Of a DNA stretch of 53,645 bases, positions 1 through 53,645 are shown one piece after another. Under the pieces are notes generated by a model. That model was not told where the DNA came from, made no database searches, and saw only the letters and a program-made list of their open reading frames with translations. Position 1 is the stretch's first letter. Each line of letters starts with the position of its first letter. Position numbers and translations under genes: made by a program. The stretch lies in IMG/VR virus record IMGVR_UViG_3300027769_000039, positions 1-53,645 of that record, one strand, 5' to 3'. Origin of the DNA: a virus. Its lineage: Duplodnaviria > Caudoviricetes.

Positions 1-30
1 TGGTACGGGACATGCGAGTATTTGAGCCAT
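1..30 (-). CDS. 5' end of a gene running off the window (MAQILACPVP...), possibly tail completion protein gp3 by position
   Basis: ATG at 30-28, just downstream of a TATAAATA motif and the gp23 terminator. Only 10 codons are visible; the gp3 guess is positional. Confidence 0.35.
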   Translation of the reverse strand, partial: MAQILACPVP

Positions 31-35
31 ATAGT

Positions 36-43
36 TATTTATA
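36..43 (-). promoter_or_regulatory. T4-type late promoter TATAAATA
   Basis: Plus strand tatttata is the reverse complement of TATAAATA; 5 nt upstream of an ATG. Confidence 0.75.
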
Positions 44-45
44 AG

Positions 46-75
46 AAAAAAAGAGGGATCCGAAGACCCCTCTTT
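46..75 (-). terminator. Rho-independent terminator after gp23 with cUUCGg tetraloop
   Basis: Minus strand AAAGAGGGGTC-TTCG-GATCCCTC followed by a T7 tract. Confidence 0.9.
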
Positions 76-106
76 AAATTACCTATCTTACGTAGGTTTC
101 TAACTA

Positions 107-1375
107 TTACATCAAGTTAGTAACTTTAACACGACGGTAGTAGTAGTTCTCATTAGCAGTTAAGCCACCTGTGCCATCCAATGAAACGAATGGGTTAGCA
201 ACCATACCATAACGAGTCTTAAAGCCAATCTTTGGTTGGAATGTAGTTGGGTCTACAGCACGAACCAACTGGAGTGGTACGTATGGGCAATAGAACAAAC
301 CAGCATCAAAAGCAGAAGTGCCTTTGTAACCAACAGTAAAGAACTGTGAAGCTGATTGGTTAGCAGAGAATGGGTCAACATAAACTTTATAACGACCATT
401 CAATACACCAGCGAAAGTTGTAGAAGATTCGTCAACATTTAAGTTAGTAGACAATGCAGGAGCATAGTCAAGAACTCCAGCCATCGCTAAAGCAGAAGCT
501 ACATCGCTTGAGCAGATGATGAAGTTACCTTTACCTCTACGAGTTTGCTGAGCAATCGCATTGGCATCGCGTTCGATTTGGAACAAGAGACCTTTGAATT
601 TTTCAACAGACCAACGACCATTAGAGTCAGTATCCAAGTCGAAAGTACCAGCAGTAGTAGTACCGATTTGAGCACCAGCTTTAGCGGTAGTGTAGATTGT
701 ACGGAGAACTTCGCGATTGATTTCAGCAAGGATCTCTGTTGAGAGAATGTTGCTTAATTCGCCTTCAGCGTCAAGACCATGAACAGACTTCAAGTCTTGT
801 GCCAATTCAACAGTGTATTCTGCTTTCAATTGACGAGTCTTAGCAGTAACAGAAGTCTTCTCGATTGAGAAAGCCATTTCGTTAAAGCGTGTACCAGCTT
901 CAGCATCAGTTGTAGTTTGGCCAACACCAGTAGTGTAAGTGCCGTCAACTGGATTGCTACCAGCGTGAACAGGTGAAGAAGCACCAGCGAAGTCTGTATC
1001 AGCTTCGTTGAATAAAGCCTCAGTACCACCTTGAGTTGCATAGCGTGACTTCATAGCGAAGATCAAGCCAGTTGGTTGAGTCATTGGTTGTACACCGCAG
1101 ATGTCATAAGCGATCATTTGTGGAGCAGCACGACGAACCAAGCTGATCAATACTGGATCAAACTTAGCAACAGCACCAGTGTCAGGCATAGCACCTGCAG
1201 CATTGGCGTGAGTTTCAAACAAAGCCTCTTGGGACTTCATTGATTCGCGTTCTTGGTTCTCCAAAAGAACAGCAGTAACTTCTTTACGATAGTTATCCTT
1301 GATTGATGGCAATGCATCATGCTCAAGAATCGGTGCCCATTTCTTAATAAGGGCTTGGCGGTCTAAATTAGACAT
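107..1375 (-). CDS. gp23: Major capsid protein (T4 gp23 family)
   Basis: KKWAPILEH, FDPVLISLVRR, DICGVQPMTQPTGLIFAM, LKAEYTVELAQDLKSVHGLDAE, GLFYCPYVPL, FQPKIGFKTRYG motifs. Confidence 0.99.
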   Translation of the reverse strand: MSNLDRQALIKKWAPILEHDALPSIKDNYRKEVTAVLLENQERESMKSQEALFETHANAAGAMPDTGAVAKFDPVLISLVRRAAPQMIAYDICGVQPMTQPTGLIFAMKSRYATQGGTEALFNEADTDFAGASSPVHAGSNPVDGTYTTGVGQTTTDAEAGTRFNEMAFSIEKTSVTAKTRQLKAEYTVELAQDLKSVHGLDAEGELSNILSTEILAEINREVLRTIYTTAKAGAQIGTTTAGTFDLDTDSNGRWSVEKFKGLLFQIERDANAIAQQTRRGKGNFIICSSDVASALAMAGVLDYAPALSTNLNVDESSTTFAGVLNGRYKVYVDPFSANQSASQFFTVGYKGTSAFDAGLFYCPYVPLQLVRAVDPTTFQPKIGFKTRYGMVANPFVSLDGTGGLTANENYYYRRVKVTNLM

Positions 1376-1392
1376 TTTTGATTCCTTTGTTT

Positions 1393-2418
1393 TTATTTGA
1401 GTTTGTCGAGTGCAGAAAGATACTTCTTAACAGAAGAATCGATTGGTGCAGTCTCGGTTAGAGTTTCAACAGGTGTATCGCTAACAACTGATTTAACTTC
1501 AGTCATTTGCTTTTTACCACCAAAATAATTCTCACGAATTGTCTGTAACTTAGTAGCGAATGTTTCAGAATCTTCATATGATAATTCTTCAGCTAATGCT
1601 TTGAATTTCTCAGAATCAGTATCTGTTAAACCAGAAGCAGTTTGAGTAATTGCGTCTTCACGCTTTTGCTCATTAATTGCTTTAGTTAATTCAATATTCT
1701 TTTCTACTTGCTCATCGAGCTTTGCTTCGAGGGCTTCTACAGTCTCTTGTAAGTCACCCAATACATCGAACTTCTCTTCTGGAACTTCGATATAGTGTTC
1801 AGCAAACAAAGACTTCATACCTTCAATGAAAGACTCCATGATTTCAGACTTCATACCAGATTCAAGGGCTAACTCATTCTCTTGCACCCACTGCTCGACA
1901 ATATAGCCGAGATATCCATCAACTTTTTCAACAAGACCCTCTTTAATGCTCTCAACTTCTTCAAGAAGTTTTGATTCATACGATTCTTCCAAACGAGCAG
2001 TTTCCGCTTTTACACGAGTCATAACTGCTGCTTCGAAAATTGTAGTTGCTTTTGCTTTGAAATCTTCAGAGAGTTCTTCTCCATTCATCAAAGCATCAAT
2101 GTCTTCTTTAACACCAGCAATGTGACTTGCTTCTGGAGCAGTCGCTTTAGCATTGGCTACATTGCTAGATTTCTTAGCAACTTGTGCAGCGTCTTGCTTT
2201 TGTGTGCCGTTTTTAGCATTGTTTTCTTCATCACCTTCAACACTGGTGACTCCGTCAGACTTAGCAATTGCAGCGATATTGCTTGGCTCTTGAGCCGAAG
2301 CGTTTGCTGTAACTACATTACCTTCTTCTAAGGTTTCCTCAGAAACTTCTTCAGAAATCACGGCAGCTTTTGCCTTTGACTCTGCTAACATTTCAGCGAT
2401 TTTTTGTTCGATTGACAT
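1393..2418 (-). CDS. gp22: Prohead core scaffold protein (gp22)
   Basis: Acidic coiled-coil protein with LSEDFKAKATTIFEAAV, KVDGYLGYIVEQWVQENELAL and FAEHYIEVPEEK; directly upstream of gp23. Confidence 0.95.
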   Translation of the reverse strand: MSIEQKIAEMLAESKAKAAVISEEVSEETLEEGNVVTANASAQEPSNIAAIAKSDGVTSVEGDEENNAKNGTQKQDAAQVAKKSSNVANAKATAPEASHIAGVKEDIDALMNGEELSEDFKAKATTIFEAAVMTRVKAETARLEESYESKLLEEVESIKEGLVEKVDGYLGYIVEQWVQENELALESGMKSEIMESFIEGMKSLFAEHYIEVPEEKFDVLGDLQETVEALEAKLDEQVEKNIELTKAINEQKREDAITQTASGLTDTDSEKFKALAEELSYEDSETFATKLQTIRENYFGGKKQMTEVKSVVSDTPVETLTETAPIDSSVKKYLSALDKLK

Positions 2419-2446
2419 CGTTATCTCCTAACTGGATAGTTCTATG

Positions 2447-2458
2447 TATTTATTTATT
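2447..2458 (-). promoter_or_regulatory. Late promoter-like AATAAATA (two overlapping copies) upstream of gp22
   Basis: tatttatttatt in the gp21-gp22 gap. Confidence 0.55.
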
Positions 2459-2460
2459 AT

Positions 2461-3114
2461 TTATCTGATTTTACTCAGAAAACTCTGGAAAGCGAGAATC
2501 TTTGCTTCCTCTAACTGTCTAGAAGAAGCTCTCTTAATAGCATACTTTGCTTCCTCGATATTTTTTTCCACAAACTTTCCATCAACGAATACCCATTCTT
2601 TGCCTTCCATAATACCTCTTACGAATGCATCTGGAGCTGATGGGTCGGCAACAATATCTGCTGCCGTAGATAACATAAAGTCGTCCTGAACAATCTGAAC
2701 ACCCTCATTATTAGTGCGGAGTGAACCCATTGCTCGGCTAGACACACCAAGATTAGCACCACCATCGAGAAGACCTCTAGCGATCATACCCATTGGAGTT
2801 TCTAGGATTTTGGCTTTACCTACATAATTTTTGCCTTCTTTACGGAGATCAACAATCAAATGGGATACACGATCTAAGTTAATAGAAGGTGTTTCTGGAT
2901 GACCAAGTTCGCCGTAGGCACGATTCTTTTCTACATATTCTTTCATGTAACGACCGACTTCTTTGTCCATAATACCTTCTTTGTACATGCGGTTGTTACG
3001 ATTTGTAATTTCTGACTGAAGGAAGATACCTTCAATAAAGTAATTCTTTTTGCCACCGACTTTTTCTTCGATGACGCAGTTTGTAGTTTCTAAAACTTCT
3101 CTAATTAGTTTCAT
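2461..3114 (-). CDS. gp21: Prohead core protease (gp21); start reassigned to MKLIREV at 3114
   Basis: YFIEGIFLQ, NRNNRMY, AYGELGHP, INLDRVSH, LGVSSRAMGSL, ADIVADPSAPDAFV motifs. The ORF track's extra 81 N-terminal codons overlap the upstream gene. Confidence 0.96.
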   Translation of the reverse strand: MKLIREVLETTNCVIEEKVGGKKNYFIEGIFLQSEITNRNNRMYKEGIMDKEVGRYMKEYVEKNRAYGELGHPETPSINLDRVSHLIVDLRKEGKNYVGKAKILETPMGMIARGLLDGGANLGVSSRAMGSLRTNNEGVQIVQDDFMLSTAADIVADPSAPDAFVRGIMEGKEWVFVDGKFVEKNIEEAKYAIKRASSRQLEEAKILAFQSFLSKIR

Positions 3115-3118
3115 AGTT

Positions 3119-3580
3119 TTATACCTTATCTGGAGAACCCGACATAGTAGTCGAAGCACCAACTCTAGTTGGATCGTCGTAAGCACCATAAGTGGAGTTT
3201 TCAACTTTAGAAGCAAAACCACCAACTTTACGGAGAACCAAATAACACTGGGCTTCAGCACCAGCAATCGAAACAACAATATCTTGAGTATTTTGAATAG
3301 TGTCAGCAATACCATTACCTGTTCCAAGGTCAACAGTTCCTTCACCTTCAGAACCAATTGTGAAAATATTTACTGAATTTCTAGTAATAGTAATCGTTGA
3401 AGACGGCAAACCAGTATATTGTAATTGAGCAATATTAACTGTTTGAGTTGCGCCACTTACTTCATCAGTAGTAGCTACACAATCAGTTTGTAAATCGATC
3501 GTTGCAGATGCAGCTGTTCCAGCAACTTTAACAACTGTTTCGTTATTTGTGCACTTTAATATAGTTTTTGTAACAGGCAT
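3119..3580 (-). CDS. Hypothetical protein (153 aa) in the head module
   Basis: Tightly packed ORF between the gp68-like gene and gp21; beta-rich composition. Confidence 0.8.
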   Translation of the reverse strand: MPVTKTILKCTNNETVVKVAGTAASATIDLQTDCVATTDEVSGATQTVNIAQLQYTGLPSSTITITRNSVNIFTIGSEGEGTVDLGTGNGIADTIQNTQDIVVSIAGAEAQCYLVLRKVGGFASKVENSTYGAYDDPTRVGASTTMSGSPDKV

Positions 3581-3581
3581 C

Positions 3582-4124
3582 TTATTCCCCGAGTTCTTTT
3601 ATGATTCTAATGAAGTTGTCTTTACTTTCTCGCATATATTCAACAATTTCATTTTTATCTGCCAATATATTATTTAGCATTAATTGAGTATCTTCATCTA
3701 TTGCAACCACAGAGCCATCGTTTAATTCATATTGTAATTTTCCAGCAAACTCTGCTGTTTTGGATTCTTTAATTGCAGTCACAACTGGATCAACTGTAAA
3801 CATATTAGAAGAGGCAAGTTCTATGTATGATTCTACAAGAGTATCTGTAATCTTATCGATATTATGATATTGTCTTATATAGTGTGCGACTTTTTCTTCT
3901 GGGATCGTATTGTCAATATTTTCTAATAGTTTAGTATCTTCAATATATTTTTTAGCGTATTCCCTTGCCTCTTCTAATGTGCTCAAAGTTTTTACATAAT
4001 GATTATTTACAAACACTTCATTCTCTGGTGTAATTTTTACATCTTCACCATAAATGAAAAGTGTTTGGGCAAGTCCTGATTGTTCTAGGACTTGCTGTTT
4101 AAATGTTGAAAACGATTTACTCAT
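3582..4124 (-). CDS. Probable prohead core protein (gp68-like by position)
   Basis: Acidic 180-aa ORF starting MSKSFSTFK, in the gp67/gp68 position between gp20 and gp21. Confidence 0.55.
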   Translation of the reverse strand: MSKSFSTFKQQVLEQSGLAQTLFIYGEDVKITPENEVFVNNHYVKTLSTLEEAREYAKKYIEDTKLLENIDNTIPEEKVAHYIRQYHNIDKITDTLVESYIELASSNMFTVDPVVTAIKESKTAEFAGKLQYELNDGSVVAIDEDTQLMLNNILADKNEIVEYMRESKDNFIRIIKELGE

Positions 4125-4350
4125 TCTCTTCAGTAGTTTCTTCTTCTGTTTCAGTTTCTGTTTCGTCAGATACTTGTTCGTCAGAAATTTCTTGTACAGC
4201 TTCTGGAGCTCTAAACATATTTTGGGACATATCGTTGCGCATAGCGTCTAATCTCTCAGATACTTTAGCAACCATAATGTTATTAAAGCTGGCTTCAATT
4301 TTACTTGATTCGCCAGTTTCAATTGCGTCGATCAAATCACGAGTACTCAT
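4117..4350 (-). CDS. Small acidic prohead core protein (gp67-like)
   Basis: 77 aa with a very acidic C-terminus, immediately after gp20; GGAG Shine-Dalgarno. Confidence 0.6.
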   Translation of the reverse strand: MSTRDLIDAIETGESSKIEASFNNIMVAKVSERLDAMRNDMSQNMFRAPEAVQEISDEQVSDETETETEEETTEENE

Positions 4351-4363
4351 TTATATCTCCTAG

Positions 4364-5929
4364 TTATTGTTTCTGCTGTTCAGGTTGACCCATCCCAGCG
4401 TTTTCTAATTCTTGTTGTTGGGCAACTTGTTGCATACCCATCATAGCACCTTGTTGTTGAGCATTAGACATTTGATAATTACCTTCAACTTCAATCTGGT
4501 CTTCAATGTCTTCAATCTGTTCTTCTGACATACGAAGAACATTTTTCTTAACCCAATCAACTGAATAAAACTTACCAATATATGGCTCAATCATTTGTAA
4601 TGCTTGCAATCTTTGAGTCAATAATTCTGAATCTTTTAACTCAGCGAAAGCATTATCTTTCATAAAGTCGTAACGGATATCTTTCTTAATAAGATCCCAG
4701 TCAGCTTCGTTGATAACACCTTTGGCAATTAATTGAATCTTTAATGCATCATTAAACAAACCACTAAACTTCTTACGCAATCTTGCAATATATTTCTGAA
4801 ACTTTAATTCATCGCGACTAATTTCTGTCGAACGACCAAGAGTAAATCCAGTATCAGACTGTAATCTACTTGTTGGTACATTTAATGCTTGATATAATTT
4901 AGTTTGGAAATATTGGATATCTTGGATATCACCAAGATTTTGACCACCTGGAAGTGTAGTAATCTCTGTACCTTTACCACCTTCTCTTCGTGGCATCCAA
5001 AAATCTTCAAGCATAGACAAATGTTTACGATCATCTCTTACTTCACCTGTATTCGCATCGTAAACAATTTTATTCTTATAACGATTCATCAAATCATTAA
5101 CATATTGCTCTGCTTTTATTTTTGGCAGATTACCCACATCAACATAAAATATTCTGCGCTCAGGAGCACGGCTGATTCGATAAATTACTACAGCGTCCTC
5201 AATCATTTTTAATTGATTCACTGGTTTAATTGCTTTATGCAAATATGATAACATCATACCAGTATTTAAATCAACCATACCAGAACCACAATATAATACA
5301 GAGTCTAGAGTTAATCTAACACCCTGAGTTGTTTGTTCTGTAATTCCTTTGTCGTTGTAGATATAGTATTCGTCAACCGACACAACAACTTCAACACCTT
5401 TAGGATTCTTTTCCTTCTTGACATTTTTGATCCTACGAATCTTGCGAGGATCAATTGGTCTTAATTCTTGAATCCCGTTTCTTGGATTCTTTTCATCAAT
5501 TAAAATGTGGTAATTTAATCTTCCATCAATATACCACTGTCTAAAAATATCGTGACCTTTATCGCTAAATTTGAGTAAGTTTAATACTTCATCAAACTCT
5601 TCACGAATTTTCTTTTTAATATTATCTGAAACATTTACATCGTCAGTAACTAACTTGACTGCTTCGCTATCTTCTTCTACAACAATTGCCTCATTCACAA
5701 TGTCGTCGATCGCTGTATCACAATCTGGATACTGAGCGACTTCTCGATATCTGCGAATAAGATCGTTTTCATTTTTAACAATACCCTCTAAGTCAACGAC
5801 TAGAGAATAATATGCACCAGCATTAACCGAACTGGTTACCGTTGATCCATCATCAGCAATCGGAGCTACCACTGAAGGTAGCTCTTTTGCCTTTTTACGA
5901 CTTATTTCAAAACCGAATAATTCAGCCAT
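4364..5929 (-). CDS. gp20: Portal vertex protein (gp20)
   Basis: LIRRYRE, WYIDGR, YLHKAIKPVNQLKMIEDAVVIYRISRAPERRIFYVDVGNLPK, EDFWMPRREGGKGTEITTLPGG. Confidence 0.99.
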   Translation of the reverse strand: MAELFGFEISRKKAKELPSVVAPIADDGSTVTSSVNAGAYYSLVVDLEGIVKNENDLIRRYREVAQYPDCDTAIDDIVNEAIVVEEDSEAVKLVTDDVNVSDNIKKKIREEFDEVLNLLKFSDKGHDIFRQWYIDGRLNYHILIDEKNPRNGIQELRPIDPRKIRRIKNVKKEKNPKGVEVVVSVDEYYIYNDKGITEQTTQGVRLTLDSVLYCGSGMVDLNTGMMLSYLHKAIKPVNQLKMIEDAVVIYRISRAPERRIFYVDVGNLPKIKAEQYVNDLMNRYKNKIVYDANTGEVRDDRKHLSMLEDFWMPRREGGKGTEITTLPGGQNLGDIQDIQYFQTKLYQALNVPTSRLQSDTGFTLGRSTEISRDELKFQKYIARLRKKFSGLFNDALKIQLIAKGVINEADWDLIKKDIRYDFMKDNAFAELKDSELLTQRLQALQMIEPYIGKFYSVDWVKKNVLRMSEEQIEDIEDQIEVEGNYQMSNAQQQGAMMGMQQVAQQQELENAGMGQPEQQKQ

Positions 5930-5971
5930 TATATAACCTCAAGTTAAAATCCTACCCCAATCCTAATTGGA

Positions 5972-6568
5972 TTAGAGTGGGAGTGGGAACGAACCAACTG
6001 GAGTATTGACTGTAGCATTAACGCCAAAGGCAGCACCTTCAGTAGAAGTGTTCGAAGTCCAGTAATTGTATTGGAATGTCACATCAAATGTTTCAATTTG
6101 GTTAGTTGTTTCATAATCCAATCCAACTGGACCAATGGCCACTGGATATGCATCACGGAACAAATAGTTTTTAACAGTAGAACCATTGCGATCTAATTGA
6201 TTAACTGACAAATCAACTTGATAATCGCGAGGATTTACACGACCTAAAGTTGAAGAGTTGTTTTGAATTCCGTTTGACCAGACTTCAAAAGCATTTCTAA
6301 TATTGAAAGTTGTATCATTATACACAGTAATTTGCCACTGTTCGAATGTACGCTCGCCAGCAAAATTAATTTGACGACCACGATATTGAATACCAATATT
6401 CTCTAATAGGGAAGTTGGTAATGTGGTTGCTTTACAGAGGAATTGACCTTGCAAACCAGCAATTGCACCTAGCGTTACATAATTAGGGAATGTTAAGTCC
6501 ACTCGGAATTGATTAGGACGAGCACCGCCACCAATCAATTGGGCTTTAAAATCAGCAATATTTGCCAT
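5972..6568 (-). CDS. gp19: Tail tube protein (gp19)
   Basis: GGGARPNQFRV, FLCKATTLP, YRGRQINFAGERTFEQWQITVYND, IETFDVTFQYNYW. Confidence 0.97.
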   Translation of the reverse strand: MANIADFKAQLIGGGARPNQFRVDLTFPNYVTLGAIAGLQGQFLCKATTLPTSLLENIGIQYRGRQINFAGERTFEQWQITVYNDTTFNIRNAFEVWSNGIQNNSSTLGRVNPRDYQVDLSVNQLDRNGSTVKNYLFRDAYPVAIGPVGLDYETTNQIETFDVTFQYNYWTSNTSTEGAAFGVNATVNTPVGSFPLPL

Positions 6569-6587
6569 TTGTTATCTCCTTTTTCTC

Positions 6588-6595
6588 TATTTAGT
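6588..6595 (-). promoter_or_regulatory. Late promoter-like ACTAAATA upstream of gp19
   Basis: tatttagt in the gp18-gp19 gap; the same 8-mer lies upstream of gp18 and of the 2172-aa gene. Confidence 0.6.
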
Positions 6596-6597
6596 CA

Positions 6598-8775
6598 TTA
6601 ACCACCGATCTCTGTGAAGTTCGCAGAAGAGCGAGCAGCAACAAAGTTCAGAGTAATAAAGTTAATAGAGCGATTTGGCTTGATAAAGATATCAGCAATG
6701 AATTCATTGCGGTCAATAACATCGCCAGTGTTATTAGTATCGTCGCACTTAACACGGAAATCAATAATACCACGACGACCTTGGACATCACGGAGGAATG
6801 GCTCGACTAAGTTCTTGAACTGCGCACGAGTAAATCCATCGTTGAATTCAAACAACTGAAACTTAGCAGCAGTTGCAATTGCTTTTTCGAGAGTAATAAA
6901 CAGACGACGGACATTGATGCGATCGAAAGCACTTGGTTTAGTCTGCATTGTTTTATCGCCGAACAGGACAATTCCTTGACCTGGGAATGAAACAACTGGA
7001 TTAACGCCAGCTTTGTAAAGCGTGTCGCGATTTGTTTTGTCTGGATTGTGAGCCAAGCGAACAACATTCTTAATCTGACCACGATTATATCCACCTGGGG
7101 AATACCATGGGTCGTTGGTGTAATCAGTACGAGCACACAAACCTGCCACATCAGCATTTAATGGGACATAACGATACTTGTCATTATAGCGATCGTATTG
7201 ATATTTGTAACCAGAATCAATAACAGCATAAGAATGGATTACATTGACTGCATTACGGAATGTTACGATAGCATCAGTCTCAGTTGAAGAGTTACCGACA
7301 ATAACATCACCAGTAGTATTATCTTGCGGAGAAATAAATGCAACGCAATCAGCACGAGTTTGTGCCAGATCAGCGATAATCTTAGCAGTCGCAGCATTTG
7401 CTTTACCAGCGATAATTAAACTTACATCATAGAGTTCAGCATTAGCAAAAAGATTATACGCAGCTTGTTGTTGACCAGCAGTCATTGAATAATCGTCAAC
7501 ACCACCAGCTAAACTTAATGATACAGCAGAAACCAATGCTGTAAATGTATTGCTCGATGCGCTTGTTCCCCAGTCAGAACTAGCAGGATAATCAGTCCAC
7601 CAAATATAATCTGAGTTTGCGTTGATTACATCTTTATAGTGATTGTTTGTTCCATCTGGCTTTTTACCATCGCCAGCTTTAGAAACGAATGCATATTTTT
7701 CTAGCACAGCTCCTGGTGTACCAGTCCACTCGCCATCTTCGTCAATAATGATAATATGCATTTCATCATCAGAACCACCAACACTGGCAGCATAGGAAGA
7801 AGTTCCTGGAGCAGCATCAAATTCAAGTTTATATGTCCAAGCTGCAAAAGTTGTTGAGTCAGCATAAGAAACTTTTAATGAATTTCCAAGAGTGCCTGGG
7901 AATTTAGCAGCAAATTCTCCAGTAACAGCAGCTCCTGATGAGAATGATGCTAGATAGTGCTCAGAGTTTCTAATTTTTACTCCAGCAGTAGCAACAGTTC
8001 TATTCAATAAAGCAGTAACTCCTGATGGAGGAGCTGCTACAGTAATTGTTGGAGCAGTAGAATAACCAGTACCAGCAGTAACAATTGTTGCAGAAGCAAT
8101 GCTTGAAGAAGCAATAGTAACTGCACCAAGAGTAGCATTTCCTGCACTAACTGTAGCAGTAACAGTACCTTTGTATCCTGTACCACCACCAACAACAGTA
8201 ATTGTATCAATAGATTGGTTTGGAGCAGTACCGATCATGTTTACAGTAAAGGTTGCTCCAGATCCGCCACTAGGTGCAGAAATGTTAATATTTGGAGCAG
8301 CTGAGTAACCAGATCCGCCACTAGTTACAGCAATAGCAGTAATAGCACCGCCAGAAAGTGTAACTGTTACAACAGCTTGAGTACCACCAGCTTCATCTGG
8401 AGCACTTACTGTTACGGCAGGGGCAGCAGCAGTAGAACTATAACCAGAACCTGCAGTTCCAACTGTTACAGTTGCTAATCCACCTGTTGGTGTAGAAACA
8501 GCATTTTTACCATTGGTAGAATCTGCACGAACGAGCAACAGATTATTAGCATATGATAAAAAGTTTGCTGCTGAAAAAAATGAAGCGAAGTTGGAGTCGT
8601 TAGGTTTACCGAATTGCTGAACCAAAACATTTTCCGAAGAAACTGTGACTGGTTGCAATACTGGACCCCAAGCAAAAGAACCTGCAAAAGCACCAACAGA
8701 AGAACTAACTGCTGGAACGATTGATGAAAAGTCTTTTTCTACGACTGCAACACCTGGACTAAGTTGAAAAGGCAT
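6598..8775 (-). CDS. gp18: Tail sheath protein (gp18) with a Gly/Thr-rich repeat insertion
   Basis: MPFQLSPGVAVVEKD, FAWGP, YDRYNDKYRYVPLNADVAGLCARTD, SAFDRINVRRLF, IFIKPNRSINFITLNFVA. Confidence 0.98.
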   Translation of the reverse strand: MPFQLSPGVAVVEKDFSSIVPAVSSSVGAFAGSFAWGPVLQPVTVSSENVLVQQFGKPNDSNFASFFSAANFLSYANNLLLVRADSTNGKNAVSTPTGGLATVTVGTAGSGYSSTAAAPAVTVSAPDEAGGTQAVVTVTLSGGAITAIAVTSGGSGYSAAPNINISAPSGGSGATFTVNMIGTAPNQSIDTITVVGGGTGYKGTVTATVSAGNATLGAVTIASSSIASATIVTAGTGYSTAPTITVAAPPSGVTALLNRTVATAGVKIRNSEHYLASFSSGAAVTGEFAAKFPGTLGNSLKVSYADSTTFAAWTYKLEFDAAPGTSSYAASVGGSDDEMHIIIIDEDGEWTGTPGAVLEKYAFVSKAGDGKKPDGTNNHYKDVINANSDYIWWTDYPASSDWGTSASSNTFTALVSAVSLSLAGGVDDYSMTAGQQQAAYNLFANAELYDVSLIIAGKANAATAKIIADLAQTRADCVAFISPQDNTTGDVIVGNSSTETDAIVTFRNAVNVIHSYAVIDSGYKYQYDRYNDKYRYVPLNADVAGLCARTDYTNDPWYSPGGYNRGQIKNVVRLAHNPDKTNRDTLYKAGVNPVVSFPGQGIVLFGDKTMQTKPSAFDRINVRRLFITLEKAIATAAKFQLFEFNDGFTRAQFKNLVEPFLRDVQGRRGIIDFRVKCDDTNNTGDVIDRNEFIADIFIKPNRSINFITLNFVAARSSANFTEIGG

Positions 8776-8842
8776 TGTAATTCTCCTTGTTACATGTACA
8801 TGTTATTTGTTTGTGCCATTTGAGTTTGAGCATTCACTAGAT

Positions 8843-8850
8843 TATTTAGT
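8843..8850 (-). promoter_or_regulatory. Late promoter-like ACTAAATA upstream of gp18
   Basis: tatttagt in the gp17-gp18 gap. Confidence 0.6.
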
Positions 8851-8862
8851 AAAATCAACTTT

Positions 8863-10497
8863 TTAAAAGTTGTGCAGAACTGGTTCTTCCGAACCTTGTC
8901 CATCGCTAATAAACCCAAATGGGGTTAGTTCATCTTCAATCATCTTAATGCGGGACTTATAAATTAGTTCCCTCATGTTTATATCATTCAAGTCTTTAAA
9001 ATATGGTTGGGTTGTTAGCCAACCAAAAAGAACTAGAGTCATAACTAAATCGTCAGTGTATCCATCGTCTGCAGCATAAGACCCTCTAGATTCAATAAAA
9101 GTTGTAATCTCTGAAATAGTATCTGCATCTGGAATTAACAATTTCTGCTCTTCCACCAGAGTCTTTAAGTTCATACAACCAATTCGTTTTACTTTTCTAT
9201 CTGTCAAAACACCCAATTGTGCACGACCACCACCAAATCCACCTGAAACAGTTTGACCAGTGGTAGATCTATTTACAAATAAGATGTTTTCATATTCTAA
9301 TTCTTGGTGCAGAATAGAAGCAACCTGCTCGCTACTATTTATCTCTACTAGAATATACGCCATATTGTATTCTTTGGCCACCTTAAAGATTACATTTGGA
9401 TACAACAAGGGCGATATATCATTTTTACGATATTTGGCAACCTGTTTGTAGGGAGCTTCGGTAATATCGATAACCGAAAATGCTGAGTAATCACCACCAA
9501 CACCCTTCGCCGTATCAACAATAATACAATAAGAATGGGGTGGTTTTAGTATTGGTTTCCCAAACTTGTCCATCTTTTCAGTATCGACTTCATAAACTGG
9601 TTCTTCAAATACATCCAATCCATCTCTCTGATATATTGGATATGATGGAGACATTCTACCAATCGTATCGGCATTTACTAATGTTAAGGCAGAACCTAAA
9701 AACTTACAAAGAACCTCTTGGTTGTATTTTAGATCTCCAAGAATAGATCTTTGTTCTTCAGCCCATCGCTCATCTCGACCTGGGATTTCCCAGTATGGAA
9801 TGAAACAATTTACAAATCCATTTCGTTTATTCTCGGCATCATTCCAGAACTTCCAGAAATGATTGTATCCAAGAGGAGTAGAACTTAGTAGAATCTTTGT
9901 TGTTTCACCAGCAGAAATAGTTGGATAAACAGAAGTAAAAAACTGTTCAGCAACAGTATTTGGAATAATCGCAGCTTCGTCAACATAAAGTAAGTTTACA
10001 GATTTACCACGAATACCTGATGTAGAAGTAGCCGAAGTAAATACCTTAGAACCATTTTCTAATTCGATATCACCTTTGTTCCAAGACTTAACACCTTGTT
10101 GAAGCCAGATTGGCAATCCTTCATACATAGTTTGGTATCGAGCAAGAACTTCTCTGGCAGCAGTTGCTTTGTTTGCCAGAATCGCCACATTTTTAGCATC
10201 TTGAAATATTGTATACCAAAGAATATATGCAGCAGATGTAGTTGTTTTACCTTGCTGACGACCTTCCATAAGAATAACTTTACGATTCTCATGGATTATA
10301 TTTAATTTTCTTTTTTGGCACTCGTATAATTTAAAAGGTTGTAGACCTTTATCTAGCGTAACAATCTGACAATAAGTTTCGATGAAGTAAATGTAATCAG
10401 TTTTACACTTGATGTATTCTTGAACCTGTTCAGGAGTAAACTCAACAGGAACACCGATTGCTTTTAAATTTGGATTTGCATTATATATTTGAGCCAT
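8863..10497 (-). CDS. gp17: Terminase large subunit (gp17)
   Basis: YNANPNLK, Walker A GRQQGKTT, Walker B LLYVDEAA, SSTPLGYNHFWK, nuclease motifs DTAKGVGGDYS and DDLVMTLV. Confidence 0.98.
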   Translation of the reverse strand: MAQIYNANPNLKAIGVPVEFTPEQVQEYIKCKTDYIYFIETYCQIVTLDKGLQPFKLYECQKRKLNIIHENRKVILMEGRQQGKTTTSAAYILWYTIFQDAKNVAILANKATAAREVLARYQTMYEGLPIWLQQGVKSWNKGDIELENGSKVFTSATSTSGIRGKSVNLLYVDEAAIIPNTVAEQFFTSVYPTISAGETTKILLSSTPLGYNHFWKFWNDAENKRNGFVNCFIPYWEIPGRDERWAEEQRSILGDLKYNQEVLCKFLGSALTLVNADTIGRMSPSYPIYQRDGLDVFEEPVYEVDTEKMDKFGKPILKPPHSYCIIVDTAKGVGGDYSAFSVIDITEAPYKQVAKYRKNDISPLLYPNVIFKVAKEYNMAYILVEINSSEQVASILHQELEYENILFVNRSTTGQTVSGGFGGGRAQLGVLTDRKVKRIGCMNLKTLVEEQKLLIPDADTISEITTFIESRGSYAADDGYTDDLVMTLVLFGWLTTQPYFKDLNDINMRELIYKSRIKMIEDELTPFGFISDGQGSEEPVLHNF

Positions 10498-11229
10498 TTA
10501 GAATGCGTCTTGCCAAGTTTCCGTAATAGTCCCAGTTTCAAAATCACCTGCTGCTGTGTATTTTCTTCCAGGTTGTGAAAGTTTGTCAATATAAACAGTT
10601 TTAATTGGACCTTGTTCGCCGACTGGACCGAAGAAGTTTGCTTTCAATGTGAAGTTTAAAGTATAAGTTACAAATCTACGAGTCTGAAAATCTCCATCGT
10701 AGTCATCTTGAACGGCAACATTGTTTAAGATTATAGGAATATCTAGTGCGACACTCATATCAGGAATAGCATTAATGCTTAATGTAAATTCTGGAGTGAA
10801 ATATGGCAAAATTTGCTCAACAATCTGTAGAGCATCTTCTTGAGTTTTAGTTAAAATATAAAGTGAGATATCAATATTGTATGGAACAGGCGAGTACATC
10901 TGTTTCATTGTAGCTGGATTTGCTCCATTTGCTTTATAACAAGAAACTTGAGACATACGATTTACTTTACGGATTGGATCGTAGTTCATTCCTGTAATTT
11001 CAAAAGACATTCTAGGTAAAATAGTATAAGTGTTTCTCTCTAATGTTGGATCTTGTTCAACACGAACTAACCATTTTTCTTTTGGAGCATATGCTAGTGG
11101 GACAATAACTGTTTGTTGAACAACACCATCATTATCTGCTCTTTCAATTTTAATGTTGCTAAACATACTACCAAAAGCAACAATAACTTTTCGAGTAAGT
11201 CCGTGGTAAAATGGAGGAATATTTAACAT
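10498..11229 (-). CDS. gp15: Tail sheath stabilizer / tail terminator (gp15)
   Basis: FYHGLTRKVIVAFGSMF, VPLAYAPKEK, LPRMSFEI, DALQIVEQILPYFTP. Confidence 0.95.
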   Translation of the reverse strand: MLNIPPFYHGLTRKVIVAFGSMFSNIKIERADNDGVVQQTVIVPLAYAPKEKWLVRVEQDPTLERNTYTILPRMSFEITGMNYDPIRKVNRMSQVSCYKANGANPATMKQMYSPVPYNIDISLYILTKTQEDALQIVEQILPYFTPEFTLSINAIPDMSVALDIPIILNNVAVQDDYDGDFQTRRFVTYTLNFTLKANFFGPVGEQGPIKTVYIDKLSQPGRKYTAAGDFETGTITETWQDAF

Positions 11230-12284
11230 TACTGGATTTCCCCGAATGGGTTGTTTGTATCAAATACTAAATCGCTGGCTTCATTTTTAAATTTAATATT
11301 ATCGCCATATGATTGTGGCAAATCTGGATTTGGTTCAATGCTAACTGTTGCAGCAGCTGACACACCAGCGTATGACAAGGTGGCAGATCCATTAACTTGC
11401 GATCCTGTTGTATGTGCTGGCGCAGTAGAACTAAATGTTCCACCGATTACAGCTGTATATAATCTATTTGAATAAAAGACTTGAGCATTTGTGCTTACTG
11501 TTCCATTGGCAACCCACTGAGTTCCGATTGTTACTGTTGGAGCAGAATCATATCCAGTACCAACATTTGTAATGAGTAAAGAAACTACACCACTGGTAAC
11601 TGTTGGTGTTAAAACAGCTGGAGAAAACGCTTGAGTTCCACCGCCACCAGTTAATGTAACAGTTGGGGTATTTGTATATCCTGTTCCTGCTCGAGTCATC
11701 GTCACGGAAGTAACAGAACCAGTAGCATTTCTTGGATAACTAGTATCATAGGATTTGAGTGTTTCAAACACATCAATATCTTTCAGACCAGTATCAATAT
11801 GTTCAGAAGCATACTGGAAGAGTTCAACTTGTAATTTGTAAACATATAGTTTACCAAGCTGATAAAAAGGATTTTGATGTTGCACAAACTTAATTTCAAA
11901 TAAACCTTTGGTTAAAGGGAAGTATAGTAGATCTCCCTCGCAAGGTCTATTTGGTAATTGAGCCTGATTAAATCTTCCAACAAGTTGATCCCAGCGACGA
12001 CGAGCAACTGTTAATGTTGCTGATTGTTCCATCATTAAACCAAACTTTTGAATAAATGCTCCCTGCCCTTCAAACCCATCAACATTTTCTAAGTACATTT
12101 CTATACCGTAAGCATGTTTAAATTCTGACAGGCGATCTTCGCCGAGAATATTATCTTTGGCTACAAGGGTTCTTGGAATATAATAAAAATCTTGCCCATA
12201 TACCTGCAGTGATTCTACGATAATATCTTCAATTAGATATTGTTCGTTGGCAGTTCCTTGAGAGAAGTATACATTTCTAGCCAC
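11229..12284 (-). CDS. gp14: Neck protein gp14 with a C-terminal Gly/Thr-rich insertion
   Basis: EQYLIEDIIVESLQVYGQDFYYIPR, RPCEGDLLYFP, LFEIKFVQHQNPFYQLGK, terminal NNPFGE. Confidence 0.95.
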   Translation of the reverse strand: MARNVYFSQGTANEQYLIEDIIVESLQVYGQDFYYIPRTLVAKDNILGEDRLSEFKHAYGIEMYLENVDGFEGQGAFIQKFGLMMEQSATLTVARRRWDQLVGRFNQAQLPNRPCEGDLLYFPLTKGLFEIKFVQHQNPFYQLGKLYVYKLQVELFQYASEHIDTGLKDIDVFETLKSYDTSYPRNATGSVTSVTMTRAGTGYTNTPTVTLTGGGGTQAFSPAVLTPTVTSGVVSLLITNVGTGYDSAPTVTIGTQWVANGTVSTNAQVFYSNRLYTAVIGGTFSSTAPAHTTGSQVNGSATLSYAGVSAAATVSIEPNPDLPQSYGDNIKFKNEASDLVFDTNNPFGEIQ

Positions 12285-12287
12285 ATT

Positions 12288-13250
12288 CTATCCTAGGAAA
12301 AAGTCTAACGGAGCAGACTTGTTTTGAATTTCGTCTTCTAGTGCAATAATTTCCTGCATTGCTTCATTATATAAAGAATTACCATCTAAAGTTACACCAC
12401 CTGGGAGTTGTAATCCAGAAAACTTTTTAAGATTTGTCGCCCACTGTTTCTTAAACAGAGCTGTTGTATATTTTTTAAGCCATGGTTCGTTCCAGACTTT
12501 TACAAACTCTGTTGGATCTAATGCTCGATATGCTTCAACAACAAAGTAGTCGCCGATGTTTATTTTATTAATTGATTTCCAATCAACATCTATGTATAGT
12601 TTATCCATTAAACGATTGAAACGATAGATTGGTTTACCATTTAATATTAAATCTAGTGTAGCCAAATGGCTCATTACTGTAGTGTAGTAAATTAATGAGG
12701 TGCTGGACAAATCATACAAATCGTTTAATCTAAGCTGATATTGTAGATCGAAAATAGAACGAGAAGAAGATGTTCCTTGATAGAGTGGTAAAACTCTTGA
12801 CACACCATAGACTAAATCTGGAATTGGAATCCAACCATTATCGATATCGCCAGCAATATAAAAACTAGAAGCTGTTAATGTGGCAGTAGTTCCGTCTGGG
12901 TTAGATATGGTTTCGTTTGCAACAAAAGTTCCAACAGTTCTGGAAATATATAAAGTGTTACTGTCTTTGGCTGATTCAACTGTTGCCGTAGCACCAGAGG
13001 TTGCTCCAGTAATTTTAGAAGCACCTGCAAAAGAAGCAGCATTCGATCCAGTAATATTTAATTCTGAAGCAGTAATTTTATGCTTTAAGTAAATTTTTTC
13101 AATACCATCATAGTGGTATAATCTAAAAACTTCTAATGCTTCATCAATACGATCTTCTAACTGGTCGTCATCCACATTTATCTCAAGCACTGGAGCTCCC
13201 AATGCTCTTAGGCAATATTCTGACAATGTTGCTCTTGAATTAACTGCCAT
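12288..13250 (-). CDS. gp13: Neck protein gp13
   Basis: YCLRALGAPVLEINVDDDQLEDRIDEAL, WLKKYTTALFKKQWATNLKKFSGLQLPGGVTLDG. Confidence 0.96.
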   Translation of the reverse strand: MAVNSRATLSEYCLRALGAPVLEINVDDDQLEDRIDEALEVFRLYHYDGIEKIYLKHKITASELNITGSNAASFAGASKITGATSGATATVESAKDSNTLYISRTVGTFVANETISNPDGTTATLTASSFYIAGDIDNGWIPIPDLVYGVSRVLPLYQGTSSSRSIFDLQYQLRLNDLYDLSSTSLIYYTTVMSHLATLDLILNGKPIYRFNRLMDKLYIDVDWKSINKINIGDYFVVEAYRALDPTEFVKVWNEPWLKKYTTALFKKQWATNLKKFSGLQLPGGVTLDGNSLYNEAMQEIIALEDEIQNKSAPLDFFLG

Positions 13251-13251
13251 A

Positions 13252-14862
13252 TTAATTTCCTAACTTTTGTTTAAGTTCATCAATTTGTTTTTGTTGTTCT
13301 TTAATGGCTTCAACTAATAGTGGAATAAGACGCTCGTATTGAATAGTTAAATACTGTTCATCGATTGGAGCTGGAACAACAACTTGAGGTAGAACTGCTT
13401 GAACTTGTTGGGCTGACAAACCAACTTCATGTTTAGAAGCATTATATCCCAGCGCAACTGCAGTTTCATTCGCATGATAGTGAAACCCATTGAGAGACAT
13501 AACTTTTTCTAATGCATTTTCAATATTCCCAGTCTTAGTTTTTAATCTATCATCAGAATAGTATGCAGTAATTGTATCAGTTGCTCTAATTTGACCAGTA
13601 GTTCCAGACCCAGCAGTTCCAATACCAAGAGAGTTAAATCTTACATTGGCGTTTGTTGCTGTTATAGTTGGATTGTTTAAAGTTAAAGTTCCAGTGGCAG
13701 CACCGATTGATAGTGAAGTAGCAGCACCAAAAGCATTTACTGTTGTGGCAGTTGTATTGAATACATTCTGCGTAGTCAGCGAAGTAGTTAAATGTTTATT
13801 TACTTGCCAAGAATCTGATGCTGAGATATACAGTAATGTAGCGGATGCGCCATCAACAGTTAAACCAGCGCCATTAGCAGCTGCAGCATTGGCAGCTCCA
13901 CTGGCAACTGTAATGTTCAAGTCATCAATATCAAGCGTAGTTGAATTGATTGTTGTTGTAGTTCCATTGACAGTTAAATTTCCAGAAACAACTAAGTCTT
14001 TATTAACTGTAACTGTACCACCATCTGAATCGCCAAGATTAATATTAGTAGTTGATCCAGCAGCACTGCCAGTACCAATGTTAATTGTTTTAGTATTACC
14101 AGAACCTACGGCACCAGTAGAAATATTAGTTGTAGAAGATGCTGTGCTACCATAACCGATTGTTAAAGTAGTTGCTCCAGCAAATGCTACAGGGGAAGTT
14201 GGTGTAGCAAAGAAAGAAGTTGCGCCAACAGTAGAATCAATCGCTGTTAAACCAGTAAGAGTTGTTGAGGTAGCTCCGAATGAAACAGTGGTGTTACCAA
14301 TAGTAATATTACCAGCAGCGAAGGTTGGCGGAGTAGAAGCTCCAGTTGATTGTAAAAATGTACCAGCTGCACCAGCAGTAATAAATGTAGTTTGGTTTGC
14401 GTCAAGTTGAATTACCAACTGACCAGCAGAACCACCTGCGATGTTAGTAGCTGTTGTTGCTGTAGCAGCAGTTCCTACAGTTAAAGATCCTGGGGAAAGC
14501 CAAGTAGGAGCAGAAGAACCAGCAGAAATTAATACTTGACCAGAAGTTCCAGCAGAAGTTAATCCCATTGCAGCTGCAGTTGAATAAACAACAGCTCCAG
14601 CAGTGGCAGTAAGACTAGCATTAGTACCACCATACAACAATCCAACTGTATTACCCTGCCATGATGAGTTGGTAGATAGCGTTTTATTTGTAAGCGTTTG
14701 GGTTCCAGCATTTACGGTTACGATTCCACCACCACCAGGTGTGCTACCATCATGGAGCCTTAGTGTTTTAACTTCTGTGTCGTAAGTTATCTCACCAATT
14801 GCTCCAGTGAACGCATTGTTCTGGGTAGTAGTTCCTCGTCTAAACTGTACTTGGGTTGCCAT
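13252..14862 (-). CDS. Tail fibre-like protein with Mtd_N-like N-terminus and C-terminal intramolecular chaperone (peptidase S74-like)
   Basis: N-terminus VQFRRGTTTQNNAFTGAIGEITYDT...HDGSTPGG; C-terminus YYSDDRLKT...GLSAQQVQAVLP...YERLIPLLVEAIKEQ. Confidence 0.85.
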   Translation of the reverse strand: MATQVQFRRGTTTQNNAFTGAIGEITYDTEVKTLRLHDGSTPGGGGIVTVNAGTQTLTNKTLSTNSSWQGNTVGLLYGGTNASLTATAGAVVYSTAAAMGLTSAGTSGQVLISAGSSAPTWLSPGSLTVGTAATATTATNIAGGSAGQLVIQLDANQTTFITAGAAGTFLQSTGASTPPTFAAGNITIGNTTVSFGATSTTLTGLTAIDSTVGATSFFATPTSPVAFAGATTLTIGYGSTASSTTNISTGAVGSGNTKTINIGTGSAAGSTTNINLGDSDGGTVTVNKDLVVSGNLTVNGTTTTINSTTLDIDDLNITVASGAANAAAANGAGLTVDGASATLLYISASDSWQVNKHLTTSLTTQNVFNTTATTVNAFGAATSLSIGAATGTLTLNNPTITATNANVRFNSLGIGTAGSGTTGQIRATDTITAYYSDDRLKTKTGNIENALEKVMSLNGFHYHANETAVALGYNASKHEVGLSAQQVQAVLPQVVVPAPIDEQYLTIQYERLIPLLVEAIKEQQKQIDELKQKLGN

Positions 14863-14882
14863 TTAAAATTCCTCTTTCGATA

Positions 14883-14890
14883 TATTTATG
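14883..14890 (-). promoter_or_regulatory. Late promoter-like CATAAATA
   Basis: tatttatg overlapping the stop of the 953-aa gene, upstream of the 536-aa gene. Confidence 0.45.
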
Positions 14891-17747
14891 CTTGCGCTTC
14901 TGACCAGAATAAGTTAATATTACATGTGGCAGAAGAGCCTGAAAGGTTTCTAACAACTACTGCCAACACATCTGGACCATCTGGATAGTTAGAATAACCA
15001 CCAATTGCAGCATTAGTTAATTCCTTCAACTCGGTCAAATTAATTTCAGCGAAGCCATTAATCTGCGCAAGGGTTGAAAAGTTTTGTTCGCCTGGAGTCG
15101 CTGCAGTAGTATTACTTGTAGATATCTGCGCAAACGATGGTTGTGAACCAAGTGCAAAAGTATTAACTGATGTCCAAGTTAGTGAGGATGCATCAATATT
15201 TCCAGGATTTAAAATGCCATATACTTGTACATTTTGTGTTGATGTTATCTGAAGTCTTTGTAACAATAACTGAGATCTATTAATTAAATCTCTATCGCCC
15301 AAATTACCAGAAATTGAATTTGATACTGATGGAGCCAATCTTAAAAAGAACACTGTCTTCGCCTGATTGGCAGTAAATGACTGATTAACTGCTGCGTAGT
15401 TAAAGAAGTAACCACGATCGGTGTCGAATCCACCATCCATAATATAAGATGAACCCCAGTGATTTAACTGTGGTGCTGCAGTACAACTAATTAATGTTGC
15501 TGATGTAAATCCATTACCTCTAGAATGTGTTGCAGCTGCACCGCCACTAAATGTTTTAGTTGATCCACCAATAAACATAGAGAAACTTCCACCACGAGTA
15601 CATCCAGTTAAAGTATTTCCCGTTTTACCAGTATATGGAATAACTTCATTTCCAATTAACACAACACCGCCAGTAGATGGGAAACGACTCGCATCTACTA
15701 AATCAATAGAAGTTTCGCTTGTATCTAGATCTTCGTCTAATCTTCCAATGGCAGATTCATTAATTGTTTGATATCGAACTACCGTATTACCTGTTCGCAT
15801 ATACGCTTCATCGTTTACGTTATTTTGTTTCAAACGATGAACAAGAATCATATTACCATCTGGACCACGACACATAAAGTCAATAAAACCAGCACCATAC
15901 CAAGAGAATGAAATACCTAACATTTGCATTTTGTTAAGATTCATATTATATCCTGAGATGCCTGTTCCATCTATCTTATCTGTATTAAATTGGGATTGTG
16001 GAATTCTTTGGTCAATAACAGCTGCAATTTTAATTCCAGATGAGTTACTAACACCACGATACTCTGGATTAACTGTCAATGCAGTATCGCTGGCAATACT
16101 ACCAATTTTATATGTCATACCACGAATGATAATATTATCGCCAACTTTTAATTGTTGCGTAAATCGAGTACTTGTTCCCGTAACTGATTGGGAGCCTGCT
16201 GTTACTGAAACGAATCCAGACAGCTGGAATGTTCCAGATCGTTTAACGACTGCTAATTCTTGACCATCATATTCCCAGAACAATCCGTTTTGATCATCAA
16301 ATGGACCAACACGAACTGATGCGCCATGCCAGTTCTTAACTGTAACACGAGGAATGTTTGTAATAACTGCAGTGGCAGATCCTAGTGCCCCAGAAGCAAT
16401 AACTGTAAAAGTATTTTCTCCAGTAACTGTACTAACACCATATGTTCCATTGTAACCAGAAGTAACAACTCCTGAAATTACCACAGTCGCTCCAACCTGC
16501 AGAGAGTGATCTAATTCTGTAGTAACAGTAATTGTTGAACCAACAGTTGTTCCAGATGCAGAAATTTGATCAAGGTTAATAATAGGATTTAAAGAAACAC
16601 CAGATGTCCAAAGAACACCCTTACCTGATTGGTAACGCATGTACTTTTTAGTTTGACGAGAAACAGATGCGCCATGAGAAGGAACGAAATTTGATATGGT
16701 AACACCACCATCGAATGGTCGATGTAGAACATATGCATCTGAACGAGTAAACATTGTCATGGCAATACCAGCGGATGCCACTGCGCCACCGACACGAGCA
16801 GTAAATGTAAATGTAGTAGAAGAAGGAACTGATTCAGCGAAAAAGTTTCCAGTTAATAGTGAGTGGTTTGTTCCGACAGAACTTGCAATACCAACTAGCG
16901 GAGCACCAGCAACTAGACCATGATTTGCAGAACATGTTACTGTAATTATTGATGGGTTTGCTCCATTAGATGTAACTGTTGCTAGTGGCAACGAAGATCC
17001 AGTATAGAAACCACCACGACGAGCATAGGTGATACCAGTAAACAGAGACAATCCAGTTGTGCCAACAATACCTTTGGCGAAATATGTAAACGAAGTCGAG
17101 GACGGAACAGAAGCAACAACGAAAGCACCTTCTGCTCGAGCGGAAGTATTTGTATTACCTAAACCATAAACAATAACTGCATCATTTACAGCCAATCCAT
17201 GGGCAACAGAAGTTGTTACGGTAATAGTCGATGGAGAAGCACCATCTGTAGATACACCAGATAAGAAAATATCAAGTCCAGGTTTTTCATAAATTCCTGG
17301 AACACCACGAATGTCAGAATAGTTCTGCCACTTGGTTGTTTGTAAACCATATTCAAAGTCAGCATCAATTAATGATTGTGGATTTGAAACACGAATTCTT
17401 TCAATAGCGTCAACACCGAAAGCATATGGGCGAATAATATTACCAACATGTTTTGGTGCATCAGTATAAACTGCTATCTTGTGAGTAGATAGCATTGCAG
17501 AAGTATCTCTTGATAATGTTACTGTTGTAACACCATCTTGTTCTGAGAAGAAGGTTGTATTATCTAAAGAATTATATGAAACTGTCCCAGAACGAGTAGG
17601 GTCGCCAAGAGCATAGATGTTCTCTTGTGTGGTTTTATTTGTAATAATTAATAGTTGAGTTTCATCAACCTTACCTGGAAATTTAACTGTGCCAGCGTTT
17701 GCTAAACCAGGTGTAAAAATATACTTTTCAATGAGTTGGCGAGCCAT
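14886..17747 (-). CDS. Large virion structural protein (953 aa)
   Basis: RVSNPQSLIDADFEYGLQTTKW, RQTKKYMRYQSGKG, SWYGAGF, HWGSSYIMDGGFDTDRGY resemble conserved structural proteins of aquatic T4-like phages. Three ITVTxxxxHxL repeats. Confidence 0.75.
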   Translation of the reverse strand: MARQLIEKYIFTPGLANAGTVKFPGKVDETQLLIITNKTTQENIYALGDPTRSGTVSYNSLDNTTFFSEQDGVTTVTLSRDTSAMLSTHKIAVYTDAPKHVGNIIRPYAFGVDAIERIRVSNPQSLIDADFEYGLQTTKWQNYSDIRGVPGIYEKPGLDIFLSGVSTDGASPSTITVTTSVAHGLAVNDAVIVYGLGNTNTSARAEGAFVVASVPSSTSFTYFAKGIVGTTGLSLFTGITYARRGGFYTGSSLPLATVTSNGANPSIITVTCSANHGLVAGAPLVGIASSVGTNHSLLTGNFFAESVPSSTTFTFTARVGGAVASAGIAMTMFTRSDAYVLHRPFDGGVTISNFVPSHGASVSRQTKKYMRYQSGKGVLWTSGVSLNPIINLDQISASGTTVGSTITVTTELDHSLQVGATVVISGVVTSGYNGTYGVSTVTGENTFTVIASGALGSATAVITNIPRVTVKNWHGASVRVGPFDDQNGLFWEYDGQELAVVKRSGTFQLSGFVSVTAGSQSVTGTSTRFTQQLKVGDNIIIRGMTYKIGSIASDTALTVNPEYRGVSNSSGIKIAAVIDQRIPQSQFNTDKIDGTGISGYNMNLNKMQMLGISFSWYGAGFIDFMCRGPDGNMILVHRLKQNNVNDEAYMRTGNTVVRYQTINESAIGRLDEDLDTSETSIDLVDASRFPSTGGVVLIGNEVIPYTGKTGNTLTGCTRGGSFSMFIGGSTKTFSGGAAATHSRGNGFTSATLISCTAAPQLNHWGSSYIMDGGFDTDRGYFFNYAAVNQSFTANQAKTVFFLRLAPSVSNSISGNLGDRDLINRSQLLLQRLQITSTQNVQVYGILNPGNIDASSLTWTSVNTFALGSQPSFAQISTSNTTAATPGEQNFSTLAQINGFAEINLTELKELTNAAIGGYSNYPDGPDVLAVVVRNLSGSSATCNINLFWSEAQA

Positions 17748-17757
17748 TTATGATCCT

Positions 17758-20586
17758 TTAGAATCCAAAAATAATTGCATAAGAAATGTAGTCCGCTTTA
17801 ACAGACTGATCCAAATTATTTAGCGAAACAATACCATCCACAACCAGAGATCCTAAGTTGTAGAATGATAGAGCTGGAACATCAGTAACTAAACCAAGAT
17901 CTTCTGATAAAGTTACAACCAGATCAGTCACTAATCCTAAATCTGATTGAGCATTTGCTCCAAATATTGCAGAATCTACAGCACCACCAGAACTTGTTGC
18001 CCATTGAACACCAGTTCCAGTTGATTGAAGAACTTGTCCATTAGTTCCAACACCACCACCAGCAGTGAGCGTGCCAGTTAGTATTGCTGAAGAAAGAGTT
18101 TTATTCGTTAGTGTTTGTGAACCAGTAAGAGTGGTCACAGTAGAATCAATAGAGAATGTAGAACCTGTTAATGTTAAACCTGTTCCAGCTGTATAAGTTC
18201 CTGAGCCAGAGAATTGTTGAAAAACAATAGCGTCAGAACCCATTGTTGTTACTTCATCAACCTGCACCCAACCAGTACTATTATTAACAGTACCATTAGT
18301 AACATATGTAAAATCGCCACCTGCGATTTCAGCTCCAGTATCAAAATCTGTAGCACGAGTCAGAACAGTTGATGATGTTCTTGTATATATGCCATTATTA
18401 GCAGCTGCTGCTTCATTCTTAACAAGGATGCGCATTCCATTGGACAGTGTAACACCATCAAGAGTTGTCAACGCAACTCCTAAAGTTAATGTTGCGCCAA
18501 CACCTAAAGTACCATTGGCGTATGTTACAGTTCCACCAGAAAGAGTGGCTAATGTATTGGTAGTTGCTACATCACACGATGCATGAATATGTAATCCTTG
18601 CTGGAATGAATCAACATAGTTTTTAGTAGCAGCATCAGTTGATTGAGTAGGCTCAGCTAAGTTAGTGATGCGTTTTGAAGCAACATCAACAGTACCAGTT
18701 CCGTTTGGAACTAGATTTACATTAGTATTTGAACCACCAGCAGTAAAAGTTAGTGCGCCAGTACCAGTGATAGAACCATCAGAAGTTCCAGTACCACCAT
18801 ATAGAACGCCAACATCAGTACCCTGCCAAACACCAGTTGCGATAGTACCGACGCTAGTTAAACTAGAAGCAGTAACACCAGAAGCAAGAGTAGAACCTGT
18901 TAATGTATCAGCTGCAGCAGTAACAGTAATATTAGCAGAACCATTAAAAGAAGTTCCATTAATAGTACGAGCAGTTGTTAGCGTATCGGCAGTACCAGCT
19001 GTAGCCACATTTAAGTTTGCCACACGGGTTGTAGAGGTAACAGCTAATGGTGCTGTACCTGTTGCTACAGTAGATGTTAATTGCCCTGCTACTGATAACG
19101 ATCCTGTTAAAGTGCGAACTGTAGAAGTTGTAAGAATTTCAGTTAGCGATGTAGTATCTATTGGAGTAAGAGCACTAACTTGCTGTAAATAATTATAATT
19201 ACCACGCTCTTGAACTTTTAAAGACCATCCAATATTTTGGATTTCGTTTGTGGAAGAGTATCCTATTACAACAAGCCCAGTTGCAGTATTTTCATAAACA
19301 CGAACACGAATTGTTTGACTGAGATTTGTTATTTCTTCTTCAAATAACTGGAATGATTTAGAAGGCAGTGTATTTGATCGTATATGTAAAACAAATCTAG
19401 TAACACCGCTGGTTGCTCCAGTAGCACCTCGAATTTCGCCTATAACTGAAATATTATGAGAGTTACCAGTAAGAGTAAGTCTACCTATTTCTTGAGGTAA
19501 AGTTGGGGTATGTGTTGTGCTGAATCCAGAAGCATAATCTCGAACAAATGTATTGGGACCACCAGTAAGAATTTGTCCTGGAGCTGCGAGTATATTATTA
19601 ACAGTAGTTGTGCTAAAAGCACCAGAAACTGCAGAGCCAATATTAATAGTAGTAGCAGAACCACTTAAACCAGCTGTACCTATATTGATTGTTTTAGTTT
19701 GAGCAGCTGCTGTTGCGCCAGCTTGAATGTTGGTTGTTTGGCTTACTGTGGATTGACCCAGAGTAATAGTTCCAGTTCCGCTTGCACCACCTAATGTTAA
19801 TGTTCCAGATGTTTGATTAGTATGAAACGCTGAACCAGAACTACTAGTACCATTAAGAGACATCGTCCCAGTTACTGTGATTGATGAAAAAGATGGAGAA
19901 GTATTTAAGACAACAGAACCTGTTCCTGTAATTGCAGAAAATTCAGTATATTCTGCATCCCAATCTGCTGCTGTATTTAATGTAGTGCCAACACACATAC
20001 ACTGGACAGTAACACCAGGAATTATTGTTATAACTAAATTTCCACCAGATGAGTTTACTGTCAAATTACCAGTAGAGGAATTTTCAATTACATAAGAAAC
20101 ACCTGTTGCTAAAGTGCTAGTGACTGGTAAAACGATTGTTTGTGTAGTTGAACCAGTAAATCTTTGATAATGATTGCTTGAAGAAGTTAAAGTAGTTGTA
20201 CCAGCTGCAGTTGCAGTGCTGGTATATCCGTCTTTAACATTAGTTGCACTTAATATACCATTAACTGTAAGATTATTTGTTGTAACAGTAGAATTAAATG
20301 TAGTTGGAGATGCGACTGCAATATTACTATCAGACTGACCAAGAGTTAATGTCTTTCCAGTCAGTGCACGAATATCGCCATTTTGTTCAAAAACAATATC
20401 AACACTGTTAATACCATCACCGATATAAACATCAGTTGCGGTATTACCTATTGATAAACTTCCACCAGCAGTTCCAATATTAAGATTACCAGAATCATCA
20501 AGTTGTATAGTTGCGTCACTATTCCCTGATGTATCTATAAAATCTATCAGTCCACTTGCTGGTGTTATAATTACATTTTTTGGCAT
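17758..20586 (-). CDS. Modular tail fibre-like protein (942 aa)
   Basis: Thr/Gly/Ser-rich; ARTINGTSFNGSANI, DAATKNYVD, RILVKNE...NNGIY, TLTNKTL, GTNGQVLQSTGTGVQW modules. Confidence 0.75.
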   Translation of the reverse strand: MPKNVIITPASGLIDFIDTSGNSDATIQLDDSGNLNIGTAGGSLSIGNTATDVYIGDGINSVDIVFEQNGDIRALTGKTLTLGQSDSNIAVASPTTFNSTVTTNNLTVNGILSATNVKDGYTSTATAAGTTTLTSSSNHYQRFTGSTTQTIVLPVTSTLATGVSYVIENSSTGNLTVNSSGGNLVITIIPGVTVQCMCVGTTLNTAADWDAEYTEFSAITGTGSVVLNTSPSFSSITVTGTMSLNGTSSSGSAFHTNQTSGTLTLGGASGTGTITLGQSTVSQTTNIQAGATAAAQTKTINIGTAGLSGSATTINIGSAVSGAFSTTTVNNILAAPGQILTGGPNTFVRDYASGFSTTHTPTLPQEIGRLTLTGNSHNISVIGEIRGATGATSGVTRFVLHIRSNTLPSKSFQLFEEEITNLSQTIRVRVYENTATGLVVIGYSSTNEIQNIGWSLKVQERGNYNYLQQVSALTPIDTTSLTEILTTSTVRTLTGSLSVAGQLTSTVATGTAPLAVTSTTRVANLNVATAGTADTLTTARTINGTSFNGSANITVTAAADTLTGSTLASGVTASSLTSVGTIATGVWQGTDVGVLYGGTGTSDGSITGTGALTFTAGGSNTNVNLVPNGTGTVDVASKRITNLAEPTQSTDAATKNYVDSFQQGLHIHASCDVATTNTLATLSGGTVTYANGTLGVGATLTLGVALTTLDGVTLSNGMRILVKNEAAAANNGIYTRTSSTVLTRATDFDTGAEIAGGDFTYVTNGTVNNSTGWVQVDEVTTMGSDAIVFQQFSGSGTYTAGTGLTLTGSTFSIDSTVTTLTGSQTLTNKTLSSAILTGTLTAGGGVGTNGQVLQSTGTGVQWATSSGGAVDSAIFGANAQSDLGLVTDLVVTLSEDLGLVTDVPALSFYNLGSLVVDGIVSLNNLDQSVKADYISYAIIFGF
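18150..18640 (-). repeat. Diverged copy 1 of a ~160-codon fibre module (copy 2 at ~25560-26050)
   Basis: DAATKNYVD..GLHIH..ATTNTLATLSGGTVTYANGT..RILVKNEA..AEIAGGDFT..QQFSG occurs in both genes, with visible DNA similarity. Confidence 0.85.
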
Positions 20587-20587
20587 T

Positions 20588-23053
20588 TTATTTTAATCTT
20601 CCGCCCAGTCTAATTTTTGATTCTGTTAGAGAACTTCCAACACCAACTAATGCTGAATTAGTTTGACTACCATTAATTGAAGAAAATGCTTGAACGGCAT
20701 ATGGTTTATCTAATAACACAGTAATATTTTTCATCCAGCAGCCTTCAGAAGTAGTGCTAGATTCTGCGCCAACACCAATGTTTATATAACGAGAAAATGC
20801 CACTGGATTAATTGTTAGTTGTAATGTTTCATAAGCACTTGTTGCAGCAGCACTAAATTGTAGGCTTGTTGTGCCACCAGCAACCCAAGAACTATATTGG
20901 CCACCTGAGTTGGCTAGTGTATTTGGACCAGTTCCAGAAACAACATCTCTTGCTTCAAATCTTGGATAAGTTCCAGAAAATCCTGGTGCCAATTTAATTT
21001 GCGCTTTTGCTCTTACAGTAACTCCTGCTGGAACAAAAACTGATTCAAACCAACCACATCCATAATCGCTTCCATCTGCGATCCAGTAAACTCTCCAAGC
21101 ATCTTCGTTGGAATCCCAAAATCTTGTAGAAAGATAATTTTGTTGATAGATAGCATCGTATTCCATGTTGTATTCAATAACACTTCCAACTACACCATTA
21201 TGCCCTCTATCAATATTACCACCGTGAAAATTACCCCTAACTTGCAAATTATTAACTAAATGAGAATAACCACTGACATAATTAAGTGTAGAATATATTA
21301 GAGTGTTATTATTGTACGCATCCGATTCTATACCTCTTCTGTTACCTGTATGTTTGTGTTTATAGTAACCTCTAAAAAAACCACTAACAAAATTAAGGTA
21401 GTCGGATCCATCAGAAATATAGTGATGAACTCCTATGTTAGAATCATAAAAGTTTACTCTAAAACCTCTAGCACAACGAGAAACATAAACATAACCAACT
21501 TCAGCCCATTCAGTTCCACCTTCTAATCTTGGTCCATACGCTTCGGAGGCAACTGCTATACTATTGTAAATACATTGACCTTCACGATAGTATATACCAT
21601 AAGAAGTATTAAATCTACCTTGAACATGACAACATCTTAATTGGTCATATCTACCACGAATCCAAAATCCACCCCAATCACGAGAAGAGGTGGAACCAGT
21701 CATTACAACACCTTCGTACCATCCTTGTTGAGAAAATGCTGGGACTGTTGATGTTAATGTTACACCTGCAGGTAAACTTACATTTGCTTTCCAGTTTCCC
21801 TCACGAATATAAATTCCACCCTCTGCTTGTCCATAACTGCTACCACAATATTTAAAATATACATCTTTAAGAATAACTGCTCTAGTATAATTGGTTCCAC
21901 CAGATTCAATGTAAATTCCATAGAAATCTGTATTTGGTATAACTGGTTCTACTACAACATCTCTGGTTAAACGATTTACTAATGCACCAGAAACTACATT
22001 ATAACCAATCGCTGCGGTAAGTGTAATAACATTTCCAGCAACAGATTGAATAGTGTGTTTATATCTTGGACCAGGAGTTTCATTTCCATAAGCATTGTAG
22101 GCATAGTCAGTTGTTCCTCCTGCCTCGCTTCTGGCTTCAATCCAAATATCATTACCAGCAACAAACATATTTGCATTGGCAACTGTAATTGTTGTTGCTG
22201 CTGCCAATGAAGATGCTGTAGTAATAGTAGCACACTTTCTTATTTTGTCACCAGTTGCATGAATTTTATCTGAACCAGTTTCATATACTGTTAAACCAGT
22301 AACAGTGCCAGTAATAGAACCAGATAATGTTAATGTGTGGTTTCTATAATTAATTGCACTAATTGTGTGTATATTTCTATTCGCACCTGTACCAAAAATA
22401 ATTATTTGGCCAGCTCGGAATACCTTTGAATTGGCGACAACTAAACTTGTTCCAGTGGCAGAAACAACTGTAGATTCTGGACCAACGAATTGTCTAAAAT
22501 AAACTGTATTAACATCAATATCGTGAATCCAAAAACCTTCATCTCTTAATGTAGTAGCACCTGCGTTTCCTGCTTGCGCAGTTGTATTATTAAAAACTGC
22601 AAACCATTCGCCCACTGCAAAATTTGTGGCAGAGGTAAATGCAAAACTTGTTGCTCGTTCATTAACACCTGATGCTAAAGTAGTGGTTGGCATACCATCA
22701 CTACCTTCCATAATTATATTTGCACCTGTTTCGCCCACTACATATAAAATATGTGATTCTGCAGCAGTTCCTTTAAACTGTAATGTATGACCAGGACGAG
22801 CATGATATGTTCCGTTGGTTCTAACTTGTAACCTACCATTCATTCTAAGAACAGTAGTTGCTCCTGATTGAGATTGTAGTATTCCGTAAATATTACTGTC
22901 ATTAAATCCGTTAGCGACAGGTGTAGTAACATTATATGTTACAGTATGACCTGTAGCAATAACAAACGAGTCTGCGTTGACTGGTACTACTCCTCCTACC
23001 CATGTGGTAGTGGCGTCAAAGTTTCCAGATTGCGCTGATGTTATTGTTGCCAT
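20588..23053 (-). CDS. Putative structural / receptor-binding protein (821 aa) with G8-like N-terminus and probable beta-helix region
   Basis: N-terminus TITSAQSGNFDATTTWVGGVVP...DSFVIATGHTVTY; NRLTRDVVV; aromatic/Gly-rich central part. Fold is inferred. Confidence 0.6.
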   Translation of the reverse strand: MATITSAQSGNFDATTTWVGGVVPVNADSFVIATGHTVTYNVTTPVANGFNDSNIYGILQSQSGATTVLRMNGRLQVRTNGTYHARPGHTLQFKGTAAESHILYVVGETGANIIMEGSDGMPTTTLASGVNERATSFAFTSATNFAVGEWFAVFNNTTAQAGNAGATTLRDEGFWIHDIDVNTVYFRQFVGPESTVVSATGTSLVVANSKVFRAGQIIIFGTGANRNIHTISAINYRNHTLTLSGSITGTVTGLTVYETGSDKIHATGDKIRKCATITTASSLAAATTITVANANMFVAGNDIWIEARSEAGGTTDYAYNAYGNETPGPRYKHTIQSVAGNVITLTAAIGYNVVSGALVNRLTRDVVVEPVIPNTDFYGIYIESGGTNYTRAVILKDVYFKYCGSSYGQAEGGIYIREGNWKANVSLPAGVTLTSTVPAFSQQGWYEGVVMTGSTSSRDWGGFWIRGRYDQLRCCHVQGRFNTSYGIYYREGQCIYNSIAVASEAYGPRLEGGTEWAEVGYVYVSRCARGFRVNFYDSNIGVHHYISDGSDYLNFVSGFFRGYYKHKHTGNRRGIESDAYNNNTLIYSTLNYVSGYSHLVNNLQVRGNFHGGNIDRGHNGVVGSVIEYNMEYDAIYQQNYLSTRFWDSNEDAWRVYWIADGSDYGCGWFESVFVPAGVTVRAKAQIKLAPGFSGTYPRFEARDVVSGTGPNTLANSGGQYSSWVAGGTTSLQFSAAATSAYETLQLTINPVAFSRYINIGVGAESSTTSEGCWMKNITVLLDKPYAVQAFSSINGSQTNSALVGVGSSLTESKIRLGGRLK

Positions 23054-23193
23054 GGATATTCAATCTCTGGTTCTGGTTTGCTGATTTCAATTTCTAATTC
23101 TGTGCCATTATCTGAAATGTTATTAATAACAACTCCAGCATCATTGGTAATTACTTCTAGAGTTTCTTTATTAATTTTAATATTAAGCAGCAT
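23041..23193 (-). CDS. Small protein (50 aa) not in the ORF track: MLLNIKINKETLEVITNDAGVVINNISDNGTELEIEISKPEPEIEYPWQQ
   Basis: Translated by hand; it fills the gap exactly and overlaps both neighbouring genes. Confidence 0.7.
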   Translation of the reverse strand: MLLNIKINKETLEVITNDAGVVINNISDNGTELEIEISKPEPEIEYPWQQ

Positions 23194-24928
23194 ATTCAAC
23201 CTTTAGTTTTTCAACATCGCTTCTCTCGCCATAAACTACAAAGAAACAATCAATAGTTCTATTTAAGACATTACTGTTTTTAATATAGACTTTATTATCT
23301 TCAATTTTCTCAACAAATAAATTCTGATGACTTCCAACTGGTGTAAGATTTACAGAGATGCTTTCTGGATCTACTAATTTTGTCCAATATTCTGGTAGTT
23401 CTATAATATTTTCTTTAATTCTTCCACGAATATAAACGCCATTTTCTGGACCTTCTAAAGATCCATATCGAAGTTTCATTTCTTCTTTGGTTGGGTGTGG
23501 TATTACGAACGATTTGGTAGTTGCGGCAAATGAGCCATTGACTTCTAGTGCGTAGCCTGGTGTGGTTGTATTAATTCCAACATTACCATTGGCCAATATG
23601 CGCATCTTTTCTGTTGGAGTCGAATCTAAAGTTCTTGTAGAAAATGTTAGATATCCACCAGTTGAAGAATCTAGATTGTTTGGTAAAGCAGTAATATAAG
23701 CTACATCTTTTCTTGTTCCAACAGAATCAGTAAGTCTAAATCTTAGTCTGGAAGATTTTGTTATGTTATTGGCAGTATTACTATTAGTAATAGTAAGATC
23801 TGTTGAAGATGTTGTATTTTGTTCTGTTTCAAGTATTGAAGCTGGTGCTGAGACAGTACCAATTCCAACATTACCAGTGTTTGTTATTTGAAAATACTTT
23901 GTGCCAAGTGTAGTTACAGCAGAAGTATCTCCACGACCAAATAACAAACCATTATTTTCAGAAATAACTAATACTGATTGCCCACTAACAGCTTGATTAC
24001 CACCAGATGCAAGATATAAGTGGTCGTCATAAGTTACATTGTAGTTCCACTTAATAATTGGATGATCTGTACTTGTCGTCCAAGAAGAATTATTTTGTTG
24101 AACAGTAAAATAACCATCCAAACAATTTATCTTTAGATTACTATTAGCATTAACATTTCCAGTAAATGTTTTATTTGTTAATGTCTGTGTGCCAGTTAAT
24201 GTAGCAACAGTAGAATCAATAGCGATAGTTCCGCTAGTCGTAATTGTTCCACCAGTTAAACCAGTGCCTGCTGTAATAGAAGTTACAGTTCCTGAACCAC
24301 CAACACCACCTGTTAATAAGTTTGATCCAACACCTGCACCTGCTGCAGTAAGATCAATATAAGCACCACGATTAGTTCCGCCATCTTCCCAAATACGCAA
24401 CTTGTTCTGAAAGACATCTATTCGTACGCCAGCACCAGCAATAGTTGTATTAGTTTGTGCTTTTGTTAATAGGATTTCTCCACCCTCGTCGCCACTAGAG
24501 TATGAACTAACAAGATTTCCTGTAGAAGTTACAGAAGAACCAGTAATTGCAGCTGGAGTAGTTCCACCGATTATGGCATCATTGATTGTACCACCAGAGA
24601 TTACTGGAGAAGTAAGAGTTTTATTAGTCAGCGTGTCAGTAGTGGCACGACCGACCAGAGTATCAGTAGAAGTTGGAAGAGTAAGAGTTCCAGTATTAAC
24701 AATAGTAGAAATTACTGGAGAAGTAAGAGTTTTGTTGGTTAGAGTTTGTGTACCAGTGAGAGTTACAACAGAGTCATCAATTGTAAAACTTTTAATTACA
24801 TTTGATGCATTTTTAAAGTACAGTTTTCCGTCGGTGTAGTTGAGTGCTACTTCACCGTAATCTAGATCGCTTGTAAGTGGAACTTTCGCTGCTACTGAAG
24901 ACTTCTTCAGTAAAACTTTATTTGCCAT
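23183..24928 (-). CDS. Tail fibre-like protein (581 aa)
   Basis: N-terminal LKKSSVAAKVP...GEVALNYTDGKLY; three TLTNKT repeats; GNVGIGT motifs; C-terminal TKSFVIPHPTK...LRYGSLEGPENGVYIRG domain. Confidence 0.75.
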   Translation of the reverse strand: MANKVLLKKSSVAAKVPLTSDLDYGEVALNYTDGKLYFKNASNVIKSFTIDDSVVTLTGTQTLTNKTLTSPVISTIVNTGTLTLPTSTDTLVGRATTDTLTNKTLTSPVISGGTINDAIIGGTTPAAITGSSVTSTGNLVSSYSSGDEGGEILLTKAQTNTTIAGAGVRIDVFQNKLRIWEDGGTNRGAYIDLTAAGAGVGSNLLTGGVGGSGTVTSITAGTGLTGGTITTSGTIAIDSTVATLTGTQTLTNKTFTGNVNANSNLKINCLDGYFTVQQNNSSWTTSTDHPIIKWNYNVTYDDHLYLASGGNQAVSGQSVLVISENNGLLFGRGDTSAVTTLGTKYFQITNTGNVGIGTVSAPASILETEQNTTSSTDLTITNSNTANNITKSSRLRFRLTDSVGTRKDVAYITALPNNLDSSTGGYLTFSTRTLDSTPTEKMRILANGNVGINTTTPGYALEVNGSFAATTKSFVIPHPTKEEMKLRYGSLEGPENGVYIRGRIKENIIELPEYWTKLVDPESISVNLTPVGSHQNLFVEKIEDNKVYIKNSNVLNRTIDCFFVVYGERSDVEKLKVEYAA

Positions 24929-24955
24929 TCTCTAACCTTAAAAAAGGAAAATATC

Positions 24956-24988
24956 AAAAAGATAGAGAGAGTAAAAACTCTCTCTTTT
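24956..24988 (-). terminator. Hairpin, probable terminator or attenuator
   Basis: Minus strand AGAGAGAG-TTTTTA-CTCTCTCT followed by ATCTTTTT. Confidence 0.55.
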
Positions 24989-24993
24989 AGTAT

Positions 24994-27519
24994 TTAGTAT
25001 GTACCACCATCGATGTTAAATCCATCGAGAGTTGAAGTTGCTGCGCCAGCACCATAAATGCTACCACCAACGCCAACACCACCTGTAACAACTACCGCAC
25101 CAGTTGTAGAACTTGATGATGCAGTGGCAGCAGTAAATGTTGTCGCACCATTAGAAGTTAAAGTAGTAAACGCACCAGTAGATCTAGTTGTTGCACCGAT
25201 TGGTGTATTATCAATAGAACCACCGCTGATTGCTGCACCTTGGATGGTTTTATTAGTTAATGTTTCTGAACCAGCAAGAGTTGCCAGAGTACCAGTAGTT
25301 GGTAATGTTAAAGTTGTTGTGGCAGTCGCAGTTAAAGTTGTGGCGAAAGCACCAGAGGTGGTAAGATTACCACCAAGAGTAATTGTTTTACCAGAGTTAT
25401 TAACACCAGTACCACCGTATTGACCAGTAATTACTGTACCTTGCCAAATACCAGTACCGATAGTACCTAATGTAGTGATAGAAGTTTGACCGACATAAGT
25501 TGATGCAATATCAATATTGTCAGCATTAACAGTAATACGATTTGTAGTTCCGCCAACATTAAACTCTGTTCCTGATATTGTTAAACCAGCACCAGCTGTA
25601 AATGTTCCAGTACCAGAGAACTGTTGCCAGATAACAATATCTGTACCAACAATTAATACTTCTTCAGTTTGTACCCAACCAGTGTTTCCATAAAGAGTAC
25701 CATTTTCAACGAAAGTAAAGTCACCACCAGCTATCTCGGCTGCAGTGTTAAAGTCAGCAGAACGAGTAAGAACTGTAGCACTGGTACGAACATACATACC
25801 ATTGTGTGCTTGGTTTGCTTCATTTTTAACAAGGATACGATCGCCATTGACTAATGTGTGTCCGTCAATTGCAGATAATCCAGCAGAAAGAGTAAGTGTA
25901 GCACCTACGCCAGCAGTGCCGTTAGCGTATGTTACTGTTCCACCAGAAAGTGTAGCAAGAGTATTAGTAGTTGCGCAATGTGCAGCTTCATGGATATGTA
26001 ATCCCTCAGCAACAGTATCAACATAGTTCTTTGTTGCTGCATCTGTTGCATTTACAGGTTCGTTTAATCCTGTAAGAATAGAACCAGAAAGATCAACAAC
26101 ACCAGTACCATTTGGACTAATGATAATATTACCATTAGTATCTGTCGAGGTAATTGTATTACCATTAAAGTTTAAATTATCAACAGTTAATTCAGTAACA
26201 CCAGCAATAGAAGTTGTTGTAGAACCAAGTGTTAATGTTGAAGAACCAAGAGTAATATTTTTAGCAGTAACAGCACCAGTAGTTACCGTAAAGTTATTGG
26301 TGTCGAAGGATGCTACACCTTTATTGCTTGTAGAAGCATCTTCACCTGCGACAGTAATCGTTGACCCAGCGTGAGTTACATCAATACCTTCTCCACCGAG
26401 GATAGAGAAACTATGGGTGGCAGGAGTTAAAGCACCAGAATCTGTAGTGACAGATTTAACAACTGTATCTTTTAATTCAACTGCACCAGAAGTAACATTG
26501 AAGTCGGCAGTTTCGAAAGAAGCAACACCCTTGTTAGATGTAGAAGCATCTTCTGCTGCAATAGTAACAGTATTTGTGGCAGAATTGATAGAAGTATCAA
26601 TACCTTCGCCACCAGCAAATGTTAGCGTATCGGTAGCAAGAGCAATAGAATCTGTTCCAGTATCGCCAGCAATACCAAGAGTAGTAGTAATTGATGCTGT
26701 TGTTACAGCAGTTAATTGACCTTGTGCATTGAAGGTAATAACTGGGATAGCTGTTGAAGAACCAACTGTTGATGCAGTAACACCAGTGTTAGTAATAGAA
26801 ACTGTAGAAGTATTACCAACATCAGAGTTAGTAATAGTAATACCAGTTCCACCAGTAACTGCGCCACCGACTGTATCGTAAATATATTCGGCGAGAGTAT
26901 CTCCGCCAATGTTTACGCCACCATTAAATGTAGCTGCGCCAGTAAAGGTAGAAGTGCTGCTGGCAGATAAAGTTGTAAACGCACCAGTGCTTGGTGTAGT
27001 ATTGCCAATCGGAGTACTGTTAATGCTAGAGAATGAGGCAGAAGCAGCTTGAATTAAACCAGCAACATACAACGCTCCACCAATACCAACACCACCAGTA
27101 ACTACCAATGCGCCAGTGCTTGTGCTACTTGCTACATTAGTAGAAGTTAAATTAACTCTACCAGTTCCATTCGGAGCGAGAATTAAGTTACCATTAGTGT
27201 CGGTAGTACTGATTGTATTACCATTTAAATCTAAATTATCTACTTTAAGATTGTCTAACTTGCTGCTAGAATCTACAATTAAAGCAGAAGAAGCAGTTAA
27301 AGTTCCATGGACATGATCGAGTAAATCAGTAAAGTATTTACCACCAATAACATAGTGTTGCGCTGCATCGCCAGCAGTTTCTGTTCCGAAACCAATGTAT
27401 AATCTATCACCACCATTTGCTTGAGTCCCTGATAAAGCAGAGTATGCTAACTCACCAGCGCCAAGTGTTGTTGGATTTCCTGAGGTCGGGCTGCGTTTTA
27501 TGCGAATTATTGATGCCAT
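24994..27519 (-). CDS. Modular tail fibre-like protein (841 aa) with internal repeats
   Basis: N-terminal IRIKRS...GELAYS; duplicated NGNTIxxTDTNGN, EDASTSNKGVASF, TGAxVVTGGVG and TPIG..STGAFTTL modules; ends IDGGTY. Confidence 0.75.
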   Translation of the reverse strand: MASIIRIKRSPTSGNPTTLGAGELAYSALSGTQANGGDRLYIGFGTETAGDAAQHYVIGGKYFTDLLDHVHGTLTASSALIVDSSSKLDNLKVDNLDLNGNTISTTDTNGNLILAPNGTGRVNLTSTNVASSTSTGALVVTGGVGIGGALYVAGLIQAASASFSSINSTPIGNTTPSTGAFTTLSASSTSTFTGAATFNGGVNIGGDTLAEYIYDTVGGAVTGGTGITITNSDVGNTSTVSITNTGVTASTVGSSTAIPVITFNAQGQLTAVTTASITTTLGIAGDTGTDSIALATDTLTFAGGEGIDTSINSATNTVTIAAEDASTSNKGVASFETADFNVTSGAVELKDTVVKSVTTDSGALTPATHSFSILGGEGIDVTHAGSTITVAGEDASTSNKGVASFDTNNFTVTTGAVTAKNITLGSSTLTLGSTTTSIAGVTELTVDNLNFNGNTITSTDTNGNIIISPNGTGVVDLSGSILTGLNEPVNATDAATKNYVDTVAEGLHIHEAAHCATTNTLATLSGGTVTYANGTAGVGATLTLSAGLSAIDGHTLVNGDRILVKNEANQAHNGMYVRTSATVLTRSADFNTAAEIAGGDFTFVENGTLYGNTGWVQTEEVLIVGTDIVIWQQFSGTGTFTAGAGLTISGTEFNVGGTTNRITVNADNIDIASTYVGQTSITTLGTIGTGIWQGTVITGQYGGTGVNNSGKTITLGGNLTTSGAFATTLTATATTTLTLPTTGTLATLAGSETLTNKTIQGAAISGGSIDNTPIGATTRSTGAFTTLTSNGATTFTAATASSSSTTGAVVVTGGVGVGGSIYGAGAATSTLDGFNIDGGTY
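25560..26050 (-). repeat. Diverged copy 2 of the same fibre module
   Basis: gcgtatgttactgttccaccagaaag here versus gcgtatgttacagttccaccagaaag in copy 1. Confidence 0.85.
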
Positions 27520-27533
27520 CTTTTATTTCTCCG

Positions 27534-27785
27534 TTAATATTGTCCACCAGTTACATCTTGCGCATCAAGAATTGTAGTGGAAGTCCATTTATTCGTTGTT
27601 GTTTTATAGACTAATACTGAGCCATCTATTAATATATTAGTATCAACATCATTTAATTCGCCAACTCCAACTTGCGAAGCAGAAGCACCTTGTATTCCAA
27701 CTGCCGATACCGTAGTTGATGTATCAGATTCTACTGTTGCTGTAATTAGTTCACTTGATATGACTGTTGCTGATATATCGCTCAT
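27534..27785 (-). CDS. Small fibre-associated protein (83 aa)
   Basis: LNDVD...DGSVLVYKTTTNKW motif; ends GGQY, like the neighbour's GGTY. Confidence 0.7.
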   Translation of the reverse strand: MSDISATVISSELITATVESDTSTTVSAVGIQGASASQVGVGELNDVDTNILIDGSVLVYKTTTNKWTSTTILDAQDVTGGQY

Positions 27786-27786
27786 T

Positions 27787-28122
27787 TTATACCTTTGTTA
27801 TTTCAGGGGTAATTATAACAAGTCCCTCCAATGCTCGAGATTTTTCTCCAGTATTAGAAGTTAATTCTATGTCATACAGGTATCTACCTGCTTTAATAGC
27901 ACTTGATGCTGTAGGAGAAAGTTGTAAGCGAATTTTCCCAGTGGCAGCATCATATATCGAAGCTGTAAAACTTGTAGCAGTGGAGGACTGAAAGGATTTA
28001 CGAAACTGAGATGCGACTGTATATCCAGTTAAATTCATAGCAGTTCCATCTTGATTTGTAAGTGTGATGATGCTACTGAATGTAGTTCCTTGATCAATAA
28101 CAAGATTGCTTATAGTCGCCAT
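27787..28122 (-). CDS. Conserved small structural protein (111 aa), likely Ig/BppU-like fold
   Basis: NLVIDQGTTF...MNLTGYTVASQFRKS...GRYLYDIEL...RALEG...PEIT. Confidence 0.7.
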   Translation of the reverse strand: MATISNLVIDQGTTFSSIITLTNQDGTAMNLTGYTVASQFRKSFQSSTATSFTASIYDAATGKIRLQLSPTASSAIKAGRYLYDIELTSNTGEKSRALEGLVIITPEITKV

Positions 28123-28147
28123 TCAAATTCTCCAACCTTAACTCTTA

Positions 28148-28155
28148 TATTTATA
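28148..28155 (-). promoter_or_regulatory. T4-type late promoter TATAAATA
   Basis: tatttata between a terminator and the GGAG Shine-Dalgarno of the 111-aa gene. Confidence 0.75.
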
Positions 28156-28179
28156 GTTTACAATAGTGTAACTTGTAAT

Positions 28180-28202
28180 AAAAAACCCACCGAAGTGGGT
28201 TT
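28180..28202 (-). terminator. Rho-independent terminator with cUUCGg tetraloop
   Basis: Minus strand AAACCCAC-TTCG-GTGGGTTTTTT after the 707-aa gene. Confidence 0.9.
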
Positions 28203-28221
28203 AATTGATCTTATATTTTTA

Positions 28222-30345
28222 CTATAGATCTGTTCTGGTATAGTTGAAGGAACCATAACCAACCTGAGAAGGATTACTTGCTGGATCCCAACCATAATAC
28301 CAAGAAAATACATTATGCGCATTAACATATCTGTTATTGCTAGTGATAAACGCAAATCCAGATTCGCTTGCTCCACCAAGTGGACAAATCATAGAAACTG
28401 GCTCATGGAATCTTGGTTGTAATGGTTGATATGATGATCTTTGGAAATGTTCCCATGGTAATCTGTTACCACCACGAATATGCTGGCCAGTTGGATCTAC
28501 TCCACCATTGTTACCAACACCACGATGCATATTACCACCAGCGCCACCACCTGTCCAAACTCTATTATCAGAGTTGTGATACATTAGCGCAACATAACCA
28601 TCATGACCAAATTTAGAAATATATTTAACATCGGTCATATTACCCATATGGATTGGAACTGGTGTTTGTGTATTTGGATTGTTGTATGGATTGTCACTGA
28701 CACACTCATCATAGTTCAAGTGTTTTCTATATGTGGCGAATTGACCATATCCATTGTCGCCAACCATATACATAACTCCAGTGCCTTTTTCTTTCATAAC
28801 TATTGCTGATGCCATACCTCCTCGGTTAATTACCCAAAACTCTTCGCAGTTTCTTGAAACATCAATTAAGTTTGTTAGTTGAGAGATTTTAGAACCGATA
28901 CCTAATGCATTTCTTCTAATCTCAAATAATCTTGCCATTGGAGAAAATACACCAACATAAGTTGTATTTGGATTACCCATACCATACATAGATCCGCCAC
29001 TCTGGCCAAAGTAACCAGTCATGTGAACAGTTCCATCATTAGTCAATGCTACAGCATTACCATACGATCCATGTCCCTGCGCTATGAATTTTTTAAGTCC
29101 GCCAAATTTAGCCCAAGGATATTTAACTCGTTCTGGGCGATATAAACCACCATAGTTACCGTTACCTAGTTGTCCGTAACCATTATAACCCCAAGAGTAA
29201 ATTTCGCCATCTTCAGTTTGAGCATAAGAAGACTGGTAGTTATAACCAGACATCCAGCAGTCAACAATTTTCTTATCGTGGAAATATTCCTGAGGAATTA
29301 CTGTTGGAGTGGAGTAATTAGATGTATTACCATGCCCCAAGTTACCATAACCATTGTAACCCCAAGTCCATACTCTTCCCGTGTTATCTAAAGCGAAACA
29401 AGAGTGTGTATCAAGCTCGTCAGAATTTGGTCCTTTAGCACTATGACCAGTTTTAATAATATGAACATCTCTTAGAACACCAGTTCCTCTAGCACCTGAT
29501 CTACCAACTCTTCGGAAATACTTATAGTCGGAAGTTGTGCCGTCTCCATTCTGTCCATGTCCGCCATAACCACAATGGTATAACTCACCATTATCAAACA
29601 GAGCAAATGTAAAATTACTAGTTCCAGTAAGTTGAATTAATTTTGGAGCACCGCCAGTAATTGATGTTCTATATCCATCAATATAATCCCAGAAATCAAA
29701 ACCACCATGTTTAGTATATTGGTAAGTTGCCGATGCGTTGGAATTATCAGAAGCATACCAATTGTCTCTTTCGCCAAGACCTTTTCCTAAAGAACTCCAA
29801 TCGCGACCAATAAACGATAACTCATAGTTACCATTAATTGTTTGCATCTCTTTGTATCCTGGAGCACCAGTTTCATTAGATTCGCACATATTGCGAGTCC
29901 ATCCCATTGGAGGATACAATGCAAATTGTAAATGTTTTTTCGATCTATCGCGAGCAGAATCTTGTGCAATTTTTATCCACTTAGTGGTAAGTGCACCATT
30001 TTCATAAATTGGATGACCACCAAAGTTATTAGTGGTGCACTGATAAAAGTCGCCATTAAATCTAACTACGTCGCCAACATAGTGACGATCTTTGTATGCC
30101 CAATCACCTTTATAAATAATTCCACCAGCAATCATTGTCCAGTTAGTTGTATCAACTCCTGGTTTTACTTCTTGACCAAATAAATTATTTTCCGAGTGGT
30201 ATGTGCTGTTCATCACAAAAGCTGTATTGTTAATACGAACAGTATCGTTTATTTTATAGATGGTTCCTTCATTCCACTCACCCATCCAATTTTGTTTTAA
30301 TTGGGAGTAATCGAAATCACCATTTAAAGATCTTGACAGTGGCAT
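28222..30345 (-). CDS. RCC1/BLIP-II-like repeat (beta-propeller) protein, 707 aa
   Basis: Repeats VWTWGYNGYGNLGHG, IYSWGYNGYGQLGNG, LYHCGYGGHGQNGDG; N-terminal GxWxxxxxYxxxDxV repeats. Confidence 0.85.
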   Translation of the reverse strand: MPLSRSLNGDFDYSQLKQNWMGEWNEGTIYKINDTVRINNTAFVMNSTYHSENNLFGQEVKPGVDTTNWTMIAGGIIYKGDWAYKDRHYVGDVVRFNGDFYQCTTNNFGGHPIYENGALTTKWIKIAQDSARDRSKKHLQFALYPPMGWTRNMCESNETGAPGYKEMQTINGNYELSFIGRDWSSLGKGLGERDNWYASDNSNASATYQYTKHGGFDFWDYIDGYRTSITGGAPKLIQLTGTSNFTFALFDNGELYHCGYGGHGQNGDGTTSDYKYFRRVGRSGARGTGVLRDVHIIKTGHSAKGPNSDELDTHSCFALDNTGRVWTWGYNGYGNLGHGNTSNYSTPTVIPQEYFHDKKIVDCWMSGYNYQSSYAQTEDGEIYSWGYNGYGQLGNGNYGGLYRPERVKYPWAKFGGLKKFIAQGHGSYGNAVALTNDGTVHMTGYFGQSGGSMYGMGNPNTTYVGVFSPMARLFEIRRNALGIGSKISQLTNLIDVSRNCEEFWVINRGGMASAIVMKEKGTGVMYMVGDNGYGQFATYRKHLNYDECVSDNPYNNPNTQTPVPIHMGNMTDVKYISKFGHDGYVALMYHNSDNRVWTGGGAGGNMHRGVGNNGGVDPTGQHIRGGNRLPWEHFQRSSYQPLQPRFHEPVSMICPLGGASESGFAFITSNNRYVNAHNVFSWYYGWDPASNPSQVGYGSFNYTRTDL

Positions 30346-30364
30346 TTAATTTACCTTTTTCCTA

Positions 30365-31003
30365 TTATACTTGTTCTTCTGTTGAAATTGCAGTTCCAGC
30401 TGATTCAGCAGCTAATCTTTTGGCTTCATCTTCAAACTTTTTAGCAACAGCTTCCAAATCTACCGTATCTGGCTCAACAGTACCAGCTTTTGCTTTTTCA
30501 AATTCAGCTTGCACTCTAGCGTCTTCCTCGTCAGCAATTTGTTGCGCTTTTACTAATATAGACTCTGAAATTGTATGCAAAGAAATCAAATCTTTCGTGT
30601 GAATATTTTTATCGTAAGCTGGTAATCCAAGTTTATTTAGATATTCTGGATCTTCCTTGTATTTATTTGCAATAGTTCCATTATACAATAATACTGTATT
30701 TGTAAAGTTTCCATCTAATTCAGTTTCGATAACAAAATCATTGTCATCGGTTGGTTCTAACATTTCTTCTGTCATGTCTTCATGCACAGAGTCATATCTT
30801 TTCTTATCAATATTAATTAAATGAATATTTTCTTTATCAAATTCTGTTGGATATCTATCATCTAAACTACCTTTAGGTTGTACTACTCCATTTATTTCTT
30901 CGTCTTCTTCCAAAAATTTTTGTAAAGGAAAATTTAAAGAAGGAAAAAATGTAGTAGCGTCATTAGTTTGAGATACGATTTTTCTAGTTTTAGTGATTGC
31001 CAT
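30365..31003 (-). CDS. Acidic hypothetical protein (212 aa)
   Basis: ORF between RCC1-repeat genes; no recognised motif. Confidence 0.75.
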   Translation of the reverse strand: MAITKTRKIVSQTNDATTFFPSLNFPLQKFLEEDEEINGVVQPKGSLDDRYPTEFDKENIHLINIDKKRYDSVHEDMTEEMLEPTDDNDFVIETELDGNFTNTVLLYNGTIANKYKEDPEYLNKLGLPAYDKNIHTKDLISLHTISESILVKAQQIADEEDARVQAEFEKAKAGTVEPDTVDLEAVAKKFEDEAKRLAAESAGTAISTEEQV

Positions 31004-31011
31004 AGTAGCCT

Positions 31012-33669
31012 TTACATGAAATTAGTTACTGACATAGGAGCATACTGAGGCTCGCCCTGCCCATTTAAATTGTAATTGTAATCTCTACCAGCGGTAAGAA
31101 TTTCACCACGCTCAGTCAACCAGTAGGCAGTAACTACATGTCCAGAAGTACCATCATAGTCTCCATTACCCCAAATATCAACTATGCGATTTCCACAATC
31201 GCCAGCTGCGCCCAACTCTGAAAGCGGATGCTTATCTTTAGCAAACATTATTCCATACATAGGACTTGGCATTATGCAACGAGACCAACCAGCCTGTGTG
31301 CTGCTAGTTCCGTTTTGCTGATTGTATGTATTGTTATTTCCTACATAACTTCCATGCCCAACACCACCTTCGCCATACTGATTCCAACCATGAGCATAAG
31401 TTATACCATCTTTATCTAAGGCATACATAGTGTTTCCACCTGAACGACCCTGTCCTGAAATCTGAACGATGTCAGTCATAGCACCCTTTGGACCATAGTA
31501 TTGTACTGGAGTTAGTGCATTTGATGAGGAAGTACCATATTCATAGTGACCACCATGTCCGCATCCCCACAACTGTAAGGATGTGTCAAGGAAATATGAA
31601 TGACCAGTTCCGCCTTCAAATGCCCAAATATTTTTAATACCACCACCAATTCCCCAACCTGCAGTAGAAGAAGTTCTTCTTAGCGGTCCAGATGAATTGC
31701 CATCAGAAGTAGTATTATTAGTGCCTAATTGTCCTTGATCATTTTGACCCATAGTCCAGACATGTCCCTGTCCATCAAGAACCATAATGTATTCTCGGTT
31801 TTCGTGTGATGGTGTAACAATTTTCTGAATACCACCATATGTATTCCAATTGATAGGTACTTTGTAAGGTGCAGCACATTGCGAAGCTGAAACCATAACA
31901 CCAGAAGTAGTAAATCCAAGTTGTCCGTAGTTATTTCTACCCCAACCCCATAAATTGCCTGCTTCGTCTAGTGCGTGAATAGAATTCTCTTGAGTGAACA
32001 TATCAATAATTCTGTTACCCTCAAAGAAAATATCTTTCTGTAGACACATTGGCGAGCGAACAGCATCTGTTTGATTGGCAATACGCATACCACTCGATAA
32101 GTGATTTTCTGGACCAATACCGCACTGACCATATCCGTTATAACCCCACATCCACAACTCACCAAACTCATCTAGTGCAGCGTACCAAACAGCCGAGTTT
32201 CTAGAATTTGAAGCACCACCAGCAAGTTTAACAATGGCACGATTTCCAAATCTTTGTCTACCATGTTCAATGTAAGAAGAAGAATAGTCTGCGTCCTCGC
32301 CAGTACCTAGAGAAGAACCAGAAGAAGTACCAGCAACAAGAACAGTACCATAAGATGTTAGAGAAGCCTGTGTAGTCCACTGCGCAAGATTTTGCGTTAA
32401 TCTTGGTCCTGAACCTCTGCGATGATTATTATTAAATGATTCATTTCCGTATTGGCGAGTTTGATCAGAATAGTACTCATTAAAATGTTGCGCAGCTTCT
32501 TCGCCAGCAAACAGACGATAACCATCGTATTGGCCAGGTGTGCCCTGACCATAGTAACCATGTCCCTTACCAATTCTGTGACCACGACCATCTGATCCAA
32601 GAGAAATAGATCCACGATATTTTTGTTGCGCTGGTGCGATCCAGGAATTCCATGACCAAGTCCAAGCAGCTAATGGATTTGCATCTGGATCTTTATGTGT
32701 TGCTGGAATAAACCATGGAATACTAGAGTATGCACAAGCTACAGTACCAGTGCCAGTACCAGCTGATGTACAGATAAATTGTTCACCAACTACATAATTG
32801 AGGCTGGCTCCATTTAAATTAAAATTGGTATTTCCAGTTGAAACAATCGTATATGTTGTTCCTGGAATCATTGCTGTAGCATTTACAACAGTAGAATTGC
32901 CGAAAGTTGGTTTAGTAATATAAGGATGTCCTCTCCAGTTGAAAGGATTCTTATTAACACCAATAACAATTCTTTCATGTGGCAATGCTTCATTACCAAC
33001 TAAGAAAGTTTCCCAGCAGCCCAAATAATCAAACAAAGGATCTACTGCTCTTGTAAAACGAGCAGAAGGCTCGCTAGAACCATGCGCTTGCACACAAATA
33101 TAACTTTGATTATTTCTTATGACGATTTCGCCAGGAGTGTATGTTCTGCATCTGTTCCACTGACCGAAGGCTGTGTAATTATTATCATCACTTAGTGTAT
33201 CACTAAAAACATCCCAGTCAACATCGTTCAAACATGTTTCATACATTCCAGCCATTCTTCGTGTTCCGATAGTAGCTGTATGTGCTCCCAAATTTACATT
33301 TGAGTTAATTGCTTTACTAACAGTAATGCTTACTGTAGTTGATGTTAATAGAGTCATGGAAATAATTTTGCTATCTGGCTCTAACCATTTAGAGTATACA
33401 AATAAATTTCCAATAGGAGCAAAAGTGTTTAAATTGCTAAATGCGTATGGCAATGTAACTGTAAAAGTACTGCTAAATGCTGGTATTGAAGTAATGCTTA
33501 CTTCCAAAGGTTCCATACTGTAAATTGGAGTATTTACTTTTGCAGTTTCATTTTTGTAAATAAAACTTCTATTCCTGAACATAACAATATCGCCTTGCGT
33601 ATATGTTGTTCCTGAACTGTAATCACCTTTGAATACAAGTTTAATTTTATCTAGTGTTAATGTGGTCAT
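31012..33669 (-). CDS. RCC1/BLIP-II-like repeat protein, 885 aa
   Basis: LWMWGYNGYGQCGIG, LWGWGRNNYGQLG, VWTMGQNDQGQLG; N-terminal KLVFKGDYSSGTTYTQGDIV. Confidence 0.85.
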   Translation of the reverse strand: MTTLTLDKIKLVFKGDYSSGTTYTQGDIVMFRNRSFIYKNETAKVNTPIYSMEPLEVSITSIPAFSSTFTVTLPYAFSNLNTFAPIGNLFVYSKWLEPDSKIISMTLLTSTTVSITVSKAINSNVNLGAHTATIGTRRMAGMYETCLNDVDWDVFSDTLSDDNNYTAFGQWNRCRTYTPGEIVIRNNQSYICVQAHGSSEPSARFTRAVDPLFDYLGCWETFLVGNEALPHERIVIGVNKNPFNWRGHPYITKPTFGNSTVVNATAMIPGTTYTIVSTGNTNFNLNGASLNYVVGEQFICTSAGTGTGTVACAYSSIPWFIPATHKDPDANPLAAWTWSWNSWIAPAQQKYRGSISLGSDGRGHRIGKGHGYYGQGTPGQYDGYRLFAGEEAAQHFNEYYSDQTRQYGNESFNNNHRRGSGPRLTQNLAQWTTQASLTSYGTVLVAGTSSGSSLGTGEDADYSSSYIEHGRQRFGNRAIVKLAGGASNSRNSAVWYAALDEFGELWMWGYNGYGQCGIGPENHLSSGMRIANQTDAVRSPMCLQKDIFFEGNRIIDMFTQENSIHALDEAGNLWGWGRNNYGQLGFTTSGVMVSASQCAAPYKVPINWNTYGGIQKIVTPSHENREYIMVLDGQGHVWTMGQNDQGQLGTNNTTSDGNSSGPLRRTSSTAGWGIGGGIKNIWAFEGGTGHSYFLDTSLQLWGCGHGGHYEYGTSSSNALTPVQYYGPKGAMTDIVQISGQGRSGGNTMYALDKDGITYAHGWNQYGEGGVGHGSYVGNNNTYNQQNGTSSTQAGWSRCIMPSPMYGIMFAKDKHPLSELGAAGDCGNRIVDIWGNGDYDGTSGHVVTAYWLTERGEILTAGRDYNYNLNGQGEPQYAPMSVTNFM

Positions 33670-33685
33670 TTATTTTTCCTTAACC

Positions 33686-35845
33686 TTATTGGTTCTTTAA
33701 TTTAGTCATGACATTCCAATAAGAACCTCTATAGTTAGCTCCGCTAATGTTATAGTCATTTGAATAACCAGTATTATATACTCTACCTGTAGATAAGTCT
33801 ACATAGAGACCAAATTTGTTACTTGAGTAACCAGTTGGGTAATATTTCCAATAGGAACGATATGCACTTTCCTGAATATGTGGAAATAACAAATTATTTT
33901 TCAATCGATAGTTTTCAGAAATATTATCTGGATCTCTCTTTTGTCTTTGGTTATAGGAATCGTTATGTCCCGAACCCCATGCGCCACCATTATTCGCATA
34001 TCCACAGAAATACCACTCACCATCACTTCTCTTGACTGCTGCATTAGTATAAGAAGAGGATCCAGTATTTGAAGCAAAATCTACCACATTGGTTAGAGCT
34101 GCTCCTGCTCTAAATTGAGTCTGCTGTAAAGTATTATACTGAGTGCTGTTTGCTTGACCAACCGACAGCTGATAGTAACCATTATATCCGCAAGAGTAGC
34201 AAGTATTGCTGCTATCGGAAGAACCTCTAGTTACATACATTGAACTGTATTGACCACCGAACATCCAAGCATTGTGGCAGTCTGTTATTAAATCTCCACT
34301 TGGACTTCCCATTTGTGGAGATGAGGTATCAACTGTTGTTGAAACACCAGAATATCCTCCAGTGTACACTTTTAGTGGGAAAGTTACATTATATGTATGA
34401 TTATGACCCAATGCTCCGTAACCATTATAACCCCAAGTGTACAGTGTACCATCTCGTCTAATCATTAGCATAGATACTACACTACCACCATTCGCTGCGC
34501 CACCAGTATTAAACTTTTTAATACCAGTTGTTGAGGTAGTTCCCCAAATATTGTTGCCATTGTCAATTTTAATTCCTGTTAAGGATGTTCGCTGCGATGT
34601 ATCACCAACACCAAGTTGACCATATCCATTATATCCGCAGGCATACATTTTTCCTTGGTCAGTTAATAACCAGAAGCAACCATAACCACCACCAGTTGCC
34701 CAAATTTCAATAATCTTACCATTCGTTGCTTGATCGAAAGAAACTAGAGTTGGCGCATAGTAGTCACTTGTGTTACCATGACCGAGTTGTCCGTATCCGT
34801 TATAACCCCAAGAATATAATTCACGAGTGTCATCGTTATTACGAACTAATGCGTAGTTAGATTTTGTGCTGTTTGTACCACTGGCCGATGATGCAATTCG
34901 AATAACTTTTTTAGTGCGTAGAATTGTAGTGGTATTTGATCTATTTACATTCGCATAACCGCATTGTGTAAAATTAGTATAGCCATTAGTATTTCCATGA
35001 CCACTTCCACCTTGGGCTTGATATCCACCAGCGTGAACTTCTCCATTGTCAAATAGAACTAACATTCCAGCATCTAAACCACCATCACTTTCAACCTGAA
35101 TTACTTTTGGTACTGGTTGCGTACCATTAATAGCAGTAGTAGGTAAAGAACCATCAAACCAACTTAAATGTGCAAATTGACATTCAGTAGGAGTTTGATG
35201 AGTACTTCCAGTTCCACCATTACTTAAATTTGAACTTGTATTTCTTCCATAAGTCATTATTGTATGTCTTCTGGTAATATACTGAATAGCACCATTACCA
35301 GCTAAGTCAATTCCAGGAGTTTTAAACTCACCAAAACTGTCGCCCATACCAACATAACTAACACCAGGAACAGCCAACGCATATGCATCCCAGACACTCT
35401 TATGAGTTGGGGCATAACCTTCGTTCGGTCCAAAAAGATAAGCAAACTTATCTCTCATTGTTCCTTCAGAAATCATTCTCCATCTAGTTGTTTGTACTTC
35501 AGGATATTCAGTTGTAGCACCAGCAGTATGTGCTAAAATACAAACATATGTGTTTTGTTCTAAGTAGTTGTGATGATCATTATATGGTCGAACAATTTTT
35601 CTAGTTACGATATCGCCAACTTTATATGCAGTAGTCCAAACCCACTCGCCTGCAAAATAAGTTCCTCTACCATAGTGGTACCAGTTAGTAAGATCTTCTT
35701 GCGGATTTGTTGCAGAAGTATGACTTGTAGTACAAAAATAAAAAGTATTTTTATATGTTACAACATCATCTTTTAAATATGCGGTTGAAACAACCCATTC
35801 ACCTCTTGGATTGAATCTTAACTTACCTAGAGTTACTTGTGCCAT
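33686..35845 (-). CDS. RCC1/BLIP-II-like repeat protein, 719 aa
   Basis: LYSWGYNGYGQLGHG, MYACGYNGYGQLGVG, LYTWGYNGYGALG; N-terminal LGKLRFNPRGEWVVSTAYLKDDVV. Confidence 0.85.
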   Translation of the reverse strand: MAQVTLGKLRFNPRGEWVVSTAYLKDDVVTYKNTFYFCTTSHTSATNPQEDLTNWYHYGRGTYFAGEWVWTTAYKVGDIVTRKIVRPYNDHHNYLEQNTYVCILAHTAGATTEYPEVQTTRWRMISEGTMRDKFAYLFGPNEGYAPTHKSVWDAYALAVPGVSYVGMGDSFGEFKTPGIDLAGNGAIQYITRRHTIMTYGRNTSSNLSNGGTGSTHQTPTECQFAHLSWFDGSLPTTAINGTQPVPKVIQVESDGGLDAGMLVLFDNGEVHAGGYQAQGGSGHGNTNGYTNFTQCGYANVNRSNTTTILRTKKVIRIASSASGTNSTKSNYALVRNNDDTRELYSWGYNGYGQLGHGNTSDYYAPTLVSFDQATNGKIIEIWATGGGYGCFWLLTDQGKMYACGYNGYGQLGVGDTSQRTSLTGIKIDNGNNIWGTTSTTGIKKFNTGGAANGGSVVSMLMIRRDGTLYTWGYNGYGALGHNHTYNVTFPLKVYTGGYSGVSTTVDTSSPQMGSPSGDLITDCHNAWMFGGQYSSMYVTRGSSDSSNTCYSCGYNGYYQLSVGQANSTQYNTLQQTQFRAGAALTNVVDFASNTGSSSYTNAAVKRSDGEWYFCGYANNGGAWGSGHNDSYNQRQKRDPDNISENYRLKNNLLFPHIQESAYRSYWKYYPTGYSSNKFGLYVDLSTGRVYNTGYSNDYNISGANYRGSYWNVMTKLKNQ

Positions 35846-35855
35846 TTATTATACC

Positions 35856-36188
35856 TTAGTATGTTGCAGTTAATTTGCCTGTTGTTTGATCGATGGCAAG
35901 TATTAATTTATTAGAGAAAAACGCAGAAAGAGCATTTTCAATATTAGTAGTCGAAGTGCTTGCTTCGCTACCAAGAATTTGGTTATGGATTAAATTACCA
36001 TTTGCGTCAACAGATAAAATGTTATATGCTGATACTGAGATTGGAGACCAAAGAGTACCATCATAAATTTCAGTAATAGATAAAGTAGTATTATAGCGAA
36101 CCATTCCCTGTACAGGAACATTCGGACGCTCTGCGGTAGTACCAACACCTATGGTAACATATTGATCGCCTAGGACTGTAGCTGGCAT
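35856..36188 (-). CDS. Small fibre-module protein (110 aa)
   Basis: GTTAERP...GMVRYNTT...EIYDGTLW module typical of aquatic T4-like fibre proteins. Confidence 0.7.
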   Translation of the reverse strand: MPATVLGDQYVTIGVGTTAERPNVPVQGMVRYNTTLSITEIYDGTLWSPISVSAYNILSVDANGNLIHNQILGSEASTSTTNIENALSAFFSNKLILAIDQTTGKLTATY

Positions 36189-37243
36189 TATTTAACTCCT
36201 TTTAAGTCTTCTATTTCTCTATTTAGGTCTTTTATTGCTTCTATTAACAGGGGAATTAACTTGTCATATTGCACTGTTAGATAGTTTTCTCCAGAACGAG
36301 AAATTTCTGTATTTTCAAACATAACAAGATCAAATGGAGCTGGCTTAACTGCTTCTGGCAAAACCCTCTTTACATCTTGGGCTATGACGCCAACTTCATT
36401 TTGTTTTTTGTAACCTAATTCTTCTGCGATAGTATTTGGTTGATACGTAACACCACGAAGCGACATTACTTTTTCTAGAGCATTTGTAATTACTTGAATA
36501 TTTTCTTTTAATCTCTCATCCGAATAGTATGATGTAATTTGGTTGGTTGCTCTAATTTCTCCAGTAGTTCCAGACGCAGCAGTTCCAACACCTAATGATC
36601 CAAACTGCACATTAGACGAAGAAGATGTATCTTGTGGAGTTGATAAAGTAATACTACCAGAAGCATTGGTAACTGTTATTCTGTTTGGTGTTCCTGTTAG
36701 TGTGGTACAAGCATATAGTCCAGCAGAAGTTCCAATTAAAATTGATCCATTAACAGGGACAGTATTTGTTCCCGAACCACCTTGCGCTGGATGCAATGGT
36801 GTAGTTAAAGTAAGAAGTTGAGCCTGTATTGAACCAGCAGAAAACCCACCATCTAAATCGCGACGAACTACTTTGTTTGCAGTATTTGTGCTAGTAGCAT
36901 CTGCCAACTCTAATTTATAGTCGTTTAATCTAATAAAATTGGTGTCAATTTCAACGCTAGATAACGGAGAACCTTTTACAGTAATTCCATTACTATTAAT
37001 AGTATAAGTGGATGATGTTACTGTAACAGCTGCATTGCTGACTAAAGTAATTGTGGTATTACTATTGACGCTGTTAACAGTACCAATGGTAACACCAGCT
37101 CCAGTCTTTAATACCTGTCCAGGAACAACTTCAGTTAAGAATTGTGATCCAGAACCTGTGATAGTTAGACTGGAAGTATTGGAAGATATCGTTCCAGTTC
37201 CGTTGGTGATACCTGTGGTTAATCTAGTTACGATTGTAGTCAT
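36188..37243 (-). CDS. Short fibre protein with C-terminal intramolecular chaperone (peptidase S74-like), 351 aa
   Basis: KGSPLSSVEIDTNF; YYSDERLKENI...GVIAQDVKRVLPEAV...YDKLIPLLIEAIKDL. Confidence 0.85.
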   Translation of the reverse strand: MTTIVTRLTTGITNGTGTISSNTSSLTITGSGSQFLTEVVPGQVLKTGAGVTIGTVNSVNSNTTITLVSNAAVTVTSSTYTINSNGITVKGSPLSSVEIDTNFIRLNDYKLELADATSTNTANKVVRRDLDGGFSAGSIQAQLLTLTTPLHPAQGGSGTNTVPVNGSILIGTSAGLYACTTLTGTPNRITVTNASGSITLSTPQDTSSSSNVQFGSLGVGTAASGTTGEIRATNQITSYYSDERLKENIQVITNALEKVMSLRGVTYQPNTIAEELGYKKQNEVGVIAQDVKRVLPEAVKPAPFDLVMFENTEISRSGENYLTVQYDKLIPLLIEAIKDLNREIEDLKGVK

Positions 37244-37280
37244 TAATGTGTATTCCCGTGCTTTGTCAGCTTGTCATTGT

Positions 37281-37295
37281 TATTTATTATTTATA
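37281..37295 (-). promoter_or_regulatory. Late promoter(s): TATAAATA plus AATAAATA
   Basis: tatttattatttata upstream of the 351-aa gene. Confidence 0.7.
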
Positions 37296-37310
37296 TGATA
37301 TCCAGAAGGG

Positions 37311-38057
37311 TTATATCAACAAACTTTCTATTTTGTTAAACAACTGTATTCTGGCTTGGATTGCTTCTATTGCAGCCTGCTCAGCTTCATGTATAAGAAT
37401 TGGGTCGTTTTTGCAGAAGTAATTCACCAAATTTTCTGACATTGACCCATGTTCTTCTCCATCTACCTGTATATGTCTTTCCAAATAATAATGGAACTTT
37501 GGTGCTTCGGTCTCTGATATATTTATTTGGTTCAGTATACGCTTAAACATGGATGGAATTACCGTCTCTCGACCATAAGAAAACGATGCTGCAGCACAAT
37601 GTGGTCCACCACGAATTGCCTTAAATGTAGTTTCTATAAAGTCGGCAACTATTTCTGGTGCACCAAAATGAACACCCTGTTTTTCGACTTTAGACAAGTA
37701 TTCTTGGATAGGAATAGTGTCAGCGTTTACTTCCAACATTGCTTGTAAATACAAGTCGAAGTGGCTTATTGAACTGTTTCCATCAGGACTTGTATCAGTT
37801 TCCTCACAAAGAACAATCTCATTAATAGTTCTGGCTATATCGGAGCGAGTTCCTCTAGTCGGTAACCATAGCTGGCTCGAGGGAACTGTAGCATGTTGCA
37901 GTGTCTTCAATAAACTCATAAAGTCCCAGACTGCGAATACATGATACTTCATAAAGATTCTCAGATCTTCAACGGACTGTATTGTATTTGTTACCAATAA
38001 CGAATGATTCTCAAGTAGAGATTTGTGCTGTTGGATTTTGGTTAAATCTATTCTCAT
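37311..38057 (-). CDS. DUF3050-like protein (heme-oxygenase-like fold, putative iron enzyme)
   Basis: FMKYHVFAVWDFMSLLKTLQ, INEIVLCEETD, SHFDLYLQAM, FSYGRETVIPSMF, YYLERHIQVDGEEHG. Confidence 0.85.
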   Translation of the reverse strand: MRIDLTKIQQHKSLLENHSLLVTNTIQSVEDLRIFMKYHVFAVWDFMSLLKTLQHATVPSSQLWLPTRGTRSDIARTINEIVLCEETDTSPDGNSSISHFDLYLQAMLEVNADTIPIQEYLSKVEKQGVHFGAPEIVADFIETTFKAIRGGPHCAAASFSYGRETVIPSMFKRILNQINISETEAPKFHYYLERHIQVDGEEHGSMSENLVNYFCKNDPILIHEAEQAAIEAIQARIQLFNKIESLLI

Positions 38058-38070
38058 TATGTATAAAACC

Positions 38071-38126
38071 CTAAATAAGTCTATTGTAGAGCTACCTAAA
38101 TATGTATAATATAAGGACTATTTATG
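38071..38126. promoter_or_regulatory. Divergent control region: two plus-strand CTAAATA (38071-38077, 38096-38102), TATAAT (38105-38110), AAGGA Shine-Dalgarno, and minus-strand CATAAATA (38119-38126)
   Basis: Motifs read directly from the sequence; they match the late-promoter-like motifs upstream of structural genes in this window. Confidence 0.5.
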
Positions 38127-38510
38127 CCAACAATAACAAGGGTTACCAGTGGGATGATCGCCCCAGCGCAAGATGTAATACAGACTAGAGTAGACGCTTT
38201 GCGTTCTAGATTTACAGCTGGTAATATAATTCTAGCGTCGGATGTAAATGAACTAAACAGCATTTTTACCCTGTTTGATGACCACTATCACCAGACAGTA
38301 GACTATGCTTTTGAGGCATATGGAAACCTTGGATACACAACATATTATAACACAAATCCAGAAAATACTGGAAGTTTAGTTGCGTCAGAAGTTCAAATTG
38401 TTGCAGGTGAGGTTGCCGTTGGAGATGTAATTACTGCAGAATATCATGACAAACTTAGAATAATGTATGAGGGAGCAGATGCTCATACTCATGCTATCAC
38501 TGATAATTAA
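38124..38510 (+). CDS. Small protein (128 aa) with two G-x-x-I-x-A...HxH modules
   Basis: AGNIILASDVNELNSIFTLFDDHYH and VGDVITAEYHDKLRIMYEGADAHTH; AAGGA Shine-Dalgarno. Confidence 0.8.
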   Translation: MPTITRVTSGMIAPAQDVIQTRVDALRSRFTAGNIILASDVNELNSIFTLFDDHYHQTVDYAFEAYGNLGYTTYYNTNPENTGSLVASEVQIVAGEVAVGDVITAEYHDKLRIMYEGADAHTHAITDN

Positions 38511-38527
38511 GATAAGGTAAACAACTA

Positions 38528-38725
38528 ATGTCTGTTGAACAAAGCATTAATACAAATATCACAGTAACTACTAAAGAAGTTGGTGATGATATTACTCCTG
38601 ACACTTTTTTACAAATGTTAAATATTTTAGAAAATTTAACAGACCATACTCATATCTTTTATGACGATTATGGAACAGCTTGTAACTGTAATTGTGCTTG
38701 CGCATGCGGAAGAGGAATCATATGA
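38528..38725 (+). CDS. Cys-rich peptide (65 aa), candidate radical SAM substrate/precursor
   Basis: VGDDITPDTFLQMLNILENLTDHTH followed by IFYDDYGTACNCNCACACGRGII; AAGG Shine-Dalgarno; ATGA overlap with the next gene. Confidence 0.8.
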   Translation: MSVEQSINTNITVTTKEVGDDITPDTFLQMLNILENLTDHTHIFYDDYGTACNCNCACACGRGII

Positions 38726-39675
38726 AAAACTATTTTTTTATTAAAACAGAACCAACAGTAAATAAAACATGGGCAGATGTATGCGAGGGGTTAAACTCTT
38801 ATTACGCTGGACCAAATCCTGGATTACAAAATACAGATTTGGGTGGATATACTGATCAAGAACAACAAATTTACAGTTATGTTAAGATTGACAGAAAGTT
38901 GGGATTATATAAAACTGAAACTAACACACTGGCAATTGCTGTAACTTCTCCAGTTGTTGGACAAACACTTGGCGTTAGCGAATTAGATCTAGAACTAATT
39001 AAAGAAAAATTAGACTCTGGTGTTAAGACTGTTTATTTCGGTTACCTATTTACTACAGAGTCAGTTACTCAACTGCAAGTTGTAGATAACTCTGTGTACT
39101 TCGGAAGAAATCCAATCGACAATGTTCTTACCAATTTTAATGACAACACTCCGATAGAAGGTAATGTATCTTCTGCTGTCTGGATGGCATTTTACAAAAT
39201 TAAAGATAGCAATGTATATTTTGTTGTATTAAATGATACTTTAGTAGACTCTACTGTAGTTCGCGACTCAGTTTCTGAAGCTGATTTAAAAACTGAAGAT
39301 AATATTATTGAGTTTGTAAATAGTCATGATGGTGGATTTAAAGATTCAGTATTTAAACCAACTATTACTGGCGGAACTTTTATTGGTAAAAATATTATAG
39401 TTACCAGCGAAAACGAATTAACACTAGATGTTTTTGGTCGTTCTGCATTTCATATGATTAATGCTGGTGTAACTGTTAAAGATGCCGATCTTCCTGAGAT
39501 AGATCTTTTGGTAGAATCGTCTGCAGAAATTGAAGTAAACAAAAATAAAATTTCTATAACAATCTCTGATCCAATATCTACTTTGCAATATAAGTGGAAT
39601 ACTGGTTCTGAACTTGACTTTATTTTGTCTGAAGAAAATAAATTACAATACGATTTTGTTATACTTAAAGTATAA
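38722..39675 (+). CDS. Hypothetical protein (317 aa; start reassigned to MKNYFF at 38722)
   Basis: GAGGA Shine-Dalgarno and ATGA coupling to the peptide's stop codon; beta-rich, no recognised motif. Confidence 0.75.
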   Translation: MKNYFFIKTEPTVNKTWADVCEGLNSYYAGPNPGLQNTDLGGYTDQEQQIYSYVKIDRKLGLYKTETNTLAIAVTSPVVGQTLGVSELDLELIKEKLDSGVKTVYFGYLFTTESVTQLQVVDNSVYFGRNPIDNVLTNFNDNTPIEGNVSSAVWMAFYKIKDSNVYFVVLNDTLVDSTVVRDSVSEADLKTEDNIIEFVNSHDGGFKDSVFKPTITGGTFIGKNIIVTSENELTLDVFGRSAFHMINAGVTVKDADLPEIDLLVESSAEIEVNKNKISITISDPISTLQYKWNTGSELDFILSEENKLQYDFVILKV

Positions 39676-39698
39676 TCTTTTCTCATCATTATTATGGA

Positions 39699-41423
39699 AT
39701 GAATATGTTAGAACAACCAATCGTATTTCATCGTAAGTTAAGTGTATCTCAAGCCAAAAGAATCAATGAAGACCACAAAGCATCAGTTATAGTTGATGAT
39801 ACTGGAAAATTTGATTATCTTACAGAAAACATAGTTACCCCAAAGGGTTTAACTAAACAAAATAAAAAAATATCAATACTGCCTTCTCCAGAGGAGAGGG
39901 TAGTTTCATTTAAAGATGCTGATTATTTGTTTAGCGAACTTGGTCAAATGAATGTTATCTTAACAAATGCCTGCAATCTTTCTTGCACATATTGTTATGA
40001 ACAACACAACAAAGACTTTGGTAGATTTACCGAAGAATCCCTACTACAAGCATACAACTTTTTACTAAACAATTCTTTAGTAGAACGCAAACGCATGCAG
40101 TTTTTCGGTGGAGAACCACTAATCCACAAAGATTTAATCTTATCATTCTTAAAAAATAACAAAGATTATTTACAATCAAATGCTGACTGTGGTTGTCAAG
40201 TTATAAACATGATAACAAATGGAATACTCCTTACTCCAGAATTTATGGATGAGTATTTTAATTATACCTTCACATATATGATGATAAGTTTAGACACATT
40301 AAGAGTTGACTTAGACCATCGAGAAATCACTCAAAAACAATTAGATGATATTCTAGGTAAAGTAGAATCGTTACCAGACCATGCGAAAGAAAGAATTCAT
40401 TTTAGATGCACTTTGTCTAGAGAAACTGCACCACATTTTTTAGAATATTGTAAGAAACTAAACGAAATAGGTGTTCGTGCTTTAATTATACATCCACTGA
40501 TTCTAGATTCTCAGCGTGGTTTTATAAAATGGCCAGATGTAGAATGGAACAAATTACATAAAGATATTCTTACTGCATTGGATGTATATCCAAATATGTC
40601 TATATCATTCTCAGAAGGTGTTGGTAGAAAATACGAAAATAATTGCATGATTGGTTCAGACATGATTGCCATAGATGCATCAGGCGATTATTCTGGATGC
40701 TATTTCTTTACAAACCAAAAAGCCAATGGTGCTGATATTGCCATTCTTGGGAATATATTCCAAGATAAACTCTATATTGATCGGTACAAAACTTTCCAAA
40801 ATTTATTTAATGAGATGTTGGAAACCCAAGAACAATGTAGAACATGTAATTACAAAAACGCTTGCTATCAATGCCCAGCTGGAAATCTAGATACTGGTTC
40901 AGCTATGTTTAGACCAGATGACATGTGTCAAAGTATTGTTAAATTGTATCTAGATTTACAAAATGATATTACTAAAAAGAATTATAAAAATAAATTTGGT
41001 CTTCTGTTAAAATCTTGCAAAGAAGAATCAGAAGAACTTGTGTTTACACGAGCATTGATTCATTTAATGTATCGCATGAGCACTAATATCTTTACTACTA
41101 CTGAAGAGATTAACGAACACTTGCATAAATGCAAGCCAGAAAATTTGGCGTATTCGTGGAAACGCATGGTCGAAACTAAACAAAGACCAAAGGCAAAAAC
41201 TGTTGCAGAATTCCTAGAAGAAATTGATCTGTCTGGAGAATTAGATCTTCAATCGTTATACCACTTCTTGACTGTTTCAATTGGTATACCAAAAACTGCA
41301 GATATGGATATGAGCAACTTAGTAGTTCGTGTTGGTTATTTGACTTTACTCCACATGTTAGTATTGAATAAAGAGAGTAAACTTTTTGAAGATTCACCTA
41401 TTGAAAAACTATTTTCTAAATGA
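39699..41423 (+). CDS. Radical SAM/SPASM-domain protein 1 (574 aa)
   Basis: CNLSCTYC, FFGGEPL, ITNGILL; auxiliary cysteines NCMIG...GCYFF...CRTCNYKNACYQCP...MC; N- and C-terminal extensions. Confidence 0.93.
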   Translation: MNMLEQPIVFHRKLSVSQAKRINEDHKASVIVDDTGKFDYLTENIVTPKGLTKQNKKISILPSPEERVVSFKDADYLFSELGQMNVILTNACNLSCTYCYEQHNKDFGRFTEESLLQAYNFLLNNSLVERKRMQFFGGEPLIHKDLILSFLKNNKDYLQSNADCGCQVINMITNGILLTPEFMDEYFNYTFTYMMISLDTLRVDLDHREITQKQLDDILGKVESLPDHAKERIHFRCTLSRETAPHFLEYCKKLNEIGVRALIIHPLILDSQRGFIKWPDVEWNKLHKDILTALDVYPNMSISFSEGVGRKYENNCMIGSDMIAIDASGDYSGCYFFTNQKANGADIAILGNIFQDKLYIDRYKTFQNLFNEMLETQEQCRTCNYKNACYQCPAGNLDTGSAMFRPDDMCQSIVKLYLDLQNDITKKNYKNKFGLLLKSCKEESEELVFTRALIHLMYRMSTNIFTTTEEINEHLHKCKPENLAYSWKRMVETKQRPKAKTVAEFLEEIDLSGELDLQSLYHFLTVSIGIPKTADMDMSNLVVRVGYLTLLHMLVLNKESKLFEDSPIEKLFSK

Positions 41424-42517
41424 ATTATAGTCAAGATCTAAACAATGTAAACACAATCGCAATATACTTAGGAAATACTTGCAATTTTAATTGCACATAT
41501 TGTGATCGGGAGTATATCTCTGAATCTATTGGTGGCCAGAATTTCACAAACCACCATCTAAATCTCCTTACAAACTTTTTTGAACAAATCTATAAAGAGT
41601 CAACTCTCACAATAGATAGAGTCGCATTGCATGGTGGCGAACCATTTTTGTATGTGAAAAGAATGGATCAGATTTTAGAAAGAATTAAACCATATCTCGA
41701 CAAATATAATCTTTATGTTTCTATCACTACAAACGCTTCTCTGGTTTTAAAAGAAAAAGAGTTTGTTAACAAGTGGAGTAAATATATTCGGTTTACATTT
41801 AGTTACGATTTTATCTTCCAGGAAACGAATCGCGAATCTGTTGAAATCCATAAGGTTATTGATTTCTGCAATTCATTGGATATTCCAATTCACTGGCAAT
41901 TTGTAATCCCAGTTACCAATAAAAAAGCATTTAGTTTAGAATTAATTAAAGATATTATAGACAAGGTTCATCGTTGCAAAATTATCAAATCTTTGAATCT
42001 TATTCCACTTCGTCATACCAGAGGTAAAGATAAATTTGAAGTTTATGTTGATGAGTTAGATCTTAAACAATTTTATGATGCATTCATTCGATTCGTTAAT
42101 ACATTATACAATTATAATATTATGGTGTTTATTGATGGCAATTATGGCAAGATAGATAAAAATTATCTTGACCAACACTATAAGATTATACTATCACCTG
42201 ATGGTTTCATTTATCCAGAATATGATTTTTGCGAATACAAAACAACAGAGTTTCAAATTGGTAGATGGACGGATGGATTATCGCCAAATTTTATTCCTAC
42301 CATAAACAAAAAAGAATACACAAACTATAAAGAAAAGTGCAACACTTGTTCTTCCAAAGAAACTTGTGGTTTAAAATATTTGTATTCTATGTTTGACAGA
42401 GAGCCAGCAGTTAAGTGCGAAATGTTCTATAAGATTATAGATACCATGGTCAATTATGTGGCTAAATTGAATAGTAAACCAAACTTCTTAACATGGATTA
42501 ACGATGGCCACAGATAA
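41420..42517 (+). CDS. Radical SAM protein 2 (365 aa) with a degenerate SPASM-like tail
   Basis: CNFNCTYC, LHGGEPFL, ITTNASL; ILSPDGFIYPEYDFC...CNTCSSKETC...KC. Confidence 0.9.
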   Translation: MNYSQDLNNVNTIAIYLGNTCNFNCTYCDREYISESIGGQNFTNHHLNLLTNFFEQIYKESTLTIDRVALHGGEPFLYVKRMDQILERIKPYLDKYNLYVSITTNASLVLKEKEFVNKWSKYIRFTFSYDFIFQETNRESVEIHKVIDFCNSLDIPIHWQFVIPVTNKKAFSLELIKDIIDKVHRCKIIKSLNLIPLRHTRGKDKFEVYVDELDLKQFYDAFIRFVNTLYNYNIMVFIDGNYGKIDKNYLDQHYKIILSPDGFIYPEYDFCEYKTTEFQIGRWTDGLSPNFIPTINKKEYTNYKEKCNTCSSKETCGLKYLYSMFDREPAVKCEMFYKIIDTMVNYVAKLNSKPNFLTWINDGHR

Positions 42518-43616
42518 GCGTCAAATTATTGATGACGAACAAATGAGTTCTCGTGAGTATTTTATACGAAACGACAATTTAAACAGCGTTCACACTGAGT
42601 TATCTTTTTCTATACTAAGAAGATATAACTGTTTTGCTGGCTGTAAAATATGTTACATTGATAAAAATTTTGAAAAAGATAAAGAGAAATTTAGTAGGTT
42701 TATTCCAACTGAAATCCCAAAAGAAATAGAAGATTCTTGGGATACCATATTTAAACATTACAGAATAGTATCAACTATTGATGATCTATATTGGATAAAA
42801 CACAAACAACCAGAGTTATATACTTGGTATAAAAACAATGCATACAGGTTTCACTTTGGAACTCTAACTGACAATTCATTTGTAAGAAATTATGATATTT
42901 TTATGAATGAGTTAATTAGTTACAAAACTTTTCCAGAAGTAACTTTTTCTGATGCATTTTTAGTTAAAGTTAATATTGAGGAAATACTGAATAAACTGAA
43001 TGTTATTCAGAAACGATTTGGAATTAAATTGATGAAATTGGTTCAAACTAATTTAAACTCTCATGAGTGGGAACCTGTAAAGAAGTTTATTGATTGGTCA
43101 AAAACTAATGCAGAAGAGTTTAGCATTCATTACGATTTTACTAAATTTGATACTTTAGACACTGGTCAAAAAGATCAAGAAACTGTATTCGCTACATTTA
43201 ATTCAGAGTTATACAACTTATGTGGCGAAATAGATTATTTGCAATATGACTCTTTCTTTTTAACATTGCCAGAATCAACAGATATTACATCAACTCCTTA
43301 CCATACTATTGAAGACGGATTTAATCCAAAAAAACATCTGTCTGATCATCTAAAAGGAAAGATAACTTTATATGCTAAGTATGCTGAGAAACTAAAATAT
43401 TCAATCAATAAAAATAAACAATTTTATGGATATTTTAAATGGGTTTCAGAAAATTTAATAGTTAATGATGATTATACATATATCCCAATATTATCATTAA
43501 AAAACTTTCATCCTTATTATGAACAACTGCAACAAAATGGATGGACCTCTACCAATGCTGGATTATTACTGACAGGTGCCAAATATGTTAAACCAATTTT
43601 TAATTTTAAATCATGA
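42504..43616 (+). CDS. Divergent radical SAM-like protein 3 (370 aa)
   Basis: N-terminal CFAGCKIC (CxxxCxxC) in the usual position, but no GGE motif and only one further cysteine. Confidence 0.6.
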   Translation: MATDKRQIIDDEQMSSREYFIRNDNLNSVHTELSFSILRRYNCFAGCKICYIDKNFEKDKEKFSRFIPTEIPKEIEDSWDTIFKHYRIVSTIDDLYWIKHKQPELYTWYKNNAYRFHFGTLTDNSFVRNYDIFMNELISYKTFPEVTFSDAFLVKVNIEEILNKLNVIQKRFGIKLMKLVQTNLNSHEWEPVKKFIDWSKTNAEEFSIHYDFTKFDTLDTGQKDQETVFATFNSELYNLCGEIDYLQYDSFFLTLPESTDITSTPYHTIEDGFNPKKHLSDHLKGKITLYAKYAEKLKYSINKNKQFYGYFKWVSENLIVNDDYTYIPILSLKNFHPYYEQLQQNGWTSTNAGLLLTGAKYVKPIFNFKS

Positions 43617-44968
43617 GTGAATATACAATTAGTCTGGCAAGTTTAAAGCGTAAACTAAAACCAGAGCCAGACAAGATACCAATGTTCGATAGAACTCCAG
43701 AGAGTTGGAGTAAGTTCAAAGTTAAAAATACTGGTAGAGTGTTTTATTATTCAAACTACGACAATGGTTTATATGATGCGAATAAAAATGCACTATCAGT
43801 TATTGCTGAGCCAGATGCCGAATATTACGCAACGATTTCTGAAACTAGATCCAGAGTAAAATCAAATAAACCATTTTGGATTAGAATTCTTCTTGGTCAT
43901 GCATGCAATTATTCTTGCTCTTACTGCATGCAAAAAGATATTGGTAATCCCGACGAACGAGAAAAAATTACTACTACTGATTATTTTATTGAACAGTTGG
44001 GTAAACTTGATATGAGTCGTTTGCAAAAAATTGATTTGTGGGGTGGCGAAACATTATTGTACTGGAAAACTATCCAAGAAATTATGAGAAAGTTTGACCG
44101 AGAAGGTCTTGAGTGGTATATTCCAACAAATGGAACTCCGCTTCAAATGAAACATATTGAATTTTTTAAAACATTAAAAAGTAAAGTTGGAATTAGTATT
44201 TCGCATGATGGTCCAGGACACGAAAGACTTCGTGGCGAAGAGTTCTTACATAAGAAGGTTGATGTTTTAAGAGCCATGATTGACAATGATATTCAATTTA
44301 GTTTCAATCCAGTAATCAGTAAAACGAATTATAATTTGTTTGATATTAATAAGTTTTTCTATGACTATTGTGAACAGAATGGTATTGATTACAGTAAAAT
44401 TGGAATTAATTGGATAGTTGGACACAACCATGATTATGAAAATATACACAACTCTGCAGACCATGTAATTGGTGGAGAGTCTTTAGAGAAGTTTGGTGAA
44501 GTTATTCTTGAATATATGGATAAATGTATTGAACAATTTATTCAAGGAAAAGATAATAAGTTATTTAAAAACTCACTATTCACTGGCAGTATGGGAGTTA
44601 TTCCATACACAAAAACATTAAAGCAACAAATACTTCCAACATCTTCCACATCTTGCGGAGTAGATGATGAGGGTGTTTTATCTGTAGATATTAAAGGTAA
44701 TGTCCGCACTTGTCCTCATACTGATGAGTCGTTTATTGGGGGACATTTGGAAGATCTTGAGAATGTTAAACTCAAGAATATTGATTTAGATAGATACGAA
44801 AAACATTGCAAATCTTGCTCAGTCTTTCGTTTGTGTAAATCTAATTGTCCTATTGAAGTTCCTGATGAAGTTTTCTTTAGTAACTGTGCTATTGAAAAAA
44901 CATACCACAGAGCAGTTCAAGAAACTGCATTTAAAATTTTGTTTGGTGGTGAAGTAGAACTAATTTAA
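43613..44968 (+). CDS. Radical SAM/SPASM-domain protein 4 (451 aa)
   Basis: CNYSCSYC, LWGGETLL, PTNGTPL, ISHDGP; SCG...VDIKGNVRTCPH...CKSCSVFRLCKSNCP...NC. Confidence 0.93.
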   Translation: MSEYTISLASLKRKLKPEPDKIPMFDRTPESWSKFKVKNTGRVFYYSNYDNGLYDANKNALSVIAEPDAEYYATISETRSRVKSNKPFWIRILLGHACNYSCSYCMQKDIGNPDEREKITTTDYFIEQLGKLDMSRLQKIDLWGGETLLYWKTIQEIMRKFDREGLEWYIPTNGTPLQMKHIEFFKTLKSKVGISISHDGPGHERLRGEEFLHKKVDVLRAMIDNDIQFSFNPVISKTNYNLFDINKFFYDYCEQNGIDYSKIGINWIVGHNHDYENIHNSADHVIGGESLEKFGEVILEYMDKCIEQFIQGKDNKLFKNSLFTGSMGVIPYTKTLKQQILPTSSTSCGVDDEGVLSVDIKGNVRTCPHTDESFIGGHLEDLENVKLKNIDLDRYEKHCKSCSVFRLCKSNCPIEVPDEVFFSNCAIEKTYHRAVQETAFKILFGGEVELI

Positions 44969-45484
44969 TACTAAATCAAAAGCAATACATTTTCTTGTAA
45001 TGTTGCTAGTATTAGTATCAACCCAGTGATTAATCCAACCTGGAAATATGATAAGATCATTTGTGGATGGCGTAATCATATATCTAGTATCTCCCAACAA
45101 TTTTCCAAATTGATCAGGATTTTCCAAATACAAATTGCCAGAATTTTCTGCTTGTAAATAATATACAGCAGAATATACAACTATCTGTTGGTTGGGATTT
45201 ATATGATTGTGTGAAATAACAGAAGTATTGGGTTTGCTTTCAGAAATCCAATAATTTTGAATTTTAACATTTGAATTAATTGATTTAAATAAAGTATGCA
45301 ATTTGGAAGTTATCTGCATATCTTTATTTGACAAGTCGGTTTCAATTCCACCTATTGTCTCATCAACACCTAAATGTTTTGTTATAGATGATATAGAATT
45401 AAGTTCATCATAACAATTTTTTAATTCTTCATCAGTTAAAAAATTACGAAAGTGCCACAGAGGCACTCCAAACAGTTTATTCAT
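44960..45484 (-). CDS. Putative 2OG-Fe(II) oxygenase (start probably MNKLFGVP at 45484)
   Basis: LFGVPLW, YWI, SHNH, YSAVYYL, LIIFPGWINHWV, RKCIAFD; TAATG coupling to the upstream gene. Confidence 0.85.
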   Translation of the reverse strand: MNKLFGVPLWHFRNFLTDEELKNCYDELNSISSITKHLGVDETIGGIETDLSNKDMQITSKLHTLFKSINSNVKIQNYWISESKPNTSVISHNHINPNQQIVVYSAVYYLQAENSGNLYLENPDQFGKLLGDTRYMITPSTNDLIIFPGWINHWVDTNTSNITRKCIAFDLVLN

Positions 45485-46746
45485 TACAGAATAACACACT
45501 CCACAACTTTAACACCAGCGTCATCGTTAGATTCTAAAGCAATCGCAAACGAATTGCTAGTATCTCCATGGATACCCTTACCATCTTGATTGCAAATTAA
45601 TGGTTGTCCTTTACGAATCGGACCAACAACTTTCACTGGCACACGACCACGAAGAGCAATTGCTTGACCAGGTGCTTCATCATTCATTAAGAATGCTGGA
45701 TTTGTGGAAACTACACCAAGAACTCTTTGACCAGTTTGGAAAGATGCAGTTGCTTCAGCATCGCCAGATAAAGCAACTGTTAGAACAGTCCCAGGTTCAT
45801 ATTCTACATCAGTTGTATATTTTTCTGCCAAGTCAGCATACTTAGCTGAGGTTGCAGTACCATAGATTGTTCCGAACCGATTTGCTGTTTGTCCAATATC
45901 ACCTGTACCATTTGTTCCAGTTTTAAAAATTGAAGCGACTGACACAAATGTTGCTGCAGTAACAGAATTTACAGAAAGTGTAGCAGAAGTTGAAATATCA
46001 ATAACAGGGTTTCCTGAAACGCCATCACCATTAACAATAGTAATTCCATTTGTACCAGCAGTAAATGTTCTTTCAGTAACTGATCCAGTGCCAAGACGAG
46101 TATAAAATCCTATAGAAGTGGAAGCACCAGCAATAGCAGTTAATTCGTTAGAGAATGGTTGAACATCAGAACCGATAGATAATCCTAAATTGGCTCTTGC
46201 TGATGTAGCATTTGATGCGCCAGTTCCGCCATCGGCAATCGCCAAGTCAGTAATACCAGTAATAGTTCCACCAGTAATTGCAATAGCGTCAACATTTTGA
46301 GTAGCAGCAGTTCCCAATCCAAGACCAGCTCTTGCTGTGGCTTCTGTCGTACCACCTGTTCCACCATTATTGATAGCAACAGTTCCATTAACATTGCTCG
46401 CATTACCAAAAACTGTGCCAGTTAAATTTCCTGTAATGTTACCAGTAACATTACCAATTAAAGTTGTAGCAGTAATTGTTCCTGCAGAGAAGTCGCCATT
46501 TGAATCGCGAACAACTACAGTACTAACAGTATTTCCTGTGGCTGACTGAAATCCATCAATAGTATCAGCATCTAATCCAGAACCAGAACCATCAACTGTT
46601 TTGATTTTGGTCAAAACATCCAAAGCAGTGTAGTTTGATGCAGTTAATTTTGTTCCGACTTCCACATTAATATTGTTGAAGTTGTCGTCGACCTCTTGAT
46701 TTGTAAGAGGACTACCTTTAACATTTCGAAGAACGATTGTTGCCAT
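45484..46746 (-). CDS. Fibre/baseplate-associated protein (420 aa)
   Basis: LRNVKGSPLTNQEVDDNF, DGSGSGLDADTIDG, two GGTG..ARAxLGL repeats, C-terminal AKYADLAEKY...GVVSTNPAFLMN...IALRGRVPVKV domain. Confidence 0.75.
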   Translation of the reverse strand: MATIVLRNVKGSPLTNQEVDDNFNNINVEVGTKLTASNYTALDVLTKIKTVDGSGSGLDADTIDGFQSATGNTVSTVVVRDSNGDFSAGTITATTLIGNVTGNITGNLTGTVFGNASNVNGTVAINNGGTGGTTEATARAGLGLGTAATQNVDAIAITGGTITGITDLAIADGGTGASNATSARANLGLSIGSDVQPFSNELTAIAGASTSIGFYTRLGTGSVTERTFTAGTNGITIVNGDGVSGNPVIDISTSATLSVNSVTAATFVSVASIFKTGTNGTGDIGQTANRFGTIYGTATSAKYADLAEKYTTDVEYEPGTVLTVALSGDAEATASFQTGQRVLGVVSTNPAFLMNDEAPGQAIALRGRVPVKVVGPIRKGQPLICNQDGKGIHGDTSNSFAIALESNDDAGVKVVECVIL

Positions 46747-46976
46747 TATTCTTTACCTTTAATCAGTATTTCGAGCATTTTCTTAATTTCAGTTATATCT
46801 TGTTCTAAGTTATTTATTCGCTCAGATTGACGACTTAATTCATTTGTTTTAGACAAAGCTGCCTGCTTGTTTTTAATATAGTTCTGATAATCAGAAGTAT
46901 TATTATTTAAAATTGCATTAGAAGACACATCCCTAACAAGAGATGTGTTTTGTTCAACTTTTAATAATTGTCCCAT
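46746..46976 (-). CDS. Small coiled-coil protein following the large structural gene (start probably MGQLLKV at 46976)
   Basis: LVRDVSSNAILN...YQNY...INNLEQDITEIKKML; TAATG overlaps on both sides. Confidence 0.75.
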   Translation of the reverse strand: MGQLLKVEQNTSLVRDVSSNAILNNNTSDYQNYIKNKQAALSKTNELSRQSERINNLEQDITEIKKMLEILIKGKE

Positions 46977-49900
46977 TATGAACAAGCAATTACACGGAGA
47001 TCCTTGGCTTTAGGAATCTCAGAACTATTTGTTGAAGTCATAACTAATTTAACAGTAAATGCGTCAAACGGAGTTAAGTCAGTTAATGTAAAATCAACAT
47101 CAGTAAACTCACCATTTCCATATTCAACTTTTGGAAGTGCAGTCAAATTGTCAGGATTTATCTCTGCGTAATTAATTTCGTTGTATGCATTTTTATTACC
47201 AACAGCAGAAGTTTTGTAATAAACTTTCAAATTAGATTTAGTTGGAACATTAACAGCAAGTCTAATTTTTAATGTTGTCGCTGGAGTTGTTAATCCAATT
47301 TTCTTAGTTACATATTTACTATGTGTAGAAGTACCGAGTGGTGATATTTCATCAACAAAGTGGTTTTTCAGTACAATAGTAATTGCAGCACCAGCAACGG
47401 CAGTCGCACCTGTATTATAAACAGTAACAGATGTAGTAGTTCCATCATCGACAACTTTGGTTACTTTAAATGTTCCATTATTCGAACCAGCTGCAGCACC
47501 ACTAACAGTAATATACTTACCAACTTGAATTGTTTGTAACAATCCACGAGCAGTAGCATTAGTCGATGAAATCACACAAGCATTTGTCGCTGTAGTAAAT
47601 GCAATTGTTGTATTAGCAGATAGTAAAGGAACATCATCTAACGCAACTTGGTTTATTGTTGTTTCGCTTGGTGAATTAATTGTATTAGAAATAGTAACTA
47701 AACTTGTTCGATGTGTATCAATTATTGGTGACAATGAGTCATTAGTAGTTGACATTTGGCACAACAGTCTAACAGAAGGATTTCCACTTAGTAAACTTGT
47801 CTGATTCTGTTCAGATGCAATTAATCTTGGAGTTGCAAAATAATTAGTATCATTAGGAGTTATCCCAGTGAAATTTGCATCAATTGCGTATGGTGTTTCA
47901 GAACCATTTACTGATTTACCGCTGGTAGTTTTAATTGAAAACAGTGCAGTTGTATCAGAGAAATTCTGAGATTGAACAATCGGTTGAACTGCATTATATA
48001 CAGTATTTTGATTAGCAGTGACAGTCAAACCACCAGAATAACCTCTCGCTGTTGCATTGTTCGTGCAGGTAACAACATAGGAATCGTTATCAACAATAGA
48101 AGATATTGTATGCGATTTATATATTTCAGTAGCTGGTACTCCACCGAGCGACTCAACAATTTTAAAAGCAACACCAGAACTAATTGTGATAGCAGCATTA
48201 GAAACTAATGTTAGTTCATCATCATCTGTTACGGAAGAAACGATACCGATATAAGCATTATCGCTGGCTCTACGTAAAACAGCACCTCTACCAATAGTAG
48301 TAGTTCCAATATCAGTCTCAAATACAGTACTTGTTCCATTAACAGTTGTACTGCCTGTAGTACAAGTAATAGTTCCAGCTGATGCAGCTACACCATTTAT
48401 CTTCGTTGTGTCCGAATTAGAAATAGTTACAAATGAATTTACAGCAAACCCATGATTCTTTTGGAACACTCTAACTTTCGGAGTTCCAATATTTGTCTCA
48501 AATGGATCTTTTTCTAAATTTTGTAATGGTAAAATATCGTTGATAAACTCAACGGCACCAGTAGTATTGGTAGCAAATTTAGCACGATATAAAGTAAACT
48601 TCAAATCTTGATCTTGGTTTGCAGTCCAAGTAGATCCGTTTTGTGATTTAAATAGAACACCAGCATATGGTTGCTCAGAAATAAATCTACTAGAGTTAGG
48701 AATCTTATCACCAGTATTAGAAATCCACACTTTATATGAATTAGAATCGCTCGCAAGAACGATGCAATACTCTTGATTATTTTGAACATAAACAGGAGAT
48801 GAGAATGTGAAGGTAGTTGGCGTATCATAACTCTTAGCAACAGTTCCGTCAGGCATATCTACTGTGTTTGTAGAGATATTAACATTCTCTGGTTTTAAAG
48901 TAACTTTAGAAAATGGTAATACATATTTTCCTGGATATCCATTAACAACCTCACGGATTTCAAGATTTACTGGGATGCTAGCATCTTTAGTTGCAAAATA
49001 AACATCAACTTTAGTTAAGAATGCTCCACCTTCTTGTTGGACCAAGAATGTTTGAGCCAGTGGGTCATACCAACCAGTGTCAGAAACTACACGCTCAGAA
49101 GTTTGTGTAATAGTTTCATTCTGCGAAATTTGCTCAGACACTAAAGTAGCATTCCGTGTAGCAATAAATGTTGCCTGTTTAGTTTCTAAAATTCCTTGGG
49201 CATAGTAGTTAGCTCTACCTCTTGAGGTATATTCGAAACTTGCTGCTGATGATGCATCGCTTAACACGAATGATCTTTGTCCAGTTCTAAAACGAAGATT
49301 TTCGGTTTGTGGAATAGCAAACAATAGTTGTGCTTCGCCATTGGCGTTAGTAATAATATTATCGCCAGCTACTGCAGTAGTTGATACAGTTCCAACTGTG
49401 GCAGAAACCTCACTAATACTACCAGTAATAACTTCAGCAGATTGGAAAGTTCCTTGGATATTAACTACATAAACTGCTCTTGAAGTTATAACTCCAGCAT
49501 TATTGAATACCTTTTCACTTCCAACAACAATAGCAGTTGCTCCAGAAGTTCCACCAGTAATAATATCACCACGATTTAAACATGTTTGAGTATCTCCAGA
49601 AATACGACGAGCTACATTTATTGCATTACCACCAACATTGGTAGTATGGTCAAAATCTACAGCACCAGTAAAGGTTATCTTTGTTGCTGGAGTGCAAAAA
49701 CTAGAAACATCAACATTATCAAAGAATGGATTAAATTTGGTAGATGGTTTTAATCCTCTTGCTTGAATTAAAATATTTCTTGAACGAATGTATGGGATAA
49801 CAGCAGTTGAGAGAACTCTATCTTCAACTTGGCGTTTGTCGATTTTAGCAACAACTCTAGTGTTAATACCTGTTCTAGATTGATTAACTTGTTGAGCAAA

Positions 49901-52900
49901 TGTTTCAACAACGATCTCTCTTCTCGCACCTGCGCGAAGGTTTATCTGTCTTGTGCCAGTAGCGACTGGTGTTCCAGTCCACTGAGTTTGCCATGCATTC
50001 CAAACAGTTCCGAGAATACCTGCTTTTTCGGCAAGAGTTGCAATAGTATTAAAATCACCCTCTTCATTTTGGATAATATCAGGTCTACGATCAGTCTCAA
50101 ACCACTCGTCAGAAGAAGGATTGATATCAACATTACCTAAGAATGTGAAGATAGCAAACGGATTAATATTTTCTAATCTTGATGCATATGGCTGTTCAAC
50201 TAATTTTGGTTGATCAATTACAGGTAAAGTAATTACATCACCATACAACTTATAACCTGCAGTAGTTCTTCCAGCAGTTGTTGTTTGTTTTTCAATTAAA
50301 TTAACATTCGTCATTGAATAGAATGGACGAAGTTCATTATTTTCCATATCAATGGAGCAAAGATAATCTGAAGAAAGAACATCACCAGTAGAGTGACCAG
50401 AAAAATTATCTACGATAAATCCATTTTTAAATCGATTTAATCCAGTAGTTGGGTCAATAATTTCTAAAGACTGAGTTTCTTGCTCTAACAATGATAAAGA
50501 TGTATAATATTCAAGATTGTCAATACGCTTTTCTAATTTACCAATATCGCGCATTGTGTAACGCTTGTTATCGTGTTTGGTTACGCTAACATTTTCAGAT
50601 TTAGTTCCAAATGTATATGGTTCTAATTGTATTGTATAAAGAACCATACCAAGCGATGGATCTTCAGGATCGCCAGGATTTAAAGAAGGAACGCCACTAA
50701 TTTTAAAGAAGTTGCCATTAAAATCTAATGCAATTTTATCAGTTCTTCCCAAATAGTATTGAAAATCTGATTGAATATTAATTCCACGCTTTGGAACTAA
50801 TGATGTTGACGCACCGCCACCAGTGTATGCAAGACCAGTGTTATCAACTCTTGGTCTAAAATCTATACAATCTCTTAATTGTGTTTGCCCAAATGAAGGA
50901 ATTTTCTTATAATCGAAATTATTATTATCGATGTAAGAATTTACTGTAAAATAGTCGCCAGTACCATGAGCAAAGTATTCAAATTCTACTCTAACTGGAG
51001 CATTAGGAGCAGTAAATGATGGTTTTAACAACAACTTGGCCAAGCCATAAAATGTTAAAGTTTGACCATCATCGAAGGTATAGTGATCGCTAATGTCAGT
51101 AGTATAATCTGCTGTAGTAGGAGAGGATCCGAATGCAAATCCAGTAGCTTTCTTAACACTAATAATTCTGTATCCATCGGCAACACCTAATGACAAGACA
51201 GGATTAGTTGCCAATGCTTGTGTTGTAAATGTAACAGAAGTATTTGTTAGTGTTTTAGTTTTTTCTGTTGTAGATGCTAAAGTTTTTATAACTGTTCCGA
51301 TAACAATAAATGCTCTTGAGGCATATGTATCAGGCAATGTAAATGTAACAGAAGATCCTGCTGGAGAAATATTTGATGGATCGACAGAAACAGTTAATCC
51401 AGTTGTGTTATCAACTAACTGATAGTTGTCAGTTTCTGCTGCTGAGTCCATTGTTCCAGAACCAGTTGAAACTGTTAATGTACAGAAACCTCCAGAAGCT
51501 GAAGACGATGTCCCAGTAAACCTTTCATAAACTGTATATGTTGTTTGATTTGTGTTATCTGCAGCACGAGCAGTTTTAATAGCATAGTATGGAAAATTAA
51601 AAATTAAAGTTTCATTGTTTGGCTCTTTAATTTCAGTAGTAACTCTATCAACAGTAACACCAGTCACTGTTGTTGAAGCATCAACAGTTAAAGAAATTTG
51701 AGAAGCAATTGCTGTCACTCTGCGATAAGTTCCACCAAGAGAAATATAATCCCCAACAGTCAAATCAGTTAGAAACGATGTTCCTGTTCCAGTAATTGTT
51801 GTACTGGCAGCAGCAGTTACTGATCCAATTAATCTAGTTGTTATTGGAACTATATCTGCTGAAAAACTTGTAACAGTTGTTCCACCAGAGAAGTATATAG
51901 ATTTTACATTTTGTTTAAAGTCATATCCAGAAACCATCTGAATGTCAAATAAACTTAGTTTATATTGAGCAGCAGTTGTTCCGATAGTTCCATTATGCCA
52001 TTCTATTAAACGAATTCTAGCTGTTCCAACCAGAGTTCCGACAGCTGTTCCTGGAACAGGACTTGATAAACCAGTCGTAGTAAATTGATTGTATAAATTA
52101 ACTTTCGCGAAAGTATGAACAGGAGGAGCACTGTTAATAGAATTTACTAATACATAATTACCAACAGTTTGTGGAATAATTGCATTATCTACTTGAACAG
52201 TGTGCGAAGCATCACGAGCTTTGTCAATATAAACATAAGAGGTTGAAACTTTTTCAATTTCATAACCTTGAACATATGCCTTTCCTGGGTCAAGAGCAAT
52301 AGCCAACTGGTTATCTGAACCAGATAAACTTACACCACGATTATAGTCAGGTGTCTCGGTATATTCCCAATTTACGCCAGTTGATCCAGAACCATCATAC
52401 GCAGAGCCAGAAGTATGTGTTGGCGGAACACTGTTTGCTGATGTTGCAGGATTTTTAGCAGTATAATAATTATTTCCATACTTAACAATATCGCCAATTA
52501 AATATGCTGTGGCAGTTGTTGTCCATGTTCCACGATTATTATTTCTGGCTTCTCTAACATCAATAGTAAATGGTCGAACATCATAGTTACCAGATTCATC
52601 ATATGTACGACGAGCAAATGTTTTTTCTAATTCGCTGTATTCTGTAGTTGTAACAAGTCTTTCAATTATTCCTTGTTTAACACGAACTAATTCAATAAAA
52701 TTTTCATCATCTTCGTCATCTAGTAATTTTTTAATTAAAATTAAATCTATGTGATATCTATGCGCACCAGGAGCAGCATAGTTGAAAGATGTTTGGGCAT
52801 TATCTAAAAGAGATTCGTCATCTTCTGGAACAATAACACTTTCAAGAATGTTTAATCCAATACGATATGATGGTGTTGCAGAATATTTACTTAATACTAT

Positions 52901-53494
52901 AATTTGTTTACCACCAGTAACAGGATCTGCGCAGAGAACATAGTGACCATTTACATAATATATTCCACGCTCAATAGAAGCGAGTGATCCTAAACCAGTC
53001 GCAGCAGGAGTTCCTGGAATTACATTTGGAATTGCTTGAATTGCGTTTGTACCATCATCAAAAGTAATAACTTCGTTGTCAGCAAAAACTTTAGTTATCT
53101 TATTAGTTCCTGAAGAAATATAACGAACATATATTGTTGTTGGGTCGCTAGTAGTTGAACTTACAACATGAATGATTTGTGCTTTTACGCCAGATGCGCT
53201 GGTTAAATACTTGCCAGTTGTTGATTGAATAAAAGACTCTGTTACAACACCATCATAGGAAGCAGCTAATTTAACATATTGAACATCAGCATCAACAGAA
53301 ACTTGACCAGGAATAACCATTGCTCCTTGTTTAAAGAAGTGGTTTCCATTACTGGTAATTTGATTCTGGAGAATTGTTTGTAATTGGGTTAATTCCCTTG
53401 CTTGAACTGCAAATGAAGGGCGAAATAAAATGCGATAAAATTTGTTATCCGAATCAAAATCGTCATTATAAGGTTCTGTGTTAAAGTTTAGCAT
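46976..53494 (-). CDS. Very large virion structural protein (2172 aa), VrlC / DUF4815-like
   Basis: NFNTEPYNDDF...FYRILFRPSFAVQARELTQLQTILQNQI, APGAHRY, ARRTYDESGNY, KRYTMRDIGKLEKRIDNLEYYTSLSLLE, RFKNGFIVDNF, WYDPLAQTF. Confidence 0.88.
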   Translation of the reverse strand: MLNFNTEPYNDDFDSDNKFYRILFRPSFAVQARELTQLQTILQNQITSNGNHFFKQGAMVIPGQVSVDADVQYVKLAASYDGVVTESFIQSTTGKYLTSASGVKAQIIHVVSSTTSDPTTIYVRYISSGTNKITKVFADNEVITFDDGTNAIQAIPNVIPGTPAATGLGSLASIERGIYYVNGHYVLCADPVTGGKQIIVLSKYSATPSYRIGLNILESVIVPEDDESLLDNAQTSFNYAAPGAHRYHIDLILIKKLLDDEDDENFIELVRVKQGIIERLVTTTEYSELEKTFARRTYDESGNYDVRPFTIDVREARNNNRGTWTTTATAYLIGDIVKYGNNYYTAKNPATSANSVPPTHTSGSAYDGSGSTGVNWEYTETPDYNRGVSLSGSDNQLAIALDPGKAYVQGYEIEKVSTSYVYIDKARDASHTVQVDNAIIPQTVGNYVLVNSINSAPPVHTFAKVNLYNQFTTTGLSSPVPGTAVGTLVGTARIRLIEWHNGTIGTTAAQYKLSLFDIQMVSGYDFKQNVKSIYFSGGTTVTSFSADIVPITTRLIGSVTAAASTTITGTGTSFLTDLTVGDYISLGGTYRRVTAIASQISLTVDASTTVTGVTVDRVTTEIKEPNNETLIFNFPYYAIKTARAADNTNQTTYTVYERFTGTSSSASGGFCTLTVSTGSGTMDSAAETDNYQLVDNTTGLTVSVDPSNISPAGSSVTFTLPDTYASRAFIVIGTVIKTLASTTEKTKTLTNTSVTFTTQALATNPVLSLGVADGYRIISVKKATGFAFGSSPTTADYTTDISDHYTFDDGQTLTFYGLAKLLLKPSFTAPNAPVRVEFEYFAHGTGDYFTVNSYIDNNNFDYKKIPSFGQTQLRDCIDFRPRVDNTGLAYTGGGASTSLVPKRGINIQSDFQYYLGRTDKIALDFNGNFFKISGVPSLNPGDPEDPSLGMVLYTIQLEPYTFGTKSENVSVTKHDNKRYTMRDIGKLEKRIDNLEYYTSLSLLEQETQSLEIIDPTTGLNRFKNGFIVDNFSGHSTGDVLSSDYLCSIDMENNELRPFYSMTNVNLIEKQTTTAGRTTAGYKLYGDVITLPVIDQPKLVEQPYASRLENINPFAIFTFLGNVDINPSSDEWFETDRRPDIIQNEEGDFNTIATLAEKAGILGTVWNAWQTQWTGTPVATGTRQINLRAGARREIVVETFAQQVNQSRTGINTRVVAKIDKRQVEDRVLSTAVIPYIRSRNILIQARGLKPSTKFNPFFDNVDVSSFCTPATKITFTGAVDFDHTTNVGGNAINVARRISGDTQTCLNRGDIITGGTSGATAIVVGSEKVFNNAGVITSRAVYVVNIQGTFQSAEVITGSISEVSATVGTVSTTAVAGDNIITNANGEAQLLFAIPQTENLRFRTGQRSFVLSDASSAASFEYTSRGRANYYAQGILETKQATFIATRNATLVSEQISQNETITQTSERVVSDTGWYDPLAQTFLVQQEGGAFLTKVDVYFATKDASIPVNLEIREVVNGYPGKYVLPFSKVTLKPENVNISTNTVDMPDGTVAKSYDTPTTFTFSSPVYVQNNQEYCIVLASDSNSYKVWISNTGDKIPNSSRFISEQPYAGVLFKSQNGSTWTANQDQDLKFTLYRAKFATNTTGAVEFINDILPLQNLEKDPFETNIGTPKVRVFQKNHGFAVNSFVTISNSDTTKINGVAASAGTITCTTGSTTVNGTSTVFETDIGTTTIGRGAVLRRASDNAYIGIVSSVTDDDELTLVSNAAITISSGVAFKIVESLGGVPATEIYKSHTISSIVDNDSYVVTCTNNATARGYSGGLTVTANQNTVYNAVQPIVQSQNFSDTTALFSIKTTSGKSVNGSETPYAIDANFTGITPNDTNYFATPRLIASEQNQTSLLSGNPSVRLLCQMSTTNDSLSPIIDTHRTSLVTISNTINSPSETTINQVALDDVPLLSANTTIAFTTATNACVISSTNATARGLLQTIQVGKYITVSGAAAGSNNGTFKVTKVVDDGTTTSVTVYNTGATAVAGAAITIVLKNHFVDEISPLGTSTHSKYVTKKIGLTTPATTLKIRLAVNVPTKSNLKVYYKTSAVGNKNAYNEINYAEINPDNLTALPKVEYGNGEFTDVDFTLTDLTPFDAFTVKLVMTSTNSSEIPKAKDLRVIACS

Positions 53495-53523
53495 ATTTAA
53501 TTTCTTCTTTTAATGGTTCTAAC

Positions 53524-53531
53524 TATTTAGT
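53524..53531 (-). promoter_or_regulatory. Late promoter-like ACTAAATA
   Basis: tatttagt directly after the gp8 stop, upstream of the 2172-aa gene. Confidence 0.6.
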
Positions 53532-53645
53532 TTAGAATCTAATAATAGTTCTAATAGTTACAGTTTCTTGAGCTGAAGGAGTAAATCCAGCTTTGTTGTC
53601 AATAAACAGCAAATCTCCAGAGTATTTATCTACAGTTGGAGAATT
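53532..53645 (-). CDS. gp8: C-terminal end of baseplate wedge protein gp8 (partial)
   Basis: Hand translation NSPTVDKYSGDLLFIDNKAGFTPSAQETVTIRTIIRF* resembles the gp8 C-terminus; position before the VrlC-like gene fits. Confidence 0.7.
   Translation of the reverse strand, partial: NSPTVDKYSGDLLFIDNKAGFTPSAQETVTIRTIIRF

Follow-up and report, generated by a model that had tools for sequence, protein, structure and literature searches.

Gene Content and Setting of the Locus

The window analyzed here, a 53,645-nt stretch of a tailed virus (Duplodnaviria; Caudoviricetes; IMG/VR record IMGVR_UViG_3300027769_000039), contained a cassette of seven plus-strand genes at positions 38124–44968, all overlapping or near-abutting in the ORF list. 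The virus was a T4-like marine myovirus; the cassette lay in its tail-fibre region, next to genes for tail-fibre and virion proteins. The locus comprised the following genes:

36188..37243, minus strand: tail-fibre protein, 351 aa, on the other flank of the cassette (33 PHROG tail-fibre-type matches, best 5.4e-31)
37311..38057, minus strand: DUF3050 protein of the haem-oxygenase-like iron redox fold family (PF11251, E 2e-73), divergent from the cassette
38124..38510, plus strand: HxH128, 128 aa, Cys-free, with two helix-HxH-x3-D modules; presumably a partner, a scaffold or a second substrate
38528..38725, plus strand: pep65, 65-aa cysteine-ladder protein with C-terminus CNCNCACACGRGII; presumed substrate
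38722..39675, plus strand: 317-aa protein, a conserved cassette member translationally coupled to pep65
39699..41423, plus strand: 574-aa radical SAM enzyme with full SPASM domain (Pfam Radical_SAM, Fer4_12 and SPASM; phrog_1802)
41420..42517, plus strand: 365-aa radical SAM enzyme (Pfam Radical_SAM and Fer4_12; phrog_1802 at 5.2e-26)
42504..43616, plus strand: 370-aa divergent radical-SAM-like protein, with CxxxCxxC alone (phrog_36229 at 2.2e-44)
43613..44968, plus strand: 451-aa radical SAM/SPASM enzyme (Pfam Radical_SAM; phrog_1802 at 6.5e-49)
44960..45484 (ORF to 45499), minus strand: 2OG-Fe(II) oxygenase (PF13759, phrog_81)
45484..46746, minus strand: tail-fibre protein, 420 aa (phrog_19602 tail fibre, 2.8e-19)

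All nine ORFs that the initial annotation had reported at 37311–45484 were present, and its description of a plus-strand operon within an all-minus structural region was borne out: ORFs of at least 120 aa outside the cassette lay on the minus strand, except for three plus-strand ORFs nested within larger minus-strand ones. Distances between successive plus-strand genes were 17, -4, 23, -4, -14 and -4 bases, four of the six junctions being overlaps. The G+C content was 31.6% in the cassette vs 37.5% in the rest of the window. The ATG of the 317-aa gene (38722) overlapped the pep65 stop as ATGA, while a TTG start at 38692 would give 327 aa. On the minus strand, the 420-aa fibre gene and the oxygenase gene were translationally coupled, the stop of the former and the ATG of the latter (45484) sharing the sequence TAATG. 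The C-terminal ~130 residues of this fibre had matches in loci L003–L006, L008, L010, L011, L014, L017 and L018, and adjoined the cassette even where the fibres differed elsewhere. Tail-fibre regions are hot spots for accessory-gene insertion, and the location of the cassette is therefore weak evidence by itself. One study describes radical SAM cassettes as having been added to the host recognition cluster (PMC7029224).

The Cysteine-Ladder Protein and Its Two-Module Paralogue

The layout of pep65 was a variable N-terminus, an amphipathic helix, an HTH-IFYDDY stretch and the ladder C-N-C-N-C-A-C-A-C-GRGII. At E ≤ 1e-3 the family numbered 417 clusters; all 120 members examined from these had five strictly alternating Cys within a core of the form C-[END(Q)]-C-[QN(A)]-C-[QAN]-C-[ADQE]-C-[SGNT]-R-G-x-hydrophobic. 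An acid or amide occupied X position 1 in 120/120 and X position 2 in 119/120 of them. The "leader" half was as conserved as the core, with variability confined to the first ~25 residues. Among the variants, P0281 had a Pro-rich linker and another domain C-terminal to its ladder, and the L010 ladder had three Cys, yet was accompanied by a full enzyme set.

HxH128 (family of 139 clusters) carried HYH at residues 54–56 and HTH at 121–123, and H54, H56, H121, H123 and D127 were invariant in its alignment. This protein is not an enzyme; it was a two-module paralogue of the pep65 front half (hhalign, A1 against A2, probability 96.3%, E 1.8e-9). Wherever a locus had a one-module pep65, HxH128 was present as well, and natural fusions joined two or three modules to one ladder (P0265, P0266, P0277, P0286, P0248, P0305, P0311 and P0310, with three modules in P0265). 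Searches of Pfam, NCBIfam and PHROG gave no tail-fibre family match for pep65, HxH128 or a 92-aa ladder protein of Rhodobacteraceae. Iron binding by HxH motifs in phage fibres is reported in PMC11705849.

Homologues of the 317-aa protein were detected in eight loci by BLAST, and it was homologous to Ralstonia phage RP12 ORF075 and to L019 (hhalign 96.8%, E 2.8e-10). It had no match in Pfam, NCBIfam, PHROG or PDB, and no informative match in the Atlas.

Radical SAM Proteins and Flanking Iron Enzymes

Four CxxxCxxC proteins had been taken as radical SAM enzymes in the initial annotation. Pfam agreed for three of them, the 574-, 365- and 451-aa proteins scoring above the Radical_SAM cut-off and the 574-aa protein also above that for SPASM, while the 370-aa protein had no Pfam or NCBIfam match and no auxiliary-cluster Cys. 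The 574-aa enzyme carried extensions at the N-terminus (~80 aa) and C-terminus (~150 aa), and its 3 + 7 conserved Cys were found in 9/9 homologues. The 451-aa enzyme, the second with a full SPASM domain, likewise had 3 + 7 conserved Cys and matched the NCBIfam SPASM domain TIGR04085 (28.9 bits vs a cut-off of 27). In the 365-aa enzyme, the CxxxCxxC motif (C21/25/28) and C307/310/316/333 were conserved in all nine homologues; the latter four form a predicted partial SPASM or twitch-like domain. In the 370-aa protein, C43, C47 and C50 were invariant in alignment A4, and eight of ten homologues had the CxxxCxxC motif, the other two being cut or split ORFs. The ESM Atlas gave this protein a feature score of 0.93 to Fer4_12/Radical_SAM clusters and TM values of 0.44–0.50 to radical SAM models, a lead only.

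The possibility that the enzymes belong to cofactor- or nucleotide-modifying families was not favored by NCBIfam, where the best scores were to peptide-maturing radical SAM/SPASM models. Every match to a named maturase family was far below its equivalog cut-off (e.g., PapB, the best match of the 574-aa enzyme, 99.2 bits vs 340). No RRE/PqqD domain was found in the cassette with Pfam, and neither a protease nor an exporter or transporter with Pfam, NCBIfam or PHROG, in agreement with the earlier reading of the sequence. A SPASM enzyme can install thioethers in a whole protein (PMC13692751).

Iron oxidases had also been proposed on both flanks. A DUF3050 homologue immediately followed the final radical SAM gene in L001 (RP12), L008, L009, L010, L011, L017 and L018 and was on the opposite strand in L019; it was missing from the cassettes of L004–L007 and L012–L014 and from all fibre-fused versions. 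Because it was co-located in these eight other loci, the DUF3050 gene is a cassette member. The proposal stood for the 2OG oxygenase as regards its domain (2OG-FeII_Oxy_5, 40.1 bits vs a cut-off of 27), with an indirect link to the cassette: phrog_81- and PF13759-like genes flanked the ladder gene in Rhodobacteraceae loci, and the closest viral relatives had a B12-binding radical SAM gene in its place. It is plausible that the oxygenase belongs to the system.

Conservation of the Gene Set

Of 15 related IMG/VR loci, 11 had the cassette together with pep65. Among the remaining four, two began within the cassette, and L015/L016 had a more distant enzyme (37% identity) in a different context. The cassette was also found in three bacterial-genome contigs (L018, L019 and L034) and in the Ralstonia jumbo phage RP12, as ORF074–080 plus a 65-aa ORF, the peptide gene being unannotated. 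The Cys-rich peptide was kept in homologous loci, as the initial annotation would predict: in 11/11 viral loci spanning the sequence upstream of a full cassette, in RP12 and in the three bacterial-genome contigs. Several loci were near-duplicates (L004/5, L006/7, L010/17, L012/13, L015/16 and L020/38), and independent lineages are fewer than these counts. The seven genes co-occurred, with their order rearranged, in phages whose G+C content ranged from 30% to high values, and the cassette lay within fibre modules in unrelated phage types. In the RefSeq record of RP12, the HxH128 and 317-aa homologues are each a "hypothetical protein" and two neighbours a "virion structural protein," which hints that the two homologues were not detected in virions.

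Ladders Beside the Enzyme Clade and on Tail Fibres

The association of ladder and enzyme was counted as a same-strand ORF near the enzyme gene ending in a ladder of at least three Cys-X. Such an ORF was present near full-length phrog_1802 relatives in 24 of 36 loci of bacterial genomes and prophages, compared with 1 of 44 control loci around unrelated radical SAM genes. With at least 3 kb of upstream sequence, the counts were 23/28 and 1/33, the strict ladder being missing in 5 of the 28. In phages and prophages from several bacterial phyla, ladder-ended proteins were encoded next to enzymes of the phrog_1802 clade.

Three ladder proteins matched tail-fibre families. In a Magnetospirillum prophage, a 347-aa protein with the C-terminus CSYCSYCTCACSDCSC matched 12 PHROG tail or tail-fibre families; its gene lay between tape-measure and central-fibre genes, followed by two phrog_1802 enzymes. 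A 375-aa protein of a Bacillota prophage, ending in SHYHKLERCDYNCDCCNDCCGDSE, matched five tail-fibre PHROGs, its gene following that of the central tail fibre J, with a radical SAM gene two genes downstream. The third, gp028 of Achromobacter phage JWF, had tail-fibre PHROG matches and contained NCNCDCNCNCSC, with a Hint domain after the ladder, residue 1 of which was the last Cys of the ladder; here, too, a radical SAM gene was located two genes downstream. In addition, Ralstonia phage RSP15 ORF048, a "side tail fiber," had the C-terminus NCQCGN, and other phages had a member of the 451-aa enzyme's clade, on its own, next to a ladder-ended tail fibre. Since the Cys ladder is found on tail fibres in other phages, a component of the host-attachment apparatus is the probable target of the cassette enzymes. 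Of the options raised in the initial annotation, this favors a modified virion component and ties it to tail fibres.

Proposed Function and Alternatives

The cassette is best explained, with a probability of about 0.55, as a maturation system for a cysteine-ladder protein that would be associated with the fibre, probably acting through thioether cross-links. The retention of the peptide and the enzyme families support the earlier suggestion of a dedicated phage system for post-translational modification of a Cys-rich peptide, with a virion component or an intracellular effector as a likelier product than a secreted antibiotic.

That unrelated accessory genes landed together by chance at a permissive spot, forming no system, would suit the lower G+C content of the cassette and its strand opposite to that of its neighbours. 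This is scarcely credible, because the same gene set was found again in many unrelated contigs across a wide range of G+C, a synteny that contradicts chance grouping, as do the overlapping junctions. Pep65 could instead be the precursor of a classical free RiPP, with the front half as leader and the ladder as core, released by a host or unrecognized protease to become a toxin, a signal or an intracellular effector (anti-defence or host-takeover). Its small size and leader-then-core layout would fit, as would three to four radical SAM enzymes beside a Cys-rich peptide, an arrangement like that of ranthipeptide and sactipeptide clusters; the best NCBIfam matches were RiPP maturases (PapB, nif11-type, CefB and CXXX-repeat), the RP12 homologues lack virion-protein annotation, and the 317-aa protein, with no known-fold match, could be a protease. 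Such a product is nevertheless unlikely, given the failure to find a protease or transporter in the cassette and a "leader" conserved like the core across the 417 clusters. A Cys-less paralogue of that leader is always alongside pep65 and at times fused to it, ladders terminate tail-fibre-family proteins beside the same enzyme clade, and the cassette recurs in fibre modules of unrelated phage types.

The ladder and HxH motifs might also be mainly a metal or iron-sulfur site in need of no cross-links, the radical SAM proteins methylating, epimerising, C-C cross-linking or oxidising (Cys to formylglycine) some other nearby target, for example HxH128, the 420-aa fibre or the aromatic FYDDY stretch. 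Both Cys-X-Cys runs and HxH commonly serve as metal ligands, and iron binding by HxH is reported for phage fibres (PMC11705849). Enzyme number did not follow Cys number in L010, HxH128 is always present though it has no Cys, and a B12-binding radical SAM gene lies beside a fibre gene in related cassettes. The second-best solved structure for the 451-aa enzyme was an anaerobic sulfatase-maturating enzyme (1.7e-10), but the ladders of JWF, Rhodobacteraceae and Magnetospirillum did not retain the sulfatase motif C-x-[PA]-x-R. This reading is rather improbable, as the ladder is the one feature that tracks the phrog_1802 enzyme across phyla and its X positions are strongly biased to Asn, Asp, Gln and Glu. 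Known SPASM thioether enzymes use these residues as acceptors. Still more improbable is that the cassette makes a redox cofactor or chelator from the peptide, as for PQQ or mycofactocin, with DUF3050 as a PqqC-like final oxidase and an auxiliary metabolic role in the infected cell. The mycofactocin maturase model scored the 451-aa protein at just 26.5 bits (cut-off 265), PqqE and PqqD models were not among the Pfam and NCBIfam matches listed, and no peptidase was found in the cassette. Metabolic genes are often carried by marine phages, and the locus does combine SPASM radical SAM enzymes with a haem-oxygenase-fold oxidase conserved in eight other loci and a small peptide whose Tyr and Asp (FYDDY) are invariant; however, DUF3050 is absent from the cassettes named above and from every fibre-fused version, and what the fibre-borne versions have in common is the ladder, not the Tyr/Asp stretch.

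Under the favored reading of a fibre-associated, matured ladder protein, the helix-HxH part of pep65 would be a recognition or assembly module. The SPASM enzymes would abstract hydrogen from the Asn, Asp, Gln, Glu or other residues alternating with Cys and join these to the Cys sulfur, giving thioether cross-links of the ranthionine or sactionine type and a C-terminal knot that may be rigid and protease- and redox-proof. Further modifications could come from the additional radical SAM proteins, from DUF3050 and perhaps from the 2OG oxygenase. Neither cut out nor exported, the product would remain a whole small protein, join HxH128 and serve as a tip, cap or adaptor located at or on the tail fibres. 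No published description of this system was found. Binding of a metal ion is the probable role of the HxH motifs, by analogy with other phage fibres. The parallel proposed with other phages is that the ladder, carried by pep65 on a separate small protein, is in those phages the C-terminus of the fibre itself.

Window and Cassette Layout

The 53.6-kb IMG/VR record had an estimated completeness of 34%. On its minus strand lay the gene for a major head protein (phrog_138), together with those for large proteins of the virion and several of the tail fibres, and this gene layout is that of a T4-like marine myovirus. A plus-strand block at 38124–44968 lay between the tail-fibre genes at 36188–37243 (351 aa) and 45484–46746 (420 aa). 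Its seven genes, here called the cassette, encoded HxH128 (a Cys-less protein with two HxH modules), pep65 (the presumed substrate, ending in a "ladder" of alternating Cys), a 317-aa protein and four CxxxCxxC proteins, with junctions of 17, −4, 23, −4, −14 and −4 bases; DUF3050 and 2OG-Fe(II) oxygenase genes flanked it. The initial annotation had described this block as a phage RiPP-like modification cluster within the tail-fibre region, and every particular of its observation on the gene block was confirmed.

Genes of the cassette and its flanks (window coordinates)
37311–38057, minus strand: DUF3050 gene, divergent from the cassette block
38124–38510, plus strand: HxH128, 128 aa
38528–38725, plus strand: pep65, 65 aa, C-terminus CNCNCACACGRGII
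38722–39675, plus strand: 317-aa protein, ATGA overlap with pep65
39699–41423, plus strand: 574-aa protein, CxxxCxxC
41420–42517, plus strand: 365-aa protein, CxxxCxxC
42504–43616, plus strand: 370-aa protein, CxxxCxxC
43613–44968, plus strand: 451-aa protein, CxxxCxxC
44960–45484 (from ATG), minus strand: 2OG-Fe(II) oxygenase, converging on the block; a TAATG overlap couples its translation with the 420-aa fibre gene

The G+C content of the block was 31.6%, versus 37.5% in the remaining window. Scanning for sigma-70 promoters gave 56 sites (45.5 ± 7.1 in shuffles), and the word TATAAATA, which we take to be of the T4 late-promoter type, was not enriched in the window (4 found vs. 6.6 expected); one copy, at 37288–37295 (minus strand), preceded the 351-aa fibre gene by 45 bases. 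The C-terminal ∼130 residues of the 420-aa fibre (45484–46746, minus strand) recurred beside cassettes in several compared loci (numbered L; L003–L006, L008, L010, L011, L014, L017, and L018), on fibres with differing N-terminal parts, and could be a docking partner or another target. At 28222–35845 on the minus strand lay genes for three large, fibre-like proteins of 707, 885, and 719 aa with RCC1-type repeat matches (phrog_4219, phrog_7220), and the 707- and 719-aa proteins had tail-fibre N-termini too.

Enzyme Families and Membership Tests

The 574-, 365-, and 451-aa proteins, all members of phrog_1802, scored 55.2, 37.8, and 43.9 bits with the Pfam model Radical_SAM (PF04055; cut-off 29.5 bits), and the CxxxCxxC motif of the radical SAM proteins was invariant across homologues. 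Counted over homologues, the 574- and 451-aa enzymes kept seven Cys in addition to the three of the radical SAM motif, which makes up the complete SPASM pattern for two clusters. In the 574-aa enzyme C316, C334, C380, C383, C389, C392, and C410 were kept in 9/9 homologues; in the 451-aa enzyme C348, C367, C399, C402, C408, and C412 were kept in 13/13, and C425 in 12/13. PF13186 (SPASM) scored 24.8 bits on the 574-aa protein (cut-off 21.5) and TIGR04085, the NCBIfam SPASM domain, 28.9 bits on the 451-aa protein (cut-off 27). Four further Cys accompanied the three radical SAM Cys in the 365-aa enzyme. The only conserved Cys of the 370-aa protein (phrog_36229) were those of CxxxCxxC, none being of SPASM type, and it had no match to curated families in Pfam or NCBIfam. 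It fell near Fer4_12/Radical_SAM clusters in the ESM Atlas (score 0.93, TM 0.44–0.50), which is a lead and not proof, and its place among radical SAM proteins is taken as a lead from this and from its motif.

DUF3050 (PF11251) matched its flanking gene over profile positions 2–233 of 233 (247.3 bits, E = 2e-73, cut-off 22.2 bits), and the oxygenase matched 2OG-FeII_Oxy_5 (PF13759) at 40.1 bits (cut-off 27) and phrog_81 at 3.5e-26. The Radical_SAM, SPASM, DUF3050, and 2OG-FeII models proposed in the initial annotation thus all scored above cut-off (Radical_SAM in three of the four CxxxCxxC proteins). The RRE models proposed with them failed to match, there being no PqqD/RRE match in Pfam or NCBIfam at E ≤ 0.1 in any of nine proteins; a divergent RRE could be hidden in the N-terminal 80–90 residues of the 574- and 451-aa enzymes. 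Searches of Pfam, NCBIfam, and PHROG found no leader protease or exporter among the cassette proteins, in line with what had been read from the sequence at the outset.

The best named NCBIfam matches were peptide maturases (PapB at 99 bits, nif11-type, QhpD, CefB, and CXXX-repeat), none of which came near its cut-off (340–650 bits). The test for a PapB-type ranthipeptide maturase (NF047865, equivalog cut-off 340 bits) failed, with scores of 99.2 (574-aa enzyme), 38.5, and 51.3 bits; the enzymes work like PapB at best and are not members of its family. That for an anaerobic sulfatase-maturating enzyme (TIGR03942, cut-off 349 bits) also failed (45.9, 22.9, and 40.1 bits). The substrate motif of sulfatase maturation, C/S-x-P/A-x-R, was absent from the ladders of phage JWF, Rhodobacteraceae, and Magnetospirillum. 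The closest solved structures to the 451-aa enzyme were 8vpo_A (4.6e-16) and an anaerobic sulfatase-maturating enzyme (1.7e-10). By these profile comparisons, the three phrog_1802 enzymes are classed as SPASM maturase-like and outside every curated equivalog.

HxH128, pep65, and the 317-aa protein had no curated-family match in Pfam or NCBIfam, and the sole PHROG match of HxH128 was weak, to a PHROG of unknown function. No tail-fibre match was found for pep65 or HxH128 in PHROG or Pfam. Searches of PDB sequences with profiles of pep65, HxH128, and the 317- and 370-aa proteins gave chance-level rows only, and no ESM Atlas entry reached 0.9 for the 317-aa protein.

The pep65 Family and the HxH128 Module

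Profile searching revealed a pep65 family of 417 clusters (E ≤ 1e-3), none of which bore a name beyond "hypothetical," carried by contigs as long as 222 kb. Among the best 120 of these 417 clusters, exactly five strictly alternating Cys were present in 120/120. The residue after each Cys was restricted: X1 was E in 94, N in 21, D in 3, and Q in 2; X2 was Q in 98, N in 21, and A in 1; X3 was Q in 84, A in 21, and N in 15; X4 was A in 96, D in 16, Q in 6, and E in 2; and X5 was S in 68, G in 44, N in 6, and T in 2. The ladder was followed by R-G-x and then a hydrophobic or Cys end. The stretch before it, …I-x-A-D-T-F-x-Q-M-L-x-x-L-x-x-L-x-x-H-x-H-I-F-Y-D-D-Y…, was as conserved as the ladder itself, and variability was confined to the first ∼25 residues. 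Distant members had three to six Cys.

HxH128 consisted of two "helix, HxH, x3, D" units with invariant H54/H56 and H121/H123/D127 and contained zero Cys; the HxH motif was invariant in alignments of both pep65 and HxH128. In profile–profile comparison the front half of pep65 aligned with the second HxH128 unit (probability 96.3%, E = 1.8e-9), and by this alignment the two proteins share one building module. HxH128 was also considered as an enzyme and rejected, since it matched no catalytic family and repeats the module of pep65 itself. An exhaustive profile search of 1.84 billion representatives gave 82 proteins at E ≤ 1e-3, of which 24 were read (related proteins are numbered P). One, P0265 (230 aa), combined three modules and one ladder and is an HxH128–pep65 fusion, and seven others (P0248, P0266, P0277, P0286, P0305, P0311, and P0310) had two modules and a ladder. 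A different domain replaced the ladder after the modules of P0318 and P0319, and in P0281 the ladder was internal, with a Pro-rich linker and a further domain after it. These natural fusions indicate that pep65 and HxH128 work together. The three modules (one HxH128 plus one pep65) may pack side by side or stack along a homotrimer. Complex prediction for three pep65 copies with alignment A6 scored 0.01, graded "no answer."

Conservation of the Cassette in Viruses

No megablast match to the region was found in 50,697 phage records, and relatives were found at the protein level. The 451-aa enzyme was 43% identical to its counterparts in the Ralstonia jumbo phages RP12 and RP31. RP12 ORF074–ORF080 were counterparts of HxH128, the 317-aa protein, the four radical-SAM-type proteins, and DUF3050, and the 280-base "gap" between ORF074 and ORF075 held an unannotated 65-aa ORF, a pep65 homologue with the C-terminus HTHVFYDNYGSNCNCNCACTRGSL.

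Homologue of pep65 in phage RP12
L001:7011–7208 (NC_041911, about 82888–83085), plus strand: no listed feature; same place in RP31

Scanning IMG/VR gave 15 loci, with near-duplicates among them (L004/5, L006/7, L010/17, L012/13, and L015/16). A pep65 homologue, HxH128, and enzymes occurred together in 11/15; L005 and L008 start within the cassette, and in L015/L016 the enzyme (37% identity) lay in a different context with no peptide. In this latter pair of viral contigs (L015:2481–6006 and L016), the relative of the 451-aa enzyme adjoined a 699-aa ORF whose C-terminus by eye resembles an outer-membrane receptor. The DUF3050 gene followed the last enzyme gene in L001, L008, L009, L010, L011, L017, and L018, and was on the opposite strand in L019. 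Gene order was shuffled in several loci; in L010, for instance, HxH128 separates the 370-aa gene from the 451-aa gene, and in L012 the peptide is encoded on the opposite strand. Such shuffling argues for selection on the gene set over common descent of a single block.

A peptide pattern scan of prokaryotic genome contigs found no relative, a false negative, as the enzyme-based scan gave pep65 relatives in L018, L019, and L034. In Ewingella americana a two-module, six-Cys protein of the pep65 type preceded all four enzyme types. Among the 50,697 cultured-phage records, the phrog_1802 enzyme clade was found only in RP12/RP31, Achromobacter phage JWF/2-1, and Ralstonia phage RSP15, and in all three lineages a ladder protein was encoded beside the enzyme.

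Cysteine Ladders beside phrog_1802 Enzymes

With each prokaryotic species represented by one genome, profile scanning gave 80 loci, of which 36 held near-full-length relatives (L018–L053) and 44 matched in the radical SAM core only and served as controls. A locus was scored as having a ladder if an ORF on the strand of the enzyme gene, located no more than 7 kb upstream or 2.5 kb downstream of that gene, ended in three or more Cys-X repeats.

Loci with a ladder ORF (all loci; loci with at least 3 kb upstream)
Full-length relatives: 24/36; 23/28
Controls: 1/44 (a spurious-looking frame); 1/33
Viral loci: 9/15; 9/12

Two more viral loci had the ladder ORF on the opposite strand, and the strict ladder was missing in 5/28 full-context bacterial loci.

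Three terminal ladders were on proteins matching tail-fibre families. In Magnetospirillum (L040/L045) the ladder ended a 347-aa protein matching 12 PHROG tail or tail-fibre families; its gene had a tape-measure gene (phrog_3336, 1.6e-139) on one side and a central-tail-fibre gene on the other, with two phrog_1802 enzymes following. In a Bacillota prophage (P0241, L051:6098–7225) a 375-aa protein with five tail-fibre PHROG matches, internal HTH repeats, and the C-terminus SHYHKLERCDYNCDCCNDCCGDSE was encoded after the central tail fibre J gene; it fails the strict ladder rule and was tallied as a miss. The third, JWF gp028 (L098:4802–6253), was a fibre protein with two tail-fibre family matches and a six-Cys ladder, …RQNCNCDCNCNCSC, the enzyme gene lying two genes downstream. 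The last ladder Cys, residue 308, is the start of the Pfam Hint model. Hint domains cleave at their first Cys, which in gp028 would make the ladder the mature C-terminus; the arrangement points to self-cleavage as a way of exposing the ladder.

The "side tail fiber" ORF048 of RSP15 ended in NCQCGN, with the enzyme gene three genes on, and Bradyrhizobium had tandem ∼75-aa proteins ending in WNCACDCNCACGK. At about 17 Rhodobacteraceae loci a ∼92-aa protein ending in FNCNCNCRC had its gene immediately ahead of the enzyme gene and behind fibre genes with a Peptidase_S74 end. The whole module (L020–L046; e.g., L022:355–9128) began with two such fibre genes and a PG-binding protein, and continued with a 300-aa protein, a PF13759-like gene, the ladder protein, a phrog_81-like gene, and the phrog_1802 radical SAM gene; it may belong to a prophage, a gene transfer agent, or a tailocin. 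On a Thalassobius vesicularis contig (L031, L043), two radical SAM gene copies lay ∼10.5 kb apart, one with a ladder gene and fibre module and the other with neither. A family of 270–300 aa (L022:5213–6115, L040:5755–6579, and L099:5305–6120), conserved in its C-terminal ∼60 residues, accompanied ladder genes in Rhodobacteraceae, Magnetospirillum, and RSP15; the 317-aa protein was tried as its counterpart in the window and rejected (hhalign probability 0.1%). Tail fibres near ladder genes (L022:3310–4554, P0241) had repeated H-x-H-x-[IV]-x-D motifs, e.g., SHAHAISD, PHAHVTAD, and PHTHTAAD, which by eye resemble the HxH-x3-D unit of HxH128 and pep65.

Accessory Oxidases and B12-Binding Radical SAM Genes

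The Rhodobacteraceae ladder genes were flanked by a sub-threshold PF13759 match (25.8 bits vs. 27) and a phrog_81 match (1.8e-6), the families of the window's 2OG oxygenase, and thus an iron oxidase often accompanies the ladder system. The available text on the Burkholderia jumbo phage S13 likewise places radical SAM genes gp71, gp76, and gp79 beside 2OG oxygenases gp80 and gp82 (PMC11898562). The oxygenase of the window may belong to the system, to which it is linked only by this analogy and by its coupling with the fibre gene. In the nearest viral relatives of the window, a 619-aa B12-binding radical SAM gene replaced the 2OG oxygenase next to the 420-aa-type fibre gene. Such genes, encoding 619–695 aa, lay beside this type of fibre gene at L004:11309–13168 (minus strand) and L014:6217–8304 (plus strand), and the 695-aa one led us to reject L014 as a one-enzyme minimal cassette.

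Interpretation and Significance

The observations comprise a conserved gene set, a substrate-like family of sharp definition, the paralogy and fusions of pep65 and HxH128, and the association of the enzymes with ladders. Judged from sequence, the system probably works like ranthipeptide-type or QhpC-type SPASM maturation, but in no curated family that was tried did it pass the test for membership. A bolder reading, at a probability of roughly one in three (about 0.35), is that phrog_1802-clade radical SAM/SPASM enzymes are tail-fibre tip maturases. Terminal alternating Cys would become a covalently stapled, perhaps metal-loaded needle, carried on the fibre or on a separate 65-aa protein docked with its HxH paralogue (marine myoviruses, RP12-like jumbo phages), and needed for adsorption.

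In the mechanism judged most likely, the SPASM enzymes would act on the ladder. Thioethers may form there, linking the sulfur of Cys to carbons of the Asn/Asp/Gln/Glu residues that alternate with it, which PapB, QhpD, and NxxC enzymes use as acceptors. Matured pep65 would stay whole, join HxH128, and act with it at the tail fibres; the thioether reading of a whole protein draws on CrpC, a SPASM enzyme reported, in the accessible part of the source, to cross-link one (PMC13692751). The HxH motifs might hold metal, since HxH motifs of trimeric fibres (T4 gp37, marine phage fibres) are reported, in the sections available, to coordinate iron on the fibre axis (PMC11705849). The 365-, 370-, and 317-aa proteins and DUF3050 might add cross-links in the FYDDY stretch or carry out oxidation steps, both of which are guesses.

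The strongest rival is a free RiPP effector, with pep65 as the precursor of a peptide that acts away from the virion. The points counted against the fibre reading were the lack of a fibre-family match for pep65 and HxH128, the RP12 record, in which their homologues are not labelled virion proteins and two neighbors are, the internal ladder of P0281, the 5/28 loci missing a strict ladder, and the accessory-gene hot spot; fibre regions gather accessory genes, as the part of PMC7029224 at hand describes. On the other side stand the terminal ladders on tail-fibre-matching proteins and a cassette in which neither protease nor exporter was detected. A chance assembly of genes at such a hot spot is a further rival, to be set against the recurrence of the set in 11/15 viral loci with shuffled order. 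The ladder might otherwise bind metal directly while the enzymes act elsewhere; the invariant HxH motifs before it speak for this, and the ladders found with 23/28 full-length relatives and 1/33 controls speak against it. Finally, the product might be a peptide-derived cofactor, as the SPASM pattern of the enzymes would allow, but the PQQ/mycofactocin test failed, the mycofactocin maturase model giving 26.5 bits vs. 265 on the 451-aa protein, with no PqqD match.

In literature coverage that left most subscription journals outside, no account turned up of the pep65 peptide, of the Cys ladder, or of anything connecting radical SAM enzymes with the maturation of fibres, nor any report of a virion protein modified by such an enzyme. 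The substrate family is both new and clearly delimited, and its unexpected link to fibres lends itself to testing. If fibre tips are indeed matured in this way, some phages finish their host-attachment organelles with oxygen-sensitive radical chemistry, and an unrecognised, widespread class of virion post-translational modification would exist. With HxH sites beside the ladder, it might also provide the iron-bearing, built-in tip that the "Ferrojan horse" idea calls for, and it bears on a standing question, namely whether marine phages have metals on their fibres. It would further give a function to radical SAM, DUF3050, and 2OG-oxygenase genes listed as unexplained or "metabolic" in papers on marine myoviruses and jumbo phages. 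The large substrate family of 417 clusters, with its sharp motif C-[END]-C-[QN]-C-x-C-x-C-x-RG, can be tested at once by enzymologists, and cultured handles exist in JWF (one enzyme beside one fibre), RP12/RP31, and RSP15. Even if the product is a free peptide, this would be the first characterised multi-radical-SAM RiPP family found that is confined largely to viruses.

Comparison with Known Systems

Ranthipeptide and sactipeptide systems (PapB/PapA, CteB, SkfB) likewise encode a 7-Cys SPASM enzyme beside a short Cys-rich substrate. PapB was the best NCBIfam match of the 574-aa enzyme, and the acid and amide residues beside the ladder Cys fit the acceptors that PapB-type enzymes prefer; however, the score was 99 bits against a family cut-off of 340. 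Unlike these systems, the cassette has no detected RRE, protease, or exporter, has four radical-SAM-type genes, and is phage-encoded in tail-fibre modules, with the ladder fused to tail fibres in some cases. The substrate pep65 has strictly alternating C-X-C-X-C in place of C-X3-D, and its strongly conserved "leader" recurs in a separate paralogue that lacks Cys.

QhpD is a SPASM enzyme that puts several Cys cross-links into QhpC of quinohaemoprotein amine dehydrogenase. In this system, as in CrpC/CrpA of Methanococcus, where the whole protein is cross-linked by thioethers according to the text available (PMC13692751), the substrate stays a protein subunit and no peptide is released, a likeness to the reading proposed here. 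QhpD was the third-best model match of the 574-aa enzyme, but at 69 bits vs. a cut-off of 453, and the cassette lacks a dehydrogenase context. The phage fibre-module setting, the ladder motif, and the HxH modules are absent from both systems.

Related gene sets, with radical SAM genes and MgoB (DUF3050) or 2OG oxygenases, have been listed as accessory in phage genome papers. These cover pelagimyophages, in which the radical SAM genes lie in the host recognition cluster (PMC7029224), RP12/RP31 (PMC5468394), Burkholderia S13 (PMC11898562), and Campylobacter CP220/CPt10 (PMC2853527). The portions of these four papers that were available offer metabolic or unknown functions and mention no substrate peptide, Cys ladder, or link to fibre maturation.

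C-terminal processing of fibres has parallels in the Hint domain directly following the JWF ladder (autoprocessing) and in the S74-ended fibres beside Rhodobacteraceae ladder genes (Peptidase_S74 being an intramolecular chaperone), whereas the ladder of the window is on a free-standing 65-aa protein without either domain. Finally, while the metal sites of the T4 gp37 needle and "Ferrojan horse" fibres have no Cys ladder and need no radical SAM enzymes, they resemble the present system in the HxH motif, which is invariant in pep65 and HxH128 and repeated in ladder-ended proteins that match tail fibres.

What the first reader, a model, noticed from the sequence alone, without database searches (positions are those of the whole stretch)
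38528..38725. Candidate precursor with an alternating (Cx)4C core: YDDYGTACNCNCACACGRGII
Seen: all five cysteines of the 65-aa peptide sit in a strict CxCxCxCxC run (38681-38707) at the C-terminus, after an acidic Cys-free leader-like part and an aromatic FYDDY patch. The codons vary (tgt aac tgt aat tgt gct tgc gca tgc), so it is not a simple DNA microsatellite. Inference: leader/core organisation. The alternating cysteines could form thioether crosslinks, within a chain or between chains of an oligomer, or could be a metal-binding tip.
Basis: partly seen in the sequence, partly recalled or inferred. Interest (0 to 1): 0.85.

Follow-up and report, generated by a model that had tools for sequence, protein, structure and literature searches.

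The report
Phage cysteine-ladder peptide with radical-SAM enzymes
A small, strongly conserved phage gene encodes a mini-protein that ends in a ladder of alternating cysteines and always sits beside four radical-SAM enzymes in tail-fibre gene clusters, so it is probably an enzyme-cross-linked peptide of a kind not yet described.

Summary
ORF 38528-38725 (+) encodes 65 aa, and its five cysteines form one CxCxCxCxC run (38681-38707). The gene is real: 300 of 300 pairs of homologous ORFs show pN below pS, and a profile search finds 76 clusters. In 29 related loci, including Ralstonia jumbo phage RP12 (where the ORF is unannotated) and one Bdellovibrio MAG, the peptide is followed by the same four radical-SAM genes. 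All four keep CX3CX2C, and two have full SPASM cysteine sets.

The "leader" is not an ordinary leader. Residues 4-46 are homologous to the C-terminal helix-HxHxxxD module of the neighbouring 128-aa protein (hhalign 95.7%, E 9e-9). Other phages encode single-chain forms in which a p128-like protein carries the Cys tail.

The window's operon has no protease or exporter. By sequence proxies, 27 of 29 loci have tail-fibre genes nearby.

Best reading (0.55): a substrate mini-protein that docks on p128, is cross-linked (thioethers) by the rSAM enzymes, and is kept whole, probably for fibre function. The chemistry is untested.

I rate it a new variant of a known kind, interest about 0.72.

The parts
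38071..38102 (+). Two CTAAATA motifs 20-50 nt upstream of the operon's first gene. They may be late-promoter-like elements.
   Evidence: 10 CTAAATA sites in the window, all in the direction of the local genes, two of them here. There is no overall enrichment (10 found against 14.3 expected). The identification with T4-like cyanophage late promoters is recalled, not tested.
38124..38510 (+). p128: a 128-aa partner protein with two helix-HxHxxxD modules (invariant H54 H56 D60 G67 H121 H123 D127).
   Evidence: Alignment A3. AF2 model with pLDDT 82: three helices plus a hairpin. No known fold, no Pfam or NCBIfam family, only phrog_31780 of unknown function. A p128-like gene lies upstream of the peptide in 29 of 29 loci. 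The family has 348 clusters.
38528..38725 (+). The 65-aa Cys-ladder peptide (the finding).
38537..38665 (+). Residues 4-46 of the peptide: a docking module (variable S/T-rich start, GDxIT, amphipathic helix, HxHxxxD) paralogous to p128 residues 80-127.
   Evidence: hhalign of A1 against A3: probability 95.7%, E 9.2e-9, 46 columns.
38681..38707 (+). The alternating CNCNCACAC run, followed by the conserved x-R-G-x-x tail (38708-38722).
   Evidence: C52 C54 C56 C58 C60 R62 G63 are invariant in A1. The run has 3-6 Cys across the family, and 5 residues follow it in 63 of 84 members.
38722..39675 (+). p317: a beta-rich, fast-evolving 317-aa protein of unknown function. Its start overlaps the peptide's stop.
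   Evidence: No Pfam, NCBIfam or PHROG family. AF2 pLDDT 81, pTM 0.83. Only the C-terminal 206-317 resembles generic Ig-like sandwiches, Z<=6.9. The best viral match is the RP12 295-aa protein, TM 0.73/0.78, E 5.8e-20.
39699..41423 (+). rSAM574: radical SAM enzyme with a full SPASM domain.
   Evidence: Pfam Radical_SAM, Fer4_12 and SPASM. The best NCBIfam hit is the PapB ranthipeptide maturase at 99 bits, against a cut-off of 340. CX3CX2C is kept in 27 of 27 homologues, together with a conserved 7-Cys set.
41420..42517 (+). rSAM365: radical SAM enzyme with a 4-Cys C-terminal (twitch-like) motif.
   Evidence: CX3CX2C is kept in 23 of 23 homologues, and CX2CX5C..C is conserved.
42504..43616 (+). 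p370: a divergent radical-SAM-like protein with CX3CX2C only and no auxiliary-cluster cysteines.
   Evidence: No Pfam or NCBIfam hit. phrog_36229, unknown function. CX3CX2C is kept in 23 of 23 homologues.
43613..44968 (+). rSAM451: radical SAM enzyme with a canonical SPASM motif (CX2CX5CX3C).
   Evidence: TIGR04085 SPASM domain at 28.9 bits, cut-off 27. CX3CX2C is kept in 22 of 22 correctly assigned homologues. The closest solved chain is 8vpo_A, E 1.3e-9.
37311..38057 (-). DUF3050 (haem-oxygenase-like, 'MgoB-like') gene, divergent from the operon. It may be an accessory oxidase.
   Evidence: Pfam DUF3050, E 2e-73. It lies next to the cassette in 10 of 29 related loci. RP12 ORF80 is annotated as MgoB in PMC5468394.
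36188..37243 (-). Flanking tail-fibre gene (context).
   Evidence: PHROG tail-fibre families, best E 5.4e-31.
45484..46746 (-). Flanking tail-fibre gene (context). Homologues flank the cassette in many related loci.
   Evidence: PHROG tail-fibre family phrog_19602, E 2.8e-19. tblastn hits in related loci.

Best explanation
The ORF is a real, translated gene. It encodes the substrate mini-protein of a conserved, mobile cassette: p128, the peptide, p317, four radical-SAM enzymes, and sometimes a haem-oxygenase-like or rubrerythrin-like di-iron protein.

The first ~46 residues are a folded docking module (amphipathic helix plus HxHxxxD), a paralogue of the C-terminal module of p128. Through this module the peptide associates with p128. 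Together the two proteins hold three such modules, and some phages encode them in one chain.

The C-terminal strand, at a fixed distance from the HxH, presents 3-6 alternating cysteines. I infer that the SPASM-type enzymes convert these thiols into thioether (ranthionine or sactionine type) cross-links to the intervening Asn/Gln/Asp/Glu/Ala or nearby Asp/Tyr residues. The other two rSAM proteins would add further cross-links or tailoring.

I also infer that the product is not cleaved and exported like a classical RiPP. It would stay as a small cross-linked protein that works with the neighbouring fibre proteins, as a rigid tip, adhesin part or assembly factor.

Shown: the gene, its conservation, its synteny, the module homology, the single-chain forms and the intact enzyme motifs. 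Inferred: that it is a substrate, the thioether chemistry, that the module is retained, and the fibre role (my odds for the fibre role alone are about 0.3).
For: - **Gene reality and conservation:**
- **Synteny:** 23 of 29 related loci show all four rSAM genes in the same order after the peptide (one of the 23 is cut by the contig end). The other 6 contigs end inside the cassette, and no locus lacks a gene internally.
- **RP12:** it has the same order, ORF074 / unannotated 65-aa ORF / ORF075-079. Its ORF075 matches the p317 model at TM 0.73/0.78.
- **Enzyme motifs:** CX3CX2C is kept in 27/27, 23/23, 23/23 and 22/22 homologues. SPASM cysteine sets are present in two of the enzymes.
- **Closest enzyme families:** the best NCBIfam matches are peptide maturases acting on Cys (PapB 2.7e-28, nif11-peptide rSAM, QhpD).
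- **Module homology:** the peptide's residues 4-46 match the p128 C-terminal module at 95.7%, E 9e-9.
- **Single-chain forms:** P0050 aligns to the p128 profile over 89 columns (97.1%, E 6.7e-11) and continues into a Cys run. P0039 has three HxH motifs and a terminal Cys run (its hhalign match is only 53%).
- **Fixed geometry:** the first His lies 12 residues before the first Cys in 83 of 84 members.
- **Intervening residues:** N 96, A 43, Q 24, E 10, D 8, T 3 in 46 peptides. NxxcB's native acceptor Asn and its tolerated Ala, Gln and Asp are all among them (passages of PMC9389541).
- **Predicted p128-peptide complex (weak support only):** ipSAE 0.52, best of 3 controls 0.00. The mark was reached by 58 of 80 solved complexes and 2 of 110 mismatched pairs. 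At 0.60 or under it was reached by only 7 of those 80 solved complexes and by both mismatches that passed. The runs agree in at least 77% of contacts, and the partner's pLDDT is at least 58. My own alignments were used, so these counts hold only roughly.
- **No peptidase or transporter:** none among the nine ORFs from 37311 to 45499.
- **Fibre context:** tail-fibre-like genes lie near the cassette in 27 of 29 loci by sequence proxies. Both flanks in the window are tail-fibre genes. S74-chaperone fibre genes lie 9-13 kb away in the Bdellovibrio contig.
- **RNA library:** contigs of one RNA library lie on p128, the peptide and p317, 38115-39521. DNA carry-over is not excluded.
Against: - No modification has been observed, and none can be computed.
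- All enzyme matches are far below the curated family cut-offs.
- No RRE/PqqD-like leader-binding domain was detected in the N-terminal extensions.
- The predicted complex is only weakly supported, and no contacts were given.
- Alternating Cys next to HxH could equally be metal ligands.
- The fibre link is by neighbourhood only. In the Bdellovibrio contig the nearest fibre-type genes are about 9 kb away, and the immediate flanks look like ordinary cell genes.
- A Cys-proteinase-fold gene lies near that cassette, so cleavage is not excluded.
- p317 has no assigned role.
- The virion proteomics of RP31 is in supplements that I could not open.
Confidence: 0.55

Rival explanations
1. Classical RiPP. 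The N-terminal module is a true leader, derived from a protein in the way NHLP/Nif11 leaders are. It guides the rSAM enzymes and is then cut off by a host or unlinked protease. The small cross-linked core is released at lysis as an antibacterial, signalling or metal-scavenging compound that benefits the phage.
For: The precursor-like layout and the adjacency to SPASM rSAM genes. The second-best NCBIfam hit of rSAM574 is the nif11-like peptide maturase. The cassette occurs in one cellular genome without adjacent fibre genes, where a Cys-proteinase-fold gene lies nearby. Phage lysis makes an exporter unnecessary (inference).
Against: There is no peptidase in the window's operon, and I saw none between p128 and the last rSAM gene in the loci listed; that listing was cut for four loci and was not scanned family by family. 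No double-Gly or other cleavage motif is conserved between the module and the run: the linking residues YDDY-x-T-x are themselves invariant or nearly so. Single-chain forms of 100-230 aa, and a form with about 195 residues after the run (P0052), argue for a protein-level product.
Confidence: 0.2
2. Metal or Fe-S binding mini-protein. The cysteines stay as thiols and, with the HxH motifs of the peptide and p128, bind a metal ion or cluster. The peptide would act as a scaffold, an electron-transfer partner or a metal-dependent fibre tip. The four rSAM enzymes would act on another substrate (p128, p317, a fibre protein or a small molecule).
For: The His, Asp and Cys residues are invariant and at fixed spacing. 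In a beta-strand, alternate residues face one side, which would give a thiol ladder (structural reasoning). HxH motifs bind Fe or Zn in trimeric phage fibres (recalled: T4 gp37 and gp12). Di-iron proteins (DUF3050, rubrerythrin-like) accompany the cassette.
Against: CxCxCxCxC is not a known Fe-S or rubredoxin motif (recalled). The number of Cys varies from 3 to 6, which is unusual for a fixed metal site. The closest enzyme families are Cys-peptide maturases. No other Cys-rich candidate substrate lies in the operon: p128 has no Cys.
Confidence: 0.12
3. Peptide-derived cofactor. As in PQQ or mycofactocin biosynthesis, the rSAM-SPASM enzymes and the haem-oxygenase-like oxidase would build a redox-active or chelating small molecule from the invariant Tyr/Asp (YDDY) and Cys residues. 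The rest of the peptide would be discarded.
For: The YDDY motif is invariant. A SPASM rSAM occurs with an HO-like oxidase. rSAM365 has weak hits to cyclophane-forming maturases, YhhB 1e-10 and XyeB 1e-6. The architecture of the PQQ pathway is recalled.
Against: DUF3050 is adjacent in only 10 of 29 loci. There is no PqqB, PqqC or PqqD homologue and no peptidase. The length of the Cys run varies, whereas a cofactor precursor is usually fixed. The single-chain forms also argue against it.
Confidence: 0.08

Closest known systems
Ranthipeptides and their maturases (PapB/freyrasin, CteB/thermocellin)
   Same: A Cys-rich ribosomal substrate next to a radical SAM enzyme with a SPASM domain. PapB is the best NCBIfam match of rSAM574 (2.7e-28). 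Asx/Glx-type acceptor residues lie beside the Cys.
   Different: The score of 99 bits is far below the cut-off of 340. There are four rSAM genes instead of one. The substrate has an alternating Cx run rather than Cx3D-type motifs (recalled). No RRE was detected. The system is phage-borne, sits in fibre modules and has no protease or exporter.
QhpC/QhpD (gamma subunit of quinohaemoprotein amine dehydrogenase)
   Same: A small Cys-rich polypeptide is cross-linked Cys-to-Asp/Glu by a SPASM rSAM enzyme and kept as a subunit of a protein complex (recalled). QhpD is the third-best NCBIfam hit (2.3e-19).
   Different: 69 bits against a cut-off of 453. There are no dehydrogenase subunits, no signal peptide and no CTQ-forming context. 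The partner here is p128.
CrpA/CrpC of Methanococcus voltae (PMC13692751, abstract read)
   Same: A SPASM rSAM enzyme installs ranthionine cross-links on a Cys-rich protein rather than on a short cleaved peptide.
   Different: It is an archaeal cellular system with one enzyme and an unrelated substrate sequence. No homology was tested here.
StsA/StsB sactipeptide with a CxCxC...GxGxG core (PMC10288494, passages read)
   Same: Alternating cysteines in the core, with three Cys-to-Gly sactionines forming a hairpin ladder.
   Different: The GxGxG acceptor strand is absent here; only G-R-G follows the run. StsB is MftC-like. The phage enzymes were not compared with it.
NxxcA/NxxcB beta-thioether system of streptococci (PMC9389541, passages read)
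   Same: The Asn-x-x-Cys spacing occurs twice in the window's run (N53..C56 and N55..C58, read from the sequence). NxxcB's native acceptor Asn and its tolerated Ala, Gln and Asp are all among the residues found between the cysteines here.
   Different: The Nxxc system makes a single cross-link, is regulated by quorum sensing and has one enzyme. No sequence match to NxxcB was seen among the 25 NCBIfam rows shown per enzyme.
HxH metal sites of trimeric phage fibres (T4 gp37 tip, gp12) and NHLP/Nif11 protein-derived leaders (both recalled)
   Same: HxH motifs in a fibre-gene context, and a 'leader' that is homologous to a real protein domain.
   Different: Here the HxH follows an alpha-helix in a small non-fibre protein. 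No fold match to any fibre was found, and no metal was tested.

Membership tests
rSAM/SPASM thioether RiPPs (ranthipeptides and sactipeptides) | Cys-containing ribosomal substrate encoded next to the maturase | tested here: met
   The peptide is followed by the rSAM genes in 29 of 29 loci; 6 loci are cut by contig ends.
rSAM/SPASM thioether RiPPs (ranthipeptides and sactipeptides) | Maturase with CX3CX2C and a SPASM domain for two auxiliary clusters | tested here: met
   Pfam Radical_SAM plus SPASM. The cysteine sets are conserved in rSAM574 and rSAM451.
rSAM/SPASM thioether RiPPs (ranthipeptides and sactipeptides) | Score above the curated cut-off of a named maturase family (PapB 340, QhpD 453, CcpM 500 and others) | tested here: not met
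   The best score is 99.2 bits for PapB. All listed families are below their cut-offs.
rSAM/SPASM thioether RiPPs (ranthipeptides and sactipeptides) | RRE (PqqD-like) leader-recognition domain | tested here: inconclusive
   No Pfam hit in the N-terminal 85 or 90 residues at E<=10. Sequence search alone often misses RREs, and no fold was made for these parts.
rSAM/SPASM thioether RiPPs (ranthipeptides and sactipeptides) | S-C thioether cross-links in the product | not testable with these tools
   Needs mass spectrometry after co-expression.
Classical RiPP (leader removed) | Leader peptidase and/or exporter in the cluster, or a conserved cleavage motif | tested here: not met
   No peptidase or transporter family among the nine ORFs 37311-45499. 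The linker residues are invariant rather than a cleavage motif. Single-chain forms exist. The other loci were inspected only by ORF listing.
StsA-type CxCxC sactipeptide | CxCxCx4GxGxG core | tested here: not met
   No GxGxG follows the run in any of the 23 aligned peptides. The motif is taken from PMC10288494.
Trimeric fibre HxH metal site (T4 gp37/gp12 type) | HxH within a trimeric beta-structured fibre that binds Fe or Zn | tested here: inconclusive
   HxH motifs are present and invariant. The p128 model is a helical bundle plus a hairpin, with no fibre match. Oligomer state and metal were not tested.
PQQ/mycofactocin-type peptide-derived cofactor | PqqD/MftB-type chaperone, a dedicated peptidase and a fixed acceptor pair | tested here: not met
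   No such families were found in the operon.

The most novel reading that the evidence does not exclude
The cassette is a maturation system for a virion or fibre component. The Cys-ladder peptide and p128 form a pseudo-trimeric three-module (6 His, 3 Asp) assembly. Its C-terminal strand is stapled by four radical-SAM enzymes into a rigid thioether-knotted tip or adaptor of a phage tail fibre, and of S74-type fibres in a predatory bacterium. This would be the first RiPP-type radical cross-linking of a phage adsorption apparatus.
Probability: 0.25. Interest if true: 0.9.

Novelty: new variant of a known kind. Interest (0 to 1): 0.72.

Why it matters
Radical-SAM genes are numerous in large environmental phages; one T4-like marine genome with 12 is mentioned in PMC5332604 (passage read). 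In the library I could search, none of them has an assigned peptide substrate.

This family gives a concrete, testable substrate for four such enzymes at once. It shows a 'leader' that is really a paralogue of a partner protein. It also ties the system to fibre gene modules in unrelated phage lineages and in a Bdellovibrio genome.

If the product is a cross-linked fibre part, post-translational radical chemistry would become a factor in phage adsorption. If it is a free RiPP, it is a new, widespread phage-made compound class. Either way, the enzymes are candidates for new Cys cross-linking chemistry on an unusually simple repeating motif.

Tried and rejected
**DNA and protein searches that found little**
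- The DNA search of the cassette against isolated phages found nothing. By protein, only RP12 and RP31 match.
- No fused form was found by the word-indexed 'longer' search. The exhaustive profile search did find longer forms.
- PDB sequence searches with the peptide, p128 and their profiles gave only chance-level rows.
- rSAM574 and rSAM365 have no PDB relative at E<=1e-3.

**Fold and feature searches**
- p317 has no real match in Foldseek pdb (TM<=0.23). Only its C-terminal domain resembles generic Ig-like sandwiches.
- p128 has no match (best Foldseek E 1.7; VIA Z<=5.5).
- The Atlas searches gave only unnamed viral clusters and weak leads: PF27846 at 0.76, and Gp53-like_C/H_lectin at 0.82.
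- hhalign of p128 against the RP12 tail-fibre ORF073 showed no homology (probability 1%), even though ORF073 contains an HTH..DY stretch.

**Promoters, terminators and expression**
- TATAAATA and CTAAATA are not enriched in the window. Only their orientation is suggestive.
- The sigma-70 scan is not above the shuffles.
- In the RNA-library run X20 no contig lay on 39613-43210.
- A joint skipping 40988-43593 in one DNA contig has a side of only 21 letters, so I disregard it.

**Readings rejected**
- A chance ORF or DNA microsatellite is rejected.
- Defence-type viperin is rejected: scores of 50-57 bits against a cut-off of 180.

**Literature**
- Full-text searches found no paper describing this peptide family or a phage rSAM-peptide cassette. 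This holds only for the held library.
- The RP12 paper (PMC5468394; section 14 read, plus term searches) names ORF76, 77, 79 and 80 only by similarity and does not mention the small ORF. Its virion-proteome tables are supplements, which are closed, and they may bear on whether ORF074 or ORF075 homologues are virion proteins.
- I read only term-search passages of PMC11118758, PMC10769870 and PMC5332604.
Full report
**The observation**

The window is a 53.6-kb fragment of an uncultivated virus, with completeness estimated at 34%. Its only five cysteines form one CxCxCxCxC run at 38681-38707, coded by mixed TGT/TGC and AAC/AAT/GCT/GCA codons. This pattern occurs once in the six-frame translation of the window and in none of 50 shuffles. 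An SD-like AAGG precedes the ATG, and the TGA stop overlaps the ATG of the next gene.

**Is it a gene?**

- The word-indexed protein search returned 23 of 23 candidates with the same architecture.
- A degenerate-pattern scan found 27 viral loci and one locus in 185,579 species genomes, a Bdellovibrio MAG contig.
- tblastn found an unannotated 65-aa ORF in Ralstonia jumbo phages RP12 and RP31.
- An exhaustive profile search of 1.84 billion representatives gave 76 clusters at E<=1e-3 and 41 at E<=1e-10. One, P0097, is a false positive.
- Over the conserved 35 codons of 25 distinct ORFs, pN is below pS in 300 of 300 pairs, with median pS 0.91 (saturated) and pN 0.27.

The gene is under protein-level purifying selection.

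**Anatomy of the family**

Invariant residues in the 23-sequence alignment are M30, L34, L37, H40, T41, H42, Y45, D46, D47, Y48, the five Cys, R62 and G63. Among 97 family sequences (P0001-P0098 without P0097):

| Feature | Count |
|---|---|
| Alternating run of 3 Cys | 14 |
| Run of 4 Cys | 16 |
| Run of 5 Cys | 41 |
| Run of 6 Cys | 13 |
| No run (truncated or divergent) | 13 |
| First His of HxH exactly 12 residues before the first Cys | 83 of 84 |
| Exactly five residues after the run | 63 of 84 |

In 46 distinct peptides the residues between the cysteines are N 96, A 43, Q 24, E 10, D 8 and T 3.

**The neighbourhood**

The peptide is the second gene of a tight + strand operon:
- p128 (38124-38510)
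- the peptide
- p317 (38722-39675)
- rSAM574, with Radical_SAM and SPASM domains
- rSAM365
- p370
- rSAM451

A divergent DUF3050 gene lies upstream and a 2OG-Fe(II) oxygenase downstream.

The best NCBIfam matches of rSAM574 are the PapB ranthipeptide maturase (2.7e-28), the nif11-peptide maturase and QhpD. All are far below their curated cut-offs. p370 has no family hit but carries CX3CX2C.

Across the related loci CX3CX2C is kept in 27/27, 23/23, 23/23 and 22/22 homologues of the four proteins. rSAM574 and rSAM451 keep full SPASM cysteine sets, rSAM365 keeps four C-terminal Cys, and p370 keeps none.

All four genes follow the peptide in the same order in 23 of 29 loci. The other six contigs end inside the cassette. 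A p128-like gene lies upstream in 29 of 29 loci. It is truncated in L020 and longer, with extra domains, in L015/16, L026 and L027. A ~300-aa p317-like gene lies before or after the peptide. The RP12 counterpart, ORF075, is recognisable only by fold: TM 0.73/0.78, E 5.8e-20, 13% identity. DUF3050 is adjacent in 10 of 29 loci. A rubrerythrin-like gene sits in three others.

**The 'leader' is a paralogue of p128**

p128 has two helix-HxHxxxD modules, with invariant H54, H56, D60, G67, H121, H123 and D127. Its model has pLDDT 82 and shows three helices and a hairpin.

Profile-profile comparison aligns peptide residues 4-46 with p128 residues 80-127 at 95.7% probability, E 9.2e-9. The peptide is therefore 'the C-terminal module of p128 plus a Cys tail'.

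The exhaustive search also found single-chain versions:
- P0050 (120 aa) aligns with the p128 profile over 89 columns (97.1%, E 6.7e-11) and runs on into a Cys run.
- About nine similar two-module proteins exist.
- P0039 (230 aa) has three HxH motifs and a terminal Cys run. Its match to the p128 profile is only 53%.
- P0093 (390 aa) has a glycine-rich insert and is cut before the run.
- In P0052 the run is followed by about 195 further residues.

A predicted p128-peptide complex gained weak support only. The ipSAE was 0.52 against 0.00 for the best of three controls. The mark was reached by 58 of 80 solved complexes and 2 of 110 mismatched pairs, but at 0.60 or under by only 7 of those 80 and by both mismatches that passed. 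The runs agree in at least 77% of contacts, and the partner's pLDDT is at least 58. I used my own alignments.

**Fibre context**

- In the window the operon lies between tail-fibre genes (36188-37243 and 45484-46746) and RCC1-repeat proteins with tail-fibre N-termini.
- By two proxies, 27 of 29 loci have a fibre-type gene within the fetched flanks. The proxies are homology to the window's fibre genes, and an ORF ending in a W-R/K-Q-x-Y/W-P motif.
- That motif-bearing ORF ends within about 1.5 kb upstream of the peptide in 13 loci, which is just before p128 in the loci whose ORFs I listed.
- In L015 that ORF hits T7 tail-fibre and YadA-stalk families.
- The immediate flanks of the Bdellovibrio cassette look cellular. 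However, three genes with Peptidase_S74 fibre-chaperone domains and one more p370-like gene lie 9-13 kb downstream.
- S74-type fibres are known adhesins of B. bacteriovorus (PMC10769870, passages read).
- Two CTAAATA motifs precede p128. All 10 such motifs in the window point with the local genes, but the motif is not enriched. Its reading as a late promoter is recalled, not tested.

**Occurrence and expression**

Near-identical DNA is held by freshwater metagenome runs of several studies. I laid three independent ones (X6, X7, X10), and they cover most of the stretch. One RNA library (X20) has contigs on DUF3050, p128, the peptide (243 bases, one differing letter) and p317. DNA carry-over cannot be excluded, so this is a hint of transcription, not proof.

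**Interpretation**

The peptide is most likely the substrate of the rSAM enzymes. Four points make a discarded leader unlikely:
- the homology of its N-terminal part to p128;
- the single-chain forms;
- the invariant linker;
- the lack of a peptidase or exporter in the window's operon.

I read the peptide as a docking module that brings the Cys strand to p128 and to the enzymes, and that stays in the product.

Thioether formation is the chemistry of the nearest enzyme families. The spectrum of residues between the cysteines includes all the acceptors that the Asn-x-x-Cys beta-thioether enzyme NxxcB uses or tolerates: Asn natively, and Ala, Gln and Asp (PMC9389541). Asn-x-x-Cys occurs twice in the window's run.

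Protein-level ranthionine cross-linking by a SPASM enzyme has a precedent in CrpA/CrpC (PMC13692751, abstract). Alternating Cys forming a sactionine ladder has a precedent in StsA (PMC10288494).

The role with fibres rests on neighbourhood alone. The rivals are a cleaved diffusible RiPP, an unmodified metal-binding mini-protein, and a peptide-derived cofactor. The sequence data do not exclude any of them.

**Novelty**

The peptide has no Pfam, NCBIfam or PHROG family. p128 and p370 hit only PHROGs of unknown function. No solved relative exists. Four full-text searches found no description. The kind of system, an rSAM/SPASM-modified Cys peptide, is known. This variant is new in four respects: it is phage-borne, it has four enzymes, its module is a paralogue of a partner protein, and it sits in a fibre context.

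Noticed in passing
L001:7941-8138 (Ralstonia phage RP12, AP017924): A 65-aa ORF homologous to the peptide, with a four-Cys run, lies between ORF074 and ORF075. It is not annotated in the record.
   Followed up: yes
L032:5-3788 and L032:3841-4971 (rest of the Bdellovibrio MAG contig): Three genes with Peptidase_S74 fibre-chaperone C-termini (one also has a pilin-type N-methylation motif) and one further p370-like CX3CX2C gene lie 9-13 kb downstream of the cassette.
   Followed up: partly
L026:7122-8282; L015:8581-9939; L027:8994-9878: These are longer p128-like proteins. One has a Gly_rich_2 domain inserted between the two HxHxxxD modules. One has a C-terminal extension with a Hint (intein-like) fragment. 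One has a ~160-aa C-terminal extension.
   Followed up: partly
L002:6448-7236 (also L004, L012): A 262-aa rubrerythrin-like (di-iron) gene sits inside the cassette between p128 and the p317-like gene. DUF3050 was found beside the cassette in L012 but not in the fetched parts of L002 and L004.
   Followed up: no
window 28222-30345, 31012-33669, 33686-35845 (-): Three large proteins combine RCC1-type repeats (PHROG 'regulator of chromosome condensation') with tail-fibre-like N-termini in two of them. They may be beta-propeller receptor-binding fibres.
   Followed up: partly
window 46976-53494 (-): A giant 2172-aa ORF matches phrog_358 (unknown function) over residues 2-1667 with E = 0.
   Followed up: no
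window 39878-39904 (+): A strong terminator-like hairpin (12 pairs, 6 G-C) lies about 180 nt inside the 5' part of rSAM574. It could attenuate enzyme expression relative to p128, the peptide and p317.
   Followed up: no
window 44960-45499 (-): A 2OG-Fe(II) oxygenase gene converges on the end of the operon, overlapping rSAM451 by 9 nt. It was not included as a query in the synteny scans, so its link to the cassette is unknown.
   Followed up: no
p128 model, Foldseek pdb rank 26: A 25-residue stretch aligns at 44% identity to a 27-residue chain of a Photorhabdus PVC baseplate-fibre complex (9qgo_A). At E 4.8 this is not significant, and I could not see which p128 residues align.
   Followed up: no
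L030:10134-10652 (-): A secreted protein with an AIM3/BBC1 Cys-proteinase fold lies about 0.8 kb beyond DUF3050 in the Bdellovibrio contig. It is the only protease-like gene seen near any copy of the cassette.
   Followed up: no
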